In this document: one piece after another, positions 1 to 32,000 of the stretch
How the letters are laid out: the number at the start of each line of letters is the position of its first letter
Position numbering within the stretch: the stretch's first letter is position 1
Assembly (NCBI RefSeq): GCF_001278055.1
Contig: NZ_CP010802.1
Span: 1,681,504 to 1,713,503 of the forward strand
Length of the DNA: 32,000 nucleotides
Direction of reading: 5' to 3'
Source: Desulfuromonas soudanensis
GTDB taxonomy: Bacteria; Desulfobacterota; Desulfuromonadia; Desulfuromonadales; WTL
Notes under the pieces: model-generated
The model's database searches: none
Seen by the model: only the letters and a program-made list of their open reading frames with translations
What the model was told of the DNA's origin: nothing
Program-made: the position numbers and the translations under genes

Positions 1-2
1 AG

Positions 3-521
3 GGCAAACTCAAGGACAGGAGTTTTTTGCAGAAGAAGATCGGCGTTATCGACGTCGGTTTCCGTACCTGCGACTATACCGTCTCGGACAAGATGCGCTA
101 CAGCGAGCGCGGCAGCCGCACCACCGAGTCCGGGATCGCCCGCGGCTTCAACATCATCGCCACCAAGCTCCGCGAGAAGAGCGGCGTCAACATCGAGCTC
201 TACCGTCTGTACGAGGCGGTGGAGAGGGGCTCGATCAAGATCCGCGGCCAGGAGTTCGAGCTCAAGTCTCTCACCGACCAGGTCTTCAAGCAGCTGGCCA
301 CGGCCGTGGCCAACGAGGTCGACCGCCTCTGGGCCGACGACTGGGACATGGATGCGATGATCATCACCGGCGGCGGGGGGAGCGTACTCGAGCCCTTTCT
401 CAAGCCGCAGTTGACCGGCGAACTGATTCCCGCCGAGTTGTCGACCAAAGACCCGCGCTTTCGCAACGTGCGCGGCTACTGGAAATACGGCCGCTACAAG
501 TGGGGGAGCAGCGCGACCTGA
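3..521 (+). CDS. ParM/StbA-like actin-fold ATPase, C-terminal part (5' end lies outside the window)
   Basis: Frame 3 is open from the window edge (GKLKDRSFLQKKIGVIDVGFRTCDY...). DVGFRTCD (phosphate-2-like) and IITGGGG (adenosine-like) motifs fit actin-like segregation ATPases. A strong terminator follows. Confidence 0.6.
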   Translation, partial: GKLKDRSFLQKKIGVIDVGFRTCDYTVSDKMRYSERGSRTTESGIARGFNIIATKLREKSGVNIELYRLYEAVERGSIKIRGQEFELKSLTDQVFKQLATAVANEVDRLWADDWDMDAMIITGGGGSVLEPFLKPQLTGELIPAELSTKDPRFRNVRGYWKYGRYKWGSSAT

Positions 522-549
522 CCAAGTACCTAACCGATATCAAACGAAA

Positions 550-588
550 GGGGGGAGCCGACAGCGGCTCCCCCCTTTTTTTTTTTTT
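550..588 (+). terminator. Rho-independent terminator
   Basis: GGGGGAGCCG / CGGCTCCCCC stem with ACAG loop, followed by a run of 13 T. Confidence 0.85.
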
Positions 589-738
589 CCGAAAAATCGG
601 GGGGGGAAGACGGGGGACGCTTCCCGTGCTTCATATGAAAGGAACAGGAGAAGTGTCCTGAATCTTTTCCATTCCCGTCCCTTGGGAAGAGAATCGGCGA
701 GACTGTTAAAATGTCAAACCCGGAGATGATCCTGTCTT

Positions 739-1095
739 TTAGTTGACCAACATCCGCCATTCGTCCACCCCCAACGCCTCGGCCAGCTTTCTCGCCCGCT
801 CCTTGCCGATGGGGCGTTTGCCGTTTTCCATCTCACTGATGTGGTGCTGCGGGATGCCTGTCAGTGCCGAAAGTTCTTTCTGGGTCAGGTTCTCTCGTGT
901 GCGGTAGGCGCGCAGCGCGATCTGCAATTCCTTGCCGAGATATTCGGGAAAAACCTCGGCGATGGTGTAGGTGTACTCTTCCCCCGCCTCGATGGCGGCG
1001 GCGTATTCCCTAATCTTCGGTACGTTGTGGCGGTGAACGCGCAACTGCACCGTGATCATCTCGTCAATAGGGAGCTTTTTCGTGCGTGCCGGCAT
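739..1095 (-). CDS. XRE-family HTH antitoxin (HigA-like)
   Basis: C-terminal LTQKELSALTGIPQHHISEMENGKRPIGKERARKLAEALGV is a classic Cro/C1-type HTH. It lies directly downstream of, and overlaps, a RelE-type toxin gene. The start could instead be the internal Met at 1059. Confidence 0.8.
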   Translation of the reverse strand: MPARTKKLPIDEMITVQLRVHRHNVPKIREYAAAIEAGEEYTYTIAEVFPEYLGKELQIALRAYRTRENLTQKELSALTGIPQHHISEMENGKRPIGKERARKLAEALGVDEWRMLVN

Positions 1096-1342
1096 AGATC
1101 ACCTCCACCAGTTTGATTTCGTTTCGTTCTTCGCGCCACACCGCCACATAGGTGGGTTTCCCTTTTTTTAGATGACAGTGGTGCAGGTCCGCAGAGAGTT
1201 TCGAGTAGTTGGGCCAGTCGCCGCGCACCGGGCCTCCAGCTTCGATTTCACGAACCAGTTGGAAAAGGAGTTCCCGGACACGGTGCGGGAGTTTTTCTTT
1301 TTGCTTACGTGATTTACCGGTGAAAACTACAATCCACCCCAT
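1064..1342 (-). CDS. RelE/ParE-superfamily mRNA interferase toxin (toxin-first, HigB-like arrangement)
   Basis: MGWIVVFTGKSRKQKEKLPHRVRELL...KPTYVAVWREERNEIKLVEVIYAGTHEKAPY matches the RelE/YafQ-type pattern. I trimmed the track ORF (1064..1405) to the internal Met at 1342. Confidence 0.75.
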   Translation of the reverse strand: MGWIVVFTGKSRKQKEKLPHRVRELLFQLVREIEAGGPVRGDWPNYSKLSADLHHCHLKKGKPTYVAVWREERNEIKLVEVIYAGTHEKAPY

Positions 1343-1462
1343 ACAGAATATCCCTTCCATGGGTATATCGTCAAGTCGTGAGGTTAAATTTAGGGCATTT
1401 CCCATGCCTCACATGAGTGGAATTTGGGAAGGGCCCAGAATATTTGTAGGCGTCCCAGATAC

Positions 1463-1996
1463 TCAGGGGGTGACCAGCGCCAGAATGGTTTCCACCGCCG
1501 GGCGGTCCGCAGGGCCTTCGCCGACATGGTGCAGGCGCACGATGCCCTCCGGGTCGATGAGGACGTCGCCGCCGCGCTGCATCACGTCCCCTTCCGCCTT
1601 GTGGAGTCTCTGGCCTTTGAGCAGTTCCCTGGCGTACGCCCGCCAGGTGCTCGGCCCCCAGACATCCCAGAAGGTCGCGCTGAGTATGTCGTAGCCTCTG
1701 TAGAGGTCGCGATTGGCGTCGATGAGCAACGGCCATTCGAGGTCGGTCTCGGCGGCGTAGCTGCGGGCGAAAAAGTCGTTCTCGAAGGTGATGATGGCGA
1801 CCTTGATCCGGCGGCGGGCGAAATCGGTTTCGTGATCACGCAACTGCGTGATGTGCGCGCGGCAGGGGAGTCAGCCGAGATGGCGGTGGAACATCAGGAG
1901 CAGCCAGCTGCCGCGGTAGTCTTCCAGACGATGTTCGACGCCGTTGCTGTCGAAGAGGGCAAAAGGGATGGCTGGTTGACCGGTGAGGTTATTCAT
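1463..1996 (-). CDS. Peroxiredoxin-like (AhpC/TSA, thioredoxin-fold) selenoprotein with a UxxC redox motif; TGA at 1871-1873 read as Sec
   Basis: ORFs 1871..1996 and 1463..1870 share one frame and are separated only by TGA. Read-through gives ...WLLLMFHRHLG-U-LPC-RAHITQLRDHETDF.... An AGGAG RBS lies 8 nt upstream of the ATG at 1996. A hairpin follows the TGA. Confidence 0.7.
1835..1852 (-). promoter_or_regulatory. bSECIS-like hairpin downstream of the in-frame UGA
   Basis: On the mRNA: UGA, 18 nt, then AUCACGC-AGUU-GCGUGAU (7-bp perfect stem, GU in the apical loop). Confidence 0.55.
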
Positions 1997-2168
1997 CGTC
2001 GGGACTCCTGGGCAGGTTGCGGATCGCGTAAGGGGAAGAAGAATAGGGAACCCGGGGGCCGGTCGTGCATGTATGATGGGACAGGGGCCTTGCCGCTCAG
2101 GTTGAACATAAGCGCTTCCAATCCTAGAATGAGGCTGTACAACCACAACACAAGAGGAGGTCGAAACA

Positions 2169-2540
2169 ATGATTACAGAAAAACTGCGGGAAGTCCTGAA
2201 GCAGGATGGTGTGGTCGCTCTCGCGACATTAGGCCCGGATGGGCCGCATCTGGTCAATACCTGGAACAGCTATATTCGCGTCTCCGACGACGGCCGTTTG
2301 CTGATTCCGGCCGGTTACATGCAGCATACCGAGGCCAATATTGCCTTCAACCCGGAGGTGTTAATGACCCTGGGGAGCAGCAAAGTTCAGGGTTTGCACG
2401 GACCGGGCGCCGGCTTTTTGATCAAGGGGAAGGCTCGATTCATTACCTCCGGACCGGATTACGATCTGCTCAAGTCCAAGTTCAGCTGGTTGCGAGCCAC
2501 CCTGGCCGTGACCCCCGAATCAGTGACTCAGACCTGGTAG
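2169..2540 (+). CDS. Pyridoxamine 5'-phosphate oxidase-family (FMN-binding split-barrel) protein
   Basis: 123 aa, MITEKLREVLKQDGVVALATLGPDGPHLVNTW..., typical of small PNPOx-like flavoproteins. AGAGGAGG RBS upstream. Confidence 0.7.
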   Translation: MITEKLREVLKQDGVVALATLGPDGPHLVNTWNSYIRVSDDGRLLIPAGYMQHTEANIAFNPEVLMTLGSSKVQGLHGPGAGFLIKGKARFITSGPDYDLLKSKFSWLRATLAVTPESVTQTW

Positions 2541-2592
2541 TTTAAAGGATTCGGGGGAAAAGATCATCTTTCTCCGGATAAACCATTGGGGT

Positions 2593-2630
2593 CAGCCGCG
2601 GACAGAGGAGATGTCTTCTGTCCGCGGCTG
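2593..2630. terminator. Bidirectional hairpin terminator between convergent genes
   Basis: 14-bp perfect stem CAGCCGCGGACAGA / TCTGTCCGCGGCTG. A T-rich tract follows on the + strand. Confidence 0.7.
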
Positions 2631-2653
2631 GCCCCTTTGCATTTTCTGCGGCC

Positions 2654-3853
2654 TCAATAGCCCCCCGTCGCGCCGCCGCCGCCGAAGCTGCCGCCACCGG
2701 GGCGGAAACCCTCGGCCTCCGGTCCTCTTGTCCCGGGAGCCAGGGGCTGGATCGCCGCCAGGGCCTCGGCATCGAGGCCGTAGAGACACGGCTCGAGGAG
2801 GGGCTCGGCGGTGAAGGCTCCCCGGCGCCCGTCGAATCCGGAGCCCAGCCAGCGCATCAGGACAAAGGCCAGCCCGGTCAGGAAGAGCCCGGCGGCCGTC
2901 AGCTCTTCGGCCAGGTGCCCGAAGTGAACGTAGTATTTGAGGGTGAGGATGGAGGCGATCCCGGAGAGGACGGCGAACCAGAGGAGGGCGCGGTTCCGGC
3001 GGACGATTCCCAGGGCCAGGGCCGCCAGGGGGATGAGGGCGGTGAGCACCGCGCACAGGGGGTCGGTCCAGGGCACTTCATGCGCCCCGGGCGACCATCC
3101 GAGCCACTCCCGCCACATAAGGCGGTGGGCGAAGAGGTTCACGTCCAGGTAGATCCCGGCCAATGCTGCGAGGCGCACGGTCTCCAGGCACCAGAGAGAG
3201 CCCCGGGGGAGCTTGTCCCGGTGACGGAGGCGCAGGTGGGACCAGCTCCCTGTCGCAAACAGAAGGAGAAAGAGGACGACCCGGGCCAGGTTCGGCTGCT
3301 GCCAGTGCAGCGCGTCGGCGAGGTGGAAGGGGAGGGCGGATAGGGCGACCATGCCCCCCAGGGCCGCCAGGGCGTATCCGTAGCGGAGGGCGAGGAGACT
3401 GGCGCCGGCAAGGAGGATTCCGTGGGCGGCCAGCCATCCGAGCCTCTCCGCCCCCCCGTCGATCACCGGGATGGCCACCGCCAGGGAAAAAAAGGAGACC
3501 GCCAGCAAGAGCAGCGCCTCTTCGGCGCCGCAGCGGTAGAGGCGGCGATCGTGGATGAGCTTGCGATCGGCGACCCAGGCGCAGGCCGGGGCGAAGATCA
3601 GGAAGAGGAGGGTCATCCCCAGCTCCTCGACTTCCAGAATCACGGCCGGGAGCGCTATGAGTGCCACCACCCCCAGGGCGGTGAAGAGGGCCAGAAGGAT
3701 GCGGATGAAAAGGTTCACCCGGACCAGCTCCGGCCGGTAGCGCTTTGCCACGCCCAGGGCCTGCTCCGGGGAGATCAGTCCGGCCTCTTTCCAGCGCCGG
3801 GACTCCTCCGTCACCGCCACCCGGCGCTCCCCCATCTCGTAGGGGGCGATCAT
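2654..3853 (-). CDS. Polytopic membrane protein (DUF2157-like N-terminus) with a Gly-rich C-terminal tail
   Basis: 399 aa with many hydrophobic segments. N-terminal ...RRWKEAGLISPEQALGV. C-terminus GGGSFGGGGATGGY. The start overlaps the upstream gene's stop (ATGA). Confidence 0.6.
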   Translation of the reverse strand: MIAPYEMGERRVAVTEESRRWKEAGLISPEQALGVAKRYRPELVRVNLFIRILLALFTALGVVALIALPAVILEVEELGMTLLFLIFAPACAWVADRKLIHDRRLYRCGAEEALLLLAVSFFSLAVAIPVIDGGAERLGWLAAHGILLAGASLLALRYGYALAALGGMVALSALPFHLADALHWQQPNLARVVLFLLLFATGSWSHLRLRHRDKLPRGSLWCLETVRLAALAGIYLDVNLFAHRLMWREWLGWSPGAHEVPWTDPLCAVLTALIPLAALALGIVRRNRALLWFAVLSGIASILTLKYYVHFGHLAEELTAAGLFLTGLAFVLMRWLGSGFDGRRGAFTAEPLLEPCLYGLDAEALAAIQPLAPGTRGPEAEGFRPGGGSFGGGGATGGY

Positions 3854-4794
3854 TCGGCGCTCCGGAAGCGGCGGTGAAAGGCGACCAGAGCCGTCACCAG
3901 GGCCGCCGCGGTGACCAGGAAGTAAAGGATGAACCCTTCAATGTCCCAGCGGCTGTTGTCGAGAACGAAGATCGTCACCCCCAGGTAGCCGTAAAGGACG
4001 GCGTAAAGGAGGAAGGCGAAGCTTCGCGTCCGCTGGGCGTAGAGGGCGCTGCAGAAGCCGACCACAAGGAGTCCGGCGAAAAAGGCAGGTCCGGCACCCC
4101 GGGAGCCGACCCCCGAGACGAGGGCGGCGAGGAGGACGTTGACGCCGAGGTGGAGGTGAACGGGGAGAAAGTGGCGTTTCCACCCGAGCCGGGTCTGGAT
4201 CGCTCCCGCCGCAACGATCAGGGCACCGAAGACGAGGGCGTTCTCACGCAGGGCGGTGTCCCAGAAACCGGCTCCAAGGAGACTCGTCTTCACGCCGAGC
4301 CAGGCGCCGAGGGTGGAAAGAGCCAGGGAGAGGACGAGGCGGTTGTCGAAGTAGTGGGCGGCCAGAAGATAGAGGAGGGCGGAGCCGAGGAGCCACAGGT
4401 TCCAGTATTGGGCCAGGAGCTGGTAGCGGAGTTCCAGGTACCCCTGAAGGGTTCCGAGGAGGAGGCACCCGAGGAGGAGGACGTAATCGTAGGCGGCGTC
4501 GGGCGCCGGCCGTCTTTCCGGCGAGAAGCCGCCGCCGCGGCGCAGGCAGTAGGCGAAACACCCCGCGCACCCCAGGGCAATGGCCGAGAGAAGGGCGAGG
4601 TGGCCGATGGAGGCGAAGTACTTGGCGATCAGGAGGCCGAGGCCGGTGGTCAGGGTCAGGATCCCCGCGTAGAGCAGGAGGCGCAGCTCCCAGTGCACGG
4701 AAAAGAGTTCCCGGCCGTAGATCCGGCGCAGCAGCTTGGTCTGGGAGGGGTTCAGAATCCCGCTCCCCTCAAGGTCGTTCAGTGCCTCTTGCAC
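3850..4794 (-). CDS. Polytopic membrane protein (DUF2157-like)
   Basis: 314 aa. GTG start preceded by GAGGAGG. N-terminal LEGSGILNPSQTKLL followed by about 8 hydrophobic helices. Translationally coupled to 2654..3853. Confidence 0.6.
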   Translation of the reverse strand: MQEALNDLEGSGILNPSQTKLLRRIYGRELFSVHWELRLLLYAGILTLTTGLGLLIAKYFASIGHLALLSAIALGCAGCFAYCLRRGGGFSPERRPAPDAAYDYVLLLGCLLLGTLQGYLELRYQLLAQYWNLWLLGSALLYLLAAHYFDNRLVLSLALSTLGAWLGVKTSLLGAGFWDTALRENALVFGALIVAAGAIQTRLGWKRHFLPVHLHLGVNVLLAALVSGVGSRGAGPAFFAGLLVVGFCSALYAQRTRSFAFLLYAVLYGYLGVTIFVLDNSRWDIEGFILYFLVTAAALVTALVAFHRRFRSAE

Positions 4795-4920
4795 ACCTTG
4801 CCTCCTCTGGTCATTTTCTGTCGTTTGGCTTTTGGAACCAGGTTTTCTGTTCTATGGATGCCGGAAGCATCATCGTCATACGTATTGACTCTGATAACTT
4901 CCCCCAGTTGGCAGGCAGCG

Positions 4921-5697
4921 TCAATCCCCTCCGGGCCGGTAGAAGGCGACGGCGTTGTCGTGCAGGACCTTCTCCGCCAGGTCCTCCCCCAATACATCCC
5001 ACACCAGCAGCAGGTCGTCGTCGCTGTAGGGGCGCGGCGCCCGGGTGGAGGGGAGGTCGGTGCCGAAGAGCAGTGCCCCGGGATTGGCCGCGCAGATGGC
5101 GCGAAGGGCCTCCTTGACGTCGAAATCGACCCGTCCGAAGCCGGTGGCCTTGATCCGGGCCCCCCTCTCGACCAGGCGCAGCAGGGTGGGGAAGCCGGCC
5201 TTCGAAAGCCCCAGGTGGTCGATGCTGAGGGCCGGCAGGGCGGCCAGGGTCTCGAAGAGGTCGGGCAGGTCCCGGGAGTCGACGTACAGCTCCGCATGCC
5301 AGCCGGCGACCTCGAACACGCGCCGGGCGAAGTTCTCCAGTTTATCGACCCCTTCCGACCCGCCGCGTTTGAGATTGAAGCGGACGGCCCGCACCCCCGC
5401 CGCATCGAGGCGCAGGATTTCCTCATCGGAGACGGAGGCCGGCAGTTGGGTGACACCGACGAAAGCGGGGCCGAGCTGCGCCAGGGCAGCCAACAGGTAG
5501 CCCTGGTCGAAGGCCTGAAAAGACCCGGAGACGACCGCTCCTCCGGCCAGCTTGAAGCTGCCTGCAGCACGGAGGTAGTCGTCGCAGCTGAAGTTGTCGG
5601 GGAGGTAACCCTGGTTGGGGACGAGGGGAAAGCGGGCATCGATGATGTGGAAGTGGCTGTCGAAAACTTTGCAGGAGGGGGTTTTTCTGTCGGTCAT
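4921..5697 (-). CDS. Amidohydrolase-2 family metal-dependent TIM-barrel hydrolase
   Basis: N-terminal FDSHFHIID (HxH metal motif). Later DHLG and LFGTDLP motifs are typical of COG3618-type hydrolases. Confidence 0.7.
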   Translation of the reverse strand: MTDRKTPSCKVFDSHFHIIDARFPLVPNQGYLPDNFSCDDYLRAAGSFKLAGGAVVSGSFQAFDQGYLLAALAQLGPAFVGVTQLPASVSDEEILRLDAAGVRAVRFNLKRGGSEGVDKLENFARRVFEVAGWHAELYVDSRDLPDLFETLAALPALSIDHLGLSKAGFPTLLRLVERGARIKATGFGRVDFDVKEALRAICAANPGALLFGTDLPSTRAPRPYSDDDLLLVWDVLGEDLAEKVLHDNAVAFYRPGGD

Positions 5698-5723
5698 AAA
5701 AGTTCATCCCGGGGGAAAGTCAA

Positions 5724-5877
5724 CTAACTCTCTGCCTCGCCTTTTGTCTCCAGCAGTCTCTTGCCATGAACAACGGCGACAATCGTCACTACGCCCCGGG
5801 GAGTCTTTCTCAATATATTCGGCAATGGCCTCAACGTCGGCCAAGGCTTGGGGCGACCAAACTACTCGATGAGCCAT
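5724..5877 (-). pseudogene. ParE/RelE-type toxin remnant (internal deletion plus frameshift)
   Basis: Starts with MAHRVVWSPQALADVEAIAEYIEKDSPG (toxin N-terminus, ATG overlapping the antitoxin stop). It then jumps, in another frame, to GVVTIVAVVHGKRLLETKGEAES* (toxin C-terminus). The central part of a normal ~95-aa toxin is absent. Confidence 0.65.
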
Positions 5878-6050
5878 TTTTTCAGGCGCGCCTCCGCCTC
5901 TTCCTGCGTCAGCGTGCCCTGTTCTTCCGCAACCTGAAGGCCATGTTTGATCTTTTCAATGACGTACAGGTGATATTGCACATCTTCCAGGGAACAGTTT
6001 TCAGGAAGTTTGTCCAATAGTTCTCTGACCTCATCCTTTGCGGTATTCAT
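5862..6050 (-). CDS. Small antitoxin-like protein (addiction-module component type)
   Basis: 62 aa, ...LPENCSLEDVQYHLYVIEKIKHGLQVAEEQGTLTQEEAEARLKKWL. Its position immediately upstream of a ParE-type remnant supports an antitoxin role. Confidence 0.55.
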   Translation of the reverse strand: MNTAKDEVRELLDKLPENCSLEDVQYHLYVIEKIKHGLQVAEEQGTLTQEEAEARLKKWLIE

Positions 6051-6371
6051 CTGTATCGTTCCTTTCAGAAGAGCGCTTGTCCGGACAATCCAAGGGGGGG
6101 CAGTTTGAAGGGGACGTCAGGCAACGCTTGCGAAATCATGGGTGGACCGCTAATCCGATTATCCCCGGATGGCAGGAATATTCAAGAGATAAATCGAAGG
6201 CCGGCTCTCCGCTTGAATGGTCGTGAAATGGGGATAGAGTGAAACGGGAGGCTTGCCGAAACCGACCGAGCCTGTACTCCGGTGGACATCCTGGACGAAT
6301 GATCGGGCAAGGACCCGGGAGGCTGGCGGGAATACCACGGCTGTGCAAACGACATGAAAAGGAGAAGGATC

Positions 6372-6878
6372 ATGGCTGCGGGAAAGAGTCCGGCCACGGC
6401 GCCGGCAGGAAAGGACCTCGTGATCACGCGCGTCTTCGATGCGCCGCGCCAACGCCTGTGGACGGCCTGGACCGAGCCCGAGCGGTGCATGCGCTGGTGG
6501 GGTCCGAAAGGCTTTACGTGCCCGGTCTGCAGGATCGATCTGCGTCCGGGCGGCGCCTATTTCAACTGCATGCGCTCCCCCGAGGGGCAGGACTACTGGA
6601 GCACCGGTGTCTACCGGGAAATCGTGCCGCCGAAGCGGCTGGTCTTCACCGATTCCTTCGCGGACGAGCAGGGCAACGTCGTTCCGTCCACCCACTACGG
6701 CATGAGTGCCGACTATCCCCTGGAAATGCTGGTGACGGCAACCTTCGAGGACCTGGACGGCCAGACCAGGCTCACCCTGAAGCACGCCGGCCTGCCGTCC
6801 GGCGAGGAATTAGAAAACTGCCGGGTTGGCTGGAGCGAGTCCCTCGACAAGCTGGTTGAAGAGTTGGCGAAGGATTGA
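6372..6878 (+). CDS. SRPBCC/Aha1-domain protein
   Basis: LVITRVFDAPRQRLWTAWTEPERCMRWWGPKGF... is typical of AHSA1/SRPBCC ligand-binding folds. I chose the ATG at 6372 (AAAGGAGAAGG RBS) over the track start at 6354. Confidence 0.75.
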   Translation: MAAGKSPATAPAGKDLVITRVFDAPRQRLWTAWTEPERCMRWWGPKGFTCPVCRIDLRPGGAYFNCMRSPEGQDYWSTGVYREIVPPKRLVFTDSFADEQGNVVPSTHYGMSADYPLEMLVTATFEDLDGQTRLTLKHAGLPSGEELENCRVGWSESLDKLVEELAKD

Positions 6879-6983
6879 GGCGAACATTCCTGTTAATTCC
6901 AAAACCCTGGATTGGTGGACGACCGGCATTGTTCTTTGGTGTTTTCAAAAAGGAAGGTACGACCTCTCTCGACCTCCCACTCT

Positions 6984-7358
6984 TCAAAATTCCCAAAACT
7001 CAGAGAAATCGAAGGAAAGCTGCCGGTGGTGCTTTATGGCGAGCAGATGGAGTTCATGGTCGCACCGGGAGTAGAGGAGCAGGTAGTCGCCGCGCACCAG
7101 TTCGCGCAGGGTGGTCCCGCTGCCGAGTCGCGCCCGGAGGGTCGCAGCCAGGTCGGCGGCCTCGCGGGAGGATGGTCGGCGGCGGAAGAAGTCGCTCCCT
7201 AAGTCGGGGAACCGTTCGAGGGCGGGGATGACTTCTTTGAACAGGTCGTCGAGCAGGGCTTCAAATTCGGGTTCGGCGTTGGCTTCGTGCAGAAAAGCTT
7301 CGATGGCGTCGAGGTTTTCGACAAAGTGGCGGGTGACGCGAACGGCGGCGTGCTTCAT
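6984..7358 (-). CDS. ParE/RelE-family toxin
   Basis: 124 aa, ...GDYLLLYSRCDHELHLLAIKHHRQL. Overlaps the stop of the upstream Phd-type antitoxin by 4 nt. Confidence 0.7.
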   Translation of the reverse strand: MKHAAVRVTRHFVENLDAIEAFLHEANAEPEFEALLDDLFKEVIPALERFPDLGSDFFRRRPSSREAADLAATLRARLGSGTTLRELVRGDYLLLYSRCDHELHLLAIKHHRQLSFDFSEFWEF

Positions 7359-7639
7359 TCGCCGCGGCCATACCGCGACTTGAGCTCGGCCACCGACAGC
7401 AGATCGCCCGACTCCACGTCATCCCATCCGCGCGCCACATCCTCCAGCAGGGTGAGGTGGATGTTTTCGCGTTCGAGGCGGTGGTAGTAGTCGAGGCGGT
7501 GGGCGGAGATCAGGGCGACGTAAGCCTTGCCGTTGCGGGTGATGATCTTCTCTCGCCCCTGGCAGGCATCCTCGGCCAGTTCCGTCAGCCGGGACCGCAT
7601 CTCCTTGAGGGGGACGATATCCTTGCTGGTGATCGACAT
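7355..7639 (-). CDS. Phd/YefM-family antitoxin
   Basis: MSITSKDIVPLKEMRSRLTELAEDACQGREKIITRNGKAYVALIS matches the Phd/YefM N-terminal domain. AAGGAG RBS. Confidence 0.8.
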   Translation of the reverse strand: MSITSKDIVPLKEMRSRLTELAEDACQGREKIITRNGKAYVALISAHRLDYYHRLERENIHLTLLEDVARGWDDVESGDLLSVAELKSRYGRGE

Positions 7640-7657
7640 GGCGTCTCCTTGGTTGGG

Positions 7658-7689
7658 GTTGCACTTATACGTTAACCGATTCGTGCAAC
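7658..7689. promoter_or_regulatory. Palindromic operator candidate upstream of the phd/parE operon
   Basis: GTTGCAC-TTATAC-GTTAAC-CGATTC-GTGCAAC: 7-bp inverted arms around a central GTTAAC, 19 nt upstream of the antitoxin start. Confidence 0.45.
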
Positions 7690-7829
7690 TCCGACAAGTA
7701 CCAATTCCCCCGCTGATCGTTCAGGCGCCTTTTTTCACGTTGACAGGATGTTAAGCATTGTCCGAGTTTATTGCAAAATTAGGACATAGTGTTCAGACTT
7801 CCAAGTTGATAAGTCCTTGTTCTAAGTTG
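7679..7829 (+). repeat. Repeat family A/B, copy 1 (A1 7679-7781, spacer, B1 7798-7829)
   Basis: A1 aligns base-for-base without gaps to 13875-13977 with about 14 mismatches in 103. B1 aligns to 13838-13869. Confidence 0.85.
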
Positions 7830-8111
7830 GAATCTTGGAAACCTGCCCCCGCCCGTGTCTTGCCTCCCCCCTGCGAAGTAGGGGGGATTGAGGGGGGTCG
7901 CCTGGTCCGAAAGGTGTCCGCTTCCATCTTCTGACGGCCCAGTCATCGGATGGGAGCGCAATGACCGAGGAACTCATATACTTATGGGTGTCCCCCAGGC
8001 CCAAAAGAACCTGACCCGGCGGCGTTTGCGGATTCAACGGTCTTTGCTAAGATCTAACTATCTAAATTGATTTGATAAACATCTTAAACAATTTCAAGGG
8101 ACGGAGCTATA

Positions 8112-9329
8112 ATGAATGTCGAAAATTTCTGGTCTCATTACGCCGAAGCCGCCAAAACGGCCTTCGGGTTCTTCTGGAAAGCCGGTTGGGCCTTTGTGCT
8201 GGGATATTTCGTCAGCGCCATGATCCAGGCTTTCGTCTCAAAGCGGCGCTTGACCCCGTACATGGGTTCTCTCGATTTCAAAAGCCTTTCTTTGTCGACT
8301 TTGTTCGGCGCAATATCTTCTTCATGTTCCTTCGCCGCCCTGGCAACAGCGCGCTCCTTGTTCCAGAAGGGAGCGCATTTCGTGGCGGCGGTCGCCTTCA
8401 TGTTCGCATCCACCAATCTGGTGATCGAGCTGGGGATTCTCATTCTGATCTTTCTCGGCTGGCAGTTTCTCGCGGCGGAAGTTGTCGGCGGGCTTATGCT
8501 CGTCGCCATCAGCAGCCTGCTGATTCACCTGACCTACCCTGAAAAGTGGGTTACTGCGGCCAAGAAAAAGCTCGATGAATCGTCAGATTTTGAGGACGAC
8601 TTCGACTGGAAAAAGCGCATCCGCAGTCGCATGGGGTGGCATCTGGTGGGGCATAAATTTGTCATGGAATGGAAGATGGTCTGGGAAGAGATCCTTATCG
8701 GCTTCACCATCGCCGGTTTTATGGCGGTCTTCGTGCCAGGTAGCCTGTGGGCGAAAATCTTTCTCATCAATGCGGCAGGGACGATGCCGGAATGGTTGCG
8801 GGTTTTGGAAAACGCCCTGGTGGCACCGTTTGTCGCCGCCCTTACGTTTATCGGTTCGATGGGAAACATTCCGCTGGCCACCGTACTCAATGCCAACGGC
8901 GTGCTGTTCGCCGGTATCATGGGTTTTATCTACTCCGATCTGATGGTGCCGCCGCTGGTGGCGGTCAACGCCAAGTATTACGGCTGGCGGCTGGCGCTCT
9001 ATATCGCCGGCGTCATGTACATCTCCATCGTCGCTACCACCTTGATCCTGCATTACTTATTCGCTTTTATGGGCATCACCCCGGAGAGCGCCCGCGCGGT
9101 TTCTGACGTCGCCCAGTTCAAGATGGATTACACCTTCTGGCTCAATCTGGGATTCGCCGCCGTCACAGGCGGACTGATCTATCTACACCGCCGTCACCTT
9201 AAGGAGCACGTCAAGGGTGGGATGGATCACCAAGGCGGACTGACGCTGAAAAGAGTAATCGTCTATCTGTTCATAGCTCTCCTTGCCGGTGGGCTGGCGG
9301 CCCAGGTTATGGTCGGCGGGGCAGGATGA
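8112..9329 (+). CDS. Predicted permease (PF03773/ArsP-YraQ-like)
   Basis: 405 aa polytopic protein. N-terminal ...FWKAGWAFVLGYFVSAMIQAFV...FGAISSSCSFAALATARSLFQKGA is characteristic of this permease family. Confidence 0.7.
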   Translation: MNVENFWSHYAEAAKTAFGFFWKAGWAFVLGYFVSAMIQAFVSKRRLTPYMGSLDFKSLSLSTLFGAISSSCSFAALATARSLFQKGAHFVAAVAFMFASTNLVIELGILILIFLGWQFLAAEVVGGLMLVAISSLLIHLTYPEKWVTAAKKKLDESSDFEDDFDWKKRIRSRMGWHLVGHKFVMEWKMVWEEILIGFTIAGFMAVFVPGSLWAKIFLINAAGTMPEWLRVLENALVAPFVAALTFIGSMGNIPLATVLNANGVLFAGIMGFIYSDLMVPPLVAVNAKYYGWRLALYIAGVMYISIVATTLILHYLFAFMGITPESARAVSDVAQFKMDYTFWLNLGFAAVTGGLIYLHRRHLKEHVKGGMDHQGGLTLKRVIVYLFIALLAGGLAAQVMVGGAG

Positions 9330-9365
9330 CCAGTAAAGCGATGGAATCAGGAAAGGAGCCTCACA

Positions 9366-9581
9366 GTGTATTTTCGTGAAGGCGAAAACTGCTACCGGTT
9401 TTCCGGAACGAACCGGATCGCTGTTCTGGTCGATTGTGCGATCTACTATCGAGTCGTCGCCGGAGCTTGCGAATTTGCCCGGCAGGCCATTTATATCCTT
9501 GGTTGGGATGTTGACAGCCGGATTCGTCTGCGCCGGGGAGAAGACGGAGATCAGGAGACTTTGGGTCAGTTCCTGGATTGA
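9366..9581 (+). pseudogene. Phospholipase D-family protein, N-terminal 71-aa fragment only
   Basis: FREGENCYRF..NRIAVLVDCAIYYRVVAGACEFARQAIYILGWDVDSRIRLRR resembles the N-terminal region I recall for long PLD-like proteins. The frame ends at ...LGQFLD* about 20 nt before repeat H1. No HKD motif is present anywhere downstream. Confidence 0.6.
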
Positions 9582-9600
9582 CTGGTGCAGGAAATGCAGG

Positions 9601-9687
9601 GGGCAAGGTTTCAGGGGTCGGGCAAGGTTTCAGGGGTCGTGTCTCCATTCTTCATATAATGAAGAATGGAGACACGACCCCGTTAAC
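9601..9687 (+). repeat. Composite repeat H1: 19-bp tandem duplication, 23-bp perfect hairpin, GTTAAC
   Basis: GGGCAAGGTTTCAGGGGTC x2 (9601-9638). GGGGTCGTGTCTCCATTCTTCAT-ATA-ATGAAGAATGGAGACACGACCCC (9633-9681). GTTAAC (9682-9687). Homologous copy at 14737-14819. Confidence 0.9.
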
Positions 9688-9917
9688 TGAGCCTATTTAC
9701 TGCACGATTCCAAGCAGGAGTTGGTCGATCGTATTTACCTTGGAATCGAAGAGTTCAACAGAGAGCCGGTCATATTTCGCTGGCGATACAAAATAGACGA
9801 ACTGGCCAGCGCATAGTTGATATGTTATTAGCAGAACGGACTACTAGTGTCCCGTTTGGTTAGTCCATTCAGATAATTCTGAGGCATTTTGGTCGTTGCT
9901 TTTTCCCGCCCCCTTCG

Positions 9918-10439
9918 TCATTCCTTTCTTTTCACAGTGATCATTCTCGAATATTCCCTTGTCGCCCGGGAATTATTCGCTACGTCACGAGCCATCCTAA
10001 GACCTTCGGATATCGCGAGAAGCATCGAAACAGAACCGGCCGAAGCAACCGCGAGGGAAAACATGAAGAAGAACATTTCCCTCGGGTCGAAGATCAGTTT
10101 GCCCCATTGGTAGAAATGGACCAGACCCATGATCTCGGTGATGGTCGTGAATGCGGCCAAGAAGGCGAATGCCCCCGAGAGATAGAGGGTGACGGGGTAG
10201 GCTGCTTCGTCTCGAGCGTATTCCGGATCCGGACCGAAGCTCAGTCTGAAGCGGATCTTTTCATCCCGTTCCATCTCTTTTTGAATGCCCTCGCATATCG
10301 ATATTTCAGCTGCTGTTCGTTGCTTGAAGGCAGCTTCCGCCGCTGCGACTCTCTGCACCTTGGCAAAGACTACGCCGCACTTCGGACATGCCACAGCCCC
10401 GGTCTCTTGAAAATCAAAACCACACTTCGGACACCTCAC
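9918..10439 (-). CDS. Zinc-ribbon membrane protein, function unknown
   Basis: N-terminal MRCPKCGFDFQETGAVACPKCG (CxxC...CxxC). The C-terminal half has about 3 hydrophobic helices. Confidence 0.55.
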   Translation of the reverse strand: MRCPKCGFDFQETGAVACPKCGVVFAKVQRVAAAEAAFKQRTAAEISICEGIQKEMERDEKIRFRLSFGPDPEYARDEAAYPVTLYLSGAFAFLAAFTTITEIMGLVHFYQWGKLIFDPREMFFFMFSLAVASAGSVSMLLAISEGLRMARDVANNSRATREYSRMITVKRKE

Positions 10440-10560
10440 CGGTCATCCTCCCTTTGAATTTATAGTCACGTGCAGGGTCAAATCTTGAATCTCAAATTTT
10501 TGGATATTTTCAGGTTATTCGGTGGGCAAAGTTGATTTTCAAGATGTGACCTCGGCCGGA

Positions 10561-11577
10561 TTATACTAACGGGTCGTGACGGATATTTGTAATATTCCCG
10601 AACTTCCGGAACTGTTTTAGTACATTCTCGACTTGTCGGATCCGGCTTTCGAGATCGCCTCGCAGGACGAAATACGGGATACGCCGCTCTGCCAGGTCCC
10701 CGATGATCTGCTTCTGAAACCACTGCCGTTTCTGATCCCCGCTCCGGTCCCAAGTTTCGGCATACGGAATGTCAGTGTCACAAAGAAAATACAGGTCGTA
10801 GCGTTTTTCAGCTTCCCGGGCAAGTATGGTCAACATCGGACCGGCGCAACCATGATAATCCTTGGCAAACACATAGGTCGTTATCGGGGACGTGTCGCAG
10901 AAAAGATACCGACGACTCAATGCCACCAGCGCATCTTCGCGCCGGTTGTGCTCAGGAGCGATTTCTTCAAACTGCTCCAGCGTAATGCGCCGATCCACAT
11001 GGTTTTGTAACCAATATTCGCCCCCGTATTCAGGCATCCATTGCGTGTCGTAACGCTCGGCCAGGGCGCTGGTCAGGGTCGTCTTTCCCGTCGATGGTGC
11101 CCCCAGGAAACAGGCCTTGACGATAAGGTCCGCATATACCGTGTCGGAAAGAAAAGCCCGGCCAGAATAATAATCGGCGCGCAGTTGCGTTCCACTAATC
11201 GGAACCTTTCGCCGCGGTTCATCCACCCTCCGGTCGATGGCATTGAGGGCACGGCTGACATGGTCGCCGTAAAATTCGCTGGAGTAAAAGTGGGTGATCG
11301 GAAGACCGTTCAGCTTCTTGAGGATATAGCTTTCCTGGACGCGCATGATTTCCGGCGTGTCACCGTAGCCGTCGGGACCATCCCAGGCTTCAATGACCGT
11401 CACGGCTGGATACAGTGACTTTATCCAGTCGGCCCGCACCGGCAACGGAACCTCGATCAGGTCCGAATCATAAATCATCACGATCAGTTCATCGACCTCC
11501 GCCAGCGCGGTTTCGATGACCATCTGGTGTCCCTTGTGGAAGGGTGCATATTTCCCCAGCGTCAATCCACGCCGCAT
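10561..11577 (-). CDS. nadR: NadR-type NMN adenylyltransferase / ribosylnicotinamide kinase (no N-terminal HTH)
   Basis: GKYAPFHKGHQ (HxGH nucleotidyltransferase motif) at the N-terminus. GAPSTGKTTL Walker A in the C-terminal kinase half. Lies directly downstream of pnuC. Confidence 0.8.
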   Translation of the reverse strand: MRRGLTLGKYAPFHKGHQMVIETALAEVDELIVMIYDSDLIEVPLPVRADWIKSLYPAVTVIEAWDGPDGYGDTPEIMRVQESYILKKLNGLPITHFYSSEFYGDHVSRALNAIDRRVDEPRRKVPISGTQLRADYYSGRAFLSDTVYADLIVKACFLGAPSTGKTTLTSALAERYDTQWMPEYGGEYWLQNHVDRRITLEQFEEIAPEHNRREDALVALSRRYLFCDTSPITTYVFAKDYHGCAGPMLTILAREAEKRYDLYFLCDTDIPYAETWDRSGDQKRQWFQKQIIGDLAERRIPYFVLRGDLESRIRQVENVLKQFRKFGNITNIRHDPLV

Positions 11578-11588
11578 ACAGGTCCCTT

Positions 11589-12281
11589 TTAGGCGGCAAT
11601 CGGTGGACTGTCAGCGCTTGCGCCGACATGCCAGCGCCAGTACCCAAACATTGCATTCACCAGAAAGAGCGACCACATTAAAACCATCAGGTCTCCTGAA
11701 TTTCCTCCGGCCTGGAAGCGCAAAAACCACATGATGACCGATAGGACATTCAACAGGATATAGAGCAGCCACTGTTCCTTATAGCGCCACATCATCAGAA
11801 ATGTCGCGAGGATGGATAGCACATTGGTGCTCGCATCGACATACGGCGTATTCTGGCCCGGATTCAAGGCCAGCAACTTGCCCAGCCCGAACATGCTCAA
11901 CATGCAGATGACTGCGATAACGGTCCGACCCTTCCCCGACAGACTCCGCATCCGGACAGCATGATTGTCCGAGGGATGCCGAACCCACATCAGATATCCG
12001 ATGACTCCAGTAGGCAAAAAGAACAGGATGTTGAGATACACCTCACCAAAAAGGCCGTTTGTGTAAGCGAGGATTGCGTAAGAGATACTGTTGTACAAAC
12101 CGAACAGATACCCTTCGCGACGACCGATAGCGATCAGGCCAACGCAGAGAATCCCCGAGAAGAAAATACTCGCGTCGAAAATGGTTTCAGAAAGAAATCC
12201 GCACAGAACAGCCCCGACCAAACCAAGGGCAGTCAGCCAAGAAATATCGATGAGATCATATGGTGATTTTTGTTTTGCCAT
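11589..12281 (-). CDS. pnuC: Nicotinamide riboside transporter PnuC
   Basis: 230 aa, about 7 TM, Trp-rich helices (...MMWRYKEQWLLYILLNVLSVIMWFLRF...) typical of PnuC. Classical pnuC-nadR synteny. Confidence 0.8.
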   Translation of the reverse strand: MAKQKSPYDLIDISWLTALGLVGAVLCGFLSETIFDASIFFSGILCVGLIAIGRREGYLFGLYNSISYAILAYTNGLFGEVYLNILFFLPTGVIGYLMWVRHPSDNHAVRMRSLSGKGRTVIAVICMLSMFGLGKLLALNPGQNTPYVDASTNVLSILATFLMMWRYKEQWLLYILLNVLSVIMWFLRFQAGGNSGDLMVLMWSLFLVNAMFGYWRWHVGASADSPPIAA

Positions 12282-12305
12282 TATTGACTCTATACGAGGA
12301 AATGG

Positions 12306-12360
12306 GTACCGGGTCTACACATTGACAGGCATCTTCGCTGTCAATGTGCAGACCCGGCAC
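12306..12360 (-). promoter_or_regulatory. Long leader hairpin 25 nt upstream of the pnuC start
   Basis: 23-bp stem with a 9-nt loop. The two non-Watson-Crick positions are G-U on the minus-strand transcript but A-C on the plus strand. Confidence 0.5.
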
Positions 12361-12703
12361 TGATGCTATTCTAGCTGGCCTGGTCTGACCCCAGGCACCG
12401 ACCCTTTGTTGCGAGCTGGATGTCTAAGCGCTAGCGTCATCCCCCTGTGCTTCGCCCGAAGCATAGCCGAGTCAACCGTCCGATGCCACTGGAATTTGCC
12501 TCAATAAAGATCATCATCCGCTGACCAAGTGGGTTTTGGTCTTCTCTTTGCTGCATTGGGTCCGTTGGGACATCGCGGGCTCGCGTCTTTCCGCGGGTGC
12601 GAGAAGCATTTTGTGTCAATTCGACTTTAAGTAAAGATTAATTGTTGGTGGAAAATGCGGCTGATTGGCCGAAAAAAGATTAATATCGGGTGGTTACTCC
12701 CGC

Positions 12704-12719
12704 TGGCATCATCATTGCT
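12704..12719 (+). promoter_or_regulatory. Sigma-54 (-24/-12) promoter
   Basis: TGGCAT-CATCA-TTGCT has exact GG-N10-GC spacing, about 97 nt upstream of the ATG at 12816. AAAGATTAAT direct repeats at 12633 and 12675 lie upstream. Confidence 0.65.
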
Positions 12720-12815
12720 CAGGAAAAAAATAGCGGTACTTGATTGATGGGATCAAGAATTGGCCGCTATTGGGAAATGGGATGAAGTCAGGCCCTTCAA
12801 CCACAGGAGGACAAC

Positions 12816-13622
12816 ATGTCAGAACCATCGCGCAGGGAGTTTTTGAAGACGGGCGTCGGCGTCATCGCCGGGGCCGCATTGGTCGGCGGCGTCGCCTTGA
12901 CCGGAGCCAAAGAGGCCGAAGCCGCAGTCACCCAACCTTTCGGATACATTCCGCTGGACGTGGAGACGACCCGGCAACTCGGCTACGACGGCTACAAGGG
13001 GATCATTATCGACGGCGTCAAACACGCCCATTGCGGCTTCGCCTCCTTCAACGCCATCACCAGTCAACTGAAGGCCCTCGATCCCTATGGCCCCTACGCC
13101 AATATTCCGCCGGGGATGATGGACTGGGCGGCCAGCGGCGTCGCCGGTTTTGCCAGCTTTTGCGGGGCGCTTAACGGCGCCTGCGCGGCGGTGGGCCTGA
13201 TCTGCACCCCGGCGGATGCCAATGGCTTCATCAGCGACCTGTTGACCTGGTACACCGAGACCCTGCTGCCGAGCAACATCGTGGCCCCGACCGGGATTTT
13301 GCCGCAAAGTCTCGCCAGGACCACCCTCTGCCACAACTCCGTCACCAATTGGTGTCTCGCTTCCGGCATGGCCAGCGGCTCGCCGGAGCGCTCCGAGCGT
13401 TGCGCTCGGCTGGCCGGCGACGTCGCTGCCAAGACCGTCGAGATGCTGAACAACGGCCGCCTCGGCTTGCCGACGCCGGCCAGCAAGACCGTCTGCGTCT
13501 CCTGTCACTATACCGGGACGGATTACGCCGCCGGCCAGTTTACCCGCGGCAACGAAGACTGCACGGTCTGTCATACCGGCATCAAGAAGATTCCGGCGGG
13601 CGGGCATCGGGGCAAGTCGTAA
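12816..13622 (+). CDS. Tat-exported C_GCAxxG_C_C-family redox protein with a C-terminal diheme c module (split-Soret cytochrome c-like)
   Basis: SRREFLKTG twin-arginine signal. HCGFASFNAI...FCGALNGACAAVGLI matches the C_GCAxxG_C_C pattern. Two CxxCH motifs (CVSCH, CTVCH) near the C-terminus. GGAGG RBS. Confidence 0.7.
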   Translation: MSEPSRREFLKTGVGVIAGAALVGGVALTGAKEAEAAVTQPFGYIPLDVETTRQLGYDGYKGIIIDGVKHAHCGFASFNAITSQLKALDPYGPYANIPPGMMDWAASGVAGFASFCGALNGACAAVGLICTPADANGFISDLLTWYTETLLPSNIVAPTGILPQSLARTTLCHNSVTNWCLASGMASGSPERSERCARLAGDVAAKTVEMLNNGRLGLPTPASKTVCVSCHYTGTDYAAGQFTRGNEDCTVCHTGIKKIPAGGHRGKS

Positions 13623-13654
13623 GCGCACGCCAGAACAGATCCCGTTGTGACAGC

Positions 13655-13695
13655 AAAGTCCGGCCGGAGGGTTCCTCCAGCCGGACTTTATTTTG
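13655..13695 (+). terminator. Rho-independent terminator
   Basis: AAAGTCCGGCCGGAGG-GTT-CCTCCAGCCGGACTTT long stem followed by ATTTTG. Confidence 0.75.
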
Positions 13696-13808
13696 CGATT
13701 TATCGTGTCTCAGCGCGCCGGGTTGGCGGCGATATCGTTGCTGATAGCCGTCAGGTCCTGTTCACAAGACGCGAAGCTTGGCGAGATCCTCGTAGCCGAA
13801 TCTTCCGA

Positions 13809-13977
13809 ATTGCAAAATAATTGGGGCATGGGTAAGGCTTCCAGGTTGATAAGTCCTTGTTCCAAGTTGTCTCGATTCGTACAACTCCGACAAGTACCAA
13901 ATCCCCCGATGATAGTCCATGCGCGTTTTTTCCCGTTGGCAGGAAGTTATGCATCGCCTGAGTTTATTGCAAAATTA
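13809..13977 (+). repeat. Repeat family A/B, copy 2 (A-tail 13809-13820, B2 13838-13869, A2 13875-13977), circularly permuted relative to copy 1
   Basis: The order here is tail-of-A, spacer, B, A. At 7679-7829 it is A, spacer, B. This fits a unit of about 156 bp that can occur in tandem. Confidence 0.8.
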
Positions 13978-14140
13978 TAAATGGGGAAGTGTCCGTCATT
14001 TTCTCCGGGACAGAAGTATTTGTCGCTCATTAGTGGAAAATAGATCTGCTCCGGTTTTGGTGTCCGGTTTTTGTCCGAGGACATCGAACTCACCAAAAGC
14101 AATCCAGTAACTGACCTCACCAGACTCGAGCGTCAAATCG

Positions 14141-14587
14141 TCACTCCGGAATCACCGGCTCGACGAGCGTCGCAAGCTGGGCGAGGGATTCCTGCCATCC
14201 GAGATAGCACATCTCCACCGGAATCGCTTCCGGGAGCCCCTCCTGCACGATGTTCACCTCGGTTCCGCACGACACGGGTTTCAAGGTCACGGTCGTCTCC
14301 ATCTCGCCGGGGAGGTTCGGATCGTCGAAGCTGTCCGTGTAGCGGATGCGCTCGTTGGGCAACAGTTCACGGTACACGCCGCCGAAGGAATGCCCCTGGC
14401 CGGACGAGAAGTTGGTGAATGACATTTTGTAGGTTCCGCCGACTTTGGCATCCAGGTGGTGCACCCTGCAGGTGAATCCGTAAGGCGGAAGCCACTTGGC
14501 CATGGAGTCGGCATCGAGAAAGGCACGGTAGACGCGTTCCGGGCTGGCCCGGAGGACGCGGTGAAGTCGGACGGTTCCTTTGGGCAT
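14141..14587 (-). CDS. SRPBCC/Aha1-domain protein (paralog of 6372..6878)
   Basis: MPKGTVRLHRVLRASPERVYRAFLDADSMAKWLPPYGF... I trimmed the track ORF to the Met at 14587, which is preceded by AAAGGAGG. Confidence 0.75.
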   Translation of the reverse strand: MPKGTVRLHRVLRASPERVYRAFLDADSMAKWLPPYGFTCRVHHLDAKVGGTYKMSFTNFSSGQGHSFGGVYRELLPNERIRYTDSFDDPNLPGEMETTVTLKPVSCGTEVNIVQEGLPEAIPVEMCYLGWQESLAQLATLVEPVIPE

Positions 14588-14736
14588 GGTCAAACCTCCT
14601 TTACCTTGCAGCGGGGAGGGGGTCGGGTGTGGGTTGTTCACCCCATTCACCAACATTTTACCCCATACCGGCGTCCATTGCTGGCAGTCCCGCTTCCCGA
14701 TTGCGTCCTCGGGGCCCAAGAGCTGCCTGAGTGCAT

Positions 14737-14819
14737 GGGTCGTCTCAGGGGGCGGGTCGTCTCAGGGGGCGGGTCTCCATTCTTCATATAGTGAAGAATG
14801 GAGACACGGCCCCGTTAAC
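14737..14819 (+). repeat. Composite repeat H2: 17-bp tandem duplication, hairpin, GTTAAC
   Basis: GGGTCGTCTCAGGGGGC x2 (14737-14770). GTCTCCATTCTTCA-TATAG-TGAAGAATGGAGAC core hairpin (14773-14805). GTTAAC (14814-14819). Ends 9 nt from the NERD gene stop. Confidence 0.9.
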
Positions 14820-14828
14820 GACCCTGAT

Positions 14829-15623
14829 TCAGGAATATGGCACTACATTTCGACATTCAGGGAATTTGATACATACCCAGTATTTCTTTCCAATATCATC
14901 ACCGGACTTCTTCTCTCTTATTTTCAATTCGCTACCGCATGCCTTGCAGGTATTAGCGGCTATAACTGGATTTGCAGTATTATATTTGGGTGTCGCAGAC
15001 ATATCTTTAGTATTATTATGTTTTTCATTATTAATAGTCTTTACATGCTTTATATGGTCTCTATTTGTTTTGATTGAAGGAGTCAGTCTGCCCGCCTCAA
15101 TCTTGTTAACTATCTCTCTCACGTTTTCAACAGGCAAAACAAGCCTAGTCTTTGATTTTATAAATTTAATATAACCGATACCATGAGTAACGTTTTCAGG
15201 CATATTTGTTTTAAATGTACTTTCACCAACAAAAACAATCAGTGAATGTATTTGGTTCTCACTTAAGCCCAGGAGTGATTGCAAGGTTTTCACATGCTTG
15301 TAATTTTGACGCAATGGATTTTGAAATTTACTCTTATATTTAAAAATTTGTTGTGTCCATGTACTCTGATTGGGACCACCAAAAATCCATCCCTTCATAT
15401 TTTTGGTTTCAACAACAAAAATGCCGTATTTTGAAACAATGACATGATCAATTTGAGTAGTTCCGTCCTCCGTTGGCATCGTGACGTTCTTTATAAGATG
15501 ATACTCATTTTTATCAAGCATCAACTTTGCTGCAACATTTACAATAAACTCACCCATCACACCCTTGAACCAGGGTGATTTCATTAAAACAGCAATAATA
15601 ATAATTAGTATAAAGAATATCAT
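14829..15623 (-). CDS. NERD-domain protein with an N-terminal TM helix and a C-terminal topoisomerase-type C4 zinc ribbon
   Basis: GEFIVNVAAKLMLDKNEYHLIKNVTMPTEDGTTQIDHVIVSKYGIFVVETKNMKGWI is the NERD core. CKACGSEL...WVCIKFPECRN is the zinc ribbon. The gene is markedly AT-rich. Confidence 0.8.
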   Translation of the reverse strand: MIFFILIIIIAVLMKSPWFKGVMGEFIVNVAAKLMLDKNEYHLIKNVTMPTEDGTTQIDHVIVSKYGIFVVETKNMKGWIFGGPNQSTWTQQIFKYKSKFQNPLRQNYKHVKTLQSLLGLSENQIHSLIVFVGESTFKTNMPENVTHGIGYIKFIKSKTRLVLPVENVREIVNKIEAGRLTPSIKTNRDHIKHVKTINNEKHNNTKDMSATPKYNTANPVIAANTCKACGSELKIREKKSGDDIGKKYWVCIKFPECRNVVPYS

Positions 15624-15702
15624 CCTTGAGCCTTTCTATTTTAACATCGGCCTGAGGACGGATTTCTAAGCGATCAAGCAACAACGTCCGCCGGGACATT
15701 CC

Positions 15703-16251
15703 CTAGAGACGGGCGATGATGTCGCCGGCGGTCACTACCTCGGCAAAGAGTGAGCCGAGGGCCGCAAGGTAGGCGGTCTGGACCTGTTCGGCGGCGACCC
15801 TTTGTTCGGCGAAGGCGAGGTCGCGGGTGGCACAGGCGTCGTGGGCGAGGGTGCACGAGAGGCCGAGGTCGAAGGCGGCTCGCACCGTCGTGTCGACGCA
15901 CATGTGGGTCATCATCCCCGCGATGACCAGGGCCGTTATCCCGTTTTCCTCCAAGTAGGGAAGGAGGGGGGTGTCGCGGAAACTGTTGGGGAAGTGCTTG
16001 GTAAAGATCGGCTCACCCTCTGTCGGGGCGACGCAGGGATGGATTTCGGCTCCGGGGGTCTCCGGGAGAAAGAAGGTTGCGCCGGGCCTCGTATTGAGAT
16101 GCTGAATGTGGATGATCGGCAGATCCCTGGCGCGGAAGGCGCCGAGGAGCTCCTCGGCCTTCCCTCCAGCCGCGAGGCTGTCGCTGAGCTCCATCGCCCC
16201 GCCGGGAAAGTAGTCGTTCTGGATGTCGATGATCAACAGTGCCTGGGCCAC
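15703..16251 (-). CDS. Isochorismatase-family cysteine hydrolase (possible nicotinamidase-type)
   Basis: ALLIIDIQNDYF..., ...TKHFPNSF..., ...ALVIAGMMTHMCVDTT (Asp-Lys-Cys triad pattern). I prefer the GTG at 16251 (GGAGG 5 nt upstream) to the track start at 16365. Confidence 0.7.
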   Translation of the reverse strand: MAQALLIIDIQNDYFPGGAMELSDSLAAGGKAEELLGAFRARDLPIIHIQHLNTRPGATFFLPETPGAEIHPCVAPTEGEPIFTKHFPNSFRDTPLLPYLEENGITALVIAGMMTHMCVDTTVRAAFDLGLSCTLAHDACATRDLAFAEQRVAAEQVQTAYLAALGSLFAEVVTAGDIIARL

Positions 16252-16419
16252 GGGAACCTCCGGAATAGAAAATTTGGGTTGAGCGGGGTCTAAAAAGGGA
16301 AGCTCCTTGCCTTGGGAAAGGTTCTCTCTTGAGGGCTCATCTGTTGGTGAGGACGTATTAAACAATTAAACAACGTGGGCACGTCCCTGGGCACCTTTAC
16401 CTAATCATCAACCTTCCGT

Positions 16420-17043
16420 TCAAAACAGGTACCGAACGCCCAAAAGGTAGACCTGGCCAACAAAATTATCCTCAACGACTTCAGCAGAAGAGGATCTGGA
16501 GAATTCCATTCCAATAGAGGTCCGTTCATAACTGACCGTTCCCAGCAGATGCTCTCCGAGACGAACCGAGGTGCCGAGCTGTAATTTCAGAAGTGCTCCA
16601 GAGTCAATATCATCGAGAATCCGCCCGACAACGGGGGCCTGAACATTGTCAAATTCGATCCGGCCGACACCAATCCCGAGCCCCAACCAGGGTGTTACGG
16701 TATGGAGGATTTCATATTCAAAACAGGCATTGAGGACAAGATTTTTCATTGTCACTTCGCCGCTACCATCAACCGAAGACGAATTCAGGAGCACCTGACC
16801 GACATCATTTTTGTACTGTATCGCTTCGAGATCGAGCCGGAACCATCCGAAGTCGTAACCACCGTTGACGGCTAGTGCCATTCCGTCGTCATGCTGGATA
16901 GTTGTCTGGGTAGAGACAGAGAGGTCGTCTATCCGACTTACCCCGCCTGCGACGCCGGCGTACCATCCTTTAGCCATGGCCGCGCAGGGCGCTAACGACA
17001 ACAGTGCAAGGGTCAGCACAAGGGTAAATCTGATTTTTTTCAT
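16420..17043 (-). CDS. Outer-membrane beta-barrel protein (OmpW/OmpA-like small porin fold)
   Basis: Signal peptide MKKIRFTLVLTLALLSLAPCAAMA, alternating beta-strand pattern, C-terminal ...LLGVRYLF. Confidence 0.7.
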   Translation of the reverse strand: MKKIRFTLVLTLALLSLAPCAAMAKGWYAGVAGGVSRIDDLSVSTQTTIQHDDGMALAVNGGYDFGWFRLDLEAIQYKNDVGQVLLNSSSVDGSGEVTMKNLVLNACFEYEILHTVTPWLGLGIGVGRIEFDNVQAPVVGRILDDIDSGALLKLQLGTSVRLGEHLLGTVSYERTSIGMEFSRSSSAEVVEDNFVGQVYLLGVRYLF

Positions 17044-17193
17044 AGGTCTCTCCAGAATATTTAGGGAAAGGCAACAGGGTCAGGCAACAGGCTTCCAAAT
17101 TGCCAAGTTTAAGGGCCAGTAAAAGGAACGCTCAGGGGGCAAGCTTGACTAATGGGGAATTGCCTCCCCCACCATGTTCCGAGTACTTTTCAT

Positions 17194-17529
17194 CTATCCG
17201 GAAATAGGCCCAACAATCAGCAGAATCCGCACCTTCATCTCCCCACTGAACTCCTCCAAATCGTCAGCCCCGATCATCTTGTGCCGAACCATCAGGCACA
17301 GGTACATTTCCATTTTCGACCGGGAATGACCGTCGAGGCAGTCGACCAGAATCCGGGCCACGCCTTTGATTTTCTTTTCCGCTTCCCAGAACTGCTCGGT
17401 CGGCGTTTTCTTCCCCTCGGCGAACAGGGCGGCGATCAGCTGGTTCTGCCTGGCGAGATAGCGTTCCCGCCACTCCGGGACGCGCTTGCGGAAGGTCTTC
17501 CAGTCGGATTCCAGGGGCTTGTTTATCAT
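17194..17529 (-). CDS. Hypothetical protein
   Basis: 111-aa ORF with plausible codon usage. I recognise no family. Confidence 0.4.
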   Translation of the reverse strand: MINKPLESDWKTFRKRVPEWRERYLARQNQLIAALFAEGKKTPTEQFWEAEKKIKGVARILVDCLDGHSRSKMEMYLCLMVRHKMIGADDLEEFSGEMKVRILLIVGPISG

Positions 17530-17573
17530 CGTTCCCTCAGCTTCTATGCTCCTTTTTCAACTGCCTTGGAAAA

Positions 17574-17858
17574 CTAGGAATGCTTCTCGTAATTTTCCGG
17601 TTTCTCATGAACCGCACTTGAACTCGGTACCGATTTGACATAAAGAGTCTCCGGTGCAATATCCAGATCGTTCGGCCAGCAGACCGTGTCGCAGGCTACA
17701 TAGGCCCGCTCGAACAGGGCCTGATCCTTCAGTTGGCGAAAAACTCCCTTGTCCAGATAGGGTCGAACATCAAACAGACGTACCTCTCCCGTACTGAACT
17801 CGATTTCCAGATGATAATTTTCCCGAGGTATGACACGGACAACTGTGATTGTCGGCAT
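17574..17858 (-). CDS. DUF2442-domain protein
   Basis: MPTITVVRVIPRENYHLEIEFSTGEVRLFDVRPYL...VCWPNDLDIAPETLY is the DUF2442 pattern. AGGAGGGAG RBS. I trimmed the track ORF. Confidence 0.7.
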   Translation of the reverse strand: MPTITVVRVIPRENYHLEIEFSTGEVRLFDVRPYLDKGVFRQLKDQALFERAYVACDTVCWPNDLDIAPETLYVKSVPSSSAVHEKPENYEKHS

Positions 17859-17926
17859 AACCGAAACTCCCTCCTGGTGCACAAATCCTCCAGCAATTCT
17901 TGAATGAAAAAGGGACGGCTGATTTC

Positions 17927-18025
17927 TCAACCTGTATCAAGGGTCATCCCTGCCGTGTAGTCGGCAATCCTCTCCATCCACTCCAGAATGTCCTGGATTC
18001 TGAATCGCCAGTCTCTAGACGGCAT
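17927..18025 (-). pseudogene. HepT (DUF86/HEPN) toxin, N-terminal 32 codons only
   Basis: MPSRDWRFRIQDILEWMERIADYTAGMTLDTG* starts at an ATG overlapping the MNT stop (the usual MNT-HepT coupling). It ends long before the HEPN Rx4-6H motif. Confidence 0.6.
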
Positions 18026-18305
18026 GCACCGATTCCCGAAGAATTTTCTCACGCAGTTGTGGTTTGAGCGCATCCGGAGTGACCAGGTCGACCGACTGGC
18101 CGAGGGTTTTTTCGAGGTAGTTTTTCAACCGAACGAATTCGAACAGGCCACCAACCCGCTCGAATTCGACCAGGATGTCGATATCGCTGTCTGGCCGTTC
18201 TTCGCCCCGGACGACCGAACCGAACAGGGAAAGGGAACGGACACCGAAGGCGTCAAGTTCTTCTTTGTGTTCGCTGAGTCTTTGAATGATTTGTGCTCGG
18301 TTCAT
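18015..18305 (-). CDS. MNT-type nucleotidyltransferase antitoxin
   Basis: ...LSLFGSVVRGEERPDSDIDILVEF... (GS-x10-DxD polymerase-beta-type NTase motif), 96 aa. Confidence 0.8.
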   Translation of the reverse strand: MNRAQIIQRLSEHKEELDAFGVRSLSLFGSVVRGEERPDSDIDILVEFERVGGLFEFVRLKNYLEKTLGQSVDLVTPDALKPQLREKILRESVHAV

Positions 18306-18359
18306 AGGACACTCCGATGAGTGGGAACTGGCTTTCTTTATATCATCTCATTTTCCGGC

Positions 18360-18401
18360 CCCAAAGCACAAAAGCGAAAGGCCTCCCGGGGGAGGCCTTT
18401 C
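18360..18401 (-). terminator. Intrinsic terminator immediately after the displaced nrdJ 3' end
   Basis: GAAAGGCCTCCC / GGGAGGCCTTTC stem, followed on the minus strand by GCUUUUGUGCUUU. Confidence 0.7.
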
Positions 18402-18413
18402 GTGATTTTCAAC

Positions 18414-18443
18414 CTACGCGCACTCACTATACCCGCAGGCGTG
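18414..18443 (-). repeat. Displaced copy of the last 9 codons plus stop of nrdJ (direct repeat of 20803-20832)
   Basis: CACGCCTGCGGGTATAGTGAGTGCGCGTAG encodes HACGYSECA*, identical to the end of NrdJ. 26 of 30 nt are identical and all four differences are synonymous third positions. Confidence 0.85.
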
Positions 18444-18497
18444 GCGAGGACACTGATGCTAATCCCAAATAGCACCATCTCCCTGGGCATGCCCCCT

Positions 18498-19556
18498 TTA
18501 ACTTTCAAGCCAGGCATCGGTAACGGCAAGAAATTTTTTTATAAAATCATCACGGCCACATAAACGTGGTTCCGTAAGCAACTCATATGCACGATTGAGG
18601 GCCTCTCCGATCTCTTCACGATGCAGTTCGGCACAAAAGACAGAGAAGAAGTCTGAAAGATCGACCACCGCTAAGTCAAACGACAACCTATTGACAAATT
18701 TAATTAACTTGGTTGCCGGATGTAAATCTGAATCACTACGGACATTTGCAGCAAAAATTACGTATTTATGTAGTTTGCCATCAGATACTTTTGATCCAAA
18801 ATCAGTAAGTCTGTTTTTCCAGTCATTGCGGACAGTGACCTCATATGCAGCTATTAATTCATAATCCCTAAATTCTTCAATGTCACCTTTGGTCCCATCA
18901 AATTTATCTGATGCATGCGGATGGTGGGTTACAACTCGATGCCCAAAACGTCTCCTATGTATCTCGATGAAAGCCGCAACCAGAAACTGTTGTATGTGCC
19001 CCTCAGATGGAATGGCTATTAACTTCTCACAAAGACTAAGGCTTCGCGCATAGGATAAGTAACTTGCCGGGAGAGGTGGCAGAGCTTGTTGAATAACTCT
19101 TGAAGATTGCAATCGCCAAGCAATGTGGTCGACTAATTCTTTCCGTTGGCTTGGAGTGGTAGCCTTTAATCTTATTAGAAAATCTGAAAACCTTGAGTCT
19201 TTGGTAAGGTCAAATTGCCGCACAGCACCTTTCCAACCAAGATTTTCGCCGAATGCAGTTATGTTCTTATGGAATGTTATATTCCGGAAAGTCAACTCGC
19301 TTGCCAGTAACTTGTCGCCGTATCTGCCGCGCACACCCGTGGGTACTGATTTGAAATCCCATGTTTTGTCTACTATTGAATATACTGCAAGAAAGGCGCA
19401 AGCGAGCCTTAAACTTCCACCTTGTTGGTCTACATTATTGTCAAAAATATTTCTTATTGATATTGGTGCAGGCGAACCTAATGATTCACCATGAGAAATT
19501 CTGTCAATAAGACTAATTAATAAATGAACTGATTTTTCTATATTTTCATTTCTCAT
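18498..19556 (-). CDS. Putative type II restriction endonuclease (partner of the C5 methyltransferase)
   Basis: 352-aa AT-rich ORF whose start overlaps the methyltransferase stop by 4 nt. I could not identify a catalytic motif, so the call rests on context. Confidence 0.5.
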   Translation of the reverse strand: MRNENIEKSVHLLISLIDRISHGESLGSPAPISIRNIFDNNVDQQGGSLRLACAFLAVYSIVDKTWDFKSVPTGVRGRYGDKLLASELTFRNITFHKNITAFGENLGWKGAVRQFDLTKDSRFSDFLIRLKATTPSQRKELVDHIAWRLQSSRVIQQALPPLPASYLSYARSLSLCEKLIAIPSEGHIQQFLVAAFIEIHRRRFGHRVVTHHPHASDKFDGTKGDIEEFRDYELIAAYEVTVRNDWKNRLTDFGSKVSDGKLHKYVIFAANVRSDSDLHPATKLIKFVNRLSFDLAVVDLSDFFSVFCAELHREEIGEALNRAYELLTEPRLCGRDDFIKKFLAVTDAWLES

Positions 19557-20608
19557 AGAATCATCTCATCCTGTATAGCGTTAACACCTTTTATTTTTTC
19601 GATAAATTCACCAGTATTTGAGTGCCCATTCAATTGCGCGATTAAAGCCTTCCCTACGGCGAAAGCAAGCTCAGGTGGGACCGCATCACCGACTTGTTTA
19701 TATTGTGCCGACCGCTTACCTGAAAAATTTAAGTCTTGCGGGAAAGTTTGAATTAATGCGCACTCTTCTACACTGAGTCGTCTAGCCCCAGGAACAGCAC
19801 CTTCCCATGGTGCGCCGCCTGCTCGAAGGTGTGCGTGATATGCTGGCGCAATATTCGCAGTGTCGAGCCAATGAGTTTTATATCCACCTGACGAAGCTAA
19901 AATTGTGTGGCATGGCCCGTCAGGGTCGATTGGGCGACCGCCGCCATTATATATATGACCTGCATAAGGGCTAAGGCGCAGATCAGGGTATTTTGCATAT
20001 TTAACTGGGCAATTAGGTTGGTCACCAATCGGGTTGTCACCCAGTATGTCTAAAGCTTTTATGTGTAAATGTTTCGTTTCTGGCCCATGGGAAGGCATCG
20101 GGAATTTTAATTGACGATTACGAGCTCCCAGCACGATGAGACGTTTTCTTTTTTGCGGTACGCCGTAATCAGCTGAATTTAACACTGCCCAATTGAGCTG
20201 ATAGCCACAATCCGCCAGCCTTACTAAGACGTCATCAAAATATGGGCGAGCTTTTTTGAATATCAGACCTGGGACATTTTCCATAAGAAAAGCTTCTGGT
20301 TGAACCTCTTCTAGGCACCGGATAAACTCAGGTATCATGTCACGCTTATCGGCCTTCCCCTTCTGCAAACCTCCAATTGAAAATGGCTGGCATGGCGGTC
20401 CGCCAACAACAATATCGACCTTACCACGAAATGGAGAAAAAGATATTCGTCTAACATCTTCATTGAAGTGAATAGCGTCAGAGTCATGAGAAGTATAGGT
20501 CGTCATTGCATCGCGATTAATTTCTACGTTTGCGAGTACCTTTAAGCCAGCACGTCGAAGGCCAAGAGAGAGGCCTCCTGGTCCGGAAAATAAGTCTATT
20601 ATATGCAT
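19553..20608 (-). CDS. DNA (cytosine-5)-methyltransferase
   Basis: Motif I DLFSGPGG, motif IV GGPPCQPFS, motif VI ENVPG, motif VIII QKRKR, motif X GDAVPP. Confidence 0.95.
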   Translation of the reverse strand: MHIIDLFSGPGGLSLGLRRAGLKVLANVEINRDAMTTYTSHDSDAIHFNEDVRRISFSPFRGKVDIVVGGPPCQPFSIGGLQKGKADKRDMIPEFIRCLEEVQPEAFLMENVPGLIFKKARPYFDDVLVRLADCGYQLNWAVLNSADYGVPQKRKRLIVLGARNRQLKFPMPSHGPETKHLHIKALDILGDNPIGDQPNCPVKYAKYPDLRLSPYAGHIYNGGGRPIDPDGPCHTILASSGGYKTHWLDTANIAPAYHAHLRAGGAPWEGAVPGARRLSVEECALIQTFPQDLNFSGKRSAQYKQVGDAVPPELAFAVGKALIAQLNGHSNTGEFIEKIKGVNAIQDEMIL

Positions 20609-20802
20609 TTTAGTACCCCAAAACCGATTGTTGCTTTCAAAAGTTTGTGCTGATCGCGAGTTTTGACAGATCTCTTAGTTCAATGTAAATACGAAGAAAG
20701 GGGCAGACAACTTTCCGCCGCCTGACCCTTTCTGATTTATTGATCAGCCTACCATTTTAACGCCGCTGTTGTCATCCATTGCGTTAAGGGCTTCAGCAAT
20801 GC

Positions 20803-23031
20803 CTAGGCGCACTCACTATACCCACACGCATGACAGACGCAGCACCCGCCTTCATGCTCCACCGGCCCGCCGCATTCGGGGCAGGCGCCGCCGGTCTGGC
20901 TGTGGTCGGGGATCATGTCTTCGTGGATCATGTGCATCTGGATCGCCTTGGCGACGGCGTCGGCGCAGGAGGTGACGCGGTTGTCGCCGAAGCCGGCGGG
21001 TTTGTGGCAGGTGATGCCGATGAGCTGCTTGACGGCCTGCCTGGCCTGGACGCCGCTGCGCCAGGCGAGGGAGACGAGGCGGCCGATCGCTTCGCACTGG
21101 CTGGCGGCGCAACCGCCGGCCTTGCCCATGGTGGTGAAGAGTTCGAAGAGGCCTTCGTTGTCTTCGTTGATGGTGACGTAGAGGGGGCCGCAGCCGGTCT
21201 CCATCTGGTAGGTCGAACCACGGAGGGCCCGGGGGCGGTCCCGTTTGCGCCCTCCCTTGTGGGATTCCATGGGGACGGAGGCCTCGGGGGACTTCTCTTC
21301 CTTCTTGCCGACGGAGAGGACCTGCATGTCGCGGCTTCCGTCGCGGTAGATCGTCACCCCCTTGCACCCCTGGCTGTAGGCGAGGCGGTAGACGTTGGCG
21401 ACGTCGTCGCGGGTGGCGCTGTGGCCGAAGTTGACGGTCTTGGAGACGGCATTGTCGGTGTGGCGCTGGAAGGCGGCCTGCATCCGGATATGTTCTTCGG
21501 GGGAGATGTCGTGGGCGGTGACGAAGATGTTGCGGATGTCTTCGGGGATCTGCTCGATCCCTTCGAGGGTTCCGTGCTCGGCGATGATCTTCATCAGTTC
21601 GGGGGAATAGAAGCCGCGCTCCTTGGCGACCTTCTCGAAGAGGGGGTTGACCTCGACGAGGACGTCGTTGTCGAGAACCTGGCGCACGTAGGAGACGGCG
21701 AAGAGGGGCTCGATCCCGCTGGAGGAGTTGGCGATGATGGAGATGGTGCCGGTGGGGGCAATGGTGGTGCTGGTGGCGTTGCGCACCGGCTTCCCCCCCT
21801 TGACGTCGAAGGTGCTCCCCTTGAAGTTGGGGAAGGGGGCGCGCTCGACGGCGAGTTCGCGGGAGAAGGCCCGGGCCTCTTCGGTGATGAACTTCATGAC
21901 CTTTTCGCCGAGATCGACGGCCTGCTCGCTGCGGTAGGAGAGGCCGAGGAGGATGAGCAGGTCGGCCCATCCCATGACGCCGAGCCCGATCTTGCGGTTG
22001 GCGCGGGTCATCTCGTCGATCTGCGGCAGAGGGTAGTTGTTGACCTCGATGACGTTGTCGAGGAAGCGGGCGGCCAGACGTACGGTGCTGCGCAGCTTGT
22101 CCCAGTCGACCTTGCCGGCGCCGGTGATCATTTTGGCCAGGTTGATCGAGCCGAGGTTGCACGACTCGTAGGGGAGAAGGGGCTGCTCGCCGCAGGGGTT
22201 GGTCGCTTCGAACTCGCCGATCTGCGGGGTCGGATTGTCGCGGTTGAGGCGGTCGAGGAAGACGATCCCCGGCTCGCCGTTGGTCCAGGCCAGCTCGACG
22301 ATGTGCTCGAAGACCTTGCGGGCGGCGAGCTTCTTCAGCGGCTCGCCGCTGCGGGGGTTGATGATGTCGTACTCGCCGTCGGCTTCCACCGCCTGCATGA
22401 AAGCCTCGGTGATGCCGACGGAGAGGTTGAAGTTGGTCAGCACGTTCTGGTCGCGCTTGGCCATGATGAAATCCATGATGTCGGGATGGTCGACGCGCAG
22501 GATCCCCATGTTGGCGCCGCGGCGGGTGCCGCCCTGCTTGATCGTCTCGGTGGCGGCGTCGAAGACCTTCATGAAGGAGAGGGGGCCGCTCGAGACGCCG
22601 GAGGTGGAGCGAACCTCGTCGTTTGCCGGACGGATACGCGAAAAGGAGAAGCCGGTGCCGCCGCCGCTCTTGTGAATCAGCGCCGTCTGCTTGATCGCTT
22701 CGAAAATACTCTCCATCGAATCGCCGACGGGGAGGACGAAGCAGGCCGAGAGCTGGCCGAGCTCGCGACCGGCGTTCATCAGGGTCGGCGAGTTGGGGAG
22801 AAACTCGAGGGAGGTCATCATCGCGTAGAAGTCGTTCTCGAGGGCAACGGGGTCGACTTTGGTGCCGAGGCGGGTCTCGGCTTCGGCGATGGCGCGGGCA
22901 ACCCGGTGAAACATGTCGGCGGCGGTTTCCTGAACCTTCCCCTTGCTGTCGCGCTTGAGATACCGGCGTTCGAGTACGGTCAGGGCGTTTTTGGAGAGGG
23001 GGAGGGTGGCGGTTTCGGCCGTCTGCTTCAT
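20803..23031 (-). CDS. nrdJ: Adenosylcobalamin-dependent (class II) ribonucleotide reductase
   Basis: 742 aa. N-terminal ...LTVLERRYLKRD...; NPCGEQPLLPYESCNLGS active-site loop; C-terminal Cys-rich tail CPECG...CCVCHACGYSECA. Confidence 0.9.
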   Translation of the reverse strand: MKQTAETATLPLSKNALTVLERRYLKRDSKGKVQETAADMFHRVARAIAEAETRLGTKVDPVALENDFYAMMTSLEFLPNSPTLMNAGRELGQLSACFVLPVGDSMESIFEAIKQTALIHKSGGGTGFSFSRIRPANDEVRSTSGVSSGPLSFMKVFDAATETIKQGGTRRGANMGILRVDHPDIMDFIMAKRDQNVLTNFNLSVGITEAFMQAVEADGEYDIINPRSGEPLKKLAARKVFEHIVELAWTNGEPGIVFLDRLNRDNPTPQIGEFEATNPCGEQPLLPYESCNLGSINLAKMITGAGKVDWDKLRSTVRLAARFLDNVIEVNNYPLPQIDEMTRANRKIGLGVMGWADLLILLGLSYRSEQAVDLGEKVMKFITEEARAFSRELAVERAPFPNFKGSTFDVKGGKPVRNATSTTIAPTGTISIIANSSSGIEPLFAVSYVRQVLDNDVLVEVNPLFEKVAKERGFYSPELMKIIAEHGTLEGIEQIPEDIRNIFVTAHDISPEEHIRMQAAFQRHTDNAVSKTVNFGHSATRDDVANVYRLAYSQGCKGVTIYRDGSRDMQVLSVGKKEEKSPEASVPMESHKGGRKRDRPRALRGSTYQMETGCGPLYVTINEDNEGLFELFTTMGKAGGCAASQCEAIGRLVSLAWRSGVQARQAVKQLIGITCHKPAGFGDNRVTSCADAVAKAIQMHMIHEDMIPDHSQTGGACPECGGPVEHEGGCCVCHACGYSECA

Positions 23032-23115
23032 CGGTGTGTTTCCTTTTTGGGGCTAATGATTTTTGGGGAGGGGTCGATCTTGTTGAAAATTCAGGATAGC
23101 TATATTGGGAAAGAT

Positions 23116-23169
23116 GTCCTATATTCTGTGGTGCCGGCAAATTTGACCACAATATGTCGTGGCTGTCAA
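23116..23169 (-). promoter_or_regulatory. nrdJ promoter with two NrdR boxes
   Basis: On the minus strand: TTGACA (23164-23169), 17 nt, TCAAAT (23141-23146). Imperfect 16-bp palindromes CCACGACATATTGTGG (23147-23162) and CCACAGAATATAGGAC (23116-23131) have centres 31 bp apart. Confidence 0.6.
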
Positions 23170-23319
23170 GGGTCATGGAGGCAATAAATTCATCTGCGGA
23201 GCCCCTGCGGATCGGGCGCGGGTCTTGCAAAGAATCAGGCCAGGATGACGCCGCTGTTTATATTTGTTCCCTTTTGAACCTCGACCTTTTTCGTCGTCCT
23301 TTACAGTCTCCCTGAGAGC

Positions 23320-24432
23320 ATGGTAAAAATCGCTCAGGAAAGAGAATTAAACCCTCAGGCAGATCGGCGGGTTCCCCATATGAGTACCGACACTGGTTCA
23401 CCGGAGAACATCGAAGAGGAGCTGCGCAGCCTGAAAGGGATCGTCAGCGTCGCCCAGGTGGTGGTGAGTTCCCTCGAACTCGACGAGGTGCTGCAGAACA
23501 TCCTCTACAGCGCCATGGCCACCATGGGGATGCCGGCGGGGTCCATCGCCCTCTTCGAAGAGAAGTTCAGCGAACTCTCCCTGCACGCCCACGCCGGCCT
23601 CAGTCTCGACTTCGTCTCCCGCAACCGCTGGCGGGTCAAGACGGGGGGGCTGACCCACCGCATCCTCGAGGAGGGGGAGCTCTTCGTTGTCGAGGATACG
23701 GGCGACGCCGCCTTCTTCAATAACCCGCTGGCCGTCGCCGAGGGGATCCGCTCCCTGATCGCCGTTCCCCTCAAATATCAGGAGAAGATCGTGGGGATTC
23801 TCTACCTCAACGACTTTGCCCCCCGCACCTTTTCCGAAATGCGCCTCAGCCAGTTGGGTATTCTCGCCTCTTTTGCCACCATGAGCATCGACAACGCCCG
23901 CCTCCACGAGGCGACCCGGCTTCTGGCCTGCACCGACGGTCTCACCGGCCTCTACAACCACCGGCAGTTCACCCAGCTCTATGCCCGGGAGGTCTCCCGC
24001 GCCGAGCGCTCCGGCACCCCACTGTCGCTGGTGATGATGGACGTCGACAACTTCAAGAAGTTCAACGACACCTACGGTCACCCCGCCGGGGACCAGGTCC
24101 TGATCACCGTCGGCGAGATCCTGCGCAAAACCCTGCGCGAGGTCGATCTCCCCTGCCGCTACGGCGGCGAGGAGTTCATCGCCCTCCTCCCCGAGACCGA
24201 TCTCGAAGCGGCGCTCCTCGTCGCCGAGCGGGTGCGTCACGGGATCGAGCGCCACGCCACCCGGGGCCTGGCGGAGACGGTCACCGATCCGGTGACGGTG
24301 AGCATCGGCGTCGCCACCTATCCCCAGGACGGCACGGATCTCGAGACGCTGCTGAAACTGGTCGATTCCCTCCTTTACAAGGCCAAAAATGAAGGCAAGA
24401 ACCAAGTCTATCACGCGGCGCAGGGCGAGTGA
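23320..24432 (+). CDS. GAF-GGDEF diguanylate cyclase with an RxxD I-site
   Basis: N-terminal GAF-like region. ...TGLYNHRQF...MMDVDNFKKFNDTYGHPAGD...REVDLPCRYGGEEFIALLP (REVD sits 5 residues before GGEEF). The start is ambiguous (23320 or 23380). Confidence 0.85.
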   Translation: MVKIAQERELNPQADRRVPHMSTDTGSPENIEEELRSLKGIVSVAQVVVSSLELDEVLQNILYSAMATMGMPAGSIALFEEKFSELSLHAHAGLSLDFVSRNRWRVKTGGLTHRILEEGELFVVEDTGDAAFFNNPLAVAEGIRSLIAVPLKYQEKIVGILYLNDFAPRTFSEMRLSQLGILASFATMSIDNARLHEATRLLACTDGLTGLYNHRQFTQLYAREVSRAERSGTPLSLVMMDVDNFKKFNDTYGHPAGDQVLITVGEILRKTLREVDLPCRYGGEEFIALLPETDLEAALLVAERVRHGIERHATRGLAETVTDPVTVSIGVATYPQDGTDLETLLKLVDSLLYKAKNEGKNQVYHAAQGE

Positions 24433-24434
24433 CC

Positions 24435-25808
24435 ATGGCCGGTGAACGGATACTGATCGTCGATGACGAAGAGGGGATGCGGCGCCTCCTGGTCAGGGTG
24501 CTGGCCAGGGAAGGGTTCGAGACCTGCGCCGTCGCTTCCGGTCGCGAGGCGATGCAGCAGGTGGCGGTGGACTCCTTCGATCTGGTGATCACCGACATCC
24601 ACATGCCGGGAATGGGGGGGCTCGAACTCCTCGACGAGCTCAAGGCCTTCGATCCGGCGTTGCCGATCGTCGTCATTACCGCCTACGGCACCGTGGAGAG
24701 CGCGGTGCAGGCGCTGCGCGCCGGCGCCTACGACTACATCACCAAACCCTTCGAGACCGACGAGATCCGCCTCACCGTCGCCAAGGCCCTCGAACGCCAG
24801 CGCCTGCTGGCCGAGAACCGCTATCTCCACGAAGAGCTCGAGGGACGCTACGCCTTTACGGGGATCGTCGGCAGATCTCCGACGATGCAAAAGGTCTTCG
24901 AGGTCGCCTCCTCCGTCGCCGCCAGCACCGCCAACGTCCTGATCACCGGCGAGTCGGGGACGGGGAAGGAGCTCATCGCCCGCTCGATTCATTTCAACTC
25001 CCCGCGCAAGGACAAACCGTTCATCGTTCTCAACTGCGCCGCCCTCTCCGAAGGGGTGATGGAGAGCGAGCTCTTCGGCCACGAACGGGGAGCCTTCACC
25101 GGCGCCATGGCGACCAAGAAGGGGCGCTTCGAGCTGGCCCACGAAGGGACCCTCTTCATCGACGAAGTCGGCGAGATGAGTCTCAACGCCCAGGTCAAGC
25201 TGCTGCGGGTAATCCAGGAGCACGAGTTCGAGCGCGTCGGCGGGACCAAGACGATCCGCAGCGACGTGCGCATCGTCGCCGCCACCAACAAGGCCCTCGA
25301 GGCCGAGGTGAAGAAGGGGACTTTCCGCGAAGACCTCTACTACCGCCTCAACGTCGTCAACATCCCCCTGCCGCCCCTGCGGGAACGGCGGGAGGACATC
25401 GAGCCTCTGGCCCGGCATTTTCTCCATCAATACGTGCTGGAGACAGGCAAACGCATCGAAGACATCTCCCCCCGGGCCCTCTCCTGCCTTTTGGCCTACG
25501 AATGGCCGGGAAACGTGCGGGAGCTGCAGAACGCCATGGAGCGGGCGGTGGTCCTCGCCAAGGGGGAGACCCTCACCCCGCGGGATTTCCCCCAGGGGGT
25601 GCAGGGGCCGGGGCAGATCTGTCTCGACCTGCCGGAGCGCGGCGGGAGTCTCACGGAGATTCTCGAGGATCTGGAGATGCAGCTCATTCTCCAGACCCTG
25701 GCCCGCGAGAACGGCTCCCAGACCCGGGCCGCCTCCGCCCTCGGCATCAAGCGCACCACGCTGCGCTACAAGATGGAGAAGTACCGCCTCGTCGGCGGCG
25801 ACGATTGA
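24435..25808 (+). CDS. Sigma-54-dependent response regulator (NtrC family: REC-AAA+-Fis HTH)
   Basis: ILIVDDE...LVITDIHMPGMGG receiver. GESGTGKE Walker A. ERGAFTGA sigma-54 contact motif. C-terminal QTRAASALGIKRTTLRYKMEKY. The start lies 3 nt after the cyclase stop. Confidence 0.9.
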   Translation: MAGERILIVDDEEGMRRLLVRVLAREGFETCAVASGREAMQQVAVDSFDLVITDIHMPGMGGLELLDELKAFDPALPIVVITAYGTVESAVQALRAGAYDYITKPFETDEIRLTVAKALERQRLLAENRYLHEELEGRYAFTGIVGRSPTMQKVFEVASSVAASTANVLITGESGTGKELIARSIHFNSPRKDKPFIVLNCAALSEGVMESELFGHERGAFTGAMATKKGRFELAHEGTLFIDEVGEMSLNAQVKLLRVIQEHEFERVGGTKTIRSDVRIVAATNKALEAEVKKGTFREDLYYRLNVVNIPLPPLRERREDIEPLARHFLHQYVLETGKRIEDISPRALSCLLAYEWPGNVRELQNAMERAVVLAKGETLTPRDFPQGVQGPGQICLDLPERGGSLTEILEDLEMQLILQTLARENGSQTRAASALGIKRTTLRYKMEKYRLVGGDD

Positions 25809-25894
25809 CGAAAATCCGTCTAACTCCCCCGGGATGGAACCCTTGTCCCGCCCATCTCCCCCGGCCGGCCGCCTGCAGCGGCCTTTTGCCGTTG

Positions 25895-25910
25895 TGGTAC
25901 GGGACTTGCT
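25895..25910 (+). promoter_or_regulatory. Sigma-54 (-24/-12) promoter
   Basis: TGGTAC-GGGAC-TTGCT has exact GG-N10-GC spacing. It lies 87 nt after the EBP gene and 187 nt upstream of the first operon gene. Confidence 0.7.
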
Positions 25911-25944
25911 CCGGGATTTAATAATCAAAGCAGGACCTTTGCCT

Positions 25945-26026
25945 CACGCGACGCCGCAACGACGCAACGCTTCAAGGTCAAAGTCCGGATCCAAAGATTT
26001 TCGTCGCGTCGTCGCGTCGTCGCGTG
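25945..26026 (+). promoter_or_regulatory. Structured leader: 26-position imperfect stem built from 8-mer tandem repeats
   Basis: Left arm CACGCGACGCCGCAACGACGCAACGC pairs with right arm (TCGTCGCG)x3 TG at 22 of 26 positions. The loop is 30 nt. Confidence 0.5.
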
Positions 26027-26096
26027 AAACAGAATTTGGTTGGCCCCTTATTTTTGTCTCTCAAACCGAGGCTAAATCTTTTCGTCATGAGCACTC

Positions 26097-27140
26097 GTGC
26101 ATAGAAACAGCCTCATACTCCTGATCGCCCTGATCCTTCTCGCTCTCGGCGCCTGTCGCGAGATCCCTTCGGATCGGCTCTACGCCCTCCGTCTCGACGC
26201 GGCGCCGGGCGAGTCCGACTGGGAGCGCGCCCTGCCGCGAACGGTCAGCGTCAAGGGGGGACGCGTTCACAAGGAAGTGCTGCTGGCGGATATCGACGAG
26301 GATACGGTACACACCACCACCGCCTCCTGCCATCACGGCGCCTCGCTCCCCGATCCGGTGGCCGTGGACATGCGGGCCTTCTACACCGAAAAAGACCTCT
26401 ACCTGCGCCTCTCCTGGAAGGACGCCACCTTCGATGCGGCGATGCGGGAGTGGACCTTCGACGGGGTGCAGTGGCACAATGGCGGAAACGCCGAGGACGG
26501 CTTCGGCCTCATCTTCGACGCCAAGAGTCGGTTCCAGCGCTTTTCCTGCTCCTTTGCCTGCCACATCGACGATTTCGGAGTCTCCGGCGCCAACTTCCAC
26601 GCCACGAACAAGATGAAGCTGGTCGAAAAGGGGGAGTGGGTCGATCTGTGGAACTGGAAGGCGCAGCGCACCGGACGCCACGGCTTTGCCGACGACCGCT
26701 ACCTCGACCCGGAGGGGATGCACGGCGACACCCCCGGCGAGATCTTCCGCGAGAACTCCAAGGCCCGGGTGACCGCCACCATCCCCTTTGCCGAGGGGGA
26801 CGCCCCGATTTATGATGCCGAAGGACTCTCCGTCGGCAAGGAATTCCGTCCGGCGGGGAGCCGGGCTCCCGGCTATCTCACCGAACGCCCCGTCGGCGGC
26901 CGCGGCGATGTCGCAGCTTTTGCCGTCTGGGACAACGGACGCTGGACCGTGACGCTGCGCCGCTCTCTCAACACCGGCGACCCCCATGACGTGATCTTCG
27001 TCCCCGGGGATCCGGAGGGGATCGCCTTCGGCCTGTCGGTCATGGACAACACCCTGCTCGAACACTACGCGTCGACCACCCTGGAACGAATCGTCCTGAT
27101 GCCCAGGAGCCAGCTGAACCTTGCCGGCCAGGGCGATTGA
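26097..27140 (+). CDS. Lipoprotein with an ethylbenzene-dehydrogenase-gamma/DOMON-like heme-binding domain (EB_dh-like)
   Basis: Lipobox LALGAC. ...AFYTEKDLYLRLSWKD..., ...DLWNWKAQRT... and ...TVTLRRSLNTGD resemble the EB_dh domain as I recall it. GTG start with no clear RBS. Confidence 0.6.
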   Translation: MHRNSLILLIALILLALGACREIPSDRLYALRLDAAPGESDWERALPRTVSVKGGRVHKEVLLADIDEDTVHTTTASCHHGASLPDPVAVDMRAFYTEKDLYLRLSWKDATFDAAMREWTFDGVQWHNGGNAEDGFGLIFDAKSRFQRFSCSFACHIDDFGVSGANFHATNKMKLVEKGEWVDLWNWKAQRTGRHGFADDRYLDPEGMHGDTPGEIFRENSKARVTATIPFAEGDAPIYDAEGLSVGKEFRPAGSRAPGYLTERPVGGRGDVAAFAVWDNGRWTVTLRRSLNTGDPHDVIFVPGDPEGIAFGLSVMDNTLLEHYASTTLERIVLMPRSQLNLAGQGD

Positions 27141-27159
27141 CCCCTACGGAGAACAGATC

Positions 27160-27912
27160 ATGAACCTCTTTCGCTTCGCCCTTTTCACCCTCCTGTCCCT
27201 CCCGCTGGCCCTTGCCGGCTGCTCCGACGACCCCGCCGCCGGTCGGTCCGGGAGCAAGGGGATGGCCCGCCTCGCCGGAACGGTGGTGAGCCCCCTGGAG
27301 GGGACGTACCTCTACATCTACAAGAAGGGGATGGATCTCTACGGTCCGGCCTTTGCCGTTTCCGAGGCGACCGGCGCCGACGGCCGCTTCGATCTCACCC
27401 TCCCCGAGGGGGAGTACATCGCCGTGGCCCGCAAGCGCGTCAACGGCGATGCCGCCGGTCCGATCGTCTCCGGGGACAATAAAAGCGATTTTCTCCCCCT
27501 TTCCGTCCGGGAGGGGATGGCCGAGATGACCGTTCTGGCGCCAGTGAAAATCGGCGACCAGAGGATGCTCACCAAGGAGGTTGCCGTCACCAAGACCGGC
27601 CTCGCCGGGCAGATCCTCGACAGCGACGGCAATCCCGTGGAGGGCGCCCGGGTCCACGTCTACGACCATGTCCAGATGTCCGAGCGTCCCAAGTACGTCT
27701 CGGAAAAGACCGGTCCCGACGGCCGCTATCTCATCTATCTCCCCGAGGGGGGGACCTACTACCTCGCCGCCCGGGACAAGTTCGGCGGCCCCCCCAAGCT
27801 CGGCGACCTCTACGGCCGGTACGACCAGGGGACCATCGAGCCTTCGGCGCTGGTGATCCGCCAGGGCGAGATCCTTCCCGACGTCGACATCACCGTGACC
27901 AAGGTGTGGTGA
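27160..27912 (+). CDS. Lipoprotein with two carboxypeptidase-regulatory-like (CarboxypepD_reg) domains
   Basis: Lipobox LALAGC. Duplicated pattern G.V.....G..V.VY....TG.DGR..L.LPEG.Y...A. GGAGA RBS. I trimmed the track ORF to the Met at 27160. Confidence 0.65.
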   Translation: MNLFRFALFTLLSLPLALAGCSDDPAAGRSGSKGMARLAGTVVSPLEGTYLYIYKKGMDLYGPAFAVSEATGADGRFDLTLPEGEYIAVARKRVNGDAAGPIVSGDNKSDFLPLSVREGMAEMTVLAPVKIGDQRMLTKEVAVTKTGLAGQILDSDGNPVEGARVHVYDHVQMSERPKYVSEKTGPDGRYLIYLPEGGTYYLAARDKFGGPPKLGDLYGRYDQGTIEPSALVIRQGEILPDVDITVTKVW

Positions 27913-28817
27913 TGAAGGCTCTGACCCTGGCCCTTTCGGCTCTCCTCCTGCTGACCCTTCTTGGCTGCCAGCAGCGCGCCCCCCTCGACATCGAGGCGCT
28001 GCAGGGGCGGGCCCGCGGCGGCGATCCGGCCGCTCTGCGCGAACTCGTCTCGCTCCTGGCGGTGACGGAAAACGGCATCGATGCCCGCGTCTACCCGATG
28101 ATCCTCGAACTCGGCCCTCCGGCCATCCCCGTTCTCCTCGAAGAGGCCGGCGCCGCCGACCGCAACCTGCGCGAGCATGTCATCGCCGCCCTCGGGACCC
28201 TCAAGGTCCGGGAGGCCGTCCCCTCCCTCGTCGCCGTTCTCGACGACGTTGGCCTCGGGCGCCGCTACGTCGCCGCCTGGGCGTTGGGGGAGATCGGCGA
28301 CCCGGCGGGGATCCCGTCTCTGATCCGGGCTCTCGACGACGACGAGCGCGAGGTGCGCAGGTATGCCAGCCGCGCCCTGATCCGCCTCAACCAGGCGGCC
28401 GTTTCTCCTCTCCTCGACTACCTCGGCGGTGCTTCGAGCCGCGGCGAGGGGGGGGCGGTGCGCGTTCTGGGGGATATCGGCGACCGGCGCGCCCTCGAGG
28501 CGCTGCTGGCAAGGACCTCCGGACCCAACCGCGGCGACGTCTTCTTCGCACTCGGCAAGCTGCGCGATCCCCGGGCGGAGGCGGCTCTGATCGCCGGGCT
28601 CGGCGATGAGGAGTGGCGGGTGCGGATGAACGCCGCCATGGCCCTCGGCCCCCTGGGGAGCCCCGCCGCCATCGAGCCGCTGCGCAAGGCGATGGAGGAC
28701 GAAATTCATGTGGTGCGCGAATGGTCGGCCCGCTCCCTGGAGACGATCACCGGCAGCCACGTCCTCTACCGCAACGAAAAAGGGGAATACGTCCCCCCCT
28801 ACAACGTCTACCACTGA
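27912..28817 (+). CDS. HEAT-repeat (PBS-lyase-type) lipoprotein
   Basis: Lipobox LTLLGC. Repeated ...R..AA.ALGEIGDP.A.P.LI.AL.D.. units. The ATG shares one nucleotide with the upstream TGA. Confidence 0.7.
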   Translation: MKALTLALSALLLLTLLGCQQRAPLDIEALQGRARGGDPAALRELVSLLAVTENGIDARVYPMILELGPPAIPVLLEEAGAADRNLREHVIAALGTLKVREAVPSLVAVLDDVGLGRRYVAAWALGEIGDPAGIPSLIRALDDDEREVRRYASRALIRLNQAAVSPLLDYLGGASSRGEGGAVRVLGDIGDRRALEALLARTSGPNRGDVFFALGKLRDPRAEAALIAGLGDEEWRVRMNAAMALGPLGSPAAIEPLRKAMEDEIHVVREWSARSLETITGSHVLYRNEKGEYVPPYNVYH

Positions 28818-28857
28818 CGGTCGATCCCGGGGGGCACTCCCCCCGAAGGACGGTGCT

Positions 28858-30363
28858 ATGTTCGACAACCTTCTCGAAATCAAGGGGCTCGGTCCGCTCC
28901 TGCGCTCCCCCTGGCCCTGGCGCCTGGTCCGTCTGGCCGGGCTCCTGGTCCTTCTGGCGATGACCGCCTACGGCTGGCACCATCACGCCATCCCCGGGGT
29001 CGAGGTTGCCGACCCGCTGATGTACACCAACTTCGCCAGCTACTTCTTCTGGGTGCTGTGGATGATGGGGGTGGTCTTTCTTGCCCTCCTCATGGGGCGG
29101 GCCTGGTGCACCGTCTGCCCCCTGGGGTGGATCAACGGCCTGATCGCCCGCCTCGGCCTCAATCGCCCCCTCCCTTCCTGGCTCGACAACTTCGTGCCGG
29201 TGACCCTGGCCCTGATCGCCCTGCAGCTGGCGGTCTATTTTCTCGCCATCCACCGCTTTCCCGACTACACCGCCGCCCTTCTGGCCCTCATGCTCCTGCT
29301 GGCTGTCGGCGCCGGGCTGATCTTTCGCAAGCGCTCCTTCTGCACCCTCTTCTGCCCCGCCGGAGCGGTCTTCGGTCTCTACGCCCGGGTCGCCCCTTTT
29401 CAGCTGCGGGTGCGGGACGGGGAAGTCTGCAACGCCTGCGAGTCCAAAAACTGCGTCTCCGGTGCGCCTCTGCAGAAGCGCCTCACCCTGGGATCGGCGG
29501 TCCTCACCTGGCAGGGGCACCGAGCCGACTGCCCCGCCGATCTGGTTCTCGCCGGGATCGAGGAGAGCGCCACCTGCTCCCTGTGCCTGCACTGCGTGCA
29601 GAACTGCGACAACGACAACATCGTCCTCGGTCGCCGCCCCTGGCTGGCGGATCTGGGGCGCGGCGGCCTGCGCCCGAGCGAGACCCTCTTCTTTCTCGTC
29701 CTCCTCGGGATGGTGACCGCCAACTTCAGCAAGGTCTACGTCGACCTGCGCGAGGTGATCTTCTGGGCTCCGCAGCAGGCCGCTGTTCTCCTTGGCTGGG
29801 CCTCCGGCGGCTATTACCTGCTCACCGCCCTCTGGGTGGCCCTGGTCTTTCCCCTGTTGCTTCTGTTGCCGGGGTATCTGGTGCTGCGCCTCGGCGAGCT
29901 GCAGGTCGAAACGCTCCCCGTTTCCTCCTCTGCTCCTCCGGCGCCTGCCGCGGCGGCGCCCCACCGCTCGGGCTTCTGGAACACCCTCGGCGAGCTCGCC
30001 CTGCCGCTGATCCCCATGGTGCTTTCGGCCCACGTGGTGCTGGCGGTGGTCAAGCTTAACGCCAAGGGGGGGTATCTCCCCTTCGTTATGGCCGACCCGA
30101 GCGGGGTGAAGAGCTATCTGGCGATCAGCGTCATGAACACCGTTGCGGCCCCGGGGGTCCTCATCCCCCTCGACATCCTCAAATGGCTGGCGCTGGCCCT
30201 CCTTATCGGCGGCTATCTCCTCGCCCTGGCCGGGACGCGGCGCGCCGCCGCCTCCCTCGGCGGCGAAAAGGTGAAGACCTATCTGCTCGCCGCCATGGTT
30301 CCGGTCACCCTGGTCGCCGCCATCTACGGCTCGACCCTCTTCACCTGGCTCTTTATCCGATGA
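28858..30363 (+). CDS. Polytopic ferredoxin-type membrane protein (NapH/MauN-like polyferredoxin)
   Basis: CTVCPLGW and CTLFCPAG motifs on membrane loops, then CNACESKNC and CSLCLHCVQNC Fe-S cluster motifs. Hydrophobic helices lie before and after. I trimmed the track ORF to the Met at 28858. Confidence 0.65.
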   Translation: MFDNLLEIKGLGPLLRSPWPWRLVRLAGLLVLLAMTAYGWHHHAIPGVEVADPLMYTNFASYFFWVLWMMGVVFLALLMGRAWCTVCPLGWINGLIARLGLNRPLPSWLDNFVPVTLALIALQLAVYFLAIHRFPDYTAALLALMLLLAVGAGLIFRKRSFCTLFCPAGAVFGLYARVAPFQLRVRDGEVCNACESKNCVSGAPLQKRLTLGSAVLTWQGHRADCPADLVLAGIEESATCSLCLHCVQNCDNDNIVLGRRPWLADLGRGGLRPSETLFFLVLLGMVTANFSKVYVDLREVIFWAPQQAAVLLGWASGGYYLLTALWVALVFPLLLLLPGYLVLRLGELQVETLPVSSSAPPAPAAAAPHRSGFWNTLGELALPLIPMVLSAHVVLAVVKLNAKGGYLPFVMADPSGVKSYLAISVMNTVAAPGVLIPLDILKWLALALLIGGYLLALAGTRRAAASLGGEKVKTYLLAAMVPVTLVAAIYGSTLFTWLFIR

Positions 30364-30842
30364 GGCGCGCTCTTCTGAAACGGGCAGTGCTTTTGACCTT
30401 CCTTTTGCTGACGGCGGTTTCCCCGGCCCTCGGCTGCTTCGGACCCAAGCTCTATTTCGGGGTTTCTCCCGGGCCCGAGGCGGAGATCCTCTACCAGCTC
30501 TGCGCTCTCTACGTCAAGGAGAAGACCGGGACCGAATCGGTGCGGGTCGATGTGGCCACCGGCGAGGGGCTCGCCCTCCTCGGGGACGACAAGCTCGACC
30601 TGGTCCTGGTCGAAGGGAGTGACGGGGAGGAGGATCTTCTGCGCCTCGCCCCTTTCCCGGCCTTGCGGGCCGGCAAGCGCCCCCGGGACGATCTGCAGTT
30701 CACCACCGTTCTGCCGGCGCTACACAAGCTCGCCGGGCTCCTGCGCCGGGAGGATGTCGCCGCGCTGCTGGCGCGCGTCGCCGCCGGAGAAGCGTCCGCC
30801 GCTGCGGCCCGCGCCTTCCTCACGGACCGGGGGTGGATCTGA
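30360..30842 (+). CDS. Small lipoprotein, function unknown
   Basis: Lipobox PALGC. 160 aa. ATGA overlap with the upstream stop. Confidence 0.5.
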   Translation: MRRALLKRAVLLTFLLLTAVSPALGCFGPKLYFGVSPGPEAEILYQLCALYVKEKTGTESVRVDVATGEGLALLGDDKLDLVLVEGSDGEEDLLRLAPFPALRAGKRPRDDLQFTTVLPALHKLAGLLRREDVAALLARVAAGEASAAAARAFLTDRGWI

Positions 30843-31645
30843 TGGCGACTGCCCGCATCGCTCCCTTGCTCCTTCTGCTCCTCGCCGGCTGCCTGAATCC
30901 CTCCGGGCAGCCGGTCACCCCCGCCGAACCCCGGGAGGTGGCGGGAATCCTCCGCGGCGAGACGGTGCTGGAAGGGGATGTCCTCTTCAGCGGCGACGTG
31001 CTGATTCCGGCGGGGAGCACCCTGACGCTGCGCCCGGGAACCCGGGTGCGCATCCAGGTCTCCGAGAGCACCCGCATCGACCCCGAATACCTTTCGCCGG
31101 CCACCGAGCTCCTGGTGCGCGGGACCCTCAACATCCTCGGGACTCCGGAGGCGCCGGTGGTCTTCCTGACCACGGAGGCTCCCGGGTCGGAGGTCGGGGA
31201 CGACCCCCTGTGGGCCGGAATCATTCTCGACGGCGCTGCCGCAATCCTGCGCCACCTGCAGCTCTCCCGGGCCGAGACCGGAGTCCTCTGTCTCCGCTCC
31301 TCGCCGCGGGTCGAAGGGAGCGTCTTTTCCGAATGTCGCTACGGCCTCATCGCCCAGCAGGGGAGTGCGCCTCTTCTTGTGGGAAATACCTTCAAAAACG
31401 GCGAGGGGGGGGTCTTCTGCTGGCTCGGCTCCGATCCCGTCCTCGAGGGGAACGGCATCGTCGGCAACGCAGAGGAGGGGGTGTTCGTCGATGCCACCAG
31501 CCGTCCGACCCTGGCGGGCAACCGCATCACCGGCAACGCCATCGGGCTGGCCCTCTATCCCCGCGACCTCGTCTACGATCCGACCCAGATCCGGGAGAAC
31601 GAAGAAAATATCCGCCTCCTCGGGCCGGAGGAGGTGTCGCCATGA
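30842..31645 (+). CDS. Right-handed parallel beta-helix (PbH1/NosD-like) lipoprotein
   Basis: Lipobox LLAGC. Repeated GN.I.GN...GV/GL units (GNTFKNGEGGVF, GNGIVGNAEEGVF, GNRITGNAIGLAL). The start overlaps the upstream stop. Confidence 0.65.
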   Translation: MATARIAPLLLLLLAGCLNPSGQPVTPAEPREVAGILRGETVLEGDVLFSGDVLIPAGSTLTLRPGTRVRIQVSESTRIDPEYLSPATELLVRGTLNILGTPEAPVVFLTTEAPGSEVGDDPLWAGIILDGAAAILRHLQLSRAETGVLCLRSSPRVEGSVFSECRYGLIAQQGSAPLLVGNTFKNGEGGVFCWLGSDPVLEGNGIVGNAEEGVFVDATSRPTLAGNRITGNAIGLALYPRDLVYDPTQIRENEENIRLLGPEEVSP

Positions 31646-32000
31646 GAACGATCCCGCTGTTGATCGCCCTTGTCGCCGTTCTCGCCGCGCCGGCGCTGGC
31701 CGCTGAGCCCTTGCGCTACACCGGGGAGGAGACCCTTTTTCAGGATACGGTCTGGGAAGGGGAGGTGCACATAGACGGAATCCTGACGGTGGCCCCGGGG
31801 ACGACGCTGGAAATCCGCCCCGGGACCGTGGTCCGCCTGAGCCGCCTCGACAGCAACGGCGACGGCATCGGCGAGCATGAACTCTTTGTCCAGGGGGTCC
31901 TGCGCGCCCTCGGCACCGCCGCGGAGCCGATTCTCTTCACCTCCGCCGAGAAGACCCCCGTTCCCGGCGACTGGGGGGCGATCAACATGATGGCCTCCGA
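31642..32000 (+). CDS. Secreted beta-helix protein, paralog of 30842..31645 (3' end lies outside the window)
   Basis: Frame 1 is open to the window end. MRTIPLLIALVAVLAAPALA|AEP signal peptide. ...GILTVAPGTTLEIRPGTVVRL...LFVQGVLRALGTAAEPILFTS...GDWGAI parallels the N-terminus of the preceding protein. ATGA overlap. Confidence 0.6.
   Translation, partial: MRTIPLLIALVAVLAAPALAAEPLRYTGEETLFQDTVWEGEVHIDGILTVAPGTTLEIRPGTVVRLSRLDSNGDGIGEHELFVQGVLRALGTAAEPILFTSAEKTPVPGDWGAINMMAS

Follow-up and report, generated by a model that had tools for sequence, protein, structure and literature searches.

What are H1 and H2, two hairpin-bearing repeats of the Desulfuromonas soudanensis chromosome, and what produced the short tandem duplication that runs into each hairpin? 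Both lie in one stretch of 32,000 nucleotides, here called the window, and positions below are those of the window unless marked as genome positions. The positions, tandem units, hairpins and GTTAAC hexamers described for the two copies in the initial annotation were all confirmed by direct checking. H1 starts with two exact 19-bp units in tandem (9602-9639, plus strand; units 9602-9620 and 9621-9639) of the sequence GGCAAGGTTTCAGGGGTCG, each made up of 12 nt of outside flank (GGCAAGGTTTCA) and the first 7 nt (GGGGTCG) of the tip of a terminal inverted repeat (TIR). The final 7 nt of the second unit open a 49-bp palindrome (9633-9681), which was recognized by nhmmer (E = 3.7e-14), by folding and by alignment of its arms as a head-to-head dimer of TIRYT-type TIRs, and which is followed by GTTAAC (9682-9687). 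The palindrome has a perfect 23-bp stem with the loop ATA and, folded as DNA, reaches -32.6 kcal/mol with a z-score of about -10.

H2 is built in the same manner. Its two exact 17-bp units (GGGTCGTCTCAGGGGGC; 14737-14770, plus strand; units 14737-14753 and 14754-14770), whose repeat runs on for 5 more nt, lead into a second palindromic TIR dimer (14765-14813; E = 3e-12, and folding), again followed by GTTAAC (14814-14819). Read as its reverse complement, the H2 unit is the right flank of another copy of the same family, X1 (CCCCCTGAGACG). The folding energy (-32.1 kcal/mol, z about -9) is close to that of H1, while the perfect hairpin previously attributed to both copies holds for the 23-bp stem of H1 and only for the inner 14 bp of H2, where the outer stem carries three mismatches (GGGGGCGGG opposite CACGGCCCC).

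The two copies have the same (direct) orientation, and their arms are joined by a loop of only 3-5 nt. A common 33-nt core was matched twice with no mismatches, against an expectation of 0.00 from shuffled sequences. Outside the palindromes, both have TCA (3 nt) to the left and GTTAAC to the right, but GTTAAC is absent as a feature of the wider palindrome family described below. The shared hexamer is left unexplained by the reading of H1 and H2 as TIR dimers. No direct repeat of the kind expected of a target-site duplication was found flanking the palindromes. On both strands, the G+C-rich stems of H1 and H2 lack a following run of T, and an intrinsic terminator was rejected, as it had been on first reading of the letters.

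In the whole 3.96-Mb genome, the exact 33-nt core has just these two occurrences, and it was not found in 60 genomes of the same order or in the collection of species-representative genomes. Its absence elsewhere argued against a common REP element, until a looser profile showed a family. This profile, prompted by weaker BLAST matches, was built from eight palindromes, and its search of the genome returned 12 full and about 8 half copies, H1 and H2 included. The family consensus is a 49-bp palindrome that reads GGGGTCGyGTCTmmAnnnTTsA, then a loop, then the complement. Its outer 12 bp are conserved, the inner stem varies on both arms together so that complementarity is kept, and the loop is the least conserved part. 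The copies are dispersed over at least 12 loci and are mostly solitary, with clusters at genome positions 610-613 kb, 1280-1283 kb, 1581-1588 kb, 1691-1696 kb (H1 and H2 themselves) and 3587-3589 kb. It had been proposed that a motif found genome-wide at ordinary gene 3' ends, and not linked to rearrangements, would be a REP-like stabilizer or terminator element; the exact motif turned out not to be genome-wide, yet it belongs to a REP-like repeat family.

These data bear directly on one of the explanations first put forward, namely that H1 and H2 are recombinase sites with inverted arms around a central spacer. In its fullest form, they would be direct-repeat sites of a tyrosine/Xer-like or attC-like system, with the 5.1-kb zinc-ribbon/nadR/pnuC/GCAxxG/SRPBCC block between them as the insertion unit. 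The direct orientation and the shared TCA and GTTAAC flanks speak for such sites, as do the position of H1 at a gene break and the G+C content of the intervening block, which is lower than that of the window's edges. However, low G+C extends over the whole 8-21 kb region and is not confined to the H1-H2 block, and the loop, which would be the spacer, varies more than any other part of the family. All 16 Phage_integrase matches of the genome lie outside the window, and domain searches revealed no tyrosine recombinase and no Y1 gene within it; a linked recombinase, as suggested for checking, is thus missing from the window. The dispersal of mostly solitary copies and the identity of the arms with TIRs of Y1 elements (see below) count further against this explanation, which we consider highly improbable. 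As to particular site types, H1 and H2 resemble integron attC sites in forming hairpins, in lying at gene 3' ends, in bounding gene blocks in direct orientation and in having GTT beside the stem. They differ from attC in that the stem is perfect, without extrahelical bases, an R''/L''-L'/R' organization or R''/R' core sites, in that GTTAACT and GTTAACG do not fit GTTRRRY, in the lack of an integrase nearby, and in a block that holds five genes on both strands. An attC identity was rejected, as was a Xer/dif-like site, whose defining features are absent from H1 and H2.

Beyond this genome, the palindrome was detected with a degenerate pattern in 17 contigs, which come from Geobacter, Desulfuromonadales, Syntrophotalea, Desulfobacteraceae and other MAGs. 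A slightly looser pattern had matches in only 5 of 233 genomes of the order, D. soudanensis having more of them than any other. In one MAG that carries three copies (L004, L009 and L011), a flank of 11-12 nt is conserved between copies. Taken with the flanks shared by H1 and H2, this conservation suggests that the mobile unit may reach a few nt past the palindrome. The three contigs belong to MAG JBAYZR01, which is labelled Pedobacter sp. although its palindromes are of the Desulfuromonadales type, and they show the richest nested duplication, on both sides; this could reflect a mislabelled bin or a transfer of the element between phyla. A motif search of the supplements of the Geobacter metallireducens genome paper and a full-text literature search for GGGGTCGCGTCT gave no match.

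Where, then, do the arms come from? The genome has ten matches to the Y1_Tnp (IS200-like) domain, none of them in a gene within about 100 kb of H1 or H2. The intact paralog P1 (genome 1281687-1282664; 326 aa) combines a Y1_Tnp domain (E = 6.7e-11), with HLH and GRYK motifs visible in its translation, and a Bac_DnaA_C domain (E = 1.2e-6), which lies just below the Pfam cut-off in P1 and above it in P1 orthologs. With the NCBIfam REP-tyrosine-transposase model, P1 scores 68.7 bits against a cut-off of 80. The gene is bracketed by GGGGTCAGGTTTGACAAACGG and its inverse, giving a 1005-bp unit with TIRs of its own of the GGGGTCAGG type; a full copy of the palindrome family is found at a distance of 1.4 kb and a half copy at 0.2 kb. 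No 49-bp palindromes were found near the P1 orthologs of other genomes, and the dimers are therefore no constant companion of the P1 ortholog. P1 thus has a full palindrome on one side and a half copy on the other, and each of them is preceded, in direct orientation, by the same sequence of about 21 nt, GAGCTAATCTGAGGACAGCAG (genome 1280187-1280217 and 1282834-1282864); the pair brackets 2.6 kb that include a gene for a 431-aa beta-propeller-like protein.

A closer relationship was seen with P4, a split Y1 paralog (genome 1581981-1587722) that is interrupted by a RIT element and an IS. A RIT element comprises three tyrosine-recombinase genes in a row. The ends of P4, GGGTCAAGTCTACACATTTGACAAGG and the inverse of GGGGTCGCGTCTACACTTTTGACAAAT, are mutually inverted and would be 1050 bp apart minus the insert. 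Both are matched by the palindrome profile (right end, E = 5e-5; left end, E = 0.07), being among the half copies that it found. In ungapped comparison with the arms of the palindromes H1, X2 and C, the P4 ends are identical at 24 of 27 positions for X2 and at 19 of 27 for H1, which for H1 amounts to an identity of only about 70%. P4, the Y1 gene with the TIRs most similar to the H1 and H2 arms, is split by a RIT element, so that H1 and H2 may be immobile now.

Elements of this type are common. Homologs at 45 of 52 near-full-length loci, from many phyla, form units of about 1.0 kb with TIRs of 25-32 bp starting GGGGTCAGG, and one scan of species-representative genomes yielded more than 590 TIRYT relatives. 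In D. soudanensis itself, three near-identical RIT-like elements with 33-bp TIRs (genome 1582149-1587027, 3798857-3802358 and 3846577-3852331) each sit inside a different TIRYT gene, and all three break the protein at about residues 59-69, which suggests that the RIT-like element targets a conserved sequence of TIRYT genes. Their 33-bp TIRs differ in sequence from the palindrome arms and the elements sit inside Y1 genes; H1 and H2 were not accepted as RIT ends.

TIRtrons have been described as RAYT-like genes between TIRs that share GGGGWSAS, forming moderately abundant families in which TIRs are present singly and, in many cases, as dimers or in clusters (Di Nocera, De Gregorio and Rocco 2013, PMC3733652). 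Quentin et al. (2018, PMC6006769) equate Y1 proteins with a Bac_DnaA_C or HTH tail, their TnpA_REP subclass 2.1, with the TIRYTs of Di Nocera et al. The present genome holds such a Y1 HUH gene with an HTH/Bac_DnaA_C tail; the gene lies between TIRs carrying GGGGWSAS, in P1 as at the 45 of 52 loci elsewhere; and P4 connects the repeat with the TIRs of such a gene, with a departure at one tip position. This departure concerns position 7 of the motif in H1 and H2 (tip GGGGTCGT), and the right TIR of P4 (GGGGTCGC) is also one position off GGGGWSAS. Given the homology of the arms to TIRs and the TIR dimers reported in PMC3733652, H1 and H2 can be read as head-to-head TIR dimers of a described class. 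One of the options first named, a non-autonomous mobile element of which H1 and H2 would be an end or a scar, was thereby borne out, as the arms are homologous to the TIRs of Y1 (TIRYT) elements in this and other genomes. Judged by their sequences, H1 and H2 belong to the known TIRYT/TIRtron class and not to a new kind. Most likely, they are non-autonomous TIR dimers of a TIRYT/TIRtron element that were moved by its transposase, with the tandem duplication as a by-product.

The tandem duplication (hereafter, the stutter) is not particular to H1 and H2 but characterizes the family. Under a strict test, requiring two adjacent full units with no more than 10% mismatch and the second unit ending inside the tip, a stutter was present in 4 of the 12 palindromes of this genome and in 6 of 18 from other genomes; of the 90 TIRtron ends of an independent set, 13 had one. 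Among controls, 6 of 4000 random positions and none of 190 unrelated perfect hairpins (stems of at least 13 bp) of this genome were positive, as were 14 of 2000 positions chosen at random within the loci of the independent set. The stutter thus occurs at 14-33% of ends or copies as compared to 0.7% at most in controls, an excess that speaks for cutting and rejoining by the transposase. Looser stutters were recognized by eye at genome positions 1019028, 1280218, 1587760 and 3587842. No stutter of flank plus tip was found in the passages of PMC3733652 and PMC6006769 consulted.

The stutters share a geometry. The unit always consists of outside flank plus the first nucleotides of a TIR tip, and units mostly end after GGGGTC, GGGGTCA or GGGGTCG/AG, at a point 6-8 nt inside the tip. 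Most flank parts are 5-14 nt long (up to 23 nt in the independent set) and periods are mostly 12-20 nt. Where units are stacked (L011, L009, L019 and L028), the start of the flank is constant and the length of tip varies: 12 nt, 7 nt and full in L011; 32 nt, 7 nt and full in L009; and 7 nt, 7 nt and full in L019. Junctions show at most 1 nt of microhomology; in copy X2, for example, ATAA is followed by CTTAAGGGGTCG, by CTTAAGGGGTCG again, and then by TGTCT. Stutters are also found at the single TIRs of gene-bearing elements: the left end of P4, P3, P6, L019, L028, L030, L033 (both ends), L037, L038 and L045.

Two further loci may be mentioned here. In L019 (positions 90-545; Desulfuromonadales MAG RHLS01000069), a palindrome of the family lies where a TIRYT gene is truncated after about 138 codons, and the stutter at the left TIR of this gene is triple, with aaaaagaacaGGTGTCA present three times. 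In D. soudanensis, three partial copies of a TIRYT paralog with TIRs of the GGGGACGCTGCTTG type (genome 1108317-1110910), each spanning its left end and the first ~150 codons, stand in tandem ahead of the gene at periods of about 470-580 bp, with a 31-bp duplication of flank plus TIR at each copy; this looks like a large-scale version of the stutter.

Long palindromes stall replication and stimulate nearby rearrangements. The duplications could thus have arisen by hairpin-induced replication or repair error without any transposase, in which case H1 and H2 would be relics marked by plain slippage and without activity. That the Y1 gene nearest to them in TIR sequence, P4, is broken fits with such relics. 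We nevertheless regard plain slippage as quite unlikely, as none of the 190 unrelated perfect hairpins of the same genome has such a duplication, and as the stutter is seen at single TIRs of gene-bearing elements, which are not long palindromes. Moreover, the junctions cluster right after GGGGTC(A/G) and have 1 nt of microhomology or less. Considering this geometry, the fixed start of the flank and the near lack of microhomology, a product made by an enzyme is favoured over slippage.

How might an enzyme make a stutter? The parent would be an element of about 1.0 kb that encodes a Y1 HUH single-strand-DNA transposase with a DnaA-C-like helix-turn-helix tail, between TIRs of 25-32 bp starting GGGGTC(A/G). 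We infer that this transposase recognizes the TIR tip, or its single-strand hairpin at the replication fork, and moves or copies dimers such as H1 and H2 in trans. Two break-and-join points would straddle the tip, one 6-8 nt inside, after GGGGTC(G/A), and the other 5-14 nt outside. Were the inner point on one strand joined to the outer point on a second strand, the flank would be duplicated together with the tip. Alternatively, a nick at the outer point might be extended until synthesis stalls in the hairpin, with the displaced strand then being religated. The more specific notion that the stutter is the footprint of TIRYT catalysis at two fixed points (after GGGGWSAS, 6-8 nt inside the tip, and ~5-14 nt outside) is put forward tentatively, as a possibility that may well prove incorrect. 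If true, the mechanism of TIRYTs could be read from genomes and tested with oligonucleotides, and clusters of TIR or REP elements with reiterated flanks would be explained. The junction after GGGGTC(A/G) offers a concrete prediction of the enzyme's cut site.

The surroundings of H1 indicate that such repeats can be associated with gene disruption. Upstream of H1 is the N-terminal remnant of a phospholipase-D-like (PLD) gene (9366-9593, plus strand; about 77 of about 710 codons), which is 70-73% identical to full-length genes in two relatives (G023 and G096). It corresponds to the 71-codon open reading frame before H1, with homology that crosses an in-frame TGA and ends at about position 9593. 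At this TGA (9579-9581), the relatives have Arg (FVERLV in G023 versus FLD*LV here), and the remnant was thus also hit by a point mutation or decayed after truncation. Homology to the PLD gene ends 8 nt before the duplication in H1; the truncated gene does abut H1, as first described, but at 8 nt instead of the ~20 nt given then. The rest of the gene is absent elsewhere in the genome, where the only related sequence is a 59%-identical paralog (genome 462718-464412). In relative G096, an ArsP gene (89% amino acid identity) is followed by a full-length PLD gene. Given this end of homology and the intact ArsP-PLD arrangement in G096, H1 lies at the end point of a true deletion or rearrangement. 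The H1 element, or recombination at H1, probably took part in the local rearrangement that cut off the PLD gene. As for an empty site, only the ArsP-PLD synteny is kept in G096, and exact-protein look-ups returned only the D. soudanensis genome. The expectation that copies mark synteny breakpoints therefore holds at H1, but no break is evident at H2.

Some 160 bp after H1, at 9846-9899, is a 54-bp fragment of an IS end (96% identical) whose repeat is multi-copy and IS-like, occurring at genome 1588704-1588865 and about 10 other places. A Logan contig of run SRR2104627 ends inside this fragment, at window position 9874.

H2 is located differently. It occupies a 109-nt spacer between two co-directional minus-strand genes, an NERD nuclease-domain gene (14829-15623) and an SRPBCC/AHSA1 gene (14141-14719), the start of the latter being 18 nt from the H2 stutter. 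The stop codon of the NERD gene (14829-14831, minus strand) is 9 nt from H2, in agreement with the distance first noted. This position raises the possibility that the hairpins act at the RNA level, as REP-like 3' stabilizers, processing sites or attenuators, with H2 in a NERD-SRPBCC transcript and any mobile origin secondary or long past. The very stable stems (z about -9 to -10) are consistent with such a role, as are T-rich runs that follow members in other genomes (GACCCCTTTGTTTTT in L015, L016 and L018), and REPs are known to stabilize upstream mRNA (PMC3733652). However, a U-tract is missing on both strands at H1 and at H2, and H1 follows a pseudogene, with the nearest gene end 230 nt away. 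Searches of Rfam, which also bear on the possible protein-bound structured RNA named among the first options, gave no match above threshold; the weaker matches were all to mir-BART20, a long generic model of a hairpin. A role in RNA would also explain neither the homology to TIRs nor the stutter, and we consider it unlikely as the primary reason for these repeats.

On the reading as TIRYT-derived dimers, H1 and H2 are of interest for several reasons. They could be mis-annotated as recombination sites or regulatory RNAs, while they appear to be TIRYT repeats in a Desulfuromonas genome, and the PLD pseudogene shows that such repeats are able to sit at gene breaks. TIRYTs are very widespread, and the consulted portions of PMC3733652 and PMC6006769 report no biochemistry for them, whether transposition, cleavage or binding. 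The main interest of the finding is that the stutter might serve as a readable footprint of an uncharacterized transposase.

It is instructive to compare H1 and H2 with known systems. With Tn3-derived TIMEs and other MITEs, they share the organization of gene-less inverted ends of a parent transposon, and GGGGTCG is like the start of Tn3/Tn21 inverted repeats; GGGTCGTCTCAG in the H2 unit likewise resembles the Tn21 inverted repeat. However, TIMEs call for a Tn3-family DDE transposase, inverted repeats of 38 bp and a target-site duplication of 5 bp, whereas here the parent is of the Y1 and not of the DDE type, there is no target-site duplication, and the genome (99.99% complete) has no match to the Tn3 transposase domain PF01526. 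Tn3/Tn21 ends and TIMEs were rejected on these grounds. The IS200/IS605 elements (IS608 and ISDra2) share with TIRYTs a Y1 HUH enzyme acting on single-stranded DNA, a cleavage offset from the hairpin, and the lack of a target-site duplication, but they have unlike subterminal hairpins and no TIRs, and their proteins of ~150 aa lack an HTH tail.

The resemblance to REP/REPIN sequences and their RAYTs is stronger: short palindromes go with a Y1 HUH transposase, domesticated or IS-like, whose gene has copies at its sides, doublets form long hairpins, and copies are intergenic. REPs carry an unpaired GTAG or CGTC tag at one end of an imperfect palindrome of 20-40 bp. The present family differs from REPs and REPINs in that both tags are missing from the two ends of H1, of H2 and of the other members, in that a single arm forms no strong hairpin, and in occurring in tens, not hundreds, of copies. 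The TIRYT protein differs from RAYTs in its score below the NCBIfam cut-off and in its extra DnaA-C-like domain. The repeats match the TIRs of TIRtrons in their link to a Y1 HUH gene with a DnaA-C-like tail and 25-32-bp TIRs starting GGGGTCAG (which fits GGGGWSAS), and in the single, dimeric or clustered gene-less copies present in moderate numbers. They are unlike the TIRtron motif in having G instead of A at position 7, and unlike TIRtron TIRs in that the dimers are nearly spacerless, which makes them perfect or near-perfect palindromes of 49 bp. In function, H1 and H2 may best be likened to a REPIN or a minimal MITE.

What the first reader, a model, noticed from the sequence alone, without database searches (positions are those of the whole stretch)
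18414..20832. AT-rich R-M gene pair inserted into the last codons of nrdJ, bounded by 30-bp direct repeats that differ only at synonymous sites
The last 27 nt plus stop of nrdJ (20803-20832, encoding HACGYSECA*) recur at 18414-18443. Identity is 26 of 30. All four differences are third-codon positions that keep the same peptide. The distal copy uses GC-ending codons like the rest of nrdJ, and a strong intrinsic terminator follows it directly (18360-18401). The copy fused to nrdJ uses CAT and TGT, like the AT-rich insert. The simplest reading is that a ~2.4-kb cassette entered the nrdJ 3' end. The cassette carries only a C5 methyltransferase and its presumed endonuclease, plus its own version of the nrdJ terminus. 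The insertion preserved the reading frame and orphaned the native end and terminator. No integrase or transposase is present. R-M units flanked by long target duplications have, to my recollection, been reported in other bacteria. I do not know of one that targets an essential nrd gene and carries a synonymous replacement end.
Basis: partly seen in the sequence, partly recalled or inferred. Interest (0 to 1): 0.7.

Follow-up and report, generated by a model that had tools for sequence, protein, structure and literature searches.

The report
Restriction-modification pair beside duplicated nrdJ end
A foreign two-gene restriction-modification unit sits directly after the essential nrdJ gene of Desulfuromonas soudanensis, in a spot where sister strains carry other defence genes, and the 30-base repeat around it is most likely a recombination scar rather than the mark of a new nrdJ-targeting mobile element.

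Summary
A 30/31-nt direct repeat (18413-18443 and 20802-20832, 27/31 identical) brackets a 2.39-kb, 44% GC segment. Both copies encode HACGYSECA*, and all four differences are synonymous.

The segment carries a C5 methyltransferase and a Type II endonuclease. The endonuclease matches PADLOC REase_II at E 1e-100 and has an EcoT38I-like fold.

The distal copy, its terminator and a promoter-like block are collinear with the nrdJ ends of other Desulfuromonadales. That supports an insertion.

Six conspecific-level metagenome contigs (95-97% identical) change the reading:
- The position right after the nrdJ stop is a variable defence hotspot. It holds a DpnII-type R-M pair, SIR2-HerA or a STAND NTPase instead.
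- None of these alternatives shows a second CGYSEC-type nrdJ end in the sequence available.
- The "AT-type" codons CAT...TGT of the nrdJ-fused copy also occur in strains with other cargo, so they did not arrive with this cassette.

No integrase, transposase, terminal inverted repeat or attC site is present. The 70-80% identical relatives of this R-M pair are integron cassettes elsewhere.

My best reading is a 3'-end displacement scar. It would arise from homology-anchored recombination with DNA from a related strain. This belongs to the known class "R-M insertion with long target duplication". Interest is modest.

The parts
20803..23031 (-). nrdJ, a class II (B12-dependent) ribonucleotide reductase of 742 aa. 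It ends ...CCVCHACGYSECA*.
   Evidence: Pfam Ribonuc_red_lgN, lgC and TSCPD. Translation. It is 98% identical to P0121 and named D. soudanensis NrdJ in its cluster. GC3 is 0.90.
20802..20832 (-). Proximal repeat copy B: CAT GCG TGT GGG TAT AGT GAG TGC GCC TAG G. It is the functional end of nrdJ.
   Evidence: Its first three codons are shared with conspecific nrdJ alleles that carry other cargo.
20609..20801 (-). 193-nt leader of the insert, with a terminator-like hairpin at 20724-20704. All conspecific homology stops at 20801.
   Evidence: hairpin. (homology breakpoint). No similarity to other M-R loci or to relatives.
19553..20608 (-). M: C5 cytosine DNA methyltransferase, 351 aa.
   Evidence: PF00145 at E 3e-67. 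TIGR00675 dcm. PADLOC MTase_II at 4e-95. GC3 is 0.36.
18498..19556 (-). R: Type II restriction endonuclease, 352 aa. It overlaps M by 4 nt.
   Evidence: PADLOC REase_II PDLC03410 at E 1.1e-100, full length. AlphaFold model with pLDDT 89.8. Best PDB fold match is EcoT38I (7edb), E 3.5e-10. 441 homologues were found, and in every locus inspected that reaches upstream of R (about 30) a C5 methyltransferase gene lies directly upstream. hmmscan against Pfam found nothing.
18444..18497 (-). 54-nt spacer between the R stop codon and the distal repeat. This is the right end of the insert.
   Evidence: It lacks the about 70-nt attC that follows R in integron-borne homologues.
18413..18443 (-). Distal, orphan repeat copy A: CAC GCC TGC GGG TAT AGT GAG TGC GCG TAG G. 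An in-frame stop lies 6 codons upstream, so it is not part of a long reading frame.
   Evidence: It aligns in register with the nrdJ termini of L005, L016, L007, L008 and L012.
18365..18402 (-). Intrinsic terminator: 12-bp stem, 8 GC pairs, then a T tract.
   Evidence: Homologous terminators follow nrdJ directly in L005 (85% over 67 nt) and L016.
18322..18364 (-). Conserved block after the terminator (AATGAGATGATATAAAG, resembling an extended -10 element). It is the last part of the strain-specific segment. Homology to conspecific L116 resumes at 18321.
   Evidence: Alignment A1. Breakpoint. The promoter reading is my inference from the sequence.
18015..18305 (-). Right-flank gene: MNT-type nucleotidyltransferase. 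Conspecific L116 shares it at 96% identity.
   Evidence: Pfam NTP_transf_2 and Polbeta..

Best explanation
Shown: the 2.39-kb AT-rich segment is a horizontally acquired Type II restriction-modification pair, a C5 methyltransferase plus an EcoT38I/SacI-like endonuclease. It occupies a strain-variable defence hotspot immediately 3' of nrdJ in Desulfuromonas soudanensis.

Shown: the 30/31-nt direct repeat is real and consists of two different natural alleles of the nrdJ terminus.

Inferred mechanism: the repeat is a 3'-end displacement scar left by homology-anchored, one-sided recombination.
1. DNA arrived from a related strain in which the R-M pair lay directly after nrdJ.
2. It paired homologously inside the 3' part of the recipient's nrdJ.
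3. Its far end was joined illegitimately about 30-32 nt before the recipient's stop codon.
4. The incoming nrdJ end now completes the gene.
5. The recipient's own last nine codons, terminator and downstream promoter-like block were pushed 2.4 kb downstream as an orphan.

On this reading the unit is not self-mobile and does not target nrdJ. nrdJ is simply the conserved anchor on one side of the hotspot.

A side effect is that recombination between the two copies would remove the R-M pair and leave an intact nrdJ.
For: Gene identities.

Insertion status:
- Nothing in 80 related species or 6 conspecific contigs matches 18446-20800.
- Copy A, the terminator and the promoter-like block are collinear with the nrdJ ends of L005, L016 and L007.

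Hotspot:
- Contigs 95-97% identical across nrdJ carry other cargo at the same position. These are a D12 methyltransferase with a DpnII-family endonuclease (L112, L114, L116), SIR2 with HerA (L115), and an NB-ARC/TPR STAND NTPase (L113).
- All homology breaks at window 20801.
- None of these contigs has a second CGYSEC-type nrdJ end.
- Variable or absent repeats fit random illegitimate junctions better than a site-specific enzyme.

The two copies are real coding alleles: all four differences are synonymous, p about 0.008-0.03 under neutral drift of the orphan. The last 90 nt of nrdJ carries about three times the segregating-site density of most of the gene.

A donor tract may reach upstream of the repeat. 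WTL-unique synonymous variants lie at -49, -46 and -34, plus GCC at -4, with none in the preceding 310 nt. By my Poisson estimate from the counts this clustering has p about 0.01. A crossover at the repeat edge would not produce it.

No integrase, transposase, terminal inverted repeat or attC site is present.

Precedent: displacement of gene 3' ends, leaving orphans downstream, has been attributed to homology-facilitated illegitimate recombination at T6SS and rhs loci (PMC5361080).
Against: - No donor-type allele (nrdJ followed by this M-R pair, without copy A) and no conspecific empty site were found. The event is therefore reconstructed, not observed.
- Microhomology at the right junction cannot be assessed without the donor sequence.
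- The cluster of WTL-unique variants is a post hoc observation on seven sequences.
- The perfect 17-nt core between the two copies would equally suit a reciprocal crossover within the repeat.
- DNA uptake or competence in Desulfuromonas was not examined.
- Homology-facilitated illegitimate recombination is rare where it has been measured (PMC5361080).
Confidence: 0.45

Rival explanations
1. Kobayashi-type "insertion with long target duplication". The R-M unit entered an ancestral nrdJ end and created two initially identical copies, for example through break repair. Later the nrdJ-fused copy was overwritten by ordinary homologous exchange of nrdJ alleles within the population. The orphan copy stayed frozen as a fossil of the allele present at insertion.
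For: - The structure fits the published class: R and M genes only, under 20 kb, direct repeats, no mobility genes (PMC2853133).
- B-left (CAT GCG TGT) equals the common conspecific allele.
- The orphan copy differs from every conspecific allele.
- Synonymous-only differences follow naturally if both copies are real alleles.
Against: - It needs two events.
- The overwriting tract would have to end inside the last 20 nt or so of nrdJ.
- The remaining GCC/GCG difference needs a further change.
- The mechanism of the primary duplication is itself unknown.
- The repeat length (30-31 nt) sits at or below that paper's >30 bp criterion.
Confidence: 0.25
2. Site-specific integration, as the first reader proposed in CIME-like form. 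The unit is an integrase-less integrative module. Its attachment site mimics the last codons of nrdJ, and a tyrosine or serine recombinase encoded elsewhere moves it in trans. The repeats are attL and attR.
For: - Clean direct repeats lie exactly at a gene's 3' end and the reading frame is preserved.
- The perfect 17-nt core could act as a crossover region.
- The element supplies its own terminator-like hairpin after the new stop codon.
- From my own knowledge, not tested here: many ICEs and IMEs integrate into the 3' ends of conserved genes, and integrase-less derivatives (CIMEs) are known.
Against: - No recombinase is encoded in the 32-kb window.
- No second CGYSEC-type nrdJ end was found next to the other cargos at this site, nor within 6 kb downstream of nrdJ in 80 relatives.
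- About 30 other loci with this M-R family show no nrdJ linkage.
- The supposedly element-borne codons CAT...TGT occur in strains that lack the element.
- WTL-unique variants extend upstream of the repeat.
Confidence: 0.12
3. Campbell-type single crossover. A circular molecule carrying one copy of the nrdJ end plus the M-R pair, excised from a donor that already had repeats, recombined with the host nrdJ end inside the 17-nt identical core. Both present copies would then be chimeras.
For: - The three left-hand differences and the one right-hand difference flank a perfect 17-nt core.
- B-left matches the conspecific allele, and A-right (GCG TAG) matches L112, L114, L115 and L116.
- This fits the proposed release and reinvasion life cycle of R-M units (PMC2853133).
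Against: - 17 nt of identity is below the length usually needed for efficient RecA recombination (my own knowledge).
- It presupposes an earlier repeat-flanked donor, which moves the question of origin back one step.
- It does not explain the WTL-unique variants upstream of the repeat.
Confidence: 0.1
4. Integron-integrase-mediated insertion of a gene cassette at a secondary site.
For: - Homologues of this M-R pair (about 70-80% aa identity in R) are canonical integron cassettes. They have a GTTAGC 5' boundary and an about 70-nt attC, and one lies next to intI (TIGR02249, 488 bits).
- IntI homologues lie just downstream of nrdJ in two related species, L029 and L021.
Against: - The window copy has neither the conserved cassette leader nor the attC.
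- A crude attC scan of the window, which did recover sites in positive-control loci, gave only noise.
- The junctions are not at G|TT on both sides.
- IntI recombination does not make 30-nt duplications (established knowledge).
Confidence: 0.03

Closest known systems
R-M gene insertion with long target duplication (Nobusato/Kobayashi; Furuta et al. 2010, PMC2853133)
   Same: An R-M unit with no other mobility genes, under 20 kb, of lower GC than the host, and bracketed by imperfect direct repeats of host sequence. One published H. influenzae case has a 46-bp repeat that overlaps the 3' end of a gene by 15 bp.
   Different: - The repeat here is shorter, 30-31 nt, at the edge of that paper's >30 bp criterion.
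- It lies almost entirely inside coding sequence.
- It is less alike (87% against mostly 93-100%).
- Population data show the two copies are distinct alleles.
- No same-species empty site was found.
C-terminal / 3'-end displacement at rhs, CDI and T6SS effector loci, attributed to homology-facilitated illegitimate recombination (PMC5361080, which cites Jackson 2009, Prudhomme 2002, and de Vries and Wackernagel 2002)
   Same: Incoming DNA is anchored by a conserved upstream gene. The old 3' end is pushed downstream and kept as an orphan. Different strains carry different modules at the same place. No recombinase is involved.
   Different: In those loci the displaced ends encode different toxin domains and immunity genes and can be selected for. 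Here the displaced piece is only 9 codons, encodes the same peptide as the new end, and has no evident function beyond carrying the old terminator.
ICE / IME / CIME elements integrated in the 3' end of conserved protein genes (recalled from my own knowledge, e.g. ICESt1 and CIMEs at fda in Streptococcus thermophilus; not checked here)
   Same: Direct repeats lie at a gene's 3' end, the element restores the coding end, and integrase-less derivatives can carry R-M genes.
   Different: No cognate integrase or autonomous relative was found. No second nrdJ end was found next to the other cargos at the site. The fused copy's codons are not element-specific.
Integron gene cassettes
   Same: Homologous M-R pairs are bona fide cassettes with attC sites, in one case adjacent to intI.
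   Different: The window copy has lost, or never had, the attC and the cassette leader. There is no intI or attI in the window.
Defence-system hotspots flanked by core genes (general concept, from my own knowledge)
   Same: At one position between conserved genes, conspecific strains carry R-M, SIR2-HerA, a STAND NTPase and toxin-antitoxin genes. All are low in GC.
   Different: Nothing essential. The only unusual feature is the short duplicated end of the core gene in one allele.

Membership tests
Type II restriction-modification system | A DNA methyltransferase gene | tested here: met
   PF00145 at 3e-67. TIGR00675. PADLOC MTase_II.
Type II restriction-modification system | An adjacent restriction endonuclease gene | tested here: met
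   PADLOC REase_II at 1e-100, full length. The fold matches EcoT38I, E 3.5e-10. A C5 methyltransferase gene lies directly upstream of R in the roughly 30 loci inspected that reach upstream. hmmscan against Pfam was negative.
Type II restriction-modification system | Demonstrated cleavage and methylation specificity | not testable with these tools
   GAGCTC is not avoided in the window: 14 sites against 12 expected. The genome paper does not discuss this system.
R-M insertion with long target duplication (Furuta 2010) | The insert contains both R and M homologues | tested here: met
R-M insertion with long target duplication (Furuta 2010) | The insert is under 20 kb and has no other mobile-element genes | tested here: met
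   The insert is 2389 nt and holds only two genes. No integrase or transposase was found in the window ORFs tested. No terminal inverted repeats.
R-M insertion with long target duplication (Furuta 2010) | The target duplication is longer than 30 bp | tested here: inconclusive
   30 nt by the coding definition, 31 nt with the shared G after the stop codon, at 27/31 identity. This is exactly at the threshold quoted.
R-M insertion with long target duplication (Furuta 2010) | A compared genome of the same species shows an empty site with one copy of the repeat | tested here: inconclusive
   Six conspecific-level contigs have one copy, but the site is filled by other cargo. Empty-site equivalents exist only in other species: L005, L016, L007.
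Site-specific integrative element (ICE/IME/CIME type) | A recombinase gene in the element or a cognate one nearby | tested here: not met
   None in the 32-kb window. The rest of the genome could not be searched.
Site-specific integrative element (ICE/IME/CIME type) | The same attachment repeats bound other elements at the same site | tested here: not met
   The DpnII R-M, SIR2-HerA and STAND alleles lack a second CGYSEC-type nrdJ end. No flanking direct repeat was found around the L116 cassette. None of 80 related species has a second copy within 6 kb.
Site-specific integrative element (ICE/IME/CIME type) | Excision to a circle and a restored junction | not testable with these tools
   This needs PCR or read-level analysis. 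Only the integrated form is present in the Logan assembly.
Integron gene cassette | An attC recombination site at the 3' end of the cassette | tested here: not met
   Homologues have it; the window copy does not. A crude attC scan of the window gave only noise.
Integron gene cassette | Location in an array next to intI/attI | tested here: not met
   No intI in the window. intI is present next to a homologue in L090, and near nrdJ in L029 and L021.
Homology-facilitated illegitimate recombination / 3'-end displacement | An orphaned 3' fragment of the anchor gene lies downstream of the insert | tested here: met
   Copy A with the ancestral terminator block.
Homology-facilitated illegitimate recombination / 3'-end displacement | A donor-type tract in the anchor gene adjoins the insert | tested here: inconclusive
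   Four WTL-unique synonymous variants lie in the last 50 nt and none in the preceding 310 nt. This is post hoc and rests on seven sequences.
Homology-facilitated illegitimate recombination / 3'-end displacement | An illegitimate junction at microhomology on the other side | not testable with these tools
   The donor sequence beyond the junction is unknown.

The most novel reading that the evidence does not exclude
The repeat marks a family of integrase-less defence cassettes that home to the last codons of nrdJ. Each would carry a synonymous copy of the gene end, which serves both as attachment site and as replacement terminus, and a recombinase encoded elsewhere would move them.
Probability: 0.08. 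Interest if true: 0.6.

Novelty: new member of a known kind. Interest (0 to 1): 0.3.

Why it matters
How R-M units come to be flanked by long direct repeats, without any transposase or integrase, has been unresolved since the phenomenon was described.

This case adds one useful datum. The two repeat copies are different natural alleles of the same gene end. That points to recombination between two genomes (end displacement) rather than staggered-cut repair within one genome.

It also documents a defence hotspot next to nrdJ in Desulfuromonas. Related strains carry at least four alternative cargos there.

Beyond that, the locus is an ordinary example of defence-gene turnover. It does not reveal a new kind of mobile element.

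Tried and rejected
- Chance or assembly artefact: rejected.
- In situ divergence of an originally perfect duplication: unlikely, p about 0.008-0.03, and it would imply very large synonymous divergence.
- Transposon-like unit: no terminal inverted repeats at the insert ends.
- Integron cassette in the window: no attC and no cassette leader.
- tRNA or ncRNA target: no tRNA and no Rfam hit in the window.
- Phage origin of the nrdJ-end copy: the 17-mer is absent from viral contigs, and R has no phage match. One plasmid matches at 45% identity.
- Search for the same M-R pair next to nrdJ elsewhere: about 30 loci, none.
- Direct repeats around other M-R loci: only L093, where the "repeats" are two attC sites.
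- Direct repeats around the DpnII cassette in L116: none.
- Pfam identification of R: failed. PDB sequence search also failed. PADLOC and fold search resolved it.
- GAGCTC avoidance as a clue to specificity: none.
- L064, where nrdJ appeared truncated: only an N-masked stretch.
- The genome paper on D. soudanensis does not mention the locus.

Full report
OBSERVATION. The repeat is real. The repeat finder gives 18413-18443 and 20802-20832, 31 nt, 87% identical, spaced 2389 nt apart. Read on the minus strand, the copies are CAC GCC TGC GGG TAT AGT GAG TGC GCG TAG (distal, A) and CAT GCG TGT GGG TAT AGT GAG TGC GCC TAG (proximal, B). Both translate to HACGYSECA*. The four differences are all synonymous third-position changes. 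The 17-nt core is unique to these two sites, with 0.03 matches expected by chance. Copy B ends a 742-aa class II ribonucleotide reductase. Copy A is followed at once by a strong terminator hairpin. GC drops from about 0.66 in nrdJ to 0.31-0.50 in between. An independent Logan assembly of the same strain has the same structure.

GENES IN THE INSERT. M (19553-20608) is a C5 cytosine methyltransferase (PF00145, 3e-67; TIGR00675). R (18498-19556) gave no Pfam hit by hmmscan. It does match PADLOC model REase_II PDLC03410 over its full length at E 1e-100. A confident AlphaFold model (pLDDT 89.8) finds the EcoT38I restriction endonuclease as its only significant PDB neighbour (E 3.5e-10). R has 441 homologues, and in the roughly 30 loci inspected that reach upstream of R the same kind of methyltransferase gene precedes it. 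The "presumed endonuclease" is therefore confirmed as far as sequence and fold allow.

ORGANISM AND DISTANT RELATIVES. The window comes from Desulfuromonas soudanensis (R is DSOUD_1562; NrdJ is named).
- In 80 other Desulfuromonadales species, NrdJ is 76-84% identical.
- In these, nrdJ ends in the same C(H/R)xCG(Y/F)SECA* motif.
- None has a second copy of that end within 6 kb downstream.
- Nothing in them matches window 18446-20800.
- Window 18445-18337, which is copy A plus the terminator, aligns in register with the nrdJ end plus downstream sequence of L005 (81% over 109 nt), and of L016, L007, L012 and L008.
- The alignment continues through the terminator into a shared AATGAGATGATATAAA block in L005 and L016.
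- That similarity equals the nucleotide identity of nrdJ itself to L005, about 82%.

CONSPECIFIC CONTIGS CHANGE THE PICTURE. The 90% protein cluster of NrdJ led to six metagenome contigs that are 95-97% identical to the window across nrdJ and its upstream genes. In every one, homology to the window stops at 20801, two bases after the stop codon.

What follows the stop codon differs between contigs:

| Contigs | Cargo after nrdJ |
|---|---|
| L112, L114, L116 | D12 adenine methyltransferase plus DpnII-family endonuclease |
| L115 | SIR2 plus HerA, split by an IS |
| L113 | 818-aa NB-ARC/TPR STAND NTPase |
| L117 | the L113/L115-type flank, then an unidentified gene |

All these cargos are low in GC, 0.40-0.54. 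Against L116, homology resumes at window 18321, just before the nucleotidyltransferase gene. The strain-specific segment is therefore 20800-18322 and includes copy A and the terminator.

None of these contigs has a second CGYSEC-type nrdJ end, and the DpnII cassette in L116 has no flanking direct repeat. The position is thus a general defence hotspot anchored by nrdJ, not a site used by one special element.

WHICH COPY IS "NATIVE"? The nrdJ-fused ends in the conspecifics read as follows:
- L112: CAT GCG TGT ... GCG
- L114 and L116: CAT GCT TGT ... GCG
- L115: CAT GCG TGT ... GCG
- L113 and L117: CAT GCC TGC ... GCT

The only site private to copy B is the final GCC. Copy A (CAC GCC TGC ... GCG) matches no conspecific allele, though it lies one or two changes from several.

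Both copies are thus natural nrdJ alleles. That explains why they differ only synonymously. Drift of an orphan copy would give this pattern with p about 0.008-0.03.

The last 90 nt of nrdJ holds 15 segregating sites among the seven sequences. That is about three times the density in most of the gene.

WTL-private variants are absent from -361 to -50 but occur at -49, -46 and -34, upstream of the repeat, and at -4. By my Poisson estimate from those counts, this clustering has p about 0.01.

MOBILITY OF THE M-R FAMILY. Homologous pairs (about 70-80% aa identity in R) are classical integron cassettes in many metagenome contigs. They share a conserved G|TTAGC...GGAGGACCTAA leader and an about 70-nt attC that starts at the R stop codon. 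In L090 the pair lies next to an integron integrase (TIGR02249, 488 bits). The window copy has neither the leader nor the attC. A crude attC scan that recovered sites in control loci found nothing convincing in the window. There are no terminal inverted repeats. No integrase or transposase was found among the window ORFs tested. No tRNA or Rfam element is present.

MECHANISM. The data exclude a self-contained mobile element. They also argue against a site-specific enzyme acting at this hotspot:
- no second nrdJ end was found in the other alleles;
- no recombinase is encoded in the window;
- the fused copy's codons are not element-specific;
- private variants extend beyond the repeat.

I favour homology-anchored, one-sided recombination (confidence 0.45). 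In this model, DNA from a related strain carrying the R-M pair directly after nrdJ paired within nrdJ. Its far end joined illegitimately 30-32 nt before the recipient's stop codon. This displaced the recipient's last codons, terminator and downstream promoter-like block.

This is the process proposed for 3'-end displacement and orphan formation at T6SS, rhs and CDI loci (PMC5361080). It would be a mechanistic reading of the descriptive class "R-M insertion with long target duplication" (PMC2853133).

The rivals are:
- a primary duplication followed by allelic overwriting of the fused copy (0.25);
- trans-acting site-specific integration (0.12);
- a Campbell-type crossover in the 17-nt core (0.10);
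- integron-integrase insertion (0.03).

They cannot be separated without a conspecific empty site or a donor allele.

VERDICT. This is a new member of a known kind. Its main value is as evidence that the flanking repeats of such R-M insertions can be two different alleles, which points to inter-genomic recombination.

Noticed in passing
L090 1679-5100; L093 1800-4110; L104, L106, L108-L111, L094: Homologues of this M-R pair are canonical integron gene cassettes. They have a conserved GTTAGC leader and an about 70-nt attC that starts at the R stop codon. In L090 the pair lies directly next to an integron integrase. In L108 and L110 the next gene is an EcoRV-family endonuclease.
   Followed up: yes
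L029 8855-9841 (-); L021 4091-4996 (-): Two related Desulfuromonadales species have an integron-integrase homologue (50-56% identical to the L090 IntI) 0.7-2 kb downstream of nrdJ, convergent with it. The nrdJ neighbourhood may host chromosomal integrons in this order.
   Followed up: partly
window 7798-7840 and 13836-13869; L114 8074-8124; L116 3576-3626; L113 15198-15250 and 16444-16503: A conserved element of about 43 nt (CTTCCAAGTTGATAAGTCCTTGTTCTAAGTTGGNATCTTGGAAG, a hairpin with a 28-nt loop) recurs in intergenic positions between cargo genes of the hotspot, in both orientations. It has no Rfam match and its function is unknown.
   Followed up: partly
window 17130-17539: This stretch is 90-92% identical in nucleotides to L008 5679-6089 and L005 10244-10460, well above nrdJ itself (82-84%). 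The 111-aa ORF on the minus strand is only 72-83% identical in protein and has no Pfam hit. It may be non-coding or recently exchanged.
   Followed up: partly
L113 16519-16643; L115 about 11089/11090; window 21801-21946: The end of contig L113 carries a 125-nt copy, 100% identical, of its own nrdJ (nt 1086-1210) next to the hairpin element. nrdJ in L115 lacks 142 nt starting at the same nucleotide, which shifts the frame. This may be a recurrent breakpoint, a long displaced nrdJ 3' part, or an assembly-graph artefact.
   Followed up: partly
window about 5500-18400: The 13 kb downstream of the insert is of mixed, lower GC (0.44-0.60) and rich in accessory genes. These include ParE/Phd (6984-7639), an MNT nucleotidyltransferase (18015-18305), DUF2442 (17574-17930), and a NERD protein with a Top1 zinc ribbon in a 44% GC patch (14829-15623; weak PADLOC PglW hit). 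It also holds an isochorismatase and an ArsP-type permease. Conspecifics differ by presence or absence of DUF4160 and of the nucleotidyltransferase gene.
   Followed up: partly
window 20833-20892 (last 90 nt of nrdJ): Synonymous polymorphism among seven conspecific nrdJ sequences is about three times denser in the last 90 nt (15 sites) than in most of the gene. A second dense patch lies at about nt 1891-2070. The pattern is mosaic and suggests frequent recombination end points next to the hotspot.
   Followed up: partly
P0204 (Geoalkalibacter sp. NrdJ, 1118 aa): One related NrdJ carries intein domains (PF14528, PF14890). This is a reminder that nrdJ hosts other selfish elements, but it is unrelated to the 3'-end repeat.
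   Followed up: no

Follow-up and report, generated by a model that had tools for sequence, protein, structure and literature searches.

Several described systems resemble parts of the locus analyzed here. Membrane polyferredoxins of the NapGH, NosGH and NosR type (Fer4_5, PF12801), a family that also includes the cupric reductase CcoG, are encoded beside periplasmic redox and accessory proteins. The EB_dh family (PF09459) comprises the haem b gamma subunits EbdC, SerC and NxrC of the type II DMSO-reductase family, the nos system includes NosD and NosL, and the PQQ (PqqA/D/E) and mycofactocin (MftA/B/C) pathways combine a very short precursor with a stand-alone PqqD-type chaperone and a radical SAM/SPASM enzyme. 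To our knowledge, GeoRSP (TIGR04302, TIGR04303 and TIGR04304) is a bioinformatically named cassette whose function is unpublished. The YedE family TIGR04112 is statistically tied to SelD and found beside selenocysteine (Sec) lyase genes (Lin et al. 2015, PMC5322559), its role in selenium being a comparative-genomics prediction only. Sulfur respiration in this bacterial group depends on a selenoenzyme (PMC13510729), and the high-affinity selenium uptake system is still unidentified (PMC9312934).

The genes in the window (the whole 32-kb stretch of DNA analyzed) are the promoter-proximal first half of a locus of ca. 16 genes and 15 kb that is conserved in Desulfuromonadales and on which a literature search found no publication. 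A preliminary description based on the window had missed the downstream half and proposed a redox module with a hypothetical quinol link. The missed half encodes an oxyanion-type binding protein, a YedE, an SclA-family desulfurase and a GeoRSP radical SAM set together with its 18-residue peptide, and it ties the proposed redox module to putative chalcogen trafficking and to the maturation of a peptide.

Gene content and extent of the locus

The locus was followed beyond the window on an identical contig, L001 (window coordinate = L001 + 26001), and in ca. 26 species-level genomes. Its features, with the two genes upstream, are as follows.

23320-24432, + strand, GAF-GGDEF diguanylate cyclase gene
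24429-25808, + strand, NtrC-type sigma-54 enhancer-binding response regulator
25895-25910, + strand, sigma-54 -24/-12 promoter element, TGGTAC-N5-TTGCT (TGGTACGGGACTTGCT)
25944-26027, no strand assigned, palindromic repeat element of ca. 95 nt in the 5' leader
26097-27140, + strand, g1, lipoprotein with an EB_dh-fold haem domain (lipobox LGAC)
27160-27912, + strand, g2, lipoprotein with two tandem CarboxypepD_reg (Ig-like) domains (lipobox LAGC)
27912-28817, + strand, g3, HEAT/PBS-lyase-repeat lipoprotein (lipobox LLGC)
28858-30363, + strand, g4, 501-aa membrane polyferredoxin
30360-30842, + strand, g5, 160-aa lipoprotein (lipobox ALGC, followed by the motif C-F-G-P-K-L)
30842-31645, + strand, g6, NosD-type right-handed beta-helix lipoprotein (lipobox LAGC)
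31642-32000, + strand, g7, 362-aa secreted NosD-type beta-helix protein running off the window (Sec signal ALA|AE)
L001 6924-7856, g8, PhnD/PtxB-like binding lipoprotein
L001 7862-8401, g9, 179-aa anchored protein
L001 8406-9473, g10, YedE
L001 9512-9826, g11, PqqD
L001 9819-10823, g12, radical SAM/SPASM protein
L001 10890-10946, 18-codon peptide ORF

An independent gene caller run on L001 returned the same coordinates. The preliminary description holds in its count of at least seven + strand genes after the promoter, its four overlapping junctions (1 nt at 27912 and 30842, a 4-nt ATGA at 30360 and 31642), its five lipoboxes and one Sec signal and its expectation that the cluster runs past the window. 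Downstream of the peptide ORF, relatives encode a SPASM-only protein, an SclA-family desulfurase and a lipoprotein of ca. 91 aa. We refer to g1 to g4 (haem protein, tandem Ig-like protein, HEAT protein and polyferredoxin) as M1 and to the rest of the locus, g5 to g15, as M2.

Gene order from g1 to g12 is identical in 26 loci and extends through the desulfurase and the small lipoprotein in ca. 22, and strong co-conservation in this order, suggested earlier as a check, is seen across dozens of species-level genomes. In ca. 30 species M1 and M2 are fused in one tightly packed operon, while some genomes carry them separately, each with the same promoter motif. Geothermobacter has the peptide gene at the M1 locus and its maturase at the M2 locus, and M1 with CarboxypepD_reg and NosD-type proteins recurs in a Rokubacteria MAG. 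No NosZ, molybdoenzyme or multihaem cytochrome had been seen in the window, and none is encoded anywhere in the full locus, which contains no recognizable catalytic subunit.

Promoter, activator and leader

The promoter element lies 87 nt past the stop codon of the activator gene. The pattern TGGYAY-N5-TTGCW matches twice in the 32 kb, against 0.04 matches expected, and 35 of 40 related loci have TGGTA[CT]-N5-TTGC[TA] ahead of their g1 orthologue; where M2 occurs by itself, the motif precedes the g5 orthologue. The activator has receiver, AAA+ and Fis-type HTH domains (Pfam Response_reg 4.4e-33, Sigma54_activat 5.8e-73 and HTH_8 1e-14) and contains GAFTGA, in keeping with the earlier reading of a well-spaced sigma-54 promoter directly after an NtrC-type activator gene and of an operon of the sigma-54 type. 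Its gene is always adjacent to the locus, being found directly upstream in 27 genomes at 72 to 81% identity, and no histidine kinase gene lies near it. The diguanylate cyclase gene (Pfam GGDEF 1.4e-49, GAF_2 2e-15) shares 4 nt with that of the activator and retains its position upstream of the locus, with synteny in type A loci and in Geothermobacter. From these features, the locus is predicted to be transcribed from the sigma-54 promoter under the adjacent NtrC-type activator, and we consider the architecture and regulation described here very likely to be correct.

The promoter is ca. 186 nt from the g1 start codon, compared to the 60 to 100 nt usual in the leaders of other species, because the palindromic repeat has been inserted in the leader. 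This element has 26-nt arms that are 88% complementary (fold of -56.8 kcal/mol, z of -2.75), and a second copy, 84% identical, is found in the gap between g7 and g8 (L001 6738-6836). Other species lack it, and it is outside the conserved system.

Envelope proteins of M1 and M2

The haem domain of g1, described before as EB_dh/DOMON-like, scores 98.4 bits on Pfam EB_dh (cut-off of 33), with the NxrC chain 7b04_C (7e-10) and the EbdC chain 2ivf_C as the closest solved structures. Among 38 orthologues, M173, H323, an SCHHG motif (C78, H79, H80) and C151-x3-C155-H156 are invariant. The two CarboxypepD_reg domains of g2 gave a single Pfam match; they are taken as tandem because the two halves are 38% identical (E of 9e-9). 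Protein g3 matches HEAT_2 (1.3e-34) and HEAT_PBS (8.9e-30), so that here too the earlier domain reading holds.

The claim of a NapH-like polyferredoxin stands for the N-terminal part of g4, which matches Fer4_5 and has four helices, CxxCP, CxxxCP and a domain with eight further invariant cysteines in two 4Fe-4S-type motifs; it does not extend to the NapH models, which g4 fails (36 bits against a cut-off of 213). As judged from helix order, this domain would face the cytoplasm, as in NapH. The C-terminal part is an extra bundle of ca. six helices. H132 is invariant, as is H392 in a 14-sequence alignment. More than 200 full-length homologues were found, none of them with a name, and the AF2 model (pLDDT of 66.6, moderate) has no fold match in the PDB.

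The product of the first gene of M2, g5, belongs to no Pfam or NCBIfam family and matches a hypothetical protein of D. soudanensis at 99% identity. Its AF2 model (pLDDT of 93.4) was matched by Foldseek to TmArgBP domain 1, OpuAC/BC, MetQ and TupA (probability of 1.0, TM of 0.4 to 0.5), and this predicted fold corresponds to just one lobe of a type II periplasmic binding protein. NosL was considered as an identity for g5 and rejected on this fold and on the lack of a NosL Pfam match. The earlier assignment of two NosD-like beta-helix proteins holds at the level of Pfam NosD and Beta_helix matches in g6 (46.8 and 44.8 bits) and g7 and fails at that of the NosD equivalog TIGR04247 (21 bits against 300). 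The nearest matches of g8 are PtxB, ArrX and HtxB, which bind phosphite or arsenate, and it also gives a weak match to a putative selenate-binding model. The predicted periplasmic set of M2 is formed by the half binding-protein lipoprotein, the two NosD-type beta-helix proteins, the PtxB/ArrX-like binding lipoprotein and small anchored proteins.

Chalcogen genes and peptide maturation

In the membrane, g10 is a YedE-family putative selenium transporter (404 bits on TIGR04112, cut-off of 200). The desulfurase passes TIGR01977 (451 to 470 bits, cut-off of 377) and has as second-best match the selenocysteine lyase SclA (bioRxiv 10.1101/2020.02.07.939272), scoring below the SclA cut-off (332 against 525). 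It appears to be an EF2568/SclA-family cysteine desulfurase or selenocysteine lyase and, lacking a signal sequence, is presumed cytoplasmic; its role could be no more than to provide sulfur to the many Fe-S proteins of the locus. No selD, selA, selB, yedF or SirA-like gene lies within 10 kb of any locus examined, and no orthologue shows a Cys/Sec (TGA) pair.

Between the radical SAM and SPASM genes is an unannotated 18-codon ORF, MKKYxKPxVVGSSNVHPC. In its 26 distinct DNA versions Y4, K6, P7, S12, V15, H16, P17 and C18 are invariant, with codons that vary synonymously. All copies are preceded by a strong Shine-Dalgarno sequence and are often followed by a terminator-like hairpin, and the stop codon (TGA in 20, TAA in 7 and TAG in 1) is a true stop. 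The codon pattern is clear evidence of coding constraint, and the product is probably the GeoRSP precursor, a candidate substrate of g12, which passes the GeoRSP equivalog cut-off in agreement with its NCBI name. The PqqD chaperone, the radical SAM/SPASM enzyme, the peptide itself and the SPASM-only paralogue have no signal sequences and are presumed cytoplasmic. The locus encodes neither an exporter nor a peptidase for the peptide.

Possible functions of the locus

The best explanation of the locus as a whole, which we hold tentatively and at rather less than even confidence, is that it combines a unit for electron transfer from membrane to periplasm with a putative selenium/sulfur uptake set and a set of uncharacterized peptide-modifying enzymes. 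Our best guess is redox-assisted chalcogen acquisition, probably of selenium, coupled to a peptide-derived carrier or cofactor, although a selenium or chalcogen chemistry is itself somewhat doubtful. M1 would deliver electrons of membrane or cytoplasmic origin to the haem protein in the periplasm, where an oxidized or poorly soluble chalcogen (most likely selenium, possibly sulfur) might be captured and reduced with the beta-helix and binding proteins. YedE would import the reduced product, to be handled by the desulfurase/lyase and the radical-SAM-modified, Cys-terminal peptide as carrier or cofactor. We know of no established electron route from cytoplasmic Fe-S clusters to a periplasmic haem, even for NapH, which counts against this mechanism.

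The layout of an 18-residue precursor with separate PqqD and radical SAM/SPASM proteins is also that of PQQ and mycofactocin, and the locus might instead encode a periplasmic oxidoreductase with a peptide-derived cofactor. In this case a small redox cofactor, made by GeoRSP from the residues at the C-terminus of the peptide, would be exported for use by the beta-helix proteins. Electrons would flow to or from the quinone pool by way of the haem of g1 and the polyferredoxin g4, and YedE and the desulfurase would only feed sulfur or selenium to cofactor synthesis. The best non-GeoRSP matches of g12 (AhbD at 205 bits, the mycofactocin maturase at 193 bits and NirJ) fit this proposal, as do the absence of another catalytic subunit, the association of the peptide gene with M1 in Geothermobacter and the identity of the maturase among loci (72 to 97%, far above the 35 to 60% of the envelope proteins), as expected for cofactor biosynthesis. 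However, besides an exporter and a peptidase, the locus lacks any other tailoring enzyme equivalent to PqqB/C/F or MftD/E, binding of organic redox cofactors is not known for NosD-type beta-helices and nothing pins down the substrate. We regard such an oxidoreductase as unlikely.

An accessory electron conduit to an acceptor that is solid or extracellular, such as elemental sulfur, metal oxides or electrodes, seems to us distinctly improbable. Here binding of the solid would fall to the beta-helix and Ig-like lipoproteins, and the GeoRSP/YedE half would be an unrelated neighbor that produces a peptide natural product for secretion. The hosts are Desulfuromonadales that respire sulfur, metals and electrodes, the M1 of Geoalkalibacter adjoins large multihaem cytochrome genes and M1 can occur without an adjoining M2, yet an unrelated neighbor is hard to reconcile with the fusion of both modules in ca. 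30 species, their common promoter motif when apart and the peptide gene in the M1 locus of Geothermobacter; moreover, the proteins are lipoproteins or Sec exported, type A loci show no outer-membrane porin partner and the exporter needed for the peptide is not encoded. Very unlikely is a nos-like machine in which a NosR/NosH-like donor and NosD-/NosL-like periplasmic factors assemble, maintain or repair the metallocentre of a copper or other metal enzyme encoded elsewhere: the NosD repeats, the NapH/NosH-like polyferredoxin, a small lipoprotein (g5) where NosL might sit and a peptide C-terminal His-Pro-Cys that might bind Cu(I) recall it, but the NosD equivalog and NosL assignments fail and no locus encodes a NosF/NosY ABC partner, NosZ or other cupro-enzyme.

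Comparison with known systems

Compared to NapGH and NosGH, g4 shares the N-terminal helices followed by Cys-x(2-3)-Cys-Pro, the two 4Fe-4S-type cysteine motifs and the neighborhood of periplasmic redox and accessory proteins. It differs from NapH in its first motif (CxxCP, not CX3CP) and its C-terminal bundle of ca. 230 residues and has no NapG-, NapA- or NosZ-type partner, the presumed partner being the EB_dh-fold haem lipoprotein. The latter is of the same domain family as EbdC, SerC and NxrC, is Sec exported and has an invariant Met near the position of the EbdC haem ligand Met108, but it is lipid anchored, scores 31 on TIGR03477 (cut-off of 170) and lacks molybdopterin alpha and Fe-S beta subunits. 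The Lys ligand position appears replaced by the invariant His323, and the SCHHG and CX3CH motifs are extra, CX3CH being a possible covalent haem or metal site. As in nos, periplasmic proteins with NosD-type repeats (g6 and g7) have a small lipoprotein alongside, although NosFY is absent and g5 does not have the NosL fold.

Like the selenium-trait pairs of YedE and Sec lyase, the locus has a TIGR04112 YedE and an EF2568/SclA-family enzyme together, and as in the systems where AioX/ArrX-type oxyanion binding proteins signal to sigma-54 activators, it combines a PhnD-fold oxyanion-type protein with an NtrC-type activator and a sigma-54 promoter. Unlike both, it has no SelD, YedF, SirA-like, DUF3343 or histidine kinase genes nearby, and the selenium specificity of its parts is putative. 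The MftC and PqqE models give the maturase 193 and 117 bits, respectively, whereas the precursor core is GSSNVHPC with a C-terminal Cys, and a SPASM-only pseudo-radical-SAM paralogue is present instead of downstream tailoring enzymes or peptidases. As in GeoRSP, the PqqD and SPASM-only genes flank the radical SAM/SPASM gene in the expected order, although their products fall below the cut-offs; in this case, however, the cassette is embedded in a sigma-54 locus of ca. 16 genes with envelope redox proteins, and an 18-residue candidate substrate, outside all NCBIfam models, lies between its radical SAM and SPASM genes.

Gene order and modular structure of the locus

The preliminary description had proposed an operon of at least seven plus-strand genes (g1 to g7 in the window) with overlapping junctions, and an independent gene caller run on an identical public contig returned these genes and overlaps at the same coordinates. 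The five lipoboxes (LGAC, LAGC, LLGC, ALGC, and LAGC) and the Sec signal of the seventh product were likewise confirmed, and Pfam recovered the assigned domains, namely, EB_dh in g1 (98 bits), CarboxypepD_reg in g2, HEAT_2/HEAT_PBS in g3, Fer4_5 in the polyferredoxin g4, and NosD/Beta_helix in g6 and g7. As anticipated, the cluster continues past the window, being more than twice the length visible there. The sequence of the Logan contig L001 is the same as that of the window from position 26002 on; farther downstream, it carries, in this order, genes for a second beta-helix protein of 362 amino acids, a PhnD-fold binding lipoprotein (g8), a membrane-anchored protein of 179 amino acids (g9), YedE (g10), PqqD (g11), and a radical SAM/SPASM protein (g12). 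In a relative (L079, 96% identical) and in other species, three further genes were found, coding for a SPASM-only paralogue (g13), an aminotransferase class V enzyme, and a lipoprotein of ca. 91 amino acids. There is no molybdopterin subunit or NosZ in the locus, in keeping with the absence of a recognizable catalytic subunit reported from the window.

A profile scan with the polyferredoxin, using one genome per species, returned 70 loci, fifty-odd of them from Desulfuromonadales at 50 to 65% identity. Their arrangements were defined by tblastn with all cluster proteins. In type A (ca. 30 loci), a GGDEF gene, the activator gene, and g1 to g12 follow each other in identical order; 26 of these loci are long enough to include g12, and ca. 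22 reach the desulfurase and the small lipoprotein. This neighborhood survey shows that the gene set is strongly co-conserved, and the genes of the locus are a tightly linked set. Type B (ca. 11 loci, among them those of Geothermobacter hydrogeniphilus and Geoalkalibacter ferrihydriticus) contains g1 to g4 only, with divergent flanks that carry further NosD/CarboxypepD_reg pairs, an 810-amino-acid membrane protein, FG-GAP/ASPIC, and TPR proteins. The lipoprotein that comes after g4 in type B (242 amino acids) was compared with g5 and ruled out as a homolog. In type B genomes, the genes from g5 to the small lipoprotein are located elsewhere, immediately after a ribonucleotide reductase and activator neighborhood that matches the one in the window. 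Given this separate siting, we distinguish two modules, M1 (g1 to g4) and M2 (g5 to g15). They are linked in three ways: they are fused in one tight operon in ca. 30 species, share the promoter element TGGTAC-N5-TTGCT when apart, and in Geothermobacter are split so that an 18-codon peptide gene lies at the M1 locus and the maturase at the M2 locus.

M1 also recurs in a Rokubacteria metagenome-assembled genome (MAG), where it is accompanied by one CarboxypepD_reg and one NosD-type protein as well as by a second polyferredoxin. This indicates that beta-helix proteins are the constant partners of this module. At that locus (L055, 3981 to 13476), the second polyferredoxin is longer (Fer4_5 plus several dicluster domains) and is encoded directly upstream of the EB_dh gene, while the CarboxypepD_reg and NosD-type genes come after the g4 homolog. 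In another MAG (L053), every cluster gene has many in-frame stops and frameshifts, most likely from long-read assembly error rather than pseudogenization. No publication or characterized system with this architecture was found in the literature searched for GeoRSP, TIGR04302 to TIGR04304, the peptide motif, and the domain combination.

The upstream neighborhood (window 8112 to 12281 and 18498 to 23031) is seemingly unrelated to the locus. It encodes an ArsP-type permease, NadR-like and PnuC proteins as a pair, and, possibly for restriction-modification, a C5 cytosine methylase and its uncharacterized 352-amino-acid partner. A class II ribonucleotide reductase is also encoded there, and its synteny with the activator is kept in other genera.

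Promoter, activator, and leader

The regulatory features of the locus in the window are the following.

23320 to 24432, plus strand: GAF-GGDEF gene, overlapping the activator gene by 4 nt; the pair is conserved together
24429 to 25808, plus strand: activator gene with receiver, Sigma54_activat (Pfam, 5.8e-73), and HTH_8 domains; GAFTGA seen in the translation
25895 to 25910, plus strand: sigma-54 -24/-12 element TGGTACGGGACTTGCT (TGGTAC-N5-TTGCT), canonically spaced, 87 nt past the activator stop

The well-spaced sigma-54 promoter described directly after an NtrC-type enhancer-binding protein gene was thus upheld, with the element, the AAA+ domain, and GAFTGA all present. The degenerate pattern TGGYAY-N5-TTGCW matched twice in the 32-kb window, against 0.04 matches expected. 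Among 40 loci, 35 have the element upstream of g1, and it is also found upstream of g5 where M2 stands alone, so that the separated modules are each preceded by the same element. The locus has a conserved promoter and an adjacent activator gene. No histidine kinase for the receiver domain was found within the window, and a search for a common activator-binding palindrome upstream of the promoters gave no convincing motif.

A palindromic repeat of ca. 95 nt (TTTGCCTCACGCGACG...CGTCGCGTGAAACA) is present in two copies, 84% identical, one in the operon leader (window 25944 to 26027) and one in the gap between g7 and g8 (L001 6738 to 6836). Having no counterpart in other species, it seems to be a genome-specific insertion of the REP/MITE-like kind. 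An Rfam search of the window and L001 gave no match. Another sigma-54-like element (TGGCATCATCATTGCT, window 12704 to 12719) lies ca. 97 nt upstream of an ORF (12816 to 13622) with a C_GCAxxG_C_C redox domain, a family in which some members are selenoproteins. In genomes with stand-alone g1 to g4, such elements (CGGCACAGGGCTTGCT and CGGTACACCACTTGCT) are also located before the divergent operon (L074 4369 to 6835; L075 2626 to 5085, minus strand), which encodes the 810-amino-acid membrane protein and NosD-type and CarboxypepD_reg proteins. The elements before this operon hint at a larger regulon.

Polyferredoxin, heme-domain protein, and g2

The description of g4 as a NapH-like polyferredoxin was borne out by its set of Cys motifs. 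Like NapH/MauN, g4 has two membrane-proximal Cys-Pro motifs and two 4Fe-4S Cys motifs, although the first is CxxCP and not CX3CP. However, it failed both family models by a wide margin (TIGR02163, 35.7 bits versus a cutoff of 213; PRK09477, 31.6 versus 234), has about ten predicted helices against four in NapH/MauN, and lacks the gene partners, as no NapG, NapA, or Mau genes were found at any locus examined. More than 200 full-length homologs exist, all of them unnamed, and the invariant residues are C84xxC87P, C162xxxC166P, C191/194/199, C225P, C240/243/246/250, and H132, as well as H392 in an alignment of 14 sequences. The helix order suggests a cytoplasmic location of the Cys motifs and the Fe-S domain, like that in NapH. 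The structural model, of moderate confidence (pLDDT, 66.6), had no PDB fold match (none with an E value below 0.4), either for the whole protein or for its extra C-terminal bundle, and a profile search against PDB sequences found nothing. The combination of a NapH-like polyferredoxin with an EB_dh-fold heme lipoprotein and NosD-type beta-helices, in the absence of a classical catalytic subunit, widens the known partners of this membrane electron-donor family.

The heme-domain lipoprotein g1 reached the EB_dh gathering score (PF09459; 98.4 bits versus 33.3) but stayed below the cutoff for the gamma subunit of type II DMSO reductases (TIGR03477; 31.4 versus 169.85), whose molybdopterin partner has no equivalent here. 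Its closest structures are NxrC (7b04_C) and EbdC (2ivf_C). The invariant M173 is placed by a weak alignment at most two residues from EbdC Met108; there is no invariant Lys, and the invariant H323 lies near the position of EbdC Lys201. The protein has exactly four Cys residues, all conserved: the lipobox Cys, C78 within an invariant SCHHG, and C151 and C155 within an invariant C151-x3-C155-H156. The motifs that contain them, DTVHxxTASCHHG (residues 72 to 80) and F-S/T-C-x-x-A-C-H (CX3CH, residues 151 to 156), are invariant even in the distant Rokubacteria homologs. CX3CH is a variant heme c attachment motif, so that g1 might possess a second, covalent heme or metal site besides the canonical heme pocket. 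Among the products, a heme c-like Cys pattern occurs elsewhere only in g13, a protein without a signal peptide, as a fortuitous CRDCH among its SPASM Cys residues. A Tat signal is absent from all products. As for g2, its two halves are 38% identical (E value, 9e-9), so the "tandem" label for its CarboxypepD_reg domains, also matched by Pfam, is right.

GeoRSP enzymes and an 18-codon peptide gene

The maturation genes of M2 correspond to GeoRSP, the NCBIfam cassette TIGR04302 to TIGR04304 (PqqD, radical SAM/SPASM, and SPASM-only proteins). The radical SAM/SPASM protein passes TIGR04303 (440.1 bits versus 400), and its orthologs carry the matching NCBI name; its best matches outside GeoRSP are AhbD, the mycofactocin maturase, and NirJ. 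For the PqqD protein, TIGR04302 is the best match, just under the cutoff (92.4 versus 100). The SPASM-only paralogue, which has no radical SAM domain, has TIGR04304 as its best match yet scores below its cutoff (86 to 105 versus 300 in the orthologs from L072 and L079). The order PqqD, radical SAM, (peptide), SPASM is found in all type A loci and in the stand-alone M2 loci. The peptide position is occupied by an unannotated ORF.

L001 10890 to 10946 (window-equivalent 36891 to 36947): 18-codon ORF of the window genome, MQKYVKPRVVGSSNVHPC, flanked by the radical SAM and SPASM genes and preceded by AAGGAGG at a distance of 7 nt
L079 11098 to 11154: the same ORF in a relative
L078 11104 to 11160: the same ORF
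L074 12525 to 12581, minus strand: the same ORF

The ORF, MKKYxKPxVVGSSNVHPC, was found in 26 loci with strong AAGGAGG-type Shine-Dalgarno sequences. All 26 DNA versions are different, and 17 of the 18 codons vary at their third position, while Y4, K6, P7, S12, V15, H16, P17, and C18 are invariant through several synonymous codons. The stop codon also varies by locus (TGA in 20, TAA in 7, and TAG in 1), indicating a real stop and not selenocysteine. In about half of the loci, a GC hairpin with a T-run comes right after the ORF (in L079, GGGGGCAGC-CAT-GCTGCCCCC-T8); this form is terminator-like, and the hairpin was discarded as a SECIS element. No NCBIfam model matches the peptide, and its motif did not appear in the literature searched. 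As in the PQQ and mycofactocin layout, the precursor is very short, and PqqD is encoded separately from the radical SAM/SPASM enzyme. Judging from sequence, we take the 18-residue peptide as the candidate substrate of GeoRSP, which gives this so far orphan label of annotation databases a testable substrate.

YedE, the desulfurase, and selenium

The YedE protein belongs clearly to TIGR04112 (404.4 bits versus 200), whereas the thiosulfate transporter TsuA model gave only 25.6 bits. The aminotransferase class V enzyme matches the EF2568-type cysteine desulfurase model TIGR01977 (451 to 470 versus 377), the next best being SclA (329 to 332 versus 525). TIGR04112 YedE proteins are statistically tied to SelD and typically located beside Sec-lyase genes (PMC5322559), and the EF2568 family has a selenocysteine lyase as its founding member (bioRxiv 10.1101/2020.02.07.939272). 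Desulfuromonadales are rich in selenoproteins, and they require a selenoenzyme to respire sulfur (PMC13510729), while no high-affinity selenium uptake system is known in bacteria (PMC9312934). For these reasons, we favor selenium, and a regulated locus that brings together YedE, an SclA-family enzyme, an oxyanion-type binding protein, and an electron supply is a concrete candidate for its uptake.

Two alternatives are live, namely, sulfur instead of selenium and a role of the peptide as a PQQ-like cofactor. Against selenium, neither Sec codons nor the genes selD and yedF occur in the locus or close to it, and the desulfurase could simply feed its many Fe-S proteins. SelD, YedF, or SirA-like genes were absent within 10 kb at the loci examined. 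Selenocysteine recoding was rejected: a search for TGA opposite Cys in all orthologs of 14 proteins found no pair, and in-frame stops were confined to one frameshift-ridden MAG.

Binding and beta-helix proteins

The label of NosD-like beta-helix paralogs survived in part. NosD-type repeats are present in g6 (PF05048; 46.8 bits versus 23.6), and g7 has NosD and Beta_helix matches, but the NosD equivalog TIGR04247 was not reached (21.3 versus 300). The nos accessory set also differs, as the NosF/NosY ABC partner, NosL, and NosZ are all absent from the locus. The small lipoprotein g5 shares 99% identity with a hypothetical protein from Desulfuromonas soudanensis, which places the window in that species or a near-identical strain. 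The identification of g5 as NosL was considered and discarded, as g5 has no Pfam match and its confident model (pLDDT, 93.4) shows the fold of a single type II periplasmic binding protein lobe and matches binding-protein lobes only. A nos-like assembly is a weak explanation, since three of its defining features fail. The closest relatives of g8 are PtxB, ArrX, and HtxB, which bind phosphite or arsenate.

Proposed role and comparison with known systems

M1 joins an Fe-S membrane protein to a periplasmic heme-domain lipoprotein, the ingredients of a transmembrane electron path. M2 contributes periplasmic binding and beta-helix proteins, the YedE transporter, a peptide-maturation set, and a desulfurase/lyase, the last two presumably cytoplasmic as they lack signal sequences. 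With selenium as the preferred element, M1 would supply electrons with which an oxidized or insoluble chalcogen species is captured and reduced in the periplasm, the reduced product would enter via YedE, and after import it would be handled by the SclA-family enzyme together with the modified peptide, which ends in Cys. We consider the architecture and regulation of the locus secure and put forward its chemistry as a hypothesis. In its most novel form, in which MKKYxKPxVVGSSNVHPC would be the source from which GeoRSP makes a new cofactor or a carrier of chalcogen (selenium), used with the envelope chain of polyferredoxin, EB_dh-fold heme lipoprotein, and NosD-type beta-helix proteins, this proposal is rather unlikely. 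If true, it would represent an unrecognized class of peptide-dependent periplasmic redox or selenium acquisition system and, for bacteria, the first selenium uptake pathway that is both dedicated and regulated.

Part of the locus is already under the database label "GeoRSP system," and there is a modest but genuine chance that the locus as a whole is categorically new. We rate it as a NapH/NosR-type electron supply combined with radical SAM peptide maturation, with all domains coming from known families.
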